Below are positions 1 to 64,000 of a DNA stretch of 64,000 bases, piece after piece; within the stretch, counting starts at the first letter, position 1; each line of letters starts with the position of its first letter. Under the pieces are notes generated by a model that saw only the letters and a list, made by a program, of their open reading frames with translations, was not told the origin of the DNA and ran no database searches. The stretch covers positions 1 to 64,000 of the forward strand of contig NW_021833274.1 of assembly GCF_006345805.1 (NCBI RefSeq), read 5' to 3'. The translations under genes and the position numbers were made by a program. The DNA comes from Octopus sinensis (Eukaryota).

Positions 1-359
1 TCGAGAAGCAGCGGATTCGAGAGGTTTCACTGTATTTTATTTTTTGCGAGTTTGTTCGTCCAAAAGTCATGGAAGCAAAAAAGACGATTTTTTATCTTAT
101 CCTTACTTAAAAATTAACGTGTTAGGTAGTGCAGTTAAAAATACTTTGAAATTTAGGCTCTATTTATATTTATCAAATTAATAAAATGTCTCTAAAAAGT
201 GTCTTGGTCAAGTTTAAGCTTGATCTTAAATAGACCATTAGTAACAAATTATAAATAATTTTTTATTTACAACAGTTATGATATCCGATAGTTTTTAATT
301 ACGATAAGATGAAATTAATATAATTTACGTAAAAGGAGAAATCGTCAAAAAAAATCTAG

Positions 360-600
360 CTATTATGTACTGGCTCGCAGGATTGAAAGACAATTCCCGC
401 GTAAAACAGCCAGCGAGATCCTCTGAATAAGGAATATAAATTCCCTCGGATCTCTGGAGCCGTAGGTGCACAGGCGGCCAAGTTTTTTGAGATGAGCAAG
501 CCCCAAAAACACAGGAAGTTTCGACGGCAATTGCCCAAAAGCAAAATCGATCGAGTAAATCCTCATATTTCGTTAGTTTTACGAATTCGGCCTTCTTACG
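360..600 (-). mobile_element. CRE-clade non-LTR retrotransposon 3' fragment (RLE C-terminus); copy 2 at 48274-48514
   Basis: SRDPREFIFLIQRISLAVLRGNCLSIL; closely related at nucleotide level to 42635-42870. Confidence 0.75.
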
Positions 601-2129
601 TAAAGAAATTTAATTAAAATCTAAAATTACATTTATAATTTATTAAATTTGCTTTTTACAATTTATTGAATATTTTGTATAAATAGTACAATTTTTAGTA
701 AAAAATAAAATTTTACATTATTATTTTATCTACAAATCACCAGGTTAGAATAACAAAAAAATCCCCAATTGACTAACTTTAGCACTGTCCAATTATTTAT
801 TACTTTGGAGAAAACATAAGCTTTAAGTCTAAGCTAATAAAACAAAGCGCTCGAAAGGTTTATAGACCAAACGATCAGTTTTAAGAGACAGAAATTTAAA
901 TGTGAAAATAAGAACTTTACAATTCCTGCATCTTTATTAGAAAATATACAGGAAAAAATTCGAATTTTATCTAGCTCTTTTCTCCAATCTTTTTCTCTTT
1001 CAACTTTATCTAAAAGCAACTGACCATAGATGATGATCATTAAGTATTCTAGTAACCGTTTGAGATCGTGCGACAAAATAGGAGACATTTCAAACCATTT
1101 ACAAATTGTTTTATTTGAGAAGACATCATGAATTTCTAGAAATGAGTTTTTCATATCTTTCTAACAATTATTTCTCAACTTTTAGTTTCAGGATATAATT
1201 TATTTGATCTTGACACTCGGGTAAGATGAGGAGTTTTGCCATCTTTCAAAAATTCTCTTTTCTAAGAAATAAATACTTTTGAAAAATTTATTAAAAATAT
1301 GAAATTATACCAATTAACAGCTGCATGCTCCTATACAATTACTTAAACAAACCACAGCAATCGAGATCAACAAAATATTTATTTATGTTATTTATTAAAA
1401 AATATTTTACGCTATATTTTTTGCTAATTCGATTGAATAAGAATTTTTTGTTCTACAATTACGTGTTAATTACGAAATATTTTATATATAAGAAAAAATC
1501 AAAATATGTAAATAGTGTTATCGCATTATTATTTATTATTTTTATTAATTTATGATATTTTACTACGAATTTGGTATAAATATAATTATTTCACATAATA
1601 AACAAAACAAAAACATTTAACAAATTCATAAATTATGAAAAAACACATTTTCACATAAATCATATTGCAAAACCTTAATTTCAAATAACGAATTTTTATC
1701 CTTTTCAAAATTCCACAAAAAACTATATTTATTATCCTTCTCCTTGCAAGAACCATAAACCCACGGTGGATTTTCAAAAAAACAGCATGCACGCAGAAAC
1801 TAATGACTAAACCAAGGCTTTCAAAGTCCACCAAATAAACCCAGATCTCCAAGCTTCTTTCAGTACTGAAACAGTAATTTGCTGTCCTCAACTACCACAG
1901 CACCCTCATTCTTCACATTGAATAAACGCACTTCCAAAAACAATTTAAAATCCGACTCCGCCTACGTGACTATTGGTTGTAGCCTGAAAATTAATAAATA
2001 TCCCACCATTTCCACTTCTATCCATATTGACTCTCTTCTAAAACTCCTTTGATGAAGTTGCAAACTCAATAGGGGTACTTAAATCTGAAAATATAACTAC
2101 ACATTTCTAAAAAGCATTGTGGGACAGGC

Positions 2130-2900
2130 TCGGAAGACCCTCTACAGCATATATGTGAGGACTGTGACCTATCAGTATGGATATTGATTTGGAAAATGTT
2201 ATATCAAGTAAATAATTTTGTGCATCTTCAAAAGTAGCTGTGGCGTATAAAATATGAGCTTCAGTTATTCCGCTAAATCTGTTGTAATTAATTTAAAACA
2301 CCAAAACGTTGTATTGTTATCAATGACTGTATTTTTTGGTTTTACAAAAGAGTCATAAACAATTTTATTAGTATGATAAACAACACTAAGTCTTGCTAAC
2401 TCAATTCCAATAGTTGTGTAAACCTTTAGATAAATTAAACTAAAAAAAGCCATTCTGCAATCCAAGGAATAAATTCCATGCAGATTAAAACCATCAGAAC
2501 AATCACGAGTCTTAAGCTAATTCTTGTTACATCTTAAATTTATTTTGTGAAGATGTTTCTAAACGTAAGTACAAAAAAACATTTGCAGAGCAACTGCATA
2601 CCACCACAACAAGGAAGATATTGCATAGAATGATATTTACATTGGTCACTATCAAAGTTTGTATTATAATGTGTTGAAATTTCAAATGACTCACCGCATC
2701 TATAGCATTTTGTGACATTATCATCTGGAAATATTTTTAATAAAAAACATTCTAAAATCTCCATAGAACTCTTGAAAATCGCAACCCTTGTAGGTGAAAC
2801 ATATGTTGGAAAATCGTTTTCATAGCAATCTTGCGAGGTAAGTTTTTTAATATTCGCGGTGCAGCCAGTGGCGAATCATAATAGTTTTCTCCTTCTATAC
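2130..2900 (-). pseudogene. REXO1: RNA exonuclease 1 homolog (REXO1-like DEDDh exonuclease) remnant; copy 2 at about 50044-50814
   Basis: Pieces LTSQDCYENDFP, CYRCGESF...CKYH...PCCGG, GIYSLDCRM/VYTTIGIELARLSVV...VYDSFVKPKNTVIDNNT and FSGITEAHIL...ILIGHS match REXO1 domain order. Frameshifts, a degraded GC donor, and truncation after GHS. Confidence 0.8.
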
Positions 2901-3344
2901 TTTGAAATAATAAACTTAATAACCAATAATCAAATTATTCCAGATTCCATAATAAAACTGTAAGTTAGAAAATTAAAGACAGCTTATCAAAAATATGAGC
3001 ATAAGTTAGAATAATAGAGTAAGCATAGAAGTCTGTGTATCACTCAACGGCAGCACTAGTCGCATTCTAATGATATCATTATCAGTCGATAATACATTTT
3101 TCGATCTCATGAGCGTGCATCCAGACTATCACATATAATAAGGTTAGGTTAAAAACTCGGAAATTAATTGACCATGCCCAAATTATTTACTCCAAACAGC
3201 CTGTTACTTAAAAAAGTGGCGGTGTGTATTTCAGAAAATCTTTGTGTCTAGATTTGGATGAACATATCGAGCAATATTTTTGCCTATTTTGGGGTATCCA
3301 TAGTCATTGGTTTGGAAAATTGTTTCTGCTCTAATAAAGGCTCC

Positions 3345-3790
3345 ATACTGAAAACATTATTTTTTGAAAATTTTATTCAGATAAGGCAGATCGGCCACGC
3401 CAGTAGTACCTTCCATAGTCATAAATGAGTTACTCCCCTTTTGGAATAAATTCATTAGTAAAAGCGATGATACGTGTCACACCTCCAATAATGACCCACC
3501 GAGAATTCATGTTTGGTAAATCACTACGATTATAAAGTGAATAAATTTTCCCTTGTTTTTTGCGTCGATAATGAATAGAATGCCTTTCTGCCCAGCCATA
3601 TCTCTCGAAACACGATTGTGCTCATTAAACTGTATTTTTCCACCGAAACACAATCATTATAACATTTCTCCACAAAAAATCTTATGCAATTATTTGTTTT
3701 CACGGATATGGCATCGTATTTTGTGACTCAAACTGGCCAATAACATAATTTCTTCTCTATTCTTCAAAATCCGTGAAACTTGGGACTGAG
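3345..3790 (-). pseudogene. SET-domain methyltransferase remnant; copy 2 at about 51259-51704
   Basis: FIIDAKNKGKFIHFI(-1 frameshift)NRSDLPNMNSRWVIIGGVTRIIAFTNEFIPKGE*LIYDYGRYYWRGR matches the SET signature IDA-x2-GN-x2-RFINHS-x2-PN ... GEEL-x-YDYG. Confidence 0.75.
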
Positions 3791-3926
3791 TTTACAAGCA
3801 TTCGTCTTTTTAACTCCTTCTGACACTTAAACACAATCTATCTGAGGTAATCTAGGTGCTTATTTTATTTAACCCAATTCCCCCTGAAATTGGGAGGAAT
3901 GCAGGACAGACCTCTTAGGGTCACAC

Positions 3927-4021
3927 CATAAGTTAAGGAGCTCTAATTCCTCGGCCACTTTTCTTTTGGACCTATTGTATTAAATAAACCATATTCATTC
4001 ATTCATTCATAAGTTAAGGAG
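3927..4021 (+). mobile_element. 67-bp 5'-truncated LINE insertion with (ATTC)n tail and 14-bp TSD
   Basis: CATAAGTTAAGGAG at 3927-3940 and 4008-4021 flanks an insert ending AATAAACCATATTCATTCATTCATT. Confidence 0.8.
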
Positions 4022-4039
4022 GGAGTTAATCTTATATGA

Positions 4040-4340
4040 TCTTCTTATAGCGCTTTTTGCAATCCAGGAGGACGTGCGTTACTGTGTATCCTCCGTCATG
4101 GCAAATTAGGCAGTACGGATCAACATCCTTATCCAGTTTGTTTTGATAGTCAAAGAGTAAAGGATGATGGTCACAGTGAAATCTAGCGAGTTCGACCCGA
4201 TTATTGTGACTGAAATCTTTTTCAGCTGAGTTTATTTTTTAGGGGGGATAGTTGAGGATATTGTATTCGGTTAATACATTCAATAATGATTTTGTTATTA
4301 ATTCTTTTATTTCCGATGGTTTTTTATTAGAGAATAAAGT
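4040..4340 (-). mobile_element. LINE ORF2 C-terminal CCHC-domain fragment (related fragment at about 16560-16800, minus)
   Basis: ILNYPPKKINSAEKDF...RVELARF...DPYCLICHDGGYTVTHVLLDC; the homolog reads ILNNPPSKINTAEKDL. Confidence 0.6.
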
Positions 4341-4819
4341 TAGGATACGTTGCCAGTGCCTGTCAGGAATTCGAAAAAAAGAGCCAACCTCTCCTACCTG
4401 AATCACTGCAAATAAACATACTTATTTAAGTTTTTGAAGTTTTTTTGTAGTTTATTTTTGACACAAATAGAAATAAAAATTTCCCCAAAAACTAATTTTT
4501 AGTTTTTAGTCAGCAAATTTAAAGCATCGAATACCGTCGTTAGATTTGTTTCCGCCTATCCCAATCACTTTGCCTAAGTTCTCAGCCCCTAGCAGCAGTG
4601 GTGGAATAGACGACTTAAAGCCAATGCATCTTCGTGATCTCTTGTCTTCATTGACCCACGATTCGCTATCTTTCATCATTCGTCTTTGCATGTTGTGTCG
4701 AGACTAATTTCAACCGTCGCTAGAAAGTTTTTTTTTTCTGCAGGGTTTATTGCTTTGATAAACGTGTGGGGCCTAGTAAGTAACGTCTTTAGGAGATTCA
4801 GCCAAAATAATGTCATATA

Positions 4820-7608
4820 CAGTGCTCGTCAAAAAAAATTGCTCAGCCATTTTTTCATGCTTTTATTGACAAATTAATAAAAAATTTAATCTTACGCTTC
4901 ATTTTTTATTCTAATTTTTAAGTATATTAATTTATTTATGCGATTTTATTTCAATATAAGGAATTTAAAGCATAAAAATTTAAATCTCGTGACAAAAAAC
5001 ATTGCTCACTTTTCGTGTTACAGTCCGACCCCAAAATGGGGCAGACCCCAGGGGTGGGGCACCCTCGGATTTTGGGGCACCCCCGCAATTTGGGGCACTT
5101 TATTCCAAAAGTACATTTTGGCAGAAAAAAAATAAAAATCGATAAAAAATTATGGAATTTTTGGGGCACCATAAAATCATTTATAAGGAATTAAAAATAA
5201 AATAAAATTATAATAAATTAATTATTTTTTGTTTTATTTTCAATTTATATTTTTATTGTTGTGGTTATGGATTACGAAACTAAATTGAAGATTGCTAAAG
5301 AAATTTTGAAGAAAAATTTATCTGAGAGGCAACTAATGAAAAAGTACAACACAAGTAAAGGAACAATATCAAGAATAAAACGAAATATTGTACCTTTCTT
5401 GCAACACGGCAATACTATTTCTGAGGAATATGACACATTTAAAGCCGATAAAGATAAATTTGATGATCAAGTCTTTGAAATATTTCAAAGACTACGCGTA
5501 GATAAAATTCCGATTTCAGGCCCTATTTTGAAAAAAATTGCCTTAGTTACAGCTTCAAAAATTGGATTTACTTCTTTTAAAGCTTCCAATGGGTGGCTTG
5601 ATAGATTTAAATTGCGGCATGAACTTCAATTCAAGTCAATATGTGGTGAAAAAGCTTCATGTGATTTATCTTATGTGAAAAATTATTTTGAAAAATATGA
5701 CCAGAAAGTATTAAAATATTTTGCCGAAAAATACAACGCCCTATTTACAACCTTTGGATATGGGAATAATCAAGATTTTTAAAGATTATTATTCCTCTTT
5801 CTTAATGGAATTTTTATGTTTTCAAGATTTCGAAAACGATTTTACACATTCTATTGGTAAATTAAATTTGCGTCAGGTTATGATGCTAATTTCAAAAGGA
5901 TGGGAGAAAATAGATGCTAAAAGTATTGTTAATTGTTGGAAGAAAATCGACAGGAACCGTGATTCTTATGCAACAAAAAACTGTCTAACAGATGAACATT
6001 TAGATCAAGTTGTTAACGAAACAATTGATGGAGAATGCGAAGACATGAACAATAATGTTTATGATACATATTCAGAAACCGAAAATAGTGAAAATGTCGT
6101 AGCAAAAACAAAAGATCTGCTTAACAATTTAGAAGAAAAAATTTCTAATGTTGCACCAAGTATGCTCCGAGATTTTTTTGATTTTCGGCTGAAATTGACG
6201 AACAATATCAGACAAAACTCTACAAATAAAAAGAAAATAACTGAATATTTTAGTAAAAATGTTTTTTGATGTTTATTAATGGTTTAATTTTTAAAAAAAT
6301 AACAAACCCCTGTTTTTGGGGCACCCCCGCATTTTGGGGCACTTGGTGCCCCATTTGGGGGTCGGACTGTATTGCATATGCCACGTTCTCCCAAGAAACA
6401 GTTAACTGAATTTAAAAAAGGCATGATTATTGCGTACTTTAAAGAGGGTAAATCAATCAGAGAAATCTCAAAAATACTTAATTTGCCGTATTCCACAATT
6501 TCATTTAATATCCAAAAATTTCGAGAATTTGGAACACTGCATCGGAGACCGGGCTCAGGACGTCTTCCGAAACTAAGTTCCCCCCAAATACAATTTTTAT
6601 GTAACGAAACCGATTCACATCCTACATTGTTGGCAGTGGATTTGTCCAACAAAACTAAAGAAACTTTCAATATTGATGTTTCCCCTAGGACAATTCTGAG
6701 AACTTTGAATAAAAATGGGGTATATTGTCGTGTAGCAAAAAGAAAGCGATTGCTTTCTCAAAAAATATTATTTCGAGATGGTCTGCGTCACTACGATTTT
6801 TATCGATATCTGATAGTACATGGAAATCGGTGATATTCTCAGATGAGTCAATGTTCGATATTTTTAACAACAGAAAACATCAGGTTGTTTACAGAAAAAA
6901 TAAAACGGAGTTAACAAATGCACATTTGCTGCCGACTGTTAAGTTCGGAGTAGGGAGAGTTATGATTTGGGGCTGTATATCGTATAGTGGTGTAGGCAAT
7001 TTGATTTTTATCGAAGAAACTATGAACTCTGGATATTATATAAATTTACTGTCTAATAATCTGGACTAATCAGCTGAAAAAATGGGCTTATCCTCGTTTA
7101 TTTTTCAACAGGATAATGCTCCATGCCATACATCTCGTATGGTTAAGGCATATTTCGAAACCAAAAAATATATTATTCTTGATTGGCCATCGCAATCACC
7201 GGATCTTAACCCAATAGAGCATATATGGTGCTTTATGAAAAGAGAATTAGCTAAAAATCCTCCGAAAAGTAAAGAGGATCTAAAGACAAATATTATGAAA
7301 ATTTGGCAGTCAATTCCTAAAAGTTTTTTACAAAACTTAGTAAATTCAATGAGAAAAAAGAGTTATTCTTTATTTTTAGCAAGGGGAGGACATATTAATT
7401 ACTGATAATGAGATTTCCAAATTTGTGCTAATGTTTTTTGTCTTGCAATTTTTTGTTTTGTTTAAGTTTGTAAATAAAAAAAAATGTTATTACAAAAATT
7501 AAGGTACAATAATAAAATACTACTTAAAGATGTTTACAAAAAAATAAATCAGAATAATGCTATATAAAGACATAAACATTGGTGAGCAATTTTTTTTGAC
7601 GACCACTG
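4820..7608 (+). mobile_element. Tc1-family (DD34E) transposon with IR/DR-type ends, interrupted by a pogo element; copy 2 at 52744-55532
   Basis: TA-CAGTGCTCGTCAAAAAAAATTGCTCA ... TGAGCAATTTTTTTTGACGACCACTG-TA, with inner repeats at about 4990-5010 and 7420-7445. Transposase 6378-7405 has DESMF, QQDNAP and SPDLNPIE (D34E), one frameshift and one nonsense codon. Confidence 0.93.
5021..6369 (+). mobile_element. pogo/Tigger-like element, internally deleted, nested in the Tc1; copy 2 at 52945-54293
   Basis: TIRs CAGTCCGACCCCAAAATGGGGCA with TA TSD. CENP-B-type HTHs (FKASNGWLDRFKLRH) are joined to the distal DDE_1 part (PKNTTPYLQPLDMGII); most of the catalytic core is missing. Confidence 0.92.
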
Positions 7609-7629
7609 TAAGATGGTTTTGGCTTTGAG

Positions 7630-7990
7630 TTTAGAGTTCTTCCCTTTTCATTATGGCGTCTGTTTTAAAAATGCAGACAAAAATCTTGTGGACGGCACTC
7701 GCCAACTTGCCAACTCAAAACCCAAAAATTCAAGTTTATTGTTATGGTAGACGTTACTAATGCTTTCAATTGTGTTCGACAAAACCATTTGCTCGAAATA
7801 ATCTCTATACGATGCCCAGAGCTCTTACCATTTGTAAAATTAACGTATTCCTCCACAAGTCGTTTTTGATTTATGACCAAATTATCATGTCTGAATGCGA
7901 AGTGACCCACTGGACCCATTGCTGTTTGCCAATTCTGTTGACCATATTGCACACAACATTTGCAGCGATCTATAGTTATTTTGAACTCGT
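7630..7990 (+). mobile_element. CRE-clade reverse transcriptase fragment; copy 2 at +47924
   Basis: PFHYGV...VDVTNAFNCVRQNHLLE...CPELLPFVKLTYS...DPLDPLLFA, frameshifted. Confidence 0.65.
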
Positions 7991-8207
7991 CAATTTCCGA
8001 CCATAGCATAGTAAAAAATTTTTCTTTCACTCTCAAGCCAGGCAGTCTTCCCGGAATGACAATTTCATTTTTTTCAATACTCTTAAACTTAAATCTCTTT
8101 TTTGAAAACTATATTTTGAAATTAAATGATAGGTAAATTAAAAAAGTTGAAAGTAGATTCACACCAATGAAGTCCTTAGTTGACGAATATTCAGTGGGAA
8201 TCGGTAG

Positions 8208-8550
8208 ACAACGGATGTTCTTGAAAGCCACCCCGTCGTTTTGACTGTAAAAGATTTGGGGGCAATTAGACATTTTTTGAGGACAACTATGACGGAGAAG
8301 GATGATGCGACTAAGCGTCAATTAATGCAGGGAATTTTAGAAATCAATCCAAAGTATGACGAATTTTATTATTGAAAGACATCCGATTGTCGTCAGACTA
8401 CATGCGGTAAAGGATAGTGACAAGGAATTGGCAGTCATGTTGGTTAATCAGTTATACGAAAATGCACTAGCTAATGCTGGTTTGTGCGAAGATCCAAAAT
8501 TGTTGGTTCAAAAAATTAATCTTTTGGTTGCTAAATTATTGGAAAAATAA
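8208..8550 (+). pseudogene. TRAP1: C-terminal fragment of mitochondrial HSP90 (TRAP1); copy 2 at 56132-56474
   Basis: LESHPVVLTVKDLGAIRHFLR...QLMQGILEINPK|HPIVVRLH...LVNQLYENALANAGLCEDPKLLVQKINLLVAKLLEK*, with a 25-nt GT-AG intron at 8354-8378. No upstream exons recognisable. Confidence 0.85.
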
Positions 8551-8619
8551 TAATTTTGACTCGTTAATAGTCGTTGATTTCATGTTTTGTTGTTCGAAAA
8601 GATTTATAATTAGAATAAA

Positions 8620-9560
8620 AAATGAAACTTTCCATAATTTTAGTTTTGTTAATGGGATCGGTATTCGGTAGAATTCTTTGAAAAATTATTTAAGATAATG
8701 CCAGAAGTGATTGTTTGATTCGCTGCTAGGTGATATCCATCTTTTTATATATTGGTTAAATGATTGAAATTAAATACTTCCTAAGTACTTTTTGACTTTA
8801 CCTTATACCGAATGACCTCGGTCGATCAAAAAATACTTGATTTTGGATAGTTCACACACTTCATTTAAATATGAGTTTTTAAACTCTGTTCCATTGTTAG
8901 TGTGCTATGTAATTGCCGCCACAATTAAAAAGAAAATCTCCTTTAAGATATTGGAAATTTCAATTGCAGATTTTAATTTGGCAGTCTCAACCACACCAAA
9001 TTTAGAGAAAGAGTCAATAAGTAAGACAATCTTCTATAAATATACACGAAGCCAGACCCATGAGAACGAATTGTTTATTTCCGAGTATGTTCGTAAATCC
9101 ACGAGATGGATATTATATCTGACCTGCTGCGCATAAGCAATTAATGTCTGTGTGTTTGAGAGGTTTAGATGGCATTAACCGTTTAGAATACGAATTAAAT
9201 TACCTAATTTACCTGAAAAAACGCACTGTCCGATAACTTTACAAATTTCTAGTCTTTCTATTCCATATATTTTGAATGATAATAAAGTAAGAAGTATATC
9301 TGTACGAAAATGGTTAGAATTGTACTCAGGCTTAAAATTCTAACCAATACGTTTACCTAAATAGTTTTCATCTTCAATTCAGCTTCATCAGTAGGAAATC
9401 TAAAAGTTTCCCTTTTTCAAAAATAAAAAGTTGAAATATCTTTAAAAAAAACTTTTGATACAAACAGCTCTTTTTGCCAAAGACATGACTAATCTAAAAC
9501 GAAATCTGAAAAATGGTGATGATTTGGATTGCAAAGAACCGTGAATTTAGATGAAAATAG
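8620..9560 (-). mobile_element. Degenerate Ginger-type integrase with micro-introns; copy 2 at +47924
   Basis: HLVDLRTYSEINNSFSW|KIVLLIDSFSKF...HTNNGTEF...FNQYIKRWIS; colinear with the 13896-14832 integrase, with shared intron positions and stop codons. Confidence 0.75.
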
Positions 9561-10539
9561 CGAAATTCATTTTTATCAGTTCGAGTTAATTCATGGCGCA
9601 TGGTCGTTGTCACCTTCTTCTCGTGAAATGAATCTGCATTTATTTTCCGCAAGCCTCATACACATCAACTTCAGTAGTAATAAATGACCTCAGCCTCTAC
9701 TCTTGGCCTCAAACATGCTCTCAATTTTGGCCATTGAAATTCTCACATCAGATGCCATGTCCAACTGGCATCCTTCTAAATATGGTTTTGGCCACATTCA
9801 CTATTTCTCAACTCAATGAGACTTTTCACAGTTAGGGTTCATAAGAATTGTATTATTAAATTCATTTAAAACCAGCATGATTCTTCCACGCACATTTAAA
9901 AACTCAAATTATATATTTATTTATATTATGGAGTTTAGCCTATTAAATGGTAAACCTAAAACATTCACATTGCTTAATTAACTGCGTCAACGAGTCGCAT
10001 GTGTTTTTATTGCAAATATTAATTTTTTATTTATAATTATTTCAATTCAAGGACTTTATGCATATTAATATTTGCTCAGAACCTTCTATGAATTAAAAAA
10101 TTGTTGGTTATGAGTTTGTTTTTCCCAATATTGTGATATGCATTATTTCTTTGTTTAATGAATTCTTTTTAATGACCTAATTCTAAATCCTAATTCTCAA
10201 ATCGATTCTTGATTTGACCTGTTTATAATTTTATTTTTCAGACAATTTAGTAATTTATTTTTAATGTTTTTGAGTGCTATTACTCTAACAACATTTCTTA
10301 ATGATTATTAATGTCTTTTATACTTTTATTGTATGCCGAATTCTTATTTTATTAAATATAACAATTTCTATTATTGGATTTCCTTTTATTTATTTTTTGG
10401 TTGGCTTATCAGTGCTAAGTACAAATAGAGTGATATCGCAGGATAACGCAAGATAAGGCACGATTGTTGTAACTCATATCGTCTTTCCCGTATTATCAAC
10501 GAACTATCTTTTGATTTAAATCCATTGTAAGAAAACTAA

Positions 10540-10950
10540 CTCACCATATGCTTCCTCGGTGATTAATGTTGCCATTTGAGTTTTATCTTTATATATTTTT
10601 CACGTTTTTCAAGAGAGAAAATTTGAAACCCAGCAAAATACAAACAGCGTAGAATTTTGACAATCGGAATGTTACTGTGGATATCATAGATTCTAAGTTT
10701 CCAAATTCAAGATATTCAAAGACCATGAACAAAAAATTCTGATTTTTTTAATATATTAGAACCATTGAGTAAAAATGTGAATGAAGATGCGACAAAAATT
10801 TGTTATGTGACTTTTTCGCTATGGAAAAAATGTAAATCTCGTTTTTTAGCTTCATTCATTGTAATTCGGTGTTTTTCCTGCTCTTCATTCTTGATGGCAT
10901 ATAATTTCTCATCTTTTTTGTATTTATGGAAAGATACCTAAATAAATTAT
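10540..10950 (-). pseudogene. AGC-group Ser/Thr kinase fragment (PKC/PKN-like); copy 2 at about 58461-58871
   Basis: KKDEKLYAIK (subdomain II), LFMVFEYLEFGNL (subdomain V), KFYAVCILLG (subdomain VIa); disrupted. Confidence 0.55.
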
Positions 10951-11003
10951 TATTGTATGTATTTCATACATTTCCGAAGTTTCTCTGCATTTAATCTAAC
11001 ATA

Positions 11004-12238
11004 CAGTGGGCCCAAAAAGTCATGGCACCACTTAATAAATTTTAGTATTTTACGTTTTTACCCATAAAATATGAAGTATTTTGACTTTTAATTATTTTTT
11101 TTGTTTGGGATCGTTGTCGTGTTGAAACGTCCAATTGCTTCTTAGCTTTAATTTATTGATGGACGGAACTAAACAATTTTCCAAAATTTCGACGTACATC
11201 TTGGCATTCAATATTCCATCTATGAAAAATAGTTCACCCACTCCTTGAGACAAAAAACACGCCCAAGACCACGCTAAAAACCGAACAAACGTCACGTGAT
11301 CCCGATGCACTCAACCAGGGACCTCATCCTCGCTCGGTGATCTTTCCACGAGCCCACACAAGATCGCACTGGGCGGCAGGCCGTTTTTGGCGGAGTGTTA
11401 TATTCCTTACTGAACTTTTCGGAATATTGAATTGTCTGGAAATTTGGTTGTAACTTTTTTTTCTTGGTGGGACTTGACGATCATCTGTTTTAGCTCAAAA
11501 GAATATTCCTTCCGATTTCCCATAAAGTAGTGTTAAAAACGGCTGTTTTCGTAATATCAATATTGATAATGCGTTATTAAGTGATAACAAAGCTTTTGTG
11601 AAGAAAACTTAAAAGAAATAATCTGACAGAATGACATTTTCTTATCATATGCACTTAAACTAAAACTGTAGATATAAAAGTGCCAACACTTTTTGACTCT
11701 TCAATAACGCTAAAAATTAAAAAAAGTTGTTTTTTCTTTGTCAATTATCAATGTTTTAAGGATTTAAAATTATTTTCTAAATCAGAATCTTTTTAATTTT
11801 TCAAAAAAAATAATTTATTTAAAAGGTCAATTCCAGAAAAATGTTAACTAAGGTCAATAAGAAGAACTGATGGCGATCCTGTTTCCCCTCACTATTGCTT
11901 GGGACACGTTCTGGAGGAGCCATCTCGTCTCCAGAGGATTGTGTGTTCTCAAGGTCTTGAGACGTCCAATACACTTGAGGAAGCACAACGACTTCTTCCC
12001 AGGGTTTCGACAGCACCTTGATTCCACCATCTGTCAATGGGCAGCCTAATATCTCCAGACTGATACTAGACGTGATGGACGGTCCGGGAATTATCTCACT
12101 GAAAGAGGAAACAATAACCTCGAATTCATCACGACGGAATTAAAAGTCAAAAAAATAATTAAAAGTCAAAATACTTCATATTTTATGGGTAAAATACTAA
12201 AATTTATTAAGTGGTCTCATGACTTTTTGGGCCCACTG
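11004..12238 (-). mobile_element. Tc1-like non-autonomous element with about 90-bp TIRs, containing a CRE fragment; copy 2 at 58925-60159
   Basis: TA-CAGTGGGCCCAAAAAGTCATG ... CATGACTTTTTGGGCCCACTG-TA. Transposase remnant WACFLSQGVGELFFIDGILNAKMYVEILEN...FQHDNDPK. Confidence 0.88.
11830..12135 (-). mobile_element. Internally deleted CRE fragment inside the Tc1-like element
   Basis: SLEILGCPL (RT thumb-region motif) followed within about 150 nt by ETRWLLQNVSQAIVRGN (RLE C-terminus). Confidence 0.6.
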
Positions 12239-13019
12239 TAGTAAAAATCATTTTTTAATATTGATACTTATGGTTTTGTTTTAAGAATTACGATTTAGAA
12301 ATAAGCTAGGTATTTTTTATAAATTGTGGCTAGAGCTTTCTATAAATTGTGGTTTTTTATAAATTGTGGCTAGACTAGATTTCAACTGGATTTAATTAAA
12401 AATAGAATATGACTAAAATCGGTGCATTCTGTTTATTTTGAATTTAAAAATGTTAAATTTATTTATTGTGTCAATAAATTTTTTTCAAAATGAATGTAGT
12501 TATTTGCTGTTTCTATAAAAAAAATTAAGAACCAATTAACTACACAATTAGCTAAACATTTCCTATCAAAGATTTTATAAAACATTTCCTATCAGTCAAT
12601 CTTCAAAAATATAGAAATTCAAAATCATAAAAATTCATGAAATAATAAAATTTATCTCAAAGAAAAGAACCTTTGTCCTTACAAATGACTTTAGCTGGCT
12701 TTTTGATCAAAAACACTTACCTACAAACCATTGCTCTTTTATGATAAAATTCAAGAACACAGCTCTGCGTAATTTCATTACAATTAAAAAAAAAAATTTC
12801 GAAAAACTTTATGATCGAATTCGCAAACACAGCAGGTGAATATAGTCAAACCCATCTAAATTGATTCCTTCCAGGATCCATAGAATTGTCCGGTATAGAG
12901 GGGATGCCTGTATATTGAAAAAGTTATTAAATTTACTTAAAACGAAAAAATGAAACAGTATAATTGATAGATATCTGTCTATAAGAATTTCCTCAAAATT
13001 TAGCTTTGATTCAATATGT

Positions 13020-13437
13020 GTTAAGAGAGTCGATTGTGGGGCAGATGAGTGCCATTTCTGCGGTATCCTCAAGTTTTTCTTTCCGTTGATGTGGTAGCTA
13101 TAAGACAGAATCAGAATGGTTGGGTAGACCGAGGCCACATACTCGTTTTTCTTTTTTCTGGGCTCTTCGGGGATCGGAAAGACAGAATTGACCAAATCTA
13201 TGGCAAAATACCTGTACGGAGACAAGAAAGCCTTCATTCGAATGAACATGTCTGAATTCCAGCATCAAAACGAAATGGCCAAGTTCATAGGGTCTCCTCG
13301 CGGGTACGTAGGTCACGAGGAGGGAGGACAGTTGACGAATCTACTAAAGGAGTCTCCTGATTCCGTCGTCCTCTTTGACGAAATAAAAAAGCCTCATCCT
13401 GACGTTCTGACTATAATGCTCCAATTATTCGACAAAG
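13020..13437 (+). pseudogene. CLPB: Metazoan mitochondrial CLPB/Skd3 AAA+ domain fragment; copy 2 at 60941-61358
   Basis: IVGQMSAISAVSS|TIRQxQNGW, LVFLF(+1)[11 protein letters not shown] (Walker A), [41 protein letters not shown] (Walker B). 25-nt intron; truncated by a pogo remnant. Confidence 0.88.
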
Positions 13438-13738
13438 TGAGTGTGTGGGGAATATTCGATAACTTCGGAATAATGTGGCATGGACAGTTGTCCATAATTA
13501 TAAATATTTTTCTCCCACAGCATTTTATTTGATTATCCAACCCCTTTATCCAATTTTGAAATATCATTGATGTCATCCATGATTTGGTATTAAATCTGTA
13601 ATCAGAATATAAATGATAATTGAAGCATTTGAAACAACGCGGATTATTAGATTTTCCAATCACAAGGGACGGTGTTTTTTGGTCCCATCTGAATTAAAAC
13701 TTGAAAAAATTGTAATTCTTTCTTCCTGTAATATTTCA

Positions 13739-15199
13739 TGTGACAGTCCGAATAAAATACACGCCGAATAATCTACACTTGTCACAAATGGCTGAAAAAA
13801 TTAGAAATCTAAAAATTAGTATGAACAAAATCAATAATTGATTATTTATTTTAGTAGAATCACATTATTATTTTTTATTTAAAAAAGCGTGAAACATGCG
13901 TGTAGTGAGATTATTTAAGGAAACACTGGACAAAATCAAAGAAATGAAAGACTCCAACTTTGATACATCGTCAATCGAGCGGCATGAGCGATACAGGCTC
14001 ACAAAATTGGGAAAGAATTTCCATTTTGAAAATGGAAAAACATATTTTCGAAAAAATGGGCTTAAATTGCGTTTTTTCTGTGAAGATGAAATCGAATTAA
14101 AGCTTAAGTGCGTTGAGGTCCAACTTAATAAATAAAATTTAGGCGGAACATAACTATAACCACTTTGGGAGAGACCGGCTTTTTTCGAAATTAAGAAATC
14201 TCTATTATGGATTGAATAGAGAAGAAATCTCTAAGGTGATTTCGAATTGTGCTTTCTGTCAGGTAATAACTCCTTTTAGTAAATATTCTTAGTCGAAAAA
14301 ATTATTGTCTACGAAGCCTCCGATTACGCCAATCATTGCAAGGAGATGTAGGGACAGATACATTGCGGATTTAATTGACCTCAGAAGATATTCGGCGTTG
14401 AATGATGGCTTTAGCTGGGTATGAATTTAATGTTAATAAATAGATTTTGGTAATTGTGGATTCTTTTTCCAAATATGTAATGCTTGAACTGTCGGTGACC
14501 AAATCTTCTGAAGAAATCGCAGATTTATTCCAAAGAATTTTTTATTATGTCGGGCCTCCGCTTATTCTACACACTGATAATGGAAGGGAATTTTGCAATT
14601 CGCAAATGGATGCTCTATGTACGAAATATGGTATAAAACATGTACGTGGGAGGCCTCGTGCTCCTTGGGTACAAGGGCAAGTCGAAAGGTTAATGATTTA
14701 AAATCGATTTGTAGATTTAATCAAAGCATAAAACGCTGGATATCGTCGGCAAGTTCTTCTCAAAATTGTTTTGGACGATATCGCGAATGCATAAAGGACA
14801 TCGTGTATGATTACAATAACAGCAAGAAATGATCTCTATGTTATCGAAAAGGAGGACGGTGAGCGGTTACACGGAATTCATATTTCTCGATTAGCTAAAA
14901 TTGATTAATTTTCATAAATCCATAATAAAAATAATTTTTTATTTAAATTAACGATAAATTTTATATGAAAATTTTATTAGGATAACCTAAAATGGAATAA
15001 CAATATTCAAACGTATAAGTTAACTGCGTAAATTGAGTGTGGTTGGTTTTGTTTATATAAATTAGTAAAAAAGGTTAATGAATTTTACATTAAAAATCAT
15101 ATTTTTAATAATAATTAAACATTTTGTTGTGTAAATTTTTAATTTCAGTAAAATTAAAGAATGTAATTATTCGGCGTGTATTTTATTCGGACTGTGACA
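13739..15199 (+). mobile_element. Ginger (Ginger2/Tdd-like) DNA transposon with intron-containing integrase; copy 2 at 61660-63120
   Basis: 34-bp TIRs TGTGACAGTCCGAATAAAATACACGCCGAATAAT, TGT...ACA ends and 5-bp TSD TTTCA. Confidence 0.92.
13896..14832 (+). CDS. Ginger integrase: spliced 276-aa open frame with HHCC zinc finger and DDE core; C-terminal part deleted or frameshifted
   Basis: Introns 14118-14142, 14263-14292, 14419-14443 and 14689-14714. Motifs EHNYNH...CAFC, YIADLID, LHTDNGREF, QGQVERFN. Confidence 0.85.
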
Positions 15200-15949
15200 T
15201 TTCATCATTCAAAACAATATTTTTAGACCTTTTGTTTACAAACCAAATCCAAAGAGCTCCCTCCAGATCCAAATTCTTCACAGATTTAGTGCGCTTAGCT
15301 TTTGAGTTATAATCATCCAAGTTTTATCTGTGTCGTAGTATTTCACAAACAGTCTTTCTTTGGACAGATAGTCTCCATATTTTTGAGAAGTGATCAGCAA
15401 TTTCCTAATGCGATTTATGTTTATTATTGTTATAATATTCAATTATTTCGTTTTTATGCTTAAAATTAAGAGATAGTCTTCTACAGCTTTCACTATTTAC
15501 CATTCTGCAATTTAAGTGCTAAAATCACGTAACCTATAACCGGTTAAAAACAATAATAAATTATTGTAATTCATATGACTTAAAAATAATAATTAAAAAA
15601 TTTGAATGGCGTTATATCAGATAAGGCAAATAATTTGGCGTGGCAATAACTGAGTGGCGGGGTTTAGCATTATAAAGAGAAATTCAAAAAAGAACAAAAA
15701 ATGACGCGGCAATAAGCGGGGTGGCATTATAAGGGGATGGCATTATAGAGGAGTTTAAGTTTATTTGAAAAATTGGATTTTAAAGGAGACGTATGTGGAA
15801 TAAAAAATTAGATTATCAAAAAGATGAATTCTAATGATATCAATAAAATAATGAATTTCGATGATCATCTCATTTCACGTTTGATTATTTTTTGTTAATT
15901 GTCAGACTATATCGTGCGCAGTGTAATGACTATTTTCGATACAAAATCT

Positions 15950-16510
15950 TAAACGAAGATAAGAATTTTAAAGTGGATAATGTAAAATAGTATTTAATTG
16001 CGAATAAACAATGGATAAAATCATAAAAAATTATCTACGCACGAGACAAGAAAAGTGTTCCGACTAGATAATCAAAAATTCGACTAGATTTATGAGTCAA
16101 TCATCGAACAAATACTTGATGTCATAAACGGAAAAACTATTTCAAGAGATTGGTTCTACACAGGGGTGACATATCTTATTTCGAAGTGTAAAAACCCGGT
16201 GTCCCCAAAAGAGTTACGGCCTATAACATGTATGCCGTTTCTTTATAAATTAATGACCAAATGTGTAAACACTAAGTTTGGAAAGTTTGTAGAAGTTTTC
16301 GGCCATCTTTCTGAAAATCAACTGGGAACAAGTAAGCTATGCCAGTGGAAAAAGAACAAGCATTCGTGAATAGAGTTAAACAAAGCGAATGCTTTTTTAG
16401 CGTGGATCGACGCTAAAAAAGCATTTGATTTAATAGATCACGATTTTCTGATACAGATTTCGGAAATTATGATCTATTTGGATGGATTGTCAAGCTTTTT
16501 GAGTCGATGG
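15950..16510 (+). mobile_element. Degenerate R4/Dong-like RT fragment
   Basis: WFYTGVTYLISK...LRPITCMPFLYKLMTKCVN...SENQLGT...WIDAKKAFD; homologous to 37107-39329. Confidence 0.8.
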
Positions 16511-18035
16511 TCACCAGATAAAAAGTCAAACTAGGGCTATATGGCAAGTACATCAGATGGAGAGTCATCGAACAAAGCTAAAAGAAATAGGGAGAACCTC
16601 ATTATAAATAGATCTTTTTCAGCTGTGTTTATTTTTGAAGGGGGATTGTTGAGGATATTGATTACAGTCAGTTCGTTCAAGGATGGCTTTTTTATTATTT
16701 CTTTCATTTTCAATGGCTTTTTGTCAGTGAATGAGTTTAAAATACGAGAAGTAATTTGCAGTCACGCTGCATGTTGTGTTTTTGTGATGTTCATTCTTCT
16801 ATTGAAACTTAATCAAATATAAGACCCACTTATCTGGTCAGCATGAGCGCTCTAATGGAGTCACCAGATCTGGATCCACAAAAAAATTCCACAATAATCT
16901 CCCCGGGTAACACGGATACGTTTATAGAATTCACTGGTGAAACCCATCCACATCTATAATGTCGGAACATGGGAATTTTCTGATACGGATAATTTTAATC
17001 TTCACTCGGGAAATACACCAAACTATTTAGTATATTTATTTCAAATATAATTCCACACTGAAAATAGACATAAGATATACATTTACTTACAAAAATTAAA
17101 GATAATTTTTTTGTCACATATAAAAAAGTAAACCCATAAATCACTTCAGCAAGAGCCGAAATACGAATGACGTTTGACATCACCTGAGCACAAAAAACGA
17201 ATTAACTTTCAGCAAGACTCAGCTCATTCACAGACAATCCAAAAGAGATGATAGACCCCCCAAAACAGGTATATTCTCACCAACAAATCCCAAACCAAAT
17301 TTGAAAAGTGTGTCTCTATCCTTTAGTAACTACAACCTGAGTACAATTAGTACAATTGGGAGTAGTTTATACTAATTGAAATTATCAAAATAACAGCATA
17401 GAAATGCTCTTTGTAATAAATACGGATGTTAGATATTATTTTTTAGACTAGACTTCATTCGGATGTATATGGAAGCCAAGAGTTTATCTTCTTAGATTTA
17501 ATCTTTGAGATCGGTAGGACTATGATTTTTTGTGAGGAATGCGACTGATTTGGAAATAGTGTTCATTAGTCTGCTCAGGTTTTGTTTTTGTAAAATCCAT
17601 TCATTTTCATTGATTTTTTAGGATTTTATAACTTTTCTGCATTTTCCATAAACGAGAAAGGGGAAATTTCTTTGTCACCCCTGTTTTAAGTTGTGTGAGT
17701 TTTCTTCCTTGTAGTCTTCTTCTAAGTTTAGTACTATATAAAATTTTATTTTTATCAAGAACTGATATATAGACCCTAGATATAAATGACCAGTCAACAA
17801 AATTTATTAGAGGATTTGATTATGATAGTTCTTTAGTTCATAATATTCCCTCAATGAGAGTAAACATAATATCCGAGGATCTCTCTACCAAAAATCCGTT
17901 TTTCAAATTAGTAAATCGCAGGATACCACATTGATTTTTTGCCAGAAGTACTCAAAGTAAACTTTATAAACAAATTTAGACTTTTTTGTTTCTATTTAAT
18001 AAAATTTTATTTTTTTAATTTTTGTACAAAATTAT

Positions 18036-18832
18036 TGTGACCGGTTTTATTTTGGACCAGGTTTTATTTTGGACCTCTGAAATCTTCGATGTAATTAAAT
18101 CATGTGTTGAGTGCCTTTTTGTTACTAATAAGAGAACATAACTTTAACTTAAATTAGGATTTTAGTGTTAGGGTTAAAATTTTGTTTAGGGTTAAGGTTA
18201 AAATGTTTAGCGTTAAGGAGAAAATGTTTAGGGTTAGGGTTAAAAATTTGTTTAGGGTTAAGGTTAAAATTTTTAGGGTTAGGGTTAAAATGTTTAGGGT
18301 TAAGGAGAAAATGTTTAGAGTTAGGGTTAAAATGTTTAGGGTTAAGGATAAAATGTTCAGGGTTAGGGTTGAAATTTTGTTAGTTGAGATTAAGATTTTT
18401 ATAATTAAAATTAAATTAAGTTTTTTATCGTTTGGACAACTATTAAAAATAGGGGTTTTAAAATTAAATTAAAAATTAGGGTGTTTTAGAATTAGGATTT
18501 TGGGTGTTAGGGCTATTATTAGAATGTATATGTGTTAGGGTTATATTTTTAAAATTTTTAATTAATAGAATTATATTTAGTTTTTAATTTTTTTAGAATG
18601 GAAGACCAATTTTTAAATAAATATCGTAACGGCAACGCTGTAATTATCAAATTTGTTGATTGGTTGGGTTGTGCATACTTCCATTTTTTAAAAAACTAAA
18701 TGAAATCAAGAAAAAACTATACAAAAGTATAATTTAACATTAACTAATATATTTTTAGTGGAATAAAATTTTTATTATTGATTTTTTTTCTCGGTCCAAA
18801 ATAAAACCTGGTCCAAAATAAAACCTGTGACA
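18036..18832 (+). mobile_element. Non-autonomous Ginger-type element (MITE-like) carrying a TTAGGG minisatellite
   Basis: About 40-bp TIRs TGT(G/C)AC(C/A)GGTTTTATTTTGGACCAGGTTTTATTTTGGACC with 5-bp TSD ATTAT (18031-18035 and 18833-18837). No coding capacity. Confidence 0.9.
18165..18375 (+). repeat. Telomere-like minisatellite, about 21-nt unit TTTAGGGTTA(G/A)GGTTAAAATG; degenerate TTAGG units continue to about 18545
   Basis: About ten units with roughly a dozen perfect TTAGGG hexamers. Confidence 0.92.
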
Positions 18833-19744
18833 ATTATTTTTTTAAATTAGAATAAGATATTTAATATATTTGGCCACAAAAAAGATCAGGATAAAACCTA
18901 TTTATTATAACGTTAATTACTCTGGACAATATCTTTGCTTAAAATCTTGATAAAAAATGTTGAAAAGATTATTCCCATATTTATTGTCTTTTTTTACCGA
19001 GGTCGGACTGCTCAGACTCCCAATTGTAGTTTCTTGGTCTATCAGTAATAGTTCGCATGAATTAACATTTATTTGATTTCTTTAAATGAACAAATGAAAA
19101 TGTGGTTTTTTTGTTCGCCATTTCCTTTTTTATTACTTTGTTTGTATAGATTGTTCTTTCATTGTCATTAAGTGAGATTAAGTCGACTATTAATGATAAT
19201 AAAATAAATATAAACTTATTTTGTTTGAGCAAATCACACGATTTCTAATTTTTTTCCACAAATACGCAACATTACTCTTTCCTTTATTCTATTTTACCCA
19301 TAAACTTACAGCAACCATTTAGTTTAATTATGATGTCGTTCTAAATATTTTTATTTTAAAATCACATGTCGTAATTTATATTTGAAATAATATAAATAAT
19401 TCAATATCGTACTAAAAAAGATTAAGTCGTAATTGTGTTTGTTGTTGTTTCTTATTAAAAGATTTATATTCAAATTTAAAAATATTTATCCTTAAAAATT
19501 TTTTTTACATATCTCTGAAGTCAGTGTTTTGTGGTATATATTTTTAGTCAATTATTATGGAAATTAACCATCTGAATATTCTCAGAGTAAATGCTTCAAT
19601 CAGGCATGAATTCAAAACACCGTGAGTAGAAGAAATATGACCAACTCTTATTTGAATTTCTTGCTAAATCTTGTTAAGAGAGTTAGCATGCAGGTATAAT
19701 GGAGATTAGCTAAAAAATACGCATATATTAAAAATTCTATTATT

Positions 19745-20190
19745 ATTTATTATTATAGCACTTTCACGAAAGCCATAATGTTTATAGCCCCGCATGTGCA
19801 ACACTCAATGTAACGATATTTAAGGTTAGTTTTTTCCATTTTCCTCTGTCGTATGCGAGTGATCTCAATTCGTCCAGGTCGTCCCCCGTCTTTAGGTTTT
19901 TCCTCATTCGATTTAGGTTTTTGTTTAAGGCAGTTGGAAGTGTCGATCTAGGTCGTCCGCGGAAGGGTATGTCGCATCTGTCGAAGTAGTCTTCCATCGC
20001 TTTGTTAGCGGGTGCGTCCGGGTTCATTCTTAGTACATGCCTGAATAGCCTCCACCGGGCATCTACCACATTCCCGCTGATGCAGGAGCACATACACTTG
20101 TTGTAGATACCATTGGTTGATATTCGACGTGGTCACTCCATTCCGAGTAAGCTTCTTAGTTGCCTTCTATGGAATGTAAAAATTCTATTG
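19745..20190 (-). mobile_element. RTE-like LINE 3' fragment
   Basis: FHRRQLRSLLG...RWRLFRHVLRMNPDAPANKAM...FRGRPRSTL...W, followed by an ATA-rich tail. Confidence 0.7.
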
Positions 20191-20799
20191 AATTCTTAAA
20201 AATAAAAATTATAACCTTTTAATATAATTTTTTATAAAACTAATCAAATAAATTTTTCACATGTGCGTTTCGCAGTTTCGTTAGTTGTATTGACTGCAAC
20301 ATAATATGAGGCACTAAGAGGCATAACTTGATTTTTATGTTGTCATATGTCTCGTACATTTTCTAATGAGCTTTTTTGGAATTATGCGCAAATGATTACT
20401 TTTTTCCCCGACTGTTTCTTTGATGAGTCTTTCATATGATGCGCATTATATTAGGCAGAAATTATGAATCATATTTTTGTGATTTTTAGTAAGGCCTAAT
20501 GGCTAAAATTCTGAGATTTTGTTACGCCATTTCTTGCTGATGTATTTTTTAAAAGTCTCAGAAAGATAGAATCTTTCGAATCCCCATATAGGAAAATGTT
20601 TTTGCTACTTCTAAAAATAACTTGTTAATAACCACCTGGTTGTATCTGAGGGTATCTATAACAATCTAACGAGATAACTCGTTTGCTATCGGCGGTGTGG
20701 CCACTGGCGAATCCTATTTTCATTATTTTTTATCAATTAAATAAATTTTAAATAAAAAAACTTGTTAATACAGTAGAATATCCATTTAACAAAAAATTT

Positions 20800-21480
20800 T
20801 AATTGAAAATTTCAAACCACTCACCCTTAAACGGTTGAACGGTTAAATTCCAAAATGAGTTTGGAAAATATAAAGATTTTGTTTCTTTTAGAGCATGCAC
20901 CAGTCTACTATTTTGATGGAGAGTAGAGTAATATCGATTTGTATTTTCTTGCTGCAAAGACAACATCTAAGATTCTATTAATTTATCATGGGATTGTAAA
21001 TTCATTTAAATCGTCGTATAAAAAATGACTATAATTTTGAGTATGTAATAGAATAATTTGAGTATGGGAACAAGTATACAAACATTGTTATATACTGTTG
21101 AACTTACTAAATTAAAATTAGTGAATGTTCCACCTGTAATTATTGAGGCCTGGAACGAAGTCACAGTGGTAAGCTATTAAAGTGGCTGGAAATAATAATT
21201 TTAATATTCTAAAATCTTTAACATGGCTAAAGAAAGGAATATATTTGAGGCTGTGTTCTCTTATTCAAGACAGAAACAGTAATGAAAAACGTCTTCATTA
21301 CGAATTTTCCACTAAAAAAGTGGATTATTTTGAAACTTGATGTAATAGAATATTAAATTCGAATGACACGAGAAGGAATAATGAGATTGAAAGATGTATT
21401 GACATGTATTCATGTCAAAGATTTTGAACCAAAAAGTACCAAAAAATTGATAAATTACTATGCAGACAAAACCATGTAAA
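20800..21480 (+). mobile_element. Highly decayed pogo/Tigger DDE_1 remnant
   Basis: IKILFLLEHAPVY...NIDLYFLAAKTTSKI...GIVNSFKSSY. Confidence 0.55.
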
Positions 21481-21978
21481 AATTTATGAATTTTTTCGAA
21501 AAATCGACTCTGTTAGACCAGATAAATTAAGTTTTGTTAAAATGTTCAGAATCACGTCAAAAATCAACTAATTTACATTTCTCTAAAACGAAAAGTTATT
21601 TAAGTTGCCAAAATTAAAAAAGTTTTTCAAACCACGAGTTCGAAATCATGCATGCAGAGTGTTAACCTACAGCACTTGTTTATAAGTACTTGATGGTGTC
21701 TGCTTCAGGTACACTCTGGCATTTAAATAGCACCGAATGTGCTGCCTCTACGATAGTAGCCATCTGTAGTTTTTCTTGACATAACAGCCCTTAGAATCTA
21801 TGTTTTTATAGTATCTTATACTGACTGTTCTTTTATGTCATTGAAAAACTAAAAAATTCCAGTCGATTTTCAAGTGTATCAAAGTCAATTAATAATTTAA
21901 TAAAAATGAATTATTAATACCTCTACGACTCACTGTAAATCTGTAAATATAATTTCATGATGTAATAGGATGTTAAAT

Positions 21979-22250
21979 TCAGATTACAGCAGAAGGCATA
22001 ATACATCAGGTTTATTTGCGTGCATTTATGTTGGAGATTTTAAATGAAAAATTTAAGAAATTGAAAAATTACTTCGTGCACTGTATTATGTCAAATAGTT
22101 TCGCGGAAAGACGGGTCGATGCTACAATTAAGCTTAACAAAAATACAATATAATAAACCTGATATATTCTTGATTTCACCTCAATAGAAACTGTTTGATT
22201 CCCTCATTAAGGCAACCAAAAACAAGGGTTTTATAAAACATTGATTTCTA
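21979..22250 (+). mobile_element. R4/Dong-like RLE-domain remnant; first 58 bp duplicated at 22541-22598
   Basis: DYSRRHN...; RVDATIKLNKNTI...NKPDIFL, paralleling DYLRRHN...RVDTSIMTETKVQFNKPDIF in the 35824-36624 ORF. Confidence 0.5.
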
Positions 22251-22647
22251 AAAATCAAAAATCAATTTTAGAAAAATAATTAATAACAGTTTTCATCAAA
22301 TTAAGTCAAAAATCTTAAAATTTTTTAGCACAGTATCTATTGAAATGATCTCAGGAATAAAATGCGTAAAAATGTTTCTTCTCCGACTCATCAACAGAAT
22401 CTTGCGTTTTTCTTCCAATTGTTTTGAAATCATCGTTTCCTTAATTTTTGTTATAAAAATTATGGAAAAATTTTCCAATTCACACATTTAATATTTTGTG
22501 TACGACATTTTTTATTGTAAATTAGTTAATCTTACTTTACTCAGATTACAGCAGAAGGCATAATACATCAGGTTTATTTGCGTGCATTTATGTCGGAGAA
22601 AAACCAGCAGGTTGAATATTGAAAATAGTGTTCAAAAAATAAGGAAT

Positions 22648-23901
22648 ATGGTCAAGGAAAAGAAAGAAAAAATGGCCAAGAATAATCAAAATCTCTCATC
22701 AATCAAAGCTTGCTCCAAAGTTCAAAAACGAACAGCGGCAAAGCCACAGCCCTTTTGCGAACCCATCAAAGCTGAAGATCCCACAGAACTGCCGAAGTCT
22801 ACTGGGCCTCAAAAACAGAGTGAGACCCAATCCCATCAGACGAAAACTGAGCCTAACACCTCAAGCCTCACATATTCCCTGAGTATCGAAAACTCGACAC
22901 TTGGAAAGATCAAGAGGTTTAACCTCCTATCCAACTCGCCAACTGCCTCCAAAGCCCGGATAACTTTACAGAAGTCCGGCACCTTCATTCTAAAATTCAG
23001 ATCGCCCGAGGATGCTGCTGCTTTCAAAGCAGAGCTGTCTCAATCAAATATGTTTGGGGAAGGCGGCCATAAACTTGCCTCAGTAGCTGAGAAGGCCTCA
23101 GTCTTGGTCCTTAAAGGAATCCCTCATTGGATCTCGACAGAGGATCTTAACCTCCACTTGAGAGAAAGTCTAGAATCGGACTTCAAGTTCGAAAGATTCT
23201 CTCGCAATGGAACCGACATACCTGTCGGCAGACTCACGCTGGATTCCAGAGCCGAGGCCAACACCCTCATCCGCTTTGGAATAACTGCGGGCTTCAGCCA
23301 TATCCGCTGCGAATGGCACAAGCCGTCAGCAACGAGATGCTTCTGTTGCAATCAGTTTGGACATACGTCCTACAGATGCTCCGAAAAACTCCGTTGTCTC
23401 CTCTGTGGTAAAGAACACAGGCACCAAAACTGCCCGAGTTCCAAGCCCAAACCGAGTGTCCCAGCTGCAAAAACTTGCATTAACTGCAAGAACACTGGGC
23501 ACTTGGCGTGCTACGGTGGATGTCCGTCTGCCAAAGCAGCAACAGCAGCCTTAAGGGTTTCGAAGAGCCCACAGACTAAAAGCCCAGTACGCTGGGTAAA
23601 AGCCGAACGGATGGAATCAGTCTGGACAAAAGGGTCTCCCCAAAGTCCGTCGAAAGTCGATGTCTCTATTCAGACGTCGCCGGCCCTCAGGTCTCAAACA
23701 AGCTCGAAGTCAAACACTAATGAGTCCCATAACTCAGAAGTGGTCCGCTCGGCTCCCCCCCATAAGAAGGGAGAGGACCTACACAACAGAGATTCCCTAT
23801 TGGAATCCTTCTGCCGTTGGGTAGACACCCTGACCAAGGCTGGAGTAAGTTTGAATATGGTGCAAGAGCTCCTGCTAGAAAGGAGCAATTCACCAACATA
23901 G
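22648..23901 (+). CDS. LINE ORF1, gag-like nucleic-acid-binding protein
   Basis: Open frame with three zinc knuckles: CFCCNQFGHTSYRC, CLLCGKEHRHQNC, CINCKNTGHLACYGGC. Start codon uncertain (22648 or 22672). Confidence 0.88.
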   Translation: MVKEKKEKMAKNNQNLSSIKACSKVQKRTAAKPQPFCEPIKAEDPTELPKSTGPQKQSETQSHQTKTEPNTSSLTYSLSIENSTLGKIKRFNLLSNSPTASKARITLQKSGTFILKFRSPEDAAAFKAELSQSNMFGEGGHKLASVAEKASVLVLKGIPHWISTEDLNLHLRESLESDFKFERFSRNGTDIPVGRLTLDSRAEANTLIRFGITAGFSHIRCEWHKPSATRCFCCNQFGHTSYRCSEKLRCLLCGKEHRHQNCPSSKPKPSVPAAKTCINCKNTGHLACYGGCPSAKAATAALRVSKSPQTKSPVRWVKAERMESVWTKGSPQSPSKVDVSIQTSPALRSQTSSKSNTNESHNSEVVRSAPPHKKGEDLHNRDSLLESFCRWVDTLTKAGVSLNMVQELLLERSNSPT

Positions 23902-26495
23902 CCACGATCAAAATAATCGTTGTGAATGCCCGTTCTATCAAGAGACGGCATCACGACTTCGTTGAGATGGTGAACAGCGGCCATCCAGACATTATTGTCG
24001 TCAACAAGTCGAAGCTCAAGGAAGATGACTCGTACCAGCTCCCAGGCTACCGGTCAGTGGATCTTAAATGGGGTAGCTGCTCTACGCCTGGGACTGGTTC
24101 GAGCATCTTTTACAGCGAAAATCTCAAAGTCTGTAACCTCACTATCATCGAGGGGACACTGTGTGAATTCCTCTTCCTTGAGGTGAAAACAGAGTCTTTC
24201 TGGCTAAAGATCGGTGGAATATACTGCAAATATCTTCCTCCCTGCACCAGTCTGATTAACGATTTCTTCTCAAATACCGCTCACTGCCTTCTTATTGGAG
24301 ACCTAAACTCGAAGCATACGGCGTTTGGATGTCGATTAAGCAACCAGGATGGTCGAACACTGAAGAAGATCACTGACAAACTTGGTGTTTTCGTCAGGAC
24401 ATCTGAAGTGCCGAACCACTAATCGCCCTACGGCGAGGACAACCTATGCCTGTCCATCTGTTCTCACTCGATCGCTACCATTATGGAAAAGCCTACAGTG
24501 CTTGACGATATCGGAAGTGATCACCTTCCTATGGAGATCAAAATTCACTCTAGCTCTATTAAAGAAGAAGACGTATCCACAGGCTACAGTCTTTCAAGAA
24601 TCAACTGGCCACACTATAGAAGCTCCATGAGTGCCTTTCTACTTGTGAACACTCACCTTACATACTACAACACTGCCAGCGACATCGACTATGCAAGCGA
24701 TGAGCTAACAAATTTCATGCGCCATTATCTAAAATCGTACGGAACAGTGCCATGTGCTGACCGCCTACGAAGATCTACTCTAAGCACGAAGGTGAAACTT
24801 CTTCTCAACGAGAGAAAGCGGCTGAGAAACAAACTCAAGCGCTGTGTTGACCCCACTGACAGGGGTAGACTTAAAGACATGATCTCGAAAATTGGCTATG
24901 AAGTTCAAGTCGTGACAAAGCTGGAAACTGCCAGGAAATGGCAGAAGGCTTGTCAAAACTTAGACTACAGAAACCCAAATTTCTGGGACTGTTTCCGCAA
25001 AGTGGCTAACCTCGAAGGAAAATCCTCACCCCCGAGGCTGTGCAACCAATTTGGTATGCCCGTCTCGCCACAGGAAATCCCGAAAATTTTCGCAGAACAC
25101 CTGGCCATTATCCAGGAAGCCAATCCAATAACGCCGCAAGGCAGGGAGTCGGAGCCACTGCCGCGCGCACTGTCGTCGGAACATCACCCGATCATCACTG
25201 CAGAGGTGACCTGGGCCATCCGTTCGTCAAAAGGCAACGCACCAGGCCACGACAAAATACCGATGCGGCTGTTTAAGGAAGCCTCTGAAGACCTACATGT
25301 GTTCCTTGCGGATCTGTTTACGGCAAGTCTCAAGTGGGGCCATGTGCCGGGAAAATGGAAAATCTCAGAGGTCCGGATGATCAAAAAGCCTGCGAAGCCT
25401 GTGAACCTCGCTAGCAGCTATCGTCCCATAAGCCTAATCCCAACTATCTCAAGGCTGATGAAAAAAATCATGGCCAAGCGCCTTGACTTCCACTCAGAAG
25501 AAAAGAGAGTGCTGCTAACGCAGCAATGGGGTTTTCGTTCTGGGCGTAGCTGCAGTGACTGTTTCATAACGGTACAGTCCATGATTTCGAGAGCAATGGA
25601 ATTTAAAGAAACTCTATCTCTTGTATGTCTGGACATTTCAAAAGCTTTCGACACCGTCTGGCACAGAGACCTACTGGAAAGGATCCAACTCTGTGTGCCT
25701 ACAGCGGAAGTCTACCTCTGGCTGCGCTGCTTTCTCTCCGAACGATACTCGTTTATTTCCGAATCTGGTTTCCGCTCAAGAGATATTTCACTCCGAAGAG
25801 GGGTTCCGCAGGGGTCCTGCCTCAGTCCACTTCTTTTCAATTTGGTTATGAGCAGTTTCCCTTTGCCCCAGGACCCTCTGACAAATCTACTTCTCTATGC
25901 TGATGACGTCCTTATCCTTGACACCTCAAAAGATGTGATGGCCTCAGAAAAGAGGCTTTTCACCTACATTGAGGTAATAAAGGAGTGGTGCGCCAGCAAA
26001 CAGCTCTCGTTAGCAATGGATAAATCCGCTTTCCTACAAATCAACTCGAAAAAGTCATCAGATCAGAGCTCTGGGCCCCTAGCCGAAATTGGACGCCCCA
26101 GCTGCATACGCTACCTGGGGCTTACGATCGACGCTAACTCAGGCTACCGTCTGCATGTAAAGAAAAAGAGAGCGAAAGCCATTGCGGCTCTCCGCCTCTT
26201 AAGAAGCATGCATCTGGATCCTAAGACATTCCTCTTTGTGTTCCATGCAACCATCCTACCCAGCTTGCTGTACGGAATGGAAGCATGGTACTACTCGAAA
26301 GATCTCGAGAAAATTTACGGGAAATGCGAGAAAATCCGACGCTACGCGCTGAAGCTAGCTTATAGGCTTGACCCACGAGGCCCCGTCCCAAGCTGGGCGG
26401 AGACCAGATCCCTGGAGATACGACAGGTCATTGAGAAATCTATCCGGTCTTTCCGGAGGAGATCCCAAGTGACCGACCTGTTTATCGACCGGTAA
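23817..26495 (+). pseudogene. LINE ORF2, APE endonuclease plus reverse transcriptase, one in-frame TAA at 24420-24422
   Basis: VNARSI, LIGDLNSKH, DIGSDHLP (APE); SYRPISL, DISKAFDTVWH, GVPQGSCLSPLLF, LYADD (RT). The two ORF-track pieces are in the same frame. No RNase H seen. Confidence 0.92.
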
Positions 26496-27057
26496 CTCTC
26501 TGCACTCGTCAAAAATTAATGAACCTACTCTGGCTCACGACAGATGAATTGGACGCAAGCTCAGAAGAGTTCAGTTGCCTTGGCATCAGTCTCGTCCTAT
26601 CACCGTCCTTAATTCCTGTCACTTTCTCTTTCTCTGTTAATTTACAATAAACTTAATTCATTCATTCATTACTAGTTTTATTCTAATTTAGAATAACTCG
26701 ACGACGCTGTTGCATTATTTTTCTGGAGTTTTGTCGCAAATCCACTGAAAGTTTAACTAAATTTTAAATAAAATATTCGTCTCACAGTGAATGGAATATC
26801 TCAAAACATTCAGTTGTTCATTAATCAAACTCTATAGACATCACCATTTATCTTATTTAAAAAACTAATTTAAAAAGTTGTATGCTCATCGTATACGAAA
26901 TTTTTCAAGCATAGTCACTCTAACAAGATGGCCCTGCAGATTATTTAATCTGTGCAGTTTATCCACCATTAAAGTACATCTATATTTATAAAAATAAATT
27001 ATGATTTTCAACTCTAAGTTGAAATTTGTTATAAATGACAAGACTGATGCATTATAT

Positions 27058-27900
27058 CAGCATTTCTCAACCTTTTTAATGGGAACCCCCAAAGTGTTTA
27101 AAAATTTTCAGGGACCCCCTATTATCGATTTTATCTTAATTAAGTTTTAAATCAAATCTTATTAATAAAAATTCATAATTTAATTAAACTGACTAATGAG
27201 ACTTGTTCTTGCATTTTAGTGATTAAAATATCAATGTTCGACTTTTTCTCAGATAGGGAAATATGCAAATCATTCCTACTTTAAGACGATTTGATACTTT
27301 GACTTTAAATATGCAAGATGTGGCATTGCCGTTTCACACAGATATGTTGTGTGAGATGGAATTAACTTCTCTACTACTATAGAACTGAGTAATGGTATAC
27401 AGTTCTTAGTTCACATCAGAATTCTATTAATGTACTGTTTATAAACAATAACAAAGGACTTTTTAATTCAATAAGGGATTCTTGAATTTTAGGTCGTCAT
27501 CTACATTCATTGAAGAAAGGAAGCGATTTACAATTCAATCAGAAACAGAATTTTATGCAAGAAAATAATTTTCAAATTTCTCGACAAGATTTGCAAAATG
27601 TTTATCAATAATTTCCAATAACGAATTATCGGGATTTCTATTTCGATAAAAAGCTTCAACAAAAGAAAAAATTGATATATTTAATTTCAAAAGTTCATTT
27701 CTCCACAAATATAATTTATTTTTGAATGTAATGATTTTTTTATTTAATTCAATTGAAGACATATATTTGCCTAAAAATTCATAAATATAGCTAACCTTGC
27801 AGAGATAAATTAAAATCATTCAAAATAGAAAAAATGTCAACAAGATAAAATAATTTTGTTTAAATTTCATCAATTCAAATAAATCAAAATGATTATTATC
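27058..27900 (-). mobile_element. hAT (Charlie/Buster-like) 3' remnant
   Basis: TIR-like CAGCATTTCTCAACCTTTTT at 27058; peptide remnants ITFKNKLYLW...HFANLVEKFENYF and TTYLCETA...LKSKY. Confidence 0.7.
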
Positions 27901-28099
27901 TTTCAAAAACATTAAAATAACATCAGACAACCCAACAACTCTTGTCAAAGCCTTTCTCGGAAAAGCCATCTGATTTCTAAATGATATAACAAAATTGAAT
28001 GTTCTGATCCAAGTTATTGTGACAGCTTTCCGAAAAATTCTATAATTAACTGCTCTCGAAAAAATAATATTAATTATTTTTATTATTTGATCAAAAACA

Positions 28100-28450
28100 A
28101 TCTTAATCTCTGATAGTAAAGTTTTTGATACAGGAAAATATTTGTCAAAGGACCACTTTGAGAAACGCTGCCTTATACAATACCTGTAGAGATTATAAAT
28201 ATTTCTTAATAATGGTCGTTAGTAGCTTTCGAAATGTGCTTGTCAAGACCGTAGATCGAAGATTGGTAGGGAGATGTCCTAGGAGTAGGAATGTGTCTGT
28301 TCTATACCTTTTGTTTATGATCTCAGCAATGAATCCATACAGTTTATGTACTCTGTGTTTAAAGAATCTGGAAATTAGGCGATCCGGGCCCGGGCTTTTG
28401 TTACTCTTCAACATGGAGCTTGCAACTACAGTCTAGACTCCGTTTGGAAC
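28100..28450 (-). mobile_element. Non-LTR RT N-terminal fragment
   Basis: LKSNKSPGPD...FFK...RKLLTTII. Confidence 0.5.
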
Positions 28451-28581
28451 ACCAAGTGTTTCAAAAACAGAAAATAGAGATCGCTCTAAAAATCGTATAA
28501 AAATTTGCTCTTATTGTGTACATTACTATACTTTGTTGATTATAAACCTTATAATTTAATGAAAAACTATCATTGTTTATA

Positions 28582-29323
28582 CAGTCCGACCTCTAAATGG
28601 GGCACTAAGTGCCTCAAATCAGAGGTTTCCCCAAAAAAGAGGTTTTTCAAAAAGCTCAATAAATAAAGAAAAAGAACATTATTTTTTAAAATAATCAGTT
28701 AATTTTTCTCCATATTTATATTTATTTTTAATTCCTAACGACACTTTCTTTCTGAATTCATAAAAATCATGAAGAGAATCTGGAATCAAATCAAAGATGT
28801 TTGTCTCTAAGTTTTCCATCAAACTTAAAATTTGTGATATTGATGGTTCGCAGCTTATATTCTCATAGATATTAGGATCATTATCTTCTATTTCATCAAA
28901 ACATTCATCAATAACATTATTAAATATTTCTTCAGATGATTCATTTATGCAACTCGAGTCTTTTTTGATAAATGGAAGAATATTCTTTTTTATACGAAAA
29001 ATAGTTCCCTTGCTAGTATTGTACATTATGGATAATCTCCTCTCAGAATGTTCTTTCTTTAAAAGATGATCAGCAATCTTCAACTTGGTTTCATAATTCA
29101 AAGGCATTACACAAGAAATTTGAAATGAAACGTGTCTTAAAATATTTATTTTAAATTGGTATAATTAATTTTATAATAAAAAATCAATGCCCCAAATAGA
29201 GATGTTAAAATTAATTGATTTTTTATAATTCGGTTAAAAAAATTTATAATGTTCCAAAACAGAGTTTCCCCAAAAAAGAGGTGCCCCACCCCTGGAGGTG
29301 CGCCCCAATTAGAGGTCGGACTG
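28582..29323 (-). mobile_element. pogo/Tigger deletion derivative, 742 bp, related to 5021-6369
   Basis: TIRs CAGTCCGACCTCTAA with TA TSD. Confidence 0.9.
28679..29107 (-). CDS. Open 142-aa fusion of the pogo N-terminal HTH and C-terminal tail, with no DDE domain
   Basis: MPLNYETKLKIA...YNTSKGTIFRIKKNI joined in frame to ...LHDFYEFRKK...KLTDYFKK*. Confidence 0.6.
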   Translation of the reverse strand: MPLNYETKLKIADHLLKKEHSERRLSIMYNTSKGTIFRIKKNILPFIKKDSSCINESSEEIFNNVIDECFDEIEDNDPNIYENISCEPSISQILSLMENLETNIFDLIPDSLHDFYEFRKKVSLGIKNKYKYGEKLTDYFKK

Positions 29324-29469
29324 TAATAATCACTAATTTTTGTGTCCATAACCATATTTAAATATTAAATTGCGCATGAATTTTTTTCTAAATCATAAAA
29401 ATCTTCGAGAAAATCCGGCAACATATTTAACACATTTTCCTCAACTTTTTTATTTTATCAATGACTATT

Positions 29470-30310
29470 CTTATAGTTTCCTGTTGGGCACGGTTCTCTC
29501 AACTGACTTCGAACATTACGTGCCTCCTAAGTTATAATCAGAGGTCCTGAAGTGGCATTCGCTTGGTCTTGAAACTCCGGATCTTCCGAAAAGGCAATTT
29601 GCTTGGACAAAATTCCCATTCAATTCCGTACTAAGTCATTCCGCGTATCCCTAGATCAACATCGTTTGGCCTGCTTTGAGACGGCCTGACGTCCCCACAT
29701 CAGTGCCTGGTTAAATGCCACTCCATTCCAAAGTAGTGGTAACCTTCTAGAAAATAAGTCCCTTAAGACAGGAGTTTGTTTACGCCTCGGTCTTCGCCTA
29801 TGTAAGTCCACATGTCTGCCGCTGTGACGCGAAAATCTGTCGCTTTGGTCTGCACGCGCTATCGTGTAGACGGAGCGCTGGCATTATCCCGAAGAACGCT
29901 GCCCTAAATGATCTTATCAGGAGAGCTTTAGAAGTCGTTGGTATCCCCTCCATACTCGAACCCGCTGGGATCGATTGGGGGACCGGATACTGTGTTTCTC
30001 TTCAATAGAAGGACGCCACGTGTATGCTCATTCCCGTCCGAGAACCTGCTGATGTCCGCATCTGCCCCTGGATCAATCGCCATTACTTCCGAATGTAAAA
30101 AGATGCAAATGTACTCTTGTGGAGAAGTATCAATTCCTCCATTCGCAGTTGAAACGTCGGGGTCTTTGAGTAGAAAGACAATCAGCTTCGTTCAGGAGAT
30201 CGGGTCTCGGATGTCGACACTCACAGACGACCCCCGCGAATAGAGATGGCTCTTTAAGCGGATATCCCGATCGTATCAACCTCTCGCCCGGTGATGCATT
30301 AGTCTTTAAT
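29470..30310 (+). mobile_element. CRE-clade retrotransposon 3' half (CCHC finger plus RLE), degenerate
   Basis: AWLNATP, LRLGLRLCK, CRC...GLHALSCRRSAG, LNDLIRRAL...GIPSILEP, PFAVETSG, TDDPRE*RWLFKRIS. Confidence 0.85.
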
Positions 30311-31650
30311 TCATCAATTTAATTAACAGTAATAAACAACTGAAATTTAGCTTCAATTCAATCATGAAAAATTCGCTCTGATGGACGGTGATGTAAAATT
30401 TTGATTCAAATTAATCCAAAATGAGTTTTATTTTTTTTCTTTTTATTGATGTGCTGCTGAAAAAAACTGAAAAGCCCATGACATTCCATACGGAGTCCAA
30501 CTTAGATTTTAAATCCAGGTTTTATGAAATTTTGACTTTGACCTTACTTATTAAAATATTAGGAGGATAAAAATTTAGTTAAATAAAAAATATTATTTTT
30601 ATTAAAAAAAATTCAATTTCAAAAGTATTAATTTTTGATTAGATTTATTAACACGCTGTTTTTGTTGTGCTCTTAAATTATTATAATTTTCAATGATTAC
30701 AGTATTATCCCTGTCTGATTATGTGATTTATTTACTATATGAGAAATTAGCTATTTTTATACAGTTTTTGTAATGAATTTGTAATTATTTACAACTATAA
30801 CTGACAATGCTTTGGAAAACAACACTCCATATAAGATCGCGTTTAACGCGATTAGAATAACCTCGGAAAGCCGCTTAAAAGAGTTCAAAGTTGAAATAAT
30901 TTGGACTCATTTTCACTATTTTGATCGCTCTAGCAGTAGAAAGTACAGAATCAACTTAAACAGAGAAATTAATTAGTTGAATAGGCCAATATTATTCGGA
31001 TATTCAATGAGCATCCATGTATTATTGATAAAGAAAGTTAATCTTAGTTTAATTTGTTGTTCGATAATTGTTAAACTATTTTTGAATTATAGTTTAGTTG
31101 CAAAAACAAACAAAATTTAGTCAGTTTGTTTAAAAAATTATGGTTAATTAAATTAATTAATCAATTTATTTATAAAAACAGAGCAGTCTGCAAGCACGAC
31201 GGGGCAGTATCATCTGGACAAATTTAGTCTATCTAATAATTAAGATTATTCTTTTATGAACAAACGAACCGTCCCGTCATGTCCCGACCCTCTCCTATTC
31301 GTATTGCAGTAGGGAAACTGAGTCGTCTGGACAGTCAACTTCTCTATCAGTAACACTACTTGTTGCGCTGATCGTTATAGTTACCAATAACGTTAATAAT
31401 ATCTTATCCAGATAATATTGTTTTCAGCTTCCTCCTTTTCGCCTCCGATCCGTGTCATGGAACGGAATATAGCGTCCGTGTCCTCGACAGGTTTCATTGA
31501 TGTCTCGTGGTGGCTAATTCTTCTATTCAGTTGCTCATTGCTTGCCCCAACATCCATTAAAATACTTGTTACATGATTTGCCGACGCTACTAATAGTTTG
31601 TATTCTGGACACATTTTCTCTAATCTCTTTTTAATCACGACCGTCTAGAG

Positions 31651-33105
31651 CAGGGTTTCTTAACCGGGGGTACGCGGAACATTTTTTAATTTGTTATTAT
31701 TAAGATGATTTTGATAATTTAATTTAATCGATTTTGATAAGATGCTTCATTTGTTTTTCCAATAAGCATCCATTGTTTTTCCAATAAGTTGTATGAATCT
31801 ACCGATATCAGTTCAATGTGCCAACTAGTCGCATGTGTTCGATTTGTTGAAGAGGATTCTGTCGTGGACGAGTTTTTATTTTGTTTCAAAATGACAGGAA
31901 GAACACGAGGAAATGATATATTTTATCTCTTTGCGTCTTTCCATGTTTCCAATAATATTCCCTGGACTAAAGTTGGGGTGATATGCACTGATGGAGCACC
32001 TGCCATGCTCCGACGTCGATCTGGTTTTATTGCACTGATTAAGGATGTCGCACCTTATATTATCGCAAACCATTGTGCAATACATAAGTATGCTCTTGCT
32101 GTAAAGACGATGCCTCAAGAATTGAAAATTGTTCTTCATTCGACCGTAAAGTCAGTTAATTTGATTCGTGCGAGGGCGACTAATCATAGGCTTTTTAAAT
32201 TATTATGCGAAGAAATGGAAACAGAACATTCAGTACTAATTTTCCACACTGAAGTTCGGTGGTTGTCAAGAGGAAGGGTGCTTAAACGGGTTGACAAACT
32301 AATTGGTACACTCACTACTTTTTTACAAGAAATAAATAATATAGAACTCGCCAATATGTTCGCAGATTATGCCTTTAAACAAAAGTTATTATATCTTGCT
32401 GATATATAAACGAATTAAATTTATCCATATAGGGAAATTTTTCTTTTTTATCCTGAAGGTAATAATATCTCAAGCATAGAAGCTTTTGAAAAAGTTGCAG
32501 GAATTAATTAGAAATAATAAACCTGAAAAGTGGATTATTTTACAAATCGACGAACACCTAAAAATTTGAAAATTAAATTCGGAGAATATTTTAATAGCGA
32601 TCAGATTGTTCCCGATTTGATTTTAGAACCATTTTTTTGTAAGATTGATGAGGCTCAGGAACTTCCTTTTCTACAAGAATTAATCGATTTATGAAGCTCT
32701 GCGACTGCAAGGGTTACTTGCACAATTTTTGTGACTATTCAGATATGTTTTAATTTTTGCACACTTATGGAATTTTGGAGTAAAATGGTTCTAAAGTATT
32801 CGTTATTGACTATGGCTAGTATGCAATATTTAATTCCTTATCCAACAATATATACTTATGCGAAACTGCGATGTCTTGTTTATCATCTATTAAAAAGAAA
32901 TCTCGTAATCGATTGAAAGTTTTTAGCACAAAATATTTTATTGATTTTGTTTAGTTAGAAAATAATTTATATTTTGTAATTAAATCATTTATCTCAAAAA
33001 AAGATATGTAAAAAATTTAAAAATCGACAGGGAGGTACGCGGGATCCATTTTTAACCACAAGGGGTACAATTTATCAAAAATTTGAAAAAGGTTAAGAAC
33101 CGCTG
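31651..33105 (+). mobile_element. hAT/Buster (ZBED5-like) element, internally deleted
   Basis: TIRs CAG(G/C)G(T/G)TTCTTAACC and 8-bp TSD GTCTAGAG. Remnant ESTDIS...ICTDGAPAM...[11 protein letters not shown]...[14 protein letters not shown]. Confidence 0.93.
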
Positions 33106-33139
33106 GTCTAGAGTCTAGACATAGACATGGCTCGAATCA

Positions 33140-33240
33140 TAACTTTGTAGCCAATATATACTATAATTAGAACTAAATTGGAATTGCTTGAATAATCACC
33201 TTGTAGTCAATATATACTATAATTAGAACTAAATTGAAAT
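33140..33240 (+). repeat. Two-copy tandem duplication of about 60 bp
   Basis: TTGTAG(C/T)CAATATATACTATAATTAGAACTAAATTG occurs twice. Confidence 0.8.
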
Positions 33241-33479
33241 TTTGAGGGAATCTAATTAATTCCAGAAACAAACAAAATGTTTTAGGAAATACTTGATAGA
33301 AAGACAGAGTATTAGTTTTTACGACCAGAAAAAAACTTAGAATGGAAAAATTAAATAAAACTTATTCAATTTAGACTATGAAAAAGATTTGATATTTAGA
33401 CAGCCACTACTGAGATCTCTAATCGTCAATTTAAAATTTATCAAAACAAAATATTTTATTTAAAACCAAATGAATGAAC

Positions 33480-33800
33480 AGTCACTAGTATCATTTTAAA
33501 CATGACTTTTCAGTCAACTTCCTAAAAATATATTTAAAAACGTACCAAATTGTCCAAGTTGTCCGAAAAGTCGGCAGAAAGTCTTTTTATACAAAAAGAA
33601 CACATTCTTGGTCTCAGTTTGATTGGTGCCCAGGTTTTTGTATGGTGGGATTTATATTTTCTCTTTTCAAGCTTTCAATATATTCAGCAGTAGACAAACA
33701 ATTGCAGGAGTTCATGATTAATGTATAATGTCAGCGCTCTATACTTATTTTAAATCATTGGGATAACGCATAATCGATTATTTAAGTTATTTCAAATTAA
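33480..33800 (+). mobile_element. Possible Merlin/ISXO2-like transposase N-terminal remnant
   Basis: PNCPSCPK...RKSF...IFSLFKLSI resembles the Merlin zinc-ribbon region; heavily decayed. Confidence 0.3.
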
Positions 33801-34447
33801 AAATTAGCTTCATTGTAATTAAGCTCAATATTGTATTTAATTAAGAGCTGATCTTTATAGTCATTATGTCATAATCGAAATATTTTTTCACAGTTCGATT
33901 ACTTTTAATGATAGAGTATAATAAATATTTGCTATGCTTGACATATTTTAAAAAGAATATATCAAATTTTACTCTAACCATATTGGATAATGACATTTCT
34001 TATTTACTGTTAGAAAACATTCGACAGACAGTTAAAAAAAGTTTATAATAAATTATAGCTCTATTCTGAAGAAAATATTTTAAAACTAAATTATTTTCAA
34101 TTGTCTAATAATTAATTTTTTTTTAGAACTTTAATTAAGAAATCCATTTTCAGGATGGTAATTTGAGTTATCTCTACAATCAATAATTTTATTTACATTT
34201 CTCGTTTTTTGTTTTATATTTGGTTATTCTAGTGGCTCGCAACCTGCTTTCCGCAAAATTTATTCTAAATTTTTGTGTTAGTATTTCTCAATAAGGATTT
34301 TTTACGTCAAAGATATTATTCCGTTATCATTAGATTGTAGAACAGGCCCTGATTTAGTTTGATGTCTTCTCATAGATATAAAGTGTAATTTGATTCTGTT
34401 GGGAAGTTAGGAAGATGTAAATCGTTCTTCCAAAAAGTCTCAATATA

Positions 34448-35463
34448 CACTCAACCCTCTCAAATTAGCCCCTCTCAAATTGGCCACAAATTTTATAGCT
34501 CCCAGCCTGCTTGGATGACTGGGAAAATCTTCATAGATTGGCTAATAAACTTTGATTTGAATCTAAAATTACAGAGAAAACAAATTTTGCTTATTCTGGA
34601 TAACTTTCCTTTCCATTGCATACCAGAAAATTTGTCTAATATTGAAATCATGTTTATACCGCGAGATAGTACAGGCTTGGTCCAGCCAATGAACCTGGGA
34701 ATCATAAAAAATTTCAAAACGCTTTTCAATAAGGACAAACTTGCATTTTTAACGGATTTGTTAGAACATCAAAAAATATTTGTCATAGTTCACATTAAAG
34801 AATGTTGTGATATTTGTTAAAATGGCATGGAAAGATGTGTCGCAACATATTATTTCAAATTGTTTGGAATTCTTAATAATAATAACGTGAAAAATAATTC
34901 AAAAGATAGTATATCAATAGAAAAGACAGATATTTTTGATCCGTTGGATATTGAAGAATTTCTTGCATATGAATATGCAGAAAATGATACAATAAAAAAG
35001 ATGGACAATGGCGGAAACATTGAAGATGAAAATGATGAAAATATAAATCATGAGGAAGAAATTAACAAAAATGACATTCTGGTAAGGTTAACGACAATTG
35101 AAGAAGATTTATTTAAAAACATTGAAAACGAGAATGATGTCTTACTAATCTCATCTAAATTTTTTATTAATTTGTCAATAAAAGCATGAAAAAATGGCTA
35201 AGCAATTTTTTTTGACGAGCACTGTATAAGACGTTACAAAGAAAATATACTGATATCTAAAAAAACAAATGTGAATTGAATTTTACTTTAAAAAATTAAG
35301 ATTTTTTTTAATTTTATTTAAATTTAAAAAAATTATGCTAACTGAAGATAAATTAAAGTAGTTTGTTTGTAAAATTATCGATTTTATTCTCTAATTGGCC
35401 AATTCTCAAATTGGGCAACAAAATTGAAGGAACCAAAAATGGCCAATTTGAAAGGGTTGAGTG
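34448..35463 (+). mobile_element. pogo/Tigger-like deletion derivative with an inserted solo Tc1 end
   Basis: TIRs CACTCAACCCT(C/T)TCAAATT with TA TSD. Peptide WMTGKIFIDWL...LILDNFPFH...VQPMNLGIIKNFK. About 70 bp of the 4820 Tc1 left end sits inverted at 35157-35224. Confidence 0.85.
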
Positions 35464-35719
35464 TATGTGAAGTAGGTATAATCAATACAATTTTTCATGT
35501 TAACTGGTGATAGGATAATTACCAAGAACTAATTTCTTCTTTAGGGTTAATTAACCCTAATATTAACACTTATTTCTTGAAAATTTAATTTTAATATCTA
35601 GGGCATAGATCGAGTCAGTCACAATTAGGATAAAGAGTAAATTGAGGGTCAAATTTTGTAAGATAAAATTAAAATTATTAATTGTGTTAAAAAAACCTTT
35701 TTAATCTCCTCTATTTAAA

Positions 35720-38700
35720 ATAATGTGGGATGAAATGCGATGCAATCATACATCATTACTTTTTAATTCGTGTCTAACCAATGTTTAATAAAAATTAATT
35801 ATGTAAATTCTATCTTAAATTATTTAAGAATCCAGATCGTCAGTGATTTCTCTTCTTCGCTTGGAAGAAGAGTTTGCAACAAAATTCTCATCATTTTCCA
35901 TTTCTGCGTCAAAGTAATTGTTCAACTGAGTGTCCTCACGACATGCCAGCTCCGCAAGTTGATTGGCGGCAGAGGCGTACTCCTCGTTGTCTACCTTCAT
36001 CCCATGTCTGTGTTCAATAAGCATACTCTCTAGAGTCCTCTTCAGCACAACCGACTGGATGTATGTCCTCGTTCCTTCTTCAATGGATAATTTGTCCATA
36101 TGACTTTTAAAGAACTTTGAGACAACTCCATCCCATGTCAAGACAATTGGAATAATCTTCACTTTTGCTTCATAGAGAACCGACAGTTCGTTTGCAAGCA
36201 GGTCATATTTGTGAAATTTCTCCACTTCAACTTGCTTTAAACGGTCTTGCGAGGTAACTCCCACTTCGATTAAATGAATTTCTCTTTTCCTCTTGTCATA
36301 AACGAAGATATCAGGTTTATTGAATTGAACCTTTGTTTCAGTCATAATTGAAGTGTCAACTCTGATTTCGACATTTTGGGTCGACAGTGTTGACACGACT
36401 GAATGTCCTTTCAATTTCCTGCTTCGTTTTATTCCATACATTCGACACAAGTGGAGATGAATACACTTTACCACTTCGTTGTGTCTTCGGAGATAATCAC
36501 TGTTTAGCATCCTACCACACCGCGTGGCTAGATGGTCAACAGTCTGCCTGCTTTTTTTGCAGTGGACGCATAGTGATCCCGTGTATGCAAAGAACAAATT
36601 CCTATCTTGCAAAAGACAGTACAATGCTTCGCTTCGTGGACCATTGTTCCCTTTCGATAGCTATTGCGAAGAAGTAGATATGTCGACATCTGATTCCTCC
36701 ATACATTTGAACATCACCGAGTGTAGTGATTTACTGTTAATTCGGTTAAGCAAGAGTTTCCTTTGTGCGTCCTTCAGTAACTCAATGGTCAGATTTTCCC
36801 TGCCGACAGCTGCATATTTGGAGACAAGAAATTCTGCGATTGTGGCTAAGTGCCATTTTTTTCCTTTTATTACTCGCAGAATACCCGACCTCCGCAGACA
36901 GGTAGTCGACTGTTTTTCCAAACTTTTAAGAAACTGGAAGAGCATTAATTCGCTTTTGAAAGAAATTGAGGCAAGTCCTCTTCCAAGGGTCTTGCGGTCC
37001 AAATACAACCTCTCCTTATTTGCAGGCTGGAGGTGTAACTTGAGAGTCGTAAGTAATCGGCGTATTTGTTGGTCAATCTCATCAAATTCGTAAGGTTCAA
37101 TATTGATTAGCCCATATAATAATTATATAGGGATAATGCATATTCATTGATTCCACGAAACAAATTTACAGCATTCAGGTTTGTTTTTGACAACATAGTT
37201 ATCCTCTTCTTGACATTCTCCAATATGGAGTCCATAACTTTATTCTTGAGAACATTACTTCCGCCATCTTCAAGTACACCCAAGTAGCGATATCCGTTGA
37301 TTCCATCGACAGTCTCACAGCATGATAAAGATTCAACATTAGATGCTGATTTTTCGGAATTCATCTCTAGGCCGACACTTTCAAAAAATCCATTAACAGT
37401 CTCCATCATTTTGACTAACACATCTTCTTTGAGGGCAACTATTTTCAGATCGTCAATAAAGAAGAAATGATTGGTGGAGTATGTCAACATATTGGGATCT
37501 TCCCGACTAATTTCGAGTTTGGGAAACATGGAGTTAAGCATCCTGCTTAGGGGATCCATCGCCATAACGAATAGCAGCGGGGACAATGAATCTCCTTGGA
37601 GTATTCCCCGGCTTAACTTTACTTTCCCAATTCTTTTCCCATCGATATGTAAGTTTACTGTCCACTTCTTGACTATGTTCTTTACAAAGCTGACAATCCA
37701 ATGTGGTATTCCAGAGCAATCCAATACGTGGAACAAGAACTCGTGATCAACTGAGTCAAATGCCTTCTTCACATCGACCCAAGCAGAATAGAGGCCATTT
37801 CCATACTCCTTATTTAAGCATTGGTTAATGAGGGCTTGCTCTTTGGCGCCTTGACATTGCTTTCTCGTCCCAAGCTGATTATCTGAGATTAAGCCAAATG
37901 CCTCGATGAAATCGGCCAGTTTGGCATTAACACATTTGGTGACAAGTTTATACAAAGTTGGCATACACGTTATAGGGCGTAAGTCCTTCGGGGTCTCACA
38001 CTCACTTTTTTTAGGGATCAAGTAAGTTACGCCAGTGTAAAACCAGCTATCAGGCGTGTACTCTCCATTAATTATTCGGACTATCTCTTTACACAGAAAC
38101 CCATGCAAAGAATCCATCTTCTTTAAGAAAAAGTTATACGTTCCGTCGCATCCGCATGCCTTCCAGTCAGGTGCATATTTGAGCATATCCATAATAAAAT
38201 CACTTGTGAATTGAGGTCGCATGGTTTCACCGCCAGTACACCTCACACCCACAAAATCATAAACTACGGGCCCCATATTTTTCTTGCTCCAGACATCTTC
38301 CCAAAATGATAAGCACTCACCATCACCAAACCCATACAGGGTGGCTTCGTTGCTCGAAGATAAGTTTCGATAAAATCTTCTGCGGTTTAATTCAAAACAC
38401 GCATTGTCTTTCCGGAAATTTTTCCTCGAGGAATGGATAGATATCTGTTTCTTTTTGATTCTAATTAGATCATTCAATAGAGTCTCAATTCTGGTTAGCT
38501 CCCCCTTCTTAGACTTCTTATATCCGTAGCGGCAGAGAACATCCATTGCCTTTTGCTTTTCTGCCTGAGGCAAGGTTTGTTTGGAGAAGGAACGAACTGT
38601 GTCAATTTCATCTGCTAATTTAGAGATTTTTCTTTCCGTGTTTTCCAACCATGTGCTCTGTGGTCTGGCTTTCGTAGTTAAGGCCAAATAAGCACACTGT

Positions 38701-39350
38701 GCAGCATATAGAATATCGGTAATTTGATTAATATCTTGGGGCGGATCATCTTTTGTAATATGATAAATTGCAGAATTTAATCCAGCCAGGATATCAGTTT
38801 TTACCATCCTTCGTTGCACCTTTGGAGTTGGCTTTCGAGAGTCTCTCTGAATAGACTGAACTTTCCCAATTTGGAATTTGAGTTCCTCTAGGCAATTTCT
38901 GAAACTGGAAATTTCTACGTCCACATCATCTTGCACTCTGGAAGAGTCGCATCTCCCTTGCACATTGTTATTCCGTCTAGCCATGCTCTTTAGTTGGCAT
39001 AAACTGGAGCACTTTGCCGAGTACTTCTCATTGAACTTCTCCAGGACAAGGTTCCAACCACCTCTTGGCATCCTTCCAAGTCTTTGCTTCGCGGCAAGGG
39101 CAATCTGAGACACCCATTCGCCTTCAGAGACACCATTGACATTTCCGATGATCGCAGAAAGAGAATGCAAGTTAGTTTTGGCAGCATCACCAACAAGATC
39201 TTCTTTAACACCATTAGCTCTTGTGGCATTGTGAGGTCCCATAGGCGACGGTCCTGTCTTTTTTAAGTTCTTTTTATTTGCAGGAAGGCCCGTAGGTTTC
39301 GTTTTCCTTAACTGCTTGGAAACGTACATGCACACACCACAACAACTATA
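35720..39350 (-). mobile_element. Near-intact R4/Dong-like non-LTR retrotransposon (RT, CCHC and restriction-like endonuclease)
   Basis: Single long frame from ATG 39329 to stop 35824, broken by one 1-nt deletion near 37110 and one TAG at 36661-36663. Motifs WFYTGVTYLIPK, LRPITC, WVDVKKAFDSV, GILQGDSLSPLLF, FFIDDLK, CVHC...DHLATRC, KPDIF, IEVG, EKFHKY. Confidence 0.93.
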
Positions 39351-39359
39351 AACTTTACT

Positions 39360-39800
39360 TTTTAATATTAAAGTAAGATGGTTGTCATGTGGAAGGGTAT
39401 TGCAAAGTTTGTTCGACTTACGTAGCGAACTTGTTGTGTTTTCCAAGAATCAAAATTTCTCAATTTAAATAAACAATTTTTTGTTAGTAAGGGAAAATTG
39501 GATATTTAGTTCTCATTTACGCGAAACTTAATAAATTTACATTATCGCTTTAGGAAAAATATCAAACTTTTTTATTTTAAATGTAAGAGAGTAATGGAAT
39601 AAAAACGAAAAATCAAATTTTAGAGGGTTTTCGTTGATAAAATAAAATTTCATGTACTATTGATTTGCAAGAATGTCTTGATAAATCAAAATGCGAATTG
39701 AATGATAAAGTTCTTCAGGACATCAAAGATCAGTTGGTTATATAATTATGATAACATTCTGAAATATTTTCCGGATAAACTCGAGGACATTAAAAATGCG
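39360..39800 (+). mobile_element. hAT transposase remnant adjoining the R4/Dong element 5' end
   Basis: KVRWLSCGRVLQSLFDLRSEL; homologous to [11 protein letters not shown] at about 32250. Confidence 0.65.
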
Positions 39801-40270
39801 GCAAACATTCTTGAAATCGATATGTCAAGAGCTTTTGACTCGATCAATCGTTAGAAATTGATGGATTTCCTTACAGAATTTCTTAACAAATCCTCTACCA
39901 GGATGATCAGGGAACTCTTATAAGAAACCTATCTATCGGTCAGGGTACGTAACAAGTACTCTAAGCCATTTGAAACAACATCCAGAACACATTAAGAGGA
40001 TCCGTTATCTTCTATGCTGTTTGTCATATATCTGGAAGATACACTGAGAGAATTAAAACTATACTATGAAAGAAAGATCAACATGGTGGCATATGCAAAT
40101 AACCCGGATTTTATTTTCTCTGACAGGAATGCTCTAAAAAGCATATTGCAGGTGATGCTAAATAAACTTGCAGGGTAATTCCTCAATGTAAATGTGGAGA
40201 AAACAGAATTTAAGAAACCTATATCTCTATTGGGATACGAACAAGACCTGTTTATGTAAAAAACACATGT
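39800..40270 (+). mobile_element. Degenerate RTE-like RT fragment
   Basis: IDMSRAFDSINR...DPLSSMLFVIYLED...MVAYAN. Confidence 0.65.
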
Positions 40271-42634
40271 AAACAGCGCACTGAGCAGCCTAAACGAAAA
40301 TTAGTTAAAGCGCAAAGGACTCAGTACACATACTATCATATCGAGGTTACCTCCAAGGTATAAAATGGACTGTTCTGGATGTGGTATATACTTTGGGTCA
40401 TTCGAAATAACGGGGAATACTTTGATCAAGGTATTGAGGATCCTCAAGAAGAATATTTTGGCGTCGAAATGTCTAGAGAGCTTGTTCTTGCTGATCAGCA
40501 AGGCTATCAGCATTCGCAAACACCTCTAGAAAAACAGGACGGATAAGGATTCCAAATACAGACTCCTCACCGAGTGCAAATTAGTACGTCCACTCATACC
40601 TTCTCTATCATATCCTGGTTTTTCGATTAATTGTTTCGTTTATTGAATATATCATAATTTTCAAAAATTCAATTTATATACATTTATATGGTTAGCTGAG
40701 CTTTAATATAAGCATTAATGTTGAAGTTCTAAAAATTAGCTTTAAACAACATTTTTAAAGAATCAAAGTTCTATTCATTAATTGTTGATTTCAAGTAACA
40801 GAGATAAAGCAACGTTGTAAGTAGCAACTAACGGAAGAATACTCATTTTCGCCCAATATGCGAATTCCCTTTTCTGTTTGATTTTTTCGCTTAAATAATG
40901 AAATCGGAAGAAAATATCTGCAGACTTTACACATAATGGACAGTTGGATTCTCCGCTCCTCCAACTTGACAGAGAGATGTTTAGCGTGTCAGAATGTGAA
41001 GGGAAACGTTCGATATAATTCACTTTGTGAAGACGGGACTACTATAGCAGCCCTAAAATTAAATCTGGCTATTGAGGTTTAAAGTAATCAGCCGCTAGAT
41101 ATTTTGTATCAATAAATTGGCTGACTTTTAGGATAATTTTAATAAATCTTCTTGTTAGCAGGTGAATTGTTCATGTTGTGAAAGTGAGAATATCGTGCAT
41201 TATATGGGATTGAATTGTCACAAAGTAATACAAGAGCCTCTTAGATTTTGTGGCTATATAAAAAAACAACTAAAGCAGGCATAGAACACGCAAGCGTGAA
41301 GAAACGTTGATTTTTATGCATTCTCATGAAGAAAAGCCCGAATTTAGGCACCTTCGAATCGATCGGTCTAAGAGAAAAAGGTCAGAGTCGATTAAATATT
41401 TATTCAGTAGACAAAGGTTATTCCACGGGAGACTCCATGATCAATTCTACAATATATTGAAACAAAGATAAAGATTCTTAGAATTTTAAACTGCGTGTTG
41501 ATCCTACCATAACGACTAATACCAGTGTGACAAGTCTAAAAACTTTATTTACATCATAAAATAGATTAAAGAAAACTTAGGTCCAAAAAGTTCTTAGTCT
41601 AGCGTCAACATATTCGATAACTATTTTGCAATAATCCATTCCAGTTATTTGAGCATTCTACTAGAGTTTTTTCTCAACAGCTTTCCTTTAATGCGATGTC
41701 TTTGAGAGCATATCTAACCTCATCAAACGTTACTGTTCTCGGAGTAATCTTAACCTCTCTTTCCTGGCCTACAGTGTCTTAGAAACTGTTGGAAATGATG
41801 TTGTGAGCAAAGCCAATTTTATTATCAGAGAAAGAATTGACAACTTTGAAAAATGAAGAAAAATTGTCACTTAATTGCCATTTCACTATATATTTGTTAT
41901 TTATTTGATAAATAACTTAGATTACTTTACGTTCGTCAATAAATAATTGGTTAAAGTATGATTTTTTAAAACGGACATTTGCAATCATTAGAAGTTGTAG
42001 ATGATCAAAATAGGAGATAGATTAGTATTTTTGTAAAGTGAAATAATTGGTGGTTTTCAGTTGGTAGACTTCCGGCAAAGACGCTGCTCTACCGGTAGGT
42101 CAGTTTCATAAATTCGGCCTCATTGCTTCTGGGTCTCTCGGTTTGGTCGGTATATTTGGAAAAGTGTGGATATCTGTGAATCTGAGGCCAAAAATGTGAA
42201 GGGAGCTAATCTAGACACAAATACTCCTAATCGAGAAGAAAATATGGAGTTGTCAAAGAATGCATGAATGATTTCGGCTTTCACTAGAGTTTAATAAATC
42301 ACGTTGAGATTATTTAAATTGATTAGCCAGAGGAGAGAGACCAACTTTGTTATTTAAACATAAAAGACAAAATCTTAATTATTGCTGAGGAAGATTGAGA
42401 TTATTCTACAATTTTGCTACGATCATCGATCTGACTATTTTCTTCAATTTGTTAAAATATCCGTATAAAGTATTGACACTATACTCAATGTTCTATCTCA
42501 GCTTTAAATACAATTCTTGGATGTTTTGTTTAAGTTTTCGTGGAAAACGGTCATCGAATTGATACTAGGCTACTTAATAATATATTTAAAGAAAATATTT
42601 TTTTAAGCAATAGTTACAATGCAATTAAAAAAAA

Positions 42635-43015
42635 TCTAGCTATTAAGTACCGGCTCGCAGGATTGAGAGACAATTCCTGCGTAAAACAGCCAGCGAGATC
42701 CTCTGAATAAGGAATATAAATTCCCTGGGATCTCTGGAACGATGGGTGCACAGACGGCCAAGTTTCTTAAAATAAGCAAGCGTCTTGGCCCCAAAAACAC
42801 AGTTAGTCTCGACGGCAATTGCCCTAAATCAAAATCGATCGCGTAAATCCTCGTATTTCGTCAGTTTCGTTAATTCGGCCTTCTCGGCCGACGAACTGGG
42901 TCGACAAGCCGTGGAATTCAAGGCTCCCTTGGCGAAAGAGTCGGCACAGCTGACGTCCCAAACAAGCTGCTTCCGGATTCAAAAGCGAAAACCATAGAAT
43001 ATTTGTATTTGAATA
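42635..43015 (-). mobile_element. CRE-clade 3' fragment
   Basis: AACLGRQLCRLF, PRDSREFIFLIQRISLAVLRRNCLSIL-type ending; same subfamily as 360-600. Confidence 0.75.
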
Positions 43016-43814
43016 TCCTCTAGCTTTAGATTGAAGTTGCTTTCTATAGTTATATAATTGAAGTAACAATTATTCAAACAACAATTAAATCAATGTATTA
43101 AAGCAATTTTTTTATTTCTACAAAAATATTTAACACAATAAACTCATTGTTTTAAAGACTAAAAATAAATAACTTGCCTTTTGATTCTTTAATTTTGGAT
43201 AATACAATTTGATCTTAATAATTCCTGAATGATTAACTTTAAAATAACACTGAACAACCAACAAAAAACTTAAATTCTACAAAATAAAATTTTAATAATC
43301 TTCATATAGACTGATTGCAAAACATTCTAAAAATCTGAAAATTGACAGAAATGATTTCAAAGGTTATTATTTTAATAAATAAAGAATTTATGCGCCCGAT
43401 TAGTCAAAGATGACTTTTTTTAGTAAAAGCCGATAATTTTTAGTTTCGATAGTTAGTTAATACACTTCCGCGTTACTAATAAAACATGTTTATCGTTTCG
43501 TTTGTGCCATATTCTTAACTATTCTCGTCGTTAATCTTTTTCATCCGTTTCTTTGTCTTTCTCGCATTCTGATTTCATCCTTCAATCGGCCCCCGATAAC
43601 AGCATAGTCCTCCCAAATATCCCGGGGAGACATATTTTTAGACGTCCTATAAAAGTTGGATATTCATTATGGGAAAAATTCTTCCAAGGAGGCATTACAA
43701 AAATGTTCCTACATTAATCCGTAAAATATGTCCAAAGAGGCGCCAACAAGCTTCAAGACTTATAGGTTAGCTTTGTTAATGAAACAAGATTACAAAATAA
43801 TTTATTTTAAAAAA

Positions 43815-44592
43815 TCAGGACTTCCTTAACGTACACTCATCAGGCATCCGTTCGACATAATACCTACAGTCTACAAAACAGTCAACTTGTGATTGGATAT
43901 ATACAAAATGGGAACTCCCGGTACTTTTCTGATTCTCCTTTTCAGATCCCGGTCACAAGTGGCCACAATGTAGCATTTGTGCTTAAAAATAAATCGACCA
44001 ACTGGGAACCTCGGTGACGCGTTTGACAATGCAGTCGTCGCTATACGTCCCCTTATGAATGCAATTTAATCGACGAAAATTGCTTTCCTTCACAATCCTA
44101 CGAAAATATACACAAAAGACACTTTAATGCTACTCTGAATTTCTTTCCGAGTTTTTCTAACTCACCGATCACGCAATCTGTGATATATGCCGTGCCTATA
44201 ATCAAAAATGGCGGGAACTTACATTTGGCAGTAAGACATGTCATCAGATTCTCAACAATGTCCAATTTGTTACGAATTGATATGTTTATGAAGTTTGTGT
44301 CGAGAATAACATGATAGGGAGGACCAAGCTGAGTGTTGTAGCTCAGGAACATGGAGGATGATATTTTGTTTCTGAAATATTGAGGAATAAGCACAACATA
44401 TGTTTCACGGTGATTTGGTGGCCTTCGTCTGGCTTAGGCTTGGGTTTGACGGGAGGACGATTTTCTTCTTTTCTAAGAAAATGTAAGTTTAATTATACAT
44501 TCTACTGTCGTTTAAATTAATTAGACGTTTTTTGGTTGCAAATCTCTTTGTTTTTTTAATTCGAGTCTAAATATGAAATAAACCAGTACCAT
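43815..44592 (-). CDS. FCF1: rRNA-processing PIN-domain protein Fcf1 (SSU processome), 8 exons, 199 aa, intact
   Basis: GT-AG introns at 44567-44589, 44473-44498, 44372-44397, 44196-44222, 44098-44122, 43982-44009 and 43864-43886 give a 600-nt open CDS. Hallmark motifs: [73 protein letters not shown]. Confidence 0.95.
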
Positions 44593-44598
44593 CACGTG
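44593..44598. promoter_or_regulatory. Canonical E-box CACGTG directly abutting the FCF1 start codon
   Basis: Minus strand reads ATCACGTG-ATG, inside the 10-bp palindrome ATCACGTGAT (44591-44600). Confidence 0.45.
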
Positions 44599-44939
44599 AT
44601 ACCAAACGTTTCTTATATTTTATCCAAAATTAATTAATATAAAATAACTGACTAAACTCATATTATTAATAGAAAGTTTAATTTACTAAAAATTTTAAAA
44701 AAACTTAACATTAACTCTATCTTAGTTTCATTTCGTAATTCAATCTAAATGTTAGGAAAGACTATTAACCAATAATCTGTTATTGGACATTATATTGTTT
44801 ACTTTTCCATTTTCTTCATATCCAAATTCAAATCTGTGTAGCTTTAATGACGAATTCGTCTCATAACCTTCATCGTTGACAGTATAACCTACATGATTTG
44901 ACATTCAATTAATAATGAAAATAATTTATTATAAAAAGG

Positions 44940-45910
44940 GTTGGCTTCATTCACGAATGTATCCCAAAGGAAGGCTGCCATCCTTGCTGCTGAAAATCTC
45001 GTCAATTCAGAGACTCCCTTTGATCAAACCTCCCATAACGCGCTTCCTGCCGCGAATGATGGCGACTATCTCTACAGGAAGATAAACAGCAAACTCATAG
45101 ATGGGGATGTTCGAGGAGCTGTCAGGCTTCTCGCCTCGACGAGTTCCATCTTATCCCCGACACCCGCCGTTCTGAATTCTGTCAGGAAGAAATATCCCTT
45201 CCAGCCCCTCGACTTCAGGCCTCAGCCGTCTCCTCCCACACTTGCTGTCAATCCCTTTTTGGTTTCGGAAGACCTCGTACTGAAAGACCTGAGGAACTTT
45301 TCCCCAAGAAGCAGCGGTGAATAGATGGCCTGAAGCCCAGTCATCTAAAAGATCTGACTTCCCCTTCACCGCTGAAGCTGGACGGAGATTACTACGTATA
45401 ATTACCAACCTGTGAAACTGTTTTATTTCCGGTTCTCTTTTTGATTTTGCACGCGGGATCTTCTTTTCTGGTAACCTTATTGCCTTCTGGAAAAAGGACA
45501 ACCGTATGAGACCTATCGCCGTGAGGAATGTTTTCTGGAGGCTCTTTGCTAAGTTTCTGTGTCAACCCATTGTCGACTGCTTGTTTTCGGAGTTTCTACC
45601 TGCCCAACTCGGAGTCGGTGTCAAAAATGGCTGCTAAGCGGCTGTTTAGTGAACTAATAGAATCGTCCTCGAAGTTTATCATGGTTAAACTAGACGTTTT
45701 GAACGCCTTTAATTCCATCAGACGTAATCACCTGCTAGAGCGCTGCCGCGAAATGCTTCGTTTTACATATCCTCTCGTGCATGTCTCATATACTTCTCCA
45801 AGCATCCTTATGTTTGACAATGTTCCTGTCTCTTCGTCCACCGGGGTCAAGCAGAGTAATCCCTGGGCCCGTGGCTTTTTGCTCTGAACGTTAATAGTAT
45901 CGCCCACTCT
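44940..45910 (+). mobile_element. CRE-clade reverse transcriptase region, degenerate
   Basis: DGDVRGAVRLL, DGLKPSHLKDL, RPIAVRNVFWRL, QLGVGVKNG, KLDVLNAFNSIRR, GVKQ-x-P-x-GP. Confidence 0.85.
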
Positions 45911-46040
45911 GTCTGATTTTTTATTAACATTTGGTACCTGGTAGTATTAAAGAATTTGTTAGTTTTCTTAATAAAAAGAAAGTATTACGTAAAAGTCTCG
46001 ATTAGTAAAAAGATGTTAGTTTATTGTTAATTAAACAGTT

Positions 46041-46499
46041 TTACGGAAGTAAAACATTTTCAATGACATTTCCATCTAAATTCCTAACAGGTTCATCTCG
46101 TATTTTAGGAAAATCTTCATTAGGGTTTTTGTAAGATTTTCCGGGAATGTTTAAATCACGTTCATTTTTATATTTTGGAGAAAACGGCAAATTTTGACCA
46201 AATCGGTCCATTTCAGGAAAATTCATATTTCTATTTTTCTGTGGTCTATTATGAAATCTTTGTCTTGATCTAGTATTTTCCAGATAACCTCCAAATTTTC
46301 TGTCGAAATATTCTTTACGACTTTTGAGATAATTTAAATATGAATAAAAATCTGGGTAATGTTCGGCAAGCTCAGACTCAGATTCAAACAATTCATGTTG
46401 AAGTGGATTTTCAAATCCTTCATTAAAATCAATTTCCGGTTTATAGAATCCGTGTATTTTTAAACTTAGTAGTATTACAGAAAATAAAAATTTGTTCAT
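46041..46499 (-). CDS. Single-exon orphan protein, 152 aa, with predicted N-terminal signal peptide
   Basis: ATG-initiated ORF starting MNKFLFSVILLSLKIHG, then a hydrophilic body. TATATAAAG lies about 22-30 nt upstream and AATAAA about 20 nt after the stop. No transposon motifs. Confidence 0.7.
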   Translation of the reverse strand: MNKFLFSVILLSLKIHGFYKPEIDFNEGFENPLQHELFESESELAEHYPDFYSYLNYLKSRKEYFDRKFGGYLENTRSRQRFHNRPQKNRNMNFPEMDRFGQNLPFSPKYKNERDLNIPGKSYKNPNEDFPKIRDEPVRNLDGNVIENVLLP

Positions 46500-46520
46500 T
46501 GTTCAAAGTTTTATCAAGCT

Positions 46521-46529
46521 CTTTATATA
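46521..46529 (-). promoter_or_regulatory. TATA box of the orphan gene
   Basis: Minus strand TATATAAAG just upstream of the ATG at 46499. Confidence 0.5.
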
Positions 46530-46683
46530 GTATCTTTGACGTCGTTAATACGCAATGGTATATTTATTTACAGAAGTAAATCCAGATTTTGCTGATATTA
46601 TGGTTATTTTTATCAAGCTAAATTGCAAAACATAAAAATAGTAATTAAATTACTCTTTTGAAAAATAGCAGACTTTTTAGATA

Positions 46684-47946
46684 CAGTAAAACCTCTCTAA
46701 TCCGCCGATTTTTTGGTCGGTCCCAAAATCGGCGGATTCGAGAAATCGGCGGATTCGAGAGGCAATTTAAATAAAATTTTATAGTTAAAACATGAACTTA
46801 TAATATAGATTAAATATTTCTTTTTATATACAAATGACTGAATACACAAATTATTTATATTCAAATTATCAGAAATTTTATAACATTTCCTCAATTCGCA
46901 TAATATTTTAGAGATCATCTATCTATTGCAAGTAGAATTTTTCTTTTTTGCTTCGCAAGTTCACAATCAAAATAACTGAGCCACTTGTTAAAAATTTCAG
47001 GGTTCATCCATGTCTTATTGGAATGGGTGTAGGCAACATATTTTCCAATGTTGAAATTTTTAAAACATCTTGGACTTTTAAATCTTCCTATCATTACAGG
47101 CCTTCTTTTATCGGAACCAGAACAATTTGCGCATAATAGTAAAGAAAATCGATCCTTCAATAACTTTATTCCAGGCCTTGATTTAGTGCACACATGTTTA
47201 GAAGAAATCGCCTTGTAAAAAACACCACTTTCATCTGAATTATAGACATTGTCCAATCCATATTGTTTAGTTTTTAAACTGATTGTTTCATTAAAATCAG
47301 CAATATATTTTTCATCATGATTTACTGATCCAGTGTCTCCATGAAATTTTCTGACTTGATGCCATTTCGTAATTTAAACTTTTCTAGCCACCCACGACTT
47401 GCTTTAAATTCTGGAAAATTTTTTTCAAAATTTAAGAGCTTTTGCAATTAACATCGAATCTGATAGAATTGCTCCACTAGATTCCATTAAGTCAATCCAT
47501 GTTATCATCGCTACATCAATTTCATTAAATTTGAGTTTTGGAATTCTCATTATGTTTAATTTTTTGATATCAGTCCTATTCAAAAAGTCCGATTTTGATT
47601 TAAGGTCGTTTATAGTTTTCGGAAAAATTTTCTTTTTTAATCGTGAAAAAAAATCCTGGAAATTTGAGGTGCAGAAACAAATGGGTTGTCAGAAATATAA
47701 CGTAGTATAGAAATTTTTTCGTTGATAGAAAGTCTAACACAACGACGCATTACAAAAATACAATTTAACGTGTAATGAAAATTTTAAAATGTTAATAAAA
47801 AATTATTTTTCATAATACTTGAGGAGCGGATTCGAGAAACAAGCGGATTCAAGAATCATTCATAAGAAATATCAAATTTTTGATTAAAACAAGCGGATTC
47901 GAGAAGCGACGGATTCGAGAAGCAGCGGATTCGAGAGGTTTCACTG
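46684..47946 (-). mobile_element. pogo/Tigger element with truncated transposase; its right TIR is also at window bases 1-32
   Basis: TIRs CAGT(A/G)AAACCTCTC-x-AATCCGC with TA TSD and internal GCGGATTCGAGA repeats. Peptide VYNSDESGVFYK...KDRFSLLLCANCSG...WMNPEIF. Confidence 0.9.
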
Positions 47947-50900
47947 TATTTTATTTTTTGCGAGTTTGTTCGTCCAAAAGTCATGGAAGCAAAAAAGACG
48001 ATTTTTTATCTTATCCTTACTTAAAAATTAACGTGTTAGGTAGTGCAGTTAAAAATACTTTGAAATTTAGGCTCTATTTATATTTATCAAATTAATAAAA
48101 TGTCTCTAAAAAGTGTCTTGGTCAAGTTTAAGCTTGATCTTAAATAGACCATTAGTAACAAATTATAAATAATTTTTTATTTACAACAGTTATGATATCC
48201 GATAGTTTTTAATTACGATAAGATGAAATTAATATAATTTACGTAAAAGGAGAAATCGTCAAAAAAAATCTAGCTATTATGTACTGGCTCGCAGGATTGA
48301 AAGACAATTCCCGCGTAAAACAGCCAGCGAGATCCTCTGAATAAGGAATATAAATTCCCTCGGATCTCTGGAGCCGTAGGTGCACAGGCGGCCAAGTTTT
48401 TTGAGATGAGCAAGCCCCAAAAACACAGGAAGTTTCGACGGCAATTGCCCAAAAGCAAAATCGATCGAGTAAATCCTCATATTTCGTTAGTTTTACGAAT
48501 TCGGCCTTCTTACGTAAAGAAATTTAATTAAAATCTAAAATTACATTTATAATTTATTAAATTTGCTTTTTACAATTTATTGAATATTTTGTATAAATAG
48601 TACAATTTTTAGTAAAAAATAAAATTTTACATTATTATTTTATCTACAAATCACCAGGTTAGAATAACAAAAAAATCCCCAATTGACTAACTTTAGCACT
48701 GTCCAATTATTTATTACTTTGGAGAAAACATAAGCTTTAAGTCTAAGCTAATAAAACAAAGCGCTCGAAAGGTTTATAGACCAAACGATCAGTTTTAAGA
48801 GACAGAAATTTAAATGTGAAAATAAGAACTTTACAATTCCTGCATCTTTATTAGAAAATATACAGGAAAAAATTCGAATTTTATCTAGCTCTTTTCTCCA
48901 ATCTTTTTCTCTTTCAACTTTATCTAAAAGCAACTGACCATAGATGATGATCATTAAGTATTCTAGTAACCGTTTGAGATCGTGCGACAAAATAGGAGAC
49001 ATTTCAAACCATTTACAAATTGTTTTATTTGAGAAGACATCATGAATTTCTAGAAATGAGTTTTTCATATCTTTCTAACAATTATTTCTCAACTTTTAGT
49101 TTCAGGATATAATTTATTTGATCTTGACACTCGGGTAAGATGAGGAGTTTTGCCATCTTTCAAAAATTCTCTTTTCTAAGAAATAAATACTTTTGAAAAA
49201 TTTATTAAAAATATGAAATTATACCAATTAACAGCTGCATGCTCCTATACAATTACTTAAACAAACCACAGCAATCGAGATCAACAAAATATTTATTTAT
49301 GTTATTTATTAAAAAATATTTTACGCTATATTTTTTGCTAATTCGATTGAATAAGAATTTTTTGTTCTACAATTACGTGTTAATTACGAAATATTTTATA
49401 TATAAGAAAAAATCAAAATATGTAAATAGTGTTATCGCATTATTATTTATTATTTTTATTAATTTATGATATTTTACTACGAATTTGGTATAAATATAAT
49501 TATTTCACATAACAAACAAAACAAAAACATTTAACAAATTCATAAATTATGAAAAAACACATTTTCACATAAATCATATTGCAAAACCTTAATTTCAAAT
49601 AACGAATTTTTATCCTTTTCAAAATTCCACAAAAAACTATATTTATTATCCTTCTCCTTGCAAGAACCATAAACACACGGTGGATCTTCAAAAAAACAGC
49701 ATGCACACAGAAACTAATGACTAAACCAAGGCTTTCAAAGTCCACCAAATAAGCCCAGATCTCCAGGCTTCTTTCAGTACTGAAACAGTAATTTGCTGTC
49801 CTCAACTACCACAGCACCCTCATTCTTCAAATTGAATAAACGCACTCCCAAAAACAATTTAAAATCCGACTCCGCCTACGTGACTATTGGTTGTAGCCTG
49901 AAAATTAATAAATATCCCACCATTTCCACTTCTATCCATATTGACTCTCTTCTAAAACTCCTTTGATGAAGTTGCAAACTCAATAGGGGTACTTAAATCT
50001 GAAAATATAACTACACATTTCTAAAAAGCATTGTGGGACAGGCTCGGAAGACCCTCTACAGCATATATGTGAGGACTGTGACCTATCAGTATGGATATTG
50101 ATTTGGAAAATGTTATATCAAGTAAATAATTTTGTGCATCTTCAAAAGTAGCTGTGGCGTATAAAATATGAGCTTCAGTTATTCCGCTAAATCTGTTGTA
50201 ATTAATTTAAAACACCAAAACGTTGTATTGTTATCAATGACTGTATTTTTTGGTTTTACAAAAGAGTCATAAACAATTTTATTAGTATGATAAACAACAC
50301 TAAGTCTTGCTAACTCAATTCCAATAGTTGTGTAAACCTTTAGATAAATTAAACTAAAAAAAGCCATTCTGCAATCCAAGGAATAAATTCCATGCAGATT
50401 AAAACCATCAGAACAATCACGAGTCTTAAGCTAATTCTTGTTACATCTTAAATTTATTTTGTGAAGATGTTTCTAAACGTAAGTACAAAAAAACATTTGC
50501 AGAGCAACTGCATACCACCACAACAAGGAAGATATTGCATAGAATGATATTTACATTGGTCACTATCAAAGTTTGTATTATAATGTGTTGAAATTTCAAA
50601 TGACTCACCGCATCTATAGCATTTTGTGACATTATCATCTGGAAATATTTTTAATAAAAAACATTCTAAAATCTCCATAGAACTCTTGAAAATCGCAACC
50701 CTTGTAGGTGAAACATATGTTGGAAAATCGTTTTCATAGCAATCTTGCGAGGTAAGTTTTTTAATATTCGCGGTGCAGCCAGTGGCGAATCATAATAGTT
50801 TTCTCCTTCTATACTTTGAAATAATAAACTTAATAACCAATAATCAAATTATTCCAGATTCCATAATAAAACTGTAAGTTAGAAAATTAAAGACAGCTTA

Positions 50901-53900
50901 TCAAAAATATGAGCATAAGTTAGAATAATAGAGTAAGCATAGAAGTCTGTGTATCACTCAACGGCAGCACTAGTCGCATTCTAATGATATCATTATCAGT
51001 CGATAATACATTTTTCGATCTCATGAGCGTGCATCCAGACTATCACATATAATAAGGTTAGGTTAAAAACTCGGAAATTAATTGACCATGCCCAAATTAT
51101 TTACTCCAAACAGCCTGTTACTTAAAAAAGTGGCGGTGTGTATTTCAGAAAATCTTTGTGTCTAGATTTGGATGAACATATCGAGCAATATTTTTGCCTA
51201 TTTTGGGGTATCCATAGTCATTGGTTTGGAAAATTGTTTCTGCTCTAATAAAGGCTCCATACTGAAAACATTATTTTTTGAAAATTTTATTCAGATAAGG
51301 CAGATCGGCCACGCCAGTAGTACCTTCCATAGTCATAAATGAGTTACTCCCCTTTTGGAATAAATTCATTAGTAAAAGCGATGATACGTGTCACACCTCC
51401 AATAATGACCCACCGAGAATTCATGTTTGGTAAATCACTACGATTATAAAGTGAATAAATTTTCCCTTGTTTTTTGCGTCGATAATGAATAGAATGCCTT
51501 TCTGCCCAGCCATATCTCTCGAAACACGATTGTGCTCATTAAACTGTATTTTTGCACCGAAACACAATCATTATAACATTTCTCCACAAAAAATCTTATG
51601 CAATTATTTGTTTTTACGGATATGGCATCGTATTTTGTGACTCAAACTGGCCAATAACATAATTTCTTCTCTATTCTTCAAAATCCGTGAAACTTGGGAC
51701 TGAGTTTACAAGCATTCGTCTTTTTAACTCCTTCTGACACTTAAACATAATCTATCTGAGGTAATCTAGGTGCTTATTTTATTTAACCCAATTCCCCCTG
51801 AAATTGGGAGGAATGAAGGACATACCTCTTAGGTCACACCATAAGTTAAGGAGCTCTAATTCCTCGGCCACTTTTCTTTTGGACCTATTGTATTAAATAA
51901 ACCATATTCATTCATTCATTCATAAGTTAAGGAGGGAGTTAATCTTATATGATCTTCTTATAGCGCTTTTTTGCAATCCAGGAGGACGTGCGTTACTGTG
52001 TGTCGTCCGTCATGGCAAATTAGGCAGTACGGATCAACATCCTTATCCAGTTTGTTTTGATAGTCAAAGAGTAAAGGATGATGGTCACAGTGAAATCTAG
52101 CGAGTTCGACCCGATTATTGTGACTGAAATCTTTTTCAGCTGAGTTTATTTTTTAGGGGGGATAGTTGAGGATATTGTTTTCGGTTAATACATTCAATAA
52201 TGATTTTGTTATTAATTCTTTTATTTCCGATGGTTTTTTATTAGAGAATAAAGTTAGGATACGTTGCCAGTGCCTGTCAGGAACTCGAAAAAAAGAGCCG
52301 AGCTCTCTTACCTGAATCACTGCGAATAAACATACCTATCATTATTAAGTTTTTGAAGTGTTTTTGTAGTTTATTTTTGACAAAAATAGAAATAAAAATT
52401 TCCCCAAAAACTAATTTTTAGTTTTTAGTCGGCAAATTTAAAGCATCGAATACCGTCGTTAGATTTGTTTCCGCCTATCCCAATCACTTTGCCTAAGGTC
52501 TCAGCCCCTAGCAGCAGTGGTGGAATAGACGACTTAAAGCCAATGCATCTTCGTGATCTCTTGTCTTCATTGACCCACGATTCGCTATCTTTCATCATTC
52601 GTCTTTGCATGTTGTGTCGAGACTAATTTCAACCGTCGCTAGAAAGTTTTTTTTTTCTGCAGGGTTTATTGCTTTGATAAACGTGTGAGGCCTATTGCTG
52701 TAAGTAACGTCTTTAGGAGATTCAGCCAAAATAATGTCATATACAGTGCTCGTCAAAAAAAATTGCTCAGCCATTTTTTCATGCTTTTATTGACAAATTA
52801 ATAAAAAATTTAATCTTACGCTTCATTTTTTATTCTAATTTTTAAGTATATTAATTTATTTATGCGATTTTATTTCAATATAAGGAATTTAAAGCATAAA
52901 AATTTAAATCTCGTGACAAAAAACATTGCTCACTTTTCGTGTTACAGTCCGACCCCAAAATGGGGCAGACCCCAGGGGTGGGGCACCCTCGGATTTTGGG
53001 GCACCCCCGCAATTTGGGGCACTTTATTCCAAAAGTACATTTTGGCAGAAAAAAAATAAAAATCGATAAAAAATTATGGAATTTTTGGGGCACCATAAAA
53101 TCATTTATAAGGAATTAAAAATAAAATAAAATTATAATAAATTAATTATTTTTTGTTTTATTTTCAATTTATATTTTTATTGTTGTGGTTATGGATTACG
53201 AAACTAAATTGAAGATTGCTAAAGAAATTTTGAAGAAAAATTTATCTGAGAGGCAACTAATGAAAAAGTACAACACAAGTAAAGGAACAATATCAAGAAT
53301 AAAACGAAATATTGTACCTTTCTTGCAACACGGCAATACTATTTCTGAGGAATATGACACATTTAAAGCCGATAAAGATAAATTTGATGATCAAGTCTTT
53401 GAAATATTTCAAAGACTACGCGTAGATAAAATTCCGATTTCAGGCCCTATTTTGAAAAAAATTGCCTTAGTTACAGCTTCAAAAATTGGATTTACTTCTT
53501 TTAAAGCTTCCAATGGGTGGCTTGATAGATTTAAATTGCGGCATGAACTTCAATTCAAGTCAATATGTGGTGAAAAAGCTTCATGTGATTTATCTTATGT
53601 GAAAAATTATTTTGAAAAATATGACCAGAAAGTATTAAAATATTTTGCCGAAAAATACAACGCCCTATTTACAACCTTTGGATATGGGAATAATCAAGAT
53701 TTTTAAAGATTATTATTCCTCTTTCTTAATGGAATTTTTATGTTTTCAAGATTTCGAAAACGATTTTACACATTCTATTGGTAAATTAAATTTGCGTCAG
53801 GTTATGATGCTAATTTCAAAAGGATGGGAGAAAATAGATGCTAAAAGTATTGTTAATTGTTGGAAGAAAATCGACAGGAACCGTGATTCTTATGCAACAA

Positions 53901-56900
53901 AAAACTGTCTAACAGATGAACATTTAGATCAAGTTGTTAACGAAACAATTGATGGAGAATGCGAAGACATGAACAATAATGTTTATGATACATATTCAGA
54001 AACCGAAAATAGTGAAAATGTCGTAGCAAAAACAAAAGATCTGCTTAACAATTTAGAAGAAAAAATTTCTAATGTTGCACCAAGTATGCTCCGAGATTTT
54101 TTTGATTTTCGGCTGAAATTGACGAACAATATCAGACAAAACTCTACAAATAAAAAGAAAATAACTGAATATTTTAGTAAAAATGTTTTTTGATGTTTAT
54201 TAATGGTTTAATTTTTAAAAAAATAACAAACCCCTGTTTTTGGGGCACCCCCGCATTTTGGGGCACTTGGTGCCCCATTTGGGGGTCGGACTGTATTGCA
54301 TATGCCACGTTCTCCCAAGAAACAGTTAACTGAATTTAAAAAAGGCATGATTATTGCGTACTTTAAAGAGGGTAAATCAATCAGAGAAATCTCAAAAATA
54401 CTTAATTTGCCGTATTCCACAATTTCATTTAATATCCAAAAATTTCGAGAATTTGGAACACTGCATCGGAGACCGGGCTCAGGACGTCTTCCGAAACTAA
54501 GTTCCCCCCAAATACAATTTTTATGTAACGAAACCGATTCACATCCTACATTGTTGGCAGTGGATTTGTCCAACAAAACTAAAGAAACTTTCAATATTGA
54601 TGTTTCCCCTAGGACAATTCTGAGAACTTTGAATAAAAATGGGGTATATTGTCGTGTAGCAAAAAGAAAGCGATTGCTTTCTCAAAAAATATTATTTCGA
54701 GATGGTCTGCGTCACTACGATTTTTATCGATATCTGATAGTACATGGAAATCGGTGATATTCTCAGATGAGTCAATGTTCGATATTTTTAACAACAGAAA
54801 ACATCAGGTTGTTTACAGAAAAAATAAAACGGAGTTAACAAATGCACATTTGCTGCCGACTGTTAAGTTCGGAGTAGGGAGAGTTATGATTTGGGGCTGT
54901 ATATCGTATAGTGGTGTAGGCAATTTGATTTTTATCGAAGAAACTATGAACTCTGGATATTATATAAATTTACTGTCTAATAATCTGGACTAATCAGCTG
55001 AAAAAATGGGCTTATCCTCGTTTATTTTTCAACAGGATAATGCTCCATGCCATACATCTCGTATGGTTAAGGCATATTTCGAAACCAAAAAATATATTAT
55101 TCTTGATTGGCCATCGCAATCACCGGATCTTAACCCAATAGAGCATATATGGTGCTTTATGAAAAGAGAATTAGCTAAAAATCCTCCGAAAAGTAAAGAG
55201 GATCTAAAGACAAATATTATGAAAATTTGGCAGTCAATTCCTAAAAGTTTTTTACAAAACTTAGTAAATTCAATGAGAAAAAAGAGTTATTCTTTATTTT
55301 TAGCAAGGGGAGGACATATTAATTACTGATAATGAGATTTCCAAATTTGTGCTAATGTTTTTTGTCTTGCAATTTTTTGTTTTGTTTAAGTTTGTAAATA
55401 AAAAAAAATGTTATTACAAAAATTAAGGTACAATAATAAAATACTACTTAAAGATGTTTACAAAAAAATAAATCAGAATAATGCTATATAAAGACATAAA
55501 CATTGGTGAGCAATTTTTTTTGACGACCACTGTAAGATGGTTTTGGCTTTGAGTTTAGAGTTCTTCCCTTTTCATTATGGCGTCTGTTTTAAAAATGCAG
55601 ACAAAAATCTTGTGGACGGCACTCGCCAACTTGCCAACTCAAAACCCAAAAATTCAAGTTTATTGTTATGGTAGACGTTACTAATGCTTTCAATTGTGTT
55701 CGACAAAACCATTTGCTCGAAATAATCTCTATACGATGCCCAGAGCTCTTACCATTTGTAAAATTAACGTATTCCTCCACAAGTCGTTTTTGATTTATGA
55801 CCAAATTATCATGTCTGAATGCGAAGTGACCCACTGGACCCATTGCTGTTTGCCAATTCTGTTGACCATATTGCACACAACATTTGCAGCGATCTATAGT
55901 TATTTTGAACTCGTCAATTTCCGACCATAGCATAGTAAAAAATTTTTCTTTCACTCTCAAGCCAGGCAGTCTTCCCGGAATGACAATTTCATTTTTTTCA
56001 ATACTCTTAAACTTAAATCTCTTTTTTGAAAACTATATTTTGAAATTAAATGATAGGTAAATTAAAAAAGTTGAAAGTAGATTCACACCAATGAAGTCCT
56101 TAGTTGACGAATATTCAGTGGGAATCGGTAGACAACGGATGTTCTTGAAAGCCACCCCGTCGTTTTGACTGTAAAAGATTTGGGGGCAATTAGACATTTT
56201 TTGAGGACAACTATGACGGAGAAGGATGATGCGACTAAGCGTCAATTAATGCAGGGAATTTTAGAAATCAATCCAAAGTATGACGAATTTTATTATTGAA
56301 AGACATCCGATTGTCGTCAGACTACATGCGGTAAAGGATAGTGACAAGGAATTGGCAGTCATGTTGGTTAATCAGTTATACGAAAATGCACTAGCTAATG
56401 CTGGTTTGTGCGAAGATCCAAAATTGTTGGTTCAAAAAATTAATCTTTTGGTTGCTAAATTATTGGAAAAATAATAATTTTGACTCGTTAATAGTCGTTG
56501 ATTTCATGTTTTGTTGTTCGAAAAGATTTATAATTAGAATAAAAAATGAAACTTTCCATAATTTTAGTTTTGTTAATGGGATCGGTATTCGGTAGAATTC
56601 TTTGAAAAATTATTTAAGATAATGCCAGAAGTGATTGTTTGATTCGCTGCTAGGTGATATCCATCTTTTTATATATTGGTTAAATGATTGAAATTAAATA
56701 CTTCCTAAGTACTTTTTGACTTTACCTTATACCGAATGACCTCGGTCGATCAAAAAATACTTGATTTTGGATAGTTCACACACTTCATTTAAATATGAGT
56801 TTTTAAACTCTGTTCCATTGTTAGTGTGCTATGTAATTGCCGCCACAATTAAAAAGAAAATCTCCTTTAAGATATTGGAAATTTCAATTGCAGATTTTAA

Positions 56901-59900
56901 TTTGGCAGTCTCAACCACACCAAATTTAGAGAAAGAGTCAATAAGTAAGACAATCTTCTATAAATATACACGAAGCCAGACCCATGAGAACGAATTGTTT
57001 ATTTCCGAGTATGTTCGTAAATCCACGAGATGGATATTATATCTGACCTGCTGCGCATAAGCAATTAATGTCTGTGTGTTTGAGAGGTTTAGATGGCATT
57101 AACCGTTTAGAATACGAATTAAATTACCTAATTTACCTGAAAAAACGCACTGTCCGATAACTTTACAAATTTCTAGTCTTTCTATTCCATATATTTTGAA
57201 TGATAATAAAGTAAGAAGTATATCTGTACGAAAATGGTTAGAATTGTACTCAGGCTTAAAATTCTAACCAATACGTTTACCTAAATAGTTTTCATCTTCA
57301 ATTCAGCTTCATCAGTAGGAAATCTAAAAGTTTCCCTTTTTCAAAAATAAAAAGTTGAAATATCTTTAAAAAAAACTTTTGATACAAACAGCTCTTTTTG
57401 CCAAAGACATGACTAATCTAAAACGAAATCTGAAAAATGGTGATGATTTGGATTGCAAAGAACCGTGAATTTAGATGAAAATAGCGAAATTCATTTTTAT
57501 CAGTTCGAGTTAATTCATGGCGCATGGTCGTTGTCACCTTCTTCTCGTGAAATGAATCTGCATTTATTTTCCGCAAGCCTCATACACATCAACTTCAGTA
57601 GTAATAAATGACCTCAGCCTCTACTCTTGGCCTCAAACATGCTCTCAATTTTGGCCATTGAAATTCTCACATCAGATGCCATGTCCAACTGGCATCCTTC
57701 TAAATATGGTTTTGGCCACATTCACTATTTCTCAACTCAATGAGACTTTTCACAGTTAGGGTTCATAAGAATTGTATTATTAAATTCATTTAAAACCAGC
57801 ATGATTCTTCCACGCACATTAAAAACTCAAATTATATATTTATTTATATTATGGAGTTTAGCCTATTAAATGGTAAACCTAAAACATTCACATTGCTTAA
57901 TTAACTGCGTCAACGAGTCGCATGTGTTTTTATTGCAAATATTAATTTTTTATTTATAATTATTTCAATTCAAGGACTTTATGCATATTAATATTTGCTC
58001 AGAACCTTCTATGAATTAAAAAATTGTTGGTTATGAGTTTTTTTTCAATATTGTGATATGTATTATTTCTTTGTTTAATGAATTCTTTTTAATGACCTAA
58101 TTTTAAATCCTAATTCTCAAATCGATTCTTAATTTGACCTGTTTATAATTTTATTTTTCAAACAATTTAGTAATTTATTTTTAATGTTTTTTGAGTGCTA
58201 TTACTCTAACAACATTTCTTAATGATTATTAATGTCTTTTATACTTTTATTGTATGCCGAATTCTTATTTTATTAAATATAACAATTTCTATTATTGGAT
58301 TTCCTTTTATTTATTTTTTGGTTGGCTTATCAGTGCTAAGTACAAATAGAGTGATATCGCAGGATAACGCAAGATAAGGCACGATTGTTGTAACTCATAT
58401 CGTCTTTCCCGTATTATCAACGAACTATCTTTTGATTTAAATCCATTGTAAGAAAACTAACTCACCATATGCTTCCTCGGTGATTAATGTTGCCATTTGA
58501 GTTTTATCTTTATATATTTTTCACGTTTTTCAAGAGAGAAAATTTGAAACCCAGCAAAATACAAACAGCGTAGAATTTTGACAATCGGAATGTTACTGTG
58601 GATATCATAGATTCTAAGTTTCCAAATTCAAGATATTCAAAGACCATGAACAAAAAATTCTGATTTTTTTAATATATTAGAACCATTGAGTAAAAATGTG
58701 AATGAAGATGCGACAAAAATTTGTTATGTGACTTTTTCGCTATGGAAAAAATGTAAATCTCGTTTTTTAGCTTCATTCATTGTAATTCGGTGTTTTTCCT
58801 GCTCTTCATTCTTGATGGCATATAATTTCTCATCTTTTTTGTATTTATGGAAAGATACCTAAATAAATTATTATTGTATGTATTTCATACATTTCCGAAG
58901 TTTCTCTGCATTTAATCTAACATACAGTGGGCCCAAAAAGTCATGGCACCACTTAATAAATTTTAGTATTTTACGTTTTTACCCATAAAATATGAAGTAT
59001 TTTGACTTTTAATTATTTTTTTTGTTTGGGATCGTTGTCGTGTTGAAACGTCCAATTGCTTCTTAGCTTTAATTTATTGATGGACGGAACTAAACAATTT
59101 TCCAAAATTTCGACGTACATCTTGGCATTCAATATTCCATCTATGAAAAATAGTTCACCCACTCCTTGAGACAAAAAACACGCCCAAGACCACGCTAAAA
59201 ACCGAACAAACGTCACGTGATCCCGATGCACTCAACCAGGGACCTCATCCTCGCTCGGTGATCTTTCCACGAGCCCACACAAGATCGCACTGGGCGGCAG
59301 GCCGTTTTTGGCGGAGTGTTATATTCCTTACTGAACTTTTCGGAATATTGAATTGTCTGGAAATTTGGTTGTAACTTTTTTTTCTTGGTGGGACTTGACG
59401 ATCATCTGTTTTAGCTCAAAAGAATATTCCTTCCGATTTCCCATAAAGTAGTGTTAAAAACGGCTGTTTTCGTAATATCAATATTGATAATGCGTTATTA
59501 AGTGATAACAAAGCTTTTGTGAAGAAAACTTAAAAGAAATAATCTGACAGAATGACATTTTCTTATCATATGCACTTAAACTAAAACTGTAGATATAAAA
59601 GTGCCAACACTTTTTGACTCTTCAATAACGCTAAAAATTAAAAAAAGTTGTTTTTTCTTTGTCAATTATCAATGTTTTAAGGATTTAAAATTATTTTCTA
59701 AATCAGAATCTTTTTAATTTTTCAAAAAAAATAATTTATTTAAAAGGTCAATTCCAGAAAAATGTTAACTAAGGTCAATAAGAAGAACTGATGGCGATCC
59801 TGTTTCCCCTCACTATTGCTTGGGACACGTTCTGGAGGAGCCATCTCGTCTCCAGAGGATTGTGTGTTCTCAAGGTCTTGAGACGTCCAATACACTTGAG

Positions 59901-62900
59901 GAAGCACAACGACTTCTTCCCAGGGTTTCGACAGCACCTTGATTCCACCATCTGTCAATGGGCAGCCTAATATCTCCAGACTGATACTAGACGTGATGGA
60001 CGGTCCGGGAATTATCTCACTGAAAGAGGAAACAATAACCTCGAATTCATCACGACGGAATTAAAAGTCAAAAAAATAATTAAAAGTCAAAATACTTCAT
60101 ATTTTATGGGTAAAATACTAAAATTTATTAAGTGGTCTCATGACTTTTTGGGCCCACTGTAGTAAAAATCATTTTTTAATATTGATACTTATGGTTTTGT
60201 TTTAAGAATTACGATTTAGAAATAAGCTAGGTATTTTTTATAAATTGTGGCTAGAGCTTTCTATAAATTGTGGTTTTTTATAAATTGTGGCTAGACTAGA
60301 TTTCAACTGGATTTAATTAAAAATAGAATATGACTAAAATCGGTGCATTCTGTTTATTTTGAATTTAAAAATGTTAAATTTATTTATTGTGTCAATAAAT
60401 TTTTTTCAAAATGAATGTAGTTATTTGCTGTTTCTATAAAAAAAATTAAGAACCAATTAACTACACAATTAGCTAAACATTTCCTATCAAAGATTTTATA
60501 AAACATTTCCTATCAGTCAATCTTCAAAAATATAGAAATTCAAAATCATAAAAATTCATGAAATAATAAAATTTATCTCAAAGAAAAGAACCTTTGTCCT
60601 TACAAATGACTTTAGCTGGCTTTTTGATCAAAAACACTTACCTACAAACCATTGCTCTTTTATGATAAAATTCAAGAACACAGCTCTGCGTAATTTCATT
60701 ACAATTAAAAAAAAAAATTTCGAAAAACTTTATGATCGAATTCGCAAACACAGCAGGTGAATATAGTCAAACCCATCTAAATTGATTCCTTCCAGGATCC
60801 ATAGAATTGTCCGGTATAGAGGGGATGCCTGTATATTGAAAAAGTTATTAAATTTACTTAAAACGAAAAAATGAAACAGTATAATTGATAGATATCTGTC
60901 TATAAGAATTTCCTCAAAATTTAGCTTTGATTCAATATGTGTTAAGAGAGTCGATTGTGGGGCAGATGAGTGCCATTTCTGCGGTATCCTCAAGTTTTTC
61001 TTTCCGTTGATGTGGTAGCTATAAGACAGAAGCAGAATGGTTGGGTAGACCGAGGCCACCTACTTGTTTTTCTTTTTTCTGGGCTCTTCGGGGATCGGAA
61101 AGACAGAATTGACCAAACCGATGGCAAAATACCTTCACGGAGACAAGAAAGCCTTCATTCGAATGAACATGTCTGAATTCCAGCATCAAAACGAAATGGC
61201 CAAGTTCATAGGGTCTCCTCGCGGGTACGTAGGTCACGAGGAGGGAGGACAGTTGACGAATCTACTAAAGGAGTCTCCTGATTCCGTCGTCCTCTTTGAC
61301 GAAATAAAAAAGCCTCATCCTGACGTTCTGACTATAATGCTCCAATTATTCGACAAAGTGAGTGTGTGGGGAATATTCGATAACTTCGGAATAATGTGGC
61401 ATGGACAGTTGTCCATAATTATAAATATTTTTCTCCCACAGCATTTTATTTGATTATCCAACCCCTTTATCCAATTTTGAAATATCATTGATGTCATCCA
61501 TGATTTGGTATTAAATCTGTAATCAGAATATAAATGATAATTGAAGCATTTGAAACAACGCGGATTATTAGATTTTCCAATCACAAGGGACGGTGTTTTT
61601 TGGTCCCATCTGAATTAAAACTTGAAAAAATTGTAATTCTTTCTTCCTGTAATATTTCATGTGACAGTCCGAATAAAATACACGCCGAATAATCTACACT
61701 TGTCACAAATGGCTGAAAAAATTAGAAATCTAAAAATTAGTATGAACAAAATCAATAATTGATTATTTATTTTAGTAGAATCACATTATTATTTTTTATT
61801 TAAAAAAGCGTGAAACATGCGTGTAGTGAGATTATTTAAGGAAACACTGGACAAAATCAAAGAAATGAAAGACTCCAACTTTGATACATCGTCAATCGAG
61901 CGGCATGAGCGATACAGGCTCACAAAATTGGGAAAGAATTTCCATTTTGAAAATGGAAAAACATATTTTCGAAAAAATGGGCTTAAATTGCGTTTTTTCT
62001 GTGAAGATGAAATCGAATTAAAGCTTAAGTGCGTTGAGGTCCAACTTAATAAATAAAATTTAGGCGGAACATAACTATAACCACTTTGGGAGAGACCGGC
62101 TTTTTTCGAAATTAAGAAATCTCTATTATGGATTGAATAGAGAAGAAATCTCTAAGGTGATTTCGAATTGTGCTTTCTGTCAGGTAATAACTCCTTTTAG
62201 TAAATATTCTTAGTCGAAAAAATTATTGTCTACGAAGCCTCCGATTACGCCAATCATTGCAAGGAGATGTAGGGACAGATACATTGCGGATTTAATTGAC
62301 CTCAGAAGATATTCGGCGTTGAATGATGGCTTTAGCTGGGTATGAATTTAATGTTAATAAATAGATTTTGGTAATTGTGGATTCTTTTTCCAAATATGTA
62401 ATGCTTGAACTGTCGGTGACCAAATCTTCTGAAGAAATCGCAGATTTATTCCAAAGAATTTTTTATTATGTCGGGCCTCCGCTTATTCTACACACTGATA
62501 ATGGAAGGGAATTTTGCAATTCGCAAATGGATGCTCTATGTACGAAATATGGTATAAAACATGTACGTGGGAGGCCTCGTGCTCCTTGGGTACAAGGGCA
62601 AGTCGAAAGGTTAATGATTTAAAATCGATTTGTAGATTTAATCAAAGCATAAAACGCTGGATATCGTCGGCAAGTTCTTCTCAAAATTGTTTTGGACGAT
62701 ATCGCGAATGCATAAAGGACATCGTGTATGATTACAATAACAGCAAGAAATGATCTCTATGTTATCGAAAAGGAGGACGGTGAGCGGTTACACGGAATTC
62801 ATATTTCTCGATTAGCTAAAATTGATTAATTTTCATAAATCCATAATAAAAATAATTTTTTATTTAAATTAACGATAAATTTTATATGAAAATTTTATTA

Positions 62901-64000
62901 GGATAACCTAAAATGGAATAACAATATTCAAACGTATAAGTTAACTGCGTAAATTGAGTGTGGTTGGTTTTGTTTATATAAATTAGTAAAAAAGGTTAAT
63001 GAATTTTACATTAAAAATCATATTTTTAATAATAATTAAACATTTTGTTGTGTAAATTTTTAATTTCAGTAAAATTAAAGAATGTAATTATTCGGCGTGT
63101 ATTTTATTCGGACTGTGACATTTCATCATTCAAAACAATATTTTTAGACCTTTTGTTTACAAACCAAATCCAAAGAGCTCCCTCCAGATCCAAATTCTTC
63201 ACAGATTTAGTGCGCTTAGCTTTTGAGTTATAATCATCCAAGTTTTATCTGTGTCGTAGTATTTCACAAACAGTCTTTCTTTGGACAGATAGTCTCCATA
63301 TTTTTGAGAAGTGATCAGCAATTTCCTAATGCGATTTATGTTTATTATTGTTATAATATTCAATTATTTCGTTTTTATGCTTAAAATTAAGAGATAGTCT
63401 TCTACAGCTTTCACTATTTACCATTCTGCAATTTAAGTGCTAAAATCACGTAACCTATAACCGGTTAAAAACAATAATAAATTATTGTAATTCATATGAC
63501 TTAAAAATAATAATTAAAAAATTTGAATGGCGTTATATCAGATAAGGCAAATAATTTGGCGTGGCAATAACTGAGTGGCGGGGTTTAGCATTATAAAGAG
63601 AAATTCAAAAAAGAACAAAAAATGACGCGGCAATAAGCGGGGTGGCATTATAAGGGGATGGCATTATAGAGGAGTTTAAGTTTATTTGAAAAATTGGATT
63701 TTAAAGGAGACGTATGTGGAATAAAAAATTAGATTATCAAAAAGATGAATTCTAATGATATCAATAAAATAATGAATTTCGATGATCATCTCATTTCACG
63801 TTTGATTATTTTTTGTTAATTGTCAGACTATATCGTGCGCAGTGTAATGACTATTTTCGATACAAAATCTTAAACGAAGATAAGAATTTTAAAGTGGATA
63901 ATGTAAAATAGTATTTAATTGCGAATAAACAATGGATAAAATCATAAAAAATTATCTACGCACGAGACAAGAAAAGTGTTCCGACTAGATAATCAAAAAT
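47915..64000 (+). repeat. Copy 2 of the segmental duplication (runs off the right edge); repeats every feature listed within 1-16079
   Basis: Near-identical to 1-16079, with clustered SNPs and small indels. Confidence 0.97.

What the first reader, a model, noticed from the sequence alone, without database searches (positions are those of the whole stretch)
18036..18832. DNA transposon carrying a telomere-like TTAGGG array
Seen: a discrete 797-bp unit with TGT...ACA TIRs, doubled 17-bp subterminal repeats and a perfect 5-bp TSD (ATTAT), enclosing about ten 21-nt units that each hold one or two TTAGGG hexamers on one strand. It shares an end asymmetry with the Ginger at 13739 (left TGTGAC, right end reverse-complement TGTCAC) and the same TSD length. 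Established: TTAGGG is the common metazoan telomere repeat, and interstitial copies can bind telomere proteins, form G-quadruplexes and seed breakage or healing. Inference: a Ginger-mobilised element that spreads interstitial telomeric sequence and could recruit telomere-binding proteins or act as a fragile or telomere-addition site. I do not know whether this family has been described.
Basis: partly seen in the sequence, partly recalled or inferred. Interest (0 to 1): 0.72.

Follow-up and report, generated by a model that had tools for sequence, protein, structure and literature searches.

The report
Ginger-type MITE with TTAGGG-bearing minisatellite
This is a small, non-coding cut-and-paste transposon of the Ginger/TDD kind whose middle is a 21-base tandem repeat that contains the telomere hexamer; it is a tidy example of a known kind of element, and nothing here shows a telomere-related role.

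Summary
It is 797 bp and has 40-nt terminal inverted repeats (38/40). Each repeat is TGT[G/C]AC[C/A] followed by two perfect 16-nt units. The element is flanked by ATTAT on both sides and has no real ORF. Ten 21-24-nt units lie at 18159-18381.

The neighbouring element at 13739-15199 is a true Ginger-type transposon, with H2C2 zinc finger and rve integrase remnants, TGTGACA ends and a 5-bp TSD. Both elements share the same end layout: a heptamer followed by two tandem 16-17-nt units. The unit sequences are unrelated, so they belong to the same superfamily but to different families.

The array is a degenerate minisatellite, not a telomere tract. Exact TTAGGG covers 30% of it, there are never more than two hexamers in a row, and no G-quadruplex is predicted.

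I found no second copy in the window or in any collection I could search. The source genome and its close relatives are absent from those collections. Copy number, spread and the host telomere motif therefore remain untested.

Verdict: a non-autonomous Ginger2/TDD-like element with a passenger minisatellite. It is a new member of a known kind, and the telomere-function ideas are unsupported speculation.

The parts
18031..18035 (.). Left target-site duplication ATTAT
   Evidence: It matches 18833-18837. The direct repeat can be extended to AATTATT by overlapping the element's terminal bases.
18036..18075 (+). Left TIR: heptamer TGTGACC (18036-42), then unit GGTTTTATTTTGGACC at 18043-58 and again at 18060-75
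   Evidence: I1, D16; 38/40 to the right end.
18076..18158 (+). Left unique, non-coding spacer
   Evidence: no meaningful ORF.
18159..18381 (+). Minisatellite of ten 21-24-nt units, TGTTTAGGGTTA[A/G]GG[TT/AG]AAAA, with 42/66-nt higher order and all G-rich strands on +
   Evidence: mean pairwise unit identity 88%, 11 exact TTAGGG.
18382..18550 (+). Decayed, AT-rich continuation with scattered TTAGGG (18476, 18507, 18535) and a 28-nt x2 repeat (18442-18494)
18551..18792 (+). Right AT-rich subterminal region, weakly similar to the right subterminal region of the Ginger at 13739-15199
   Evidence: The local score of 37 exceeds all 1500 random window segments (maximum 36). This is a hint only.
18793..18832 (-). 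Right TIR: two units (18793-808, 18810-825) and heptamer TGTGACA on + (TGTCACA as read from the end)
18833..18837 (.). Right target-site duplication ATTAT
13739..15199 (+). Context: degenerate Ginger-type transposon. It has a 34/35 TIR, TSD TTTCA (13734-38 and 15200-04), and H2C2 zinc finger and rve integrase core in broken frames. A duplicate copy lies at 61660-63120.
   Evidence: rve E=3.2e-15; Integrase_H2C2 E=2.4e-5.

Best explanation
The unit is a non-autonomous cut-and-paste DNA transposon (MITE-sized, 797 bp) of the Ginger2/TDD type.

**How it moves (inferred).** An integrase-like DDE transposase supplied in trans recognises the TGTNR termini and the two 16-nt subterminal sites at each end. 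It excises the element and reinserts it with a 5-bp staggered cut, which produced the ATTAT duplication. The supplier would be an autonomous Ginger family whose ends carry GGTTTTATTTTGGACC units. The family at 13739 does not carry them.

**The central part (inferred).** About 400 bp in the centre is passenger DNA. A 21-nt minisatellite grew by slippage or unequal exchange from a seed holding a short telomere-like stretch (TTAGGGTTAGGG). That seed may have been filler laid down at a double-strand break or captured subtelomere-like sequence. The array has since partly decayed.

**Shown versus inferred.** Shown: the anatomy, the TSD, the lack of coding capacity, the Ginger-type end architecture and the degenerate nature of the array. 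Inferred: trans-mobilisation, the origin of the array and its lack of function.
For: - **Element structure.** TIR 38/40 with a 33-nt perfect core, and a perfect 5-bp TSD. Inverted repeats of this kind are about 40 times rarer in simulated sequence.
- **No coding capacity.** The only ORFs are repeat-derived, at most 96 aa.
- **Termini.** TGTGA/TGTCA fit the TGTNR rule of Ginger elements, and a 5-bp TSD is reported for TDD-4/-5 (PMC2836005).
- **Neighbouring element.** An integrase-bearing TIR element 2.8 kb away has the same heptamer, the same position-4 G/C asymmetry, the same TSD length and the same heptamer + unit + unit layout.
- **Orientation.** The only significant subterminal similarity is right end to right end, which agrees with the orientation given by the heptamers.
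- **Precedent.** Ginger2-derived MITEs of 531-651 bp with TGTTACGG... ends are already described (PMC3845634). Tandem-repeat-containing MITEs are a known class (PMC3879986, PMC4079207).
- **Array.** It is degenerate and no G4 is predicted.
Against: - Only one copy could be found, so mobility and family status rest on structure alone.
- No autonomous partner with matching subterminal units is in the window.
- Metazoan Ginger2 elements are reported with 4-bp TSDs in RTATAY/TATA targets (PMC2836005, PMC3845634). The two TSDs here, ATTAT and TTTCA, are 5 bp and do not fit that target.
- The TSD length is formally ambiguous (5-7 bp).
- A 12-nt exact telomere dimer occurring twice, with all hexamers on one strand, is unlikely by pure chance. 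A functional or telomerase-related origin of the array is therefore not excluded.
Confidence: 0.68

Rival explanations
1. It is a solo LTR of a Gypsy-like retrotransposon. LTRs begin TGT and end ACA, are a few hundred bp long and are flanked by 4-6-bp TSDs. Recombination between two LTRs would leave this single unit.
For: TG...CA termini, a 5-bp TSD, 797 bp and no ORF. The literature notes that Ginger termini mimic LTR termini (PMC2836005, PMC6839031).
Against: - The terminal inverted repeat is 40 nt, built from two tandem units at each end. LTR terminal inversions are usually only a few to about 20 nt; this figure is my own knowledge.
- The same end layout occurs on the neighbouring element, where 35-nt TIRs directly enclose an integrase gene in 1.46 kb. 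That cannot be an LTR element.
- No LTR-element interior with these ends is in the window.
Confidence: 0.1
2. This is the reader's functional reading: a transposon family that disseminates interstitial telomeric sequence. The array would bind double-strand telomere-repeat (Myb/TRF-type) proteins, form G-quadruplexes, or act as a fragile or telomere-healing site.
For: - 12 AGGGTTA cores and 14 TTAGGG, all on one strand, spaced at 21 bp, which is about two helical turns.
- Enrichment is strong relative to the window: 14 in 0.8 kb against 13 on both strands in 63 kb.
Against: - There are never more than two hexamers in tandem, and exact hexamers cover 30% of the array.
- No G3N1-7 or G3N1-12 motif is present, and no G4 appears in the ViennaRNA fold, while a (TTAGGG)4 control does fold into one.
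- No other copy was found, so spread is undemonstrated.
- The host telomere motif is unknown.
Confidence: 0.07
3. It is a non-autonomous member of a different or undescribed DNA-transposon superfamily with a 5-7-bp TSD, and the resemblance to Ginger ends is convergent.
For: - The TSD can be read as 5, 6 or 7 bp.
- Beyond the first 8-9 nt the TIR sequence is unrelated to the Ginger at 13739.
- The 5-bp TSD and the target do not match published metazoan Ginger2 (PMC2836005).
Against: - The 9-mer TGTSACMGK occurs only at the ends of these two elements, at their duplicates, and at one unrelated site in 64 kb.
- The end architecture and the TSD length are identical to an element that does encode an rve integrase.
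Confidence: 0.1
4. It is not a mobile element at all but a local inverted duplication that happens to bracket a minisatellite.
For: It is a single copy in all data that could be searched.
Against: It has sharp boundaries, a perfect flanking 5-bp direct repeat, canonical TGT...ACA termini and four identical 16-nt units arranged symmetrically.
Confidence: 0.03

Closest known systems
Ginger2_NA MITEs of Bombyx mori and Rhodnius prolixus (PMC3845634)
   Same: Non-coding derivatives of Ginger2 transposons of 531-651 bp. Their ends begin TGTTACGG..., compared with TGTGACCGG/TGTCACAGG here. They insert into AT-rich targets.
   Different: They have a 4-bp TSD (TATA-like) rather than 5 bp. The passages I read mention no internal minisatellite. 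The TIR sequences are otherwise unrelated.
TDD-4 / TDD-5 of Dictyostelium and the Ginger2 group (PMC2836005)
   Same: Cut-and-paste elements with TIRs, TGTNR termini and an integrase-like DDE transposase. TDD-4/-5 make 5-bp TSDs, as both elements here do.
   Different: Those are autonomous protist elements. The unit here is non-coding and sits in a metazoan-like genome, where published Ginger2 families make 4-bp TSDs in RTATAY targets.
Tandem-repeat-containing MITEs: DTC84/pearl of bivalves (PMC3879986) and Tetris of Drosophila virilis (PMC4079207)
   Same: They share the modular plan of a short terminal 'cassette' with inverted repeats enclosing a short array of tandem repeats that can vary in copy number and seed satellites.
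   Different: They belong to different superfamilies with different TSDs (for example AA for DTC84). Their repeat units are about 150 bp rather than 21 bp, and no telomere-like motif is reported.
Short interstitial telomeric sequences inserted at double-strand breaks (PMC8537989)
   Same: Telomere-type hexamers at an internal site. This is a plausible source of the seed TTAGGGTTAGGG.
   Different: True ITSs are head-to-tail (TTAGGG)n. Here the hexamers are embedded in a 21-nt unit with 9-15 nt of unrelated AT-rich spacer, and the tract lies inside a transposon.

Membership tests
Ginger2/TDD DNA transposons (non-autonomous member) | Terminal inverted repeats of tens of bp | tested here: met
   40-nt TIR, 38/40, with a 33-nt perfect core.
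Ginger2/TDD DNA transposons (non-autonomous member) | Termini follow TGTNR ... (TG...CA), as in PMC2836005 | tested here: met
   TGTGA at the left end and TGTCA at the right end read inward.
Ginger2/TDD DNA transposons (non-autonomous member) | 5-bp TSD (TDD-4/-5 type) | tested here: met
   ATTAT on both sides. The neighbouring Ginger has TTTCA on both sides. A 6-bp reading is formally possible for both.
Ginger2/TDD DNA transposons (non-autonomous member) | 4-bp TSD within an RTATAY/TATA target (published metazoan Ginger2) | tested here: not met
   No 4-bp parse keeps symmetric ends, and the targets AAATTATTTT and ATTTCATC lack RTATAY. Only two insertions were available.
Ginger2/TDD DNA transposons (non-autonomous member) | An autonomous partner with the same ends encoding an H2C2 + rve (DDE) integrase-like transposase | not testable with these tools
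   There is no partner in the window, and the source genome is absent from the searchable collections. The neighbouring element has H2C2 + rve but different subterminal units.
Ginger1 | 4-bp CCGG/CCGT TSD | tested here: not met
   The TSD is ATTAT.
GingerRoot | 6-bp GC-rich TSD and TA...TA termini (PMC6839031) | tested here: not met
   The termini are TG...CA and the TSD is AT-rich.
MITE | Small, non-coding, with TIRs and a TSD | tested here: met
   797 bp, only repeat-derived ORFs, TIR and TSD present.
MITE | Many homogeneous copies in the genome | not testable with these tools
   One copy in the 64-kb window. Zero hits in the viral, metagenome and prokaryote-genome collections.
Interstitial telomeric sequence | Head-to-tail array of the telomere hexamer | tested here: not met
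   At most two consecutive TTAGGG (18228 and 18273). Exact hexamers cover 30% of the array, and the unit consensus matches (TTAGGG)n at 15/21 positions.
Interstitial telomeric sequence | The motif equals the host's own telomere repeat | not testable with these tools
   The host could not be identified. The best protein identities are 27% for the LINE RT and 83% or less for the CLPB exon.
G-quadruplex-forming sequence | Four G3+ tracts with short loops | tested here: not met
   Zero G3N1-7 and zero G3N1-12 motifs. The loops between G3 runs are 3, 12, 15, 18, 24 and 39 nt. ViennaRNA with its G4 option predicts none, while a (TTAGGG)4 control is positive.
Solo LTR | TG...CA ends with a 4-6-bp TSD | tested here: met
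   This feature is shared with Ginger elements, so it does not discriminate between them.
Solo LTR | Matching full-length element with two direct LTRs and a gag-pol interior | not testable with these tools
   None in the window, and the genome is unavailable.

The most novel reading that the evidence does not exclude
A Ginger-type MITE family carries a phased array (21 bp, about two helical turns) of AGGGTTA/TTAGGG cores. By transposing, it seeds binding platforms for double-strand telomere-repeat proteins at internal sites. This would give the host dispersed sites for telomere-protein recruitment, chromosome healing or gene regulation.
Probability: 0.05. Interest if true: 0.65.

Novelty: new member of a known kind. 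Interest (0 to 1): 0.27.

Why it matters
If the family proves multicopy, three things follow:
- It adds a metazoan-like Ginger lineage with 5-bp TSDs and doubled subterminal sites.
- It is another case of a transposon acting as a cassette that carries and could spread a minisatellite.
- The shared layout of heptamer plus two units, with different unit sequences in two co-resident families, is a useful handle on how integrase-like transposases tell their own ends apart.

The telomere angle would matter only if the host uses TTAGGG and the cores are conserved across copies. Nothing here shows that.

Tried and rejected
**Searches for other copies**
- The doubled 16-mer TIR pattern gave no hit in viral contigs, metagenome contigs or genome contigs. 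The heptamer plus unit pattern gave none in viral contigs.
- The array 21-mer in metagenome contigs gave one hit. It is a single chance occurrence in a bacterial contig with no tandem array. The degenerate array pattern gave no hit in viral contigs.
- I used the 96-aa array-derived ORF as a protein proxy to find other arrays in assembled public reads. It found nothing.

**Attempts to identify the host, and so its telomere motif**
- An exact look-up of the LINE RT found nothing.
- The RT homologue search gave at best 27% identity, or 42% over one-third of the query.
- The CLPB exon search gave hits at 83% or less, mixing birds, a sea slug and unnamed assemblies.
- A contig look-up returned only an ENA sample code.
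- Rfam found no RNA genes in the window.
- The Skd3 paper did not say which animal lineages lack the gene.

**Other checks**
- The extra TGTGACCGG at 43949(-) has no subterminal units or partner and is a chance match.
- There are no paralogous copies of the flanks in the window, so no empty site could be shown.
- Homology between the MITE and the Ginger beyond the heptamer: three of four end pairings are at background. The right-to-right pairing is marginal, with a score of 37 against a null maximum of 36.
- The 16-nt units of the MITE and the Ginger are unrelated in the forward orientation and only 10-12/16 alike in reverse, so I did not treat them as homologous.

Full report
**1. What is there**

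The sequence at 18036-18832 is a sharply bounded 797-bp unit with 25.6% G+C.
- The left end reads TGTGACC, then GGTTTTATTTTGGACC, A, and GGTTTTATTTTGGACC again.
- The right end is the mirror image and finishes ...CCTGTGACA.
- The two ends align at 38 of 40 positions, differing only at positions 4 (G/C) and 7 (C/A).
- The 16-nt unit occurs in the 64-kb window only at these four places. The two 3-mismatch matches elsewhere are unrelated.
- ATTAT flanks both ends.
- The flanking direct repeat can be stretched to AATTATT by borrowing the element's first T and last A. The 5-bp TSD is therefore the reading that keeps symmetric TG...CA ends, not the only arithmetic possibility.
- The only ORFs are artefacts of the repeat, at most 96 aa.
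- Perfect 16-mer inverted pairs within 3 kb fall on 14 diagonals in the real window, against about 0.3 per Markov-simulated window. All the strong ones mark recognisable transposons. The structure is therefore not a chance palindrome.

**2. The array**

TRF finds 10.0 copies of a 21-nt period at 18161-18375 with 81% matches, plus 42- and 66-nt higher orders.
- Written out, the units are TGTTTAGGGTTA[A/G]GG[TT/AG]AAAA. Three of them are lengthened to 24 nt. Mean pairwise identity is 88%.
- The element holds 14 exact TTAGGG and 12 AGGGTTA, all on the + strand. The remaining 63 kb holds 9 on the + strand and 4 on the - strand.
- Exact TTAGGGTTAGGG occurs only twice, at 18228 and 18273.
- Exact hexamers cover 30% of the array, and the unit consensus matches a perfect telomere tract at 15/21 positions.
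- Downstream, to about 18550, lie decayed copies of the same motif.
- No run of four G3 tracts has loops of 12 nt or less. The loops are 3, 12, 15, 18, 24 and 39 nt.
- ViennaRNA with its quadruplex option predicts none, although it does for a (TTAGGG)4 control.

"Telomere-like" is a fair description of the motif. The tract itself is a minisatellite and not an interstitial telomere array.

**3. Relation to Ginger**

It spans 13739-15199.
- It has a 34/35 TIR and TTTCA on both sides.
- In three broken frames it carries an H2C2 integrase zinc finger (E = 2.4e-5) and an rve integrase core (E = 1.4e-15).
- A 1.46-kb unit in which 35-nt TIRs enclose an integrase is a degenerate Ginger-type DNA transposon and cannot be an LTR element.

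Both elements begin TGTGAC on the left and read TGTCAC from the right. The 9-mer TGTSACMGK marks only their ends, their duplicates and one unrelated site.

Both also share the same layout: a heptamer followed immediately by two tandem 16-17-nt units. In the Ginger these are GTCCGAATAAAATACAC and GCCGAATAATCTACAC.

The unit sequences of the two elements are unrelated. Beyond the heptamer, only the right-to-right subterminal pairing rises marginally above background, with a score of 37 against a maximum of 36 among 1500 random window segments.

My reading is that the two belong to the same superfamily with the same mode of end recognition, but to different families. The integrase family at 13739 is probably not the mobiliser of the 797-bp unit.

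**4. Comparison with the literature**

- Bao et al. (PMC2836005) define Ginger by TIRs, TGTNR termini and a Gypsy-integrase-like transposase.
  - Ginger1 makes CCGG/CCGT 4-bp TSDs.
  - Metazoan Ginger2 makes 4-bp TSDs in RTATAY targets.
  - TDD-4/-5 of Dictyostelium make 5-bp TSDs.
  - The two insertions here fit the termini and the TDD-type TSD length, but not the metazoan 4-bp/TATA rule.
- GingerRoot, with TA...TA ends and 6-bp GC-rich TSDs (PMC6839031), is excluded.
- Ginger2-derived MITEs of similar size, with ends TGTTACGG..., are already described in silkworm and Rhodnius (PMC3845634).
- MITEs that enclose short tandem arrays and can seed satellites are a known class: DTC84/pearl (PMC3879986) and Tetris (PMC4079207).
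- Short telomere-type insertions at repaired double-strand breaks are documented in vertebrates (PMC8537989). They offer a plausible, untested source for the seed of the array.

**5. What could not be tested**

No second copy exists in the window.
- Exact-pattern scans of the viral, metagenome and prokaryote-genome collections found nothing for the TIR.
- For the array they found one chance bacterial hit.
- A protein search with the array-derived ORF was empty.

The source genome and its close relatives are not in the protein collection. The window's LINE RT finds nothing above 27% identity over most of its length. A CLPB/Skd3-type exon at 13128-13430 finds nothing above 83%.

The host is therefore an AT-rich genome (about 31% G+C) of metazoan type, and I could not place it. 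Whether TTAGGG is its telomere repeat is unknown.
- whether other copies lack the array;
- whether the unit is unique in the genome;
- whether the true telomeres use a different motif.

**6. Mechanism and rivals**

- **Best explanation (0.68).** A non-autonomous Ginger2/TDD-type element moved in trans by an rve-type transposase. The transposase binds the heptamer and two subterminal sites at each end and integrates with a 5-bp stagger. The central minisatellite is passenger DNA.
- **Solo LTR (0.10).** It shares the TG...CA ends and the TSD. It is disfavoured by the 40-nt TIR built from units, and by the identical layout on an integrase-bearing TIR element.
- **Another superfamily (0.10).** See the rival entry for evidence.
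- **A non-mobile local inversion (0.03).**

**7. Verdict**

The transposon call and the Ginger affinity are supported and sharpened. The telomere-biology inferences are unsupported, and for G4 formation the in-silico evidence is contrary. This is a new member of a known kind and of modest interest. The most useful by-product is the shared end architecture with divergent unit sequences in two co-resident Ginger-type families.

Noticed in passing
window 1-16079 and 47915-64000: A direct duplication of at least 16 kb at 99.66% identity (37 mismatches, 12 gaps) with an offset of about 47.9 kb. It runs to the window's end, so its true length is unknown. If it continues, a second copy of the 797-bp element would lie about 2 kb beyond the window. 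It could be a tandem segmental duplication or uncollapsed haplotypes.
   Followed up: partly
window 13739-15199 (copy at 61660-63120): A degenerate Ginger-type DNA transposon with a 34/35 TIR, a 5-bp TSD (TTTCA), and H2C2 zinc finger and rve core in three broken frames. Its ends carry two tandem 16-17-nt units directly after the heptamer.
   Followed up: yes
window 11004-12238 (copy near 58925-60160): A 1.2-kb non-coding element with TIRs of roughly 100 nt beginning CAGTGGGCCC, flanked by TA. It looks like a Tc1/mariner-type non-autonomous element.
   Followed up: partly
window 13128-13430 (+) and 8341-8547 (+): Host-type exons. One is a CLPB/Skd3-like AAA_2 exon (E = 3e-30). It carries SPRGY and [11 protein letters not shown] where the eight homologues whose sequences I retrieved have SPPGY and DEV[D/E]KAHPDVL. 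The other is a weak HSP90/TRAP1-like C-terminal exon. This suggests either a fast-evolving host lineage or decaying gene copies. The Ginger and a pogo fragment (13394-13663, - strand) sit right beside the CLPB exon.
   Followed up: partly
window 22582-26495 (+) and 37107-39446 (-): Two non-LTR retrotransposon ORFs (RVT_1, E = 6e-35 and 1e-30) in islands of 40-48% G+C within a background of about 31% G+C. The best database relatives are only about 27% identical.
   Followed up: partly
window 5261-7402 (copy at 53185-55330): A patchwork of pogo-like (HTH_Tnp_Tc5, DDE_1) and Tc1-like (HTH_SB, DDE_3) transposase fragments. Short perfect inverted 16-mers lie at 4826 and 7587. An 81-nt inverted match (96%) links 4808-4888 and 35156-35236.
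   Followed up: no
window 347-596, 42627-42884, 48261-48510: A 250-nt dispersed repeat at 88-91% identity between the 347 and 42627 copies. The third copy belongs to the large duplication. It was not classified.
   Followed up: no
window 43949-43957 (-): A lone TGTGACCGG identical to the left 9-mer of the element, with no subterminal units or partner end. I judged it a chance match.
   Followed up: yes
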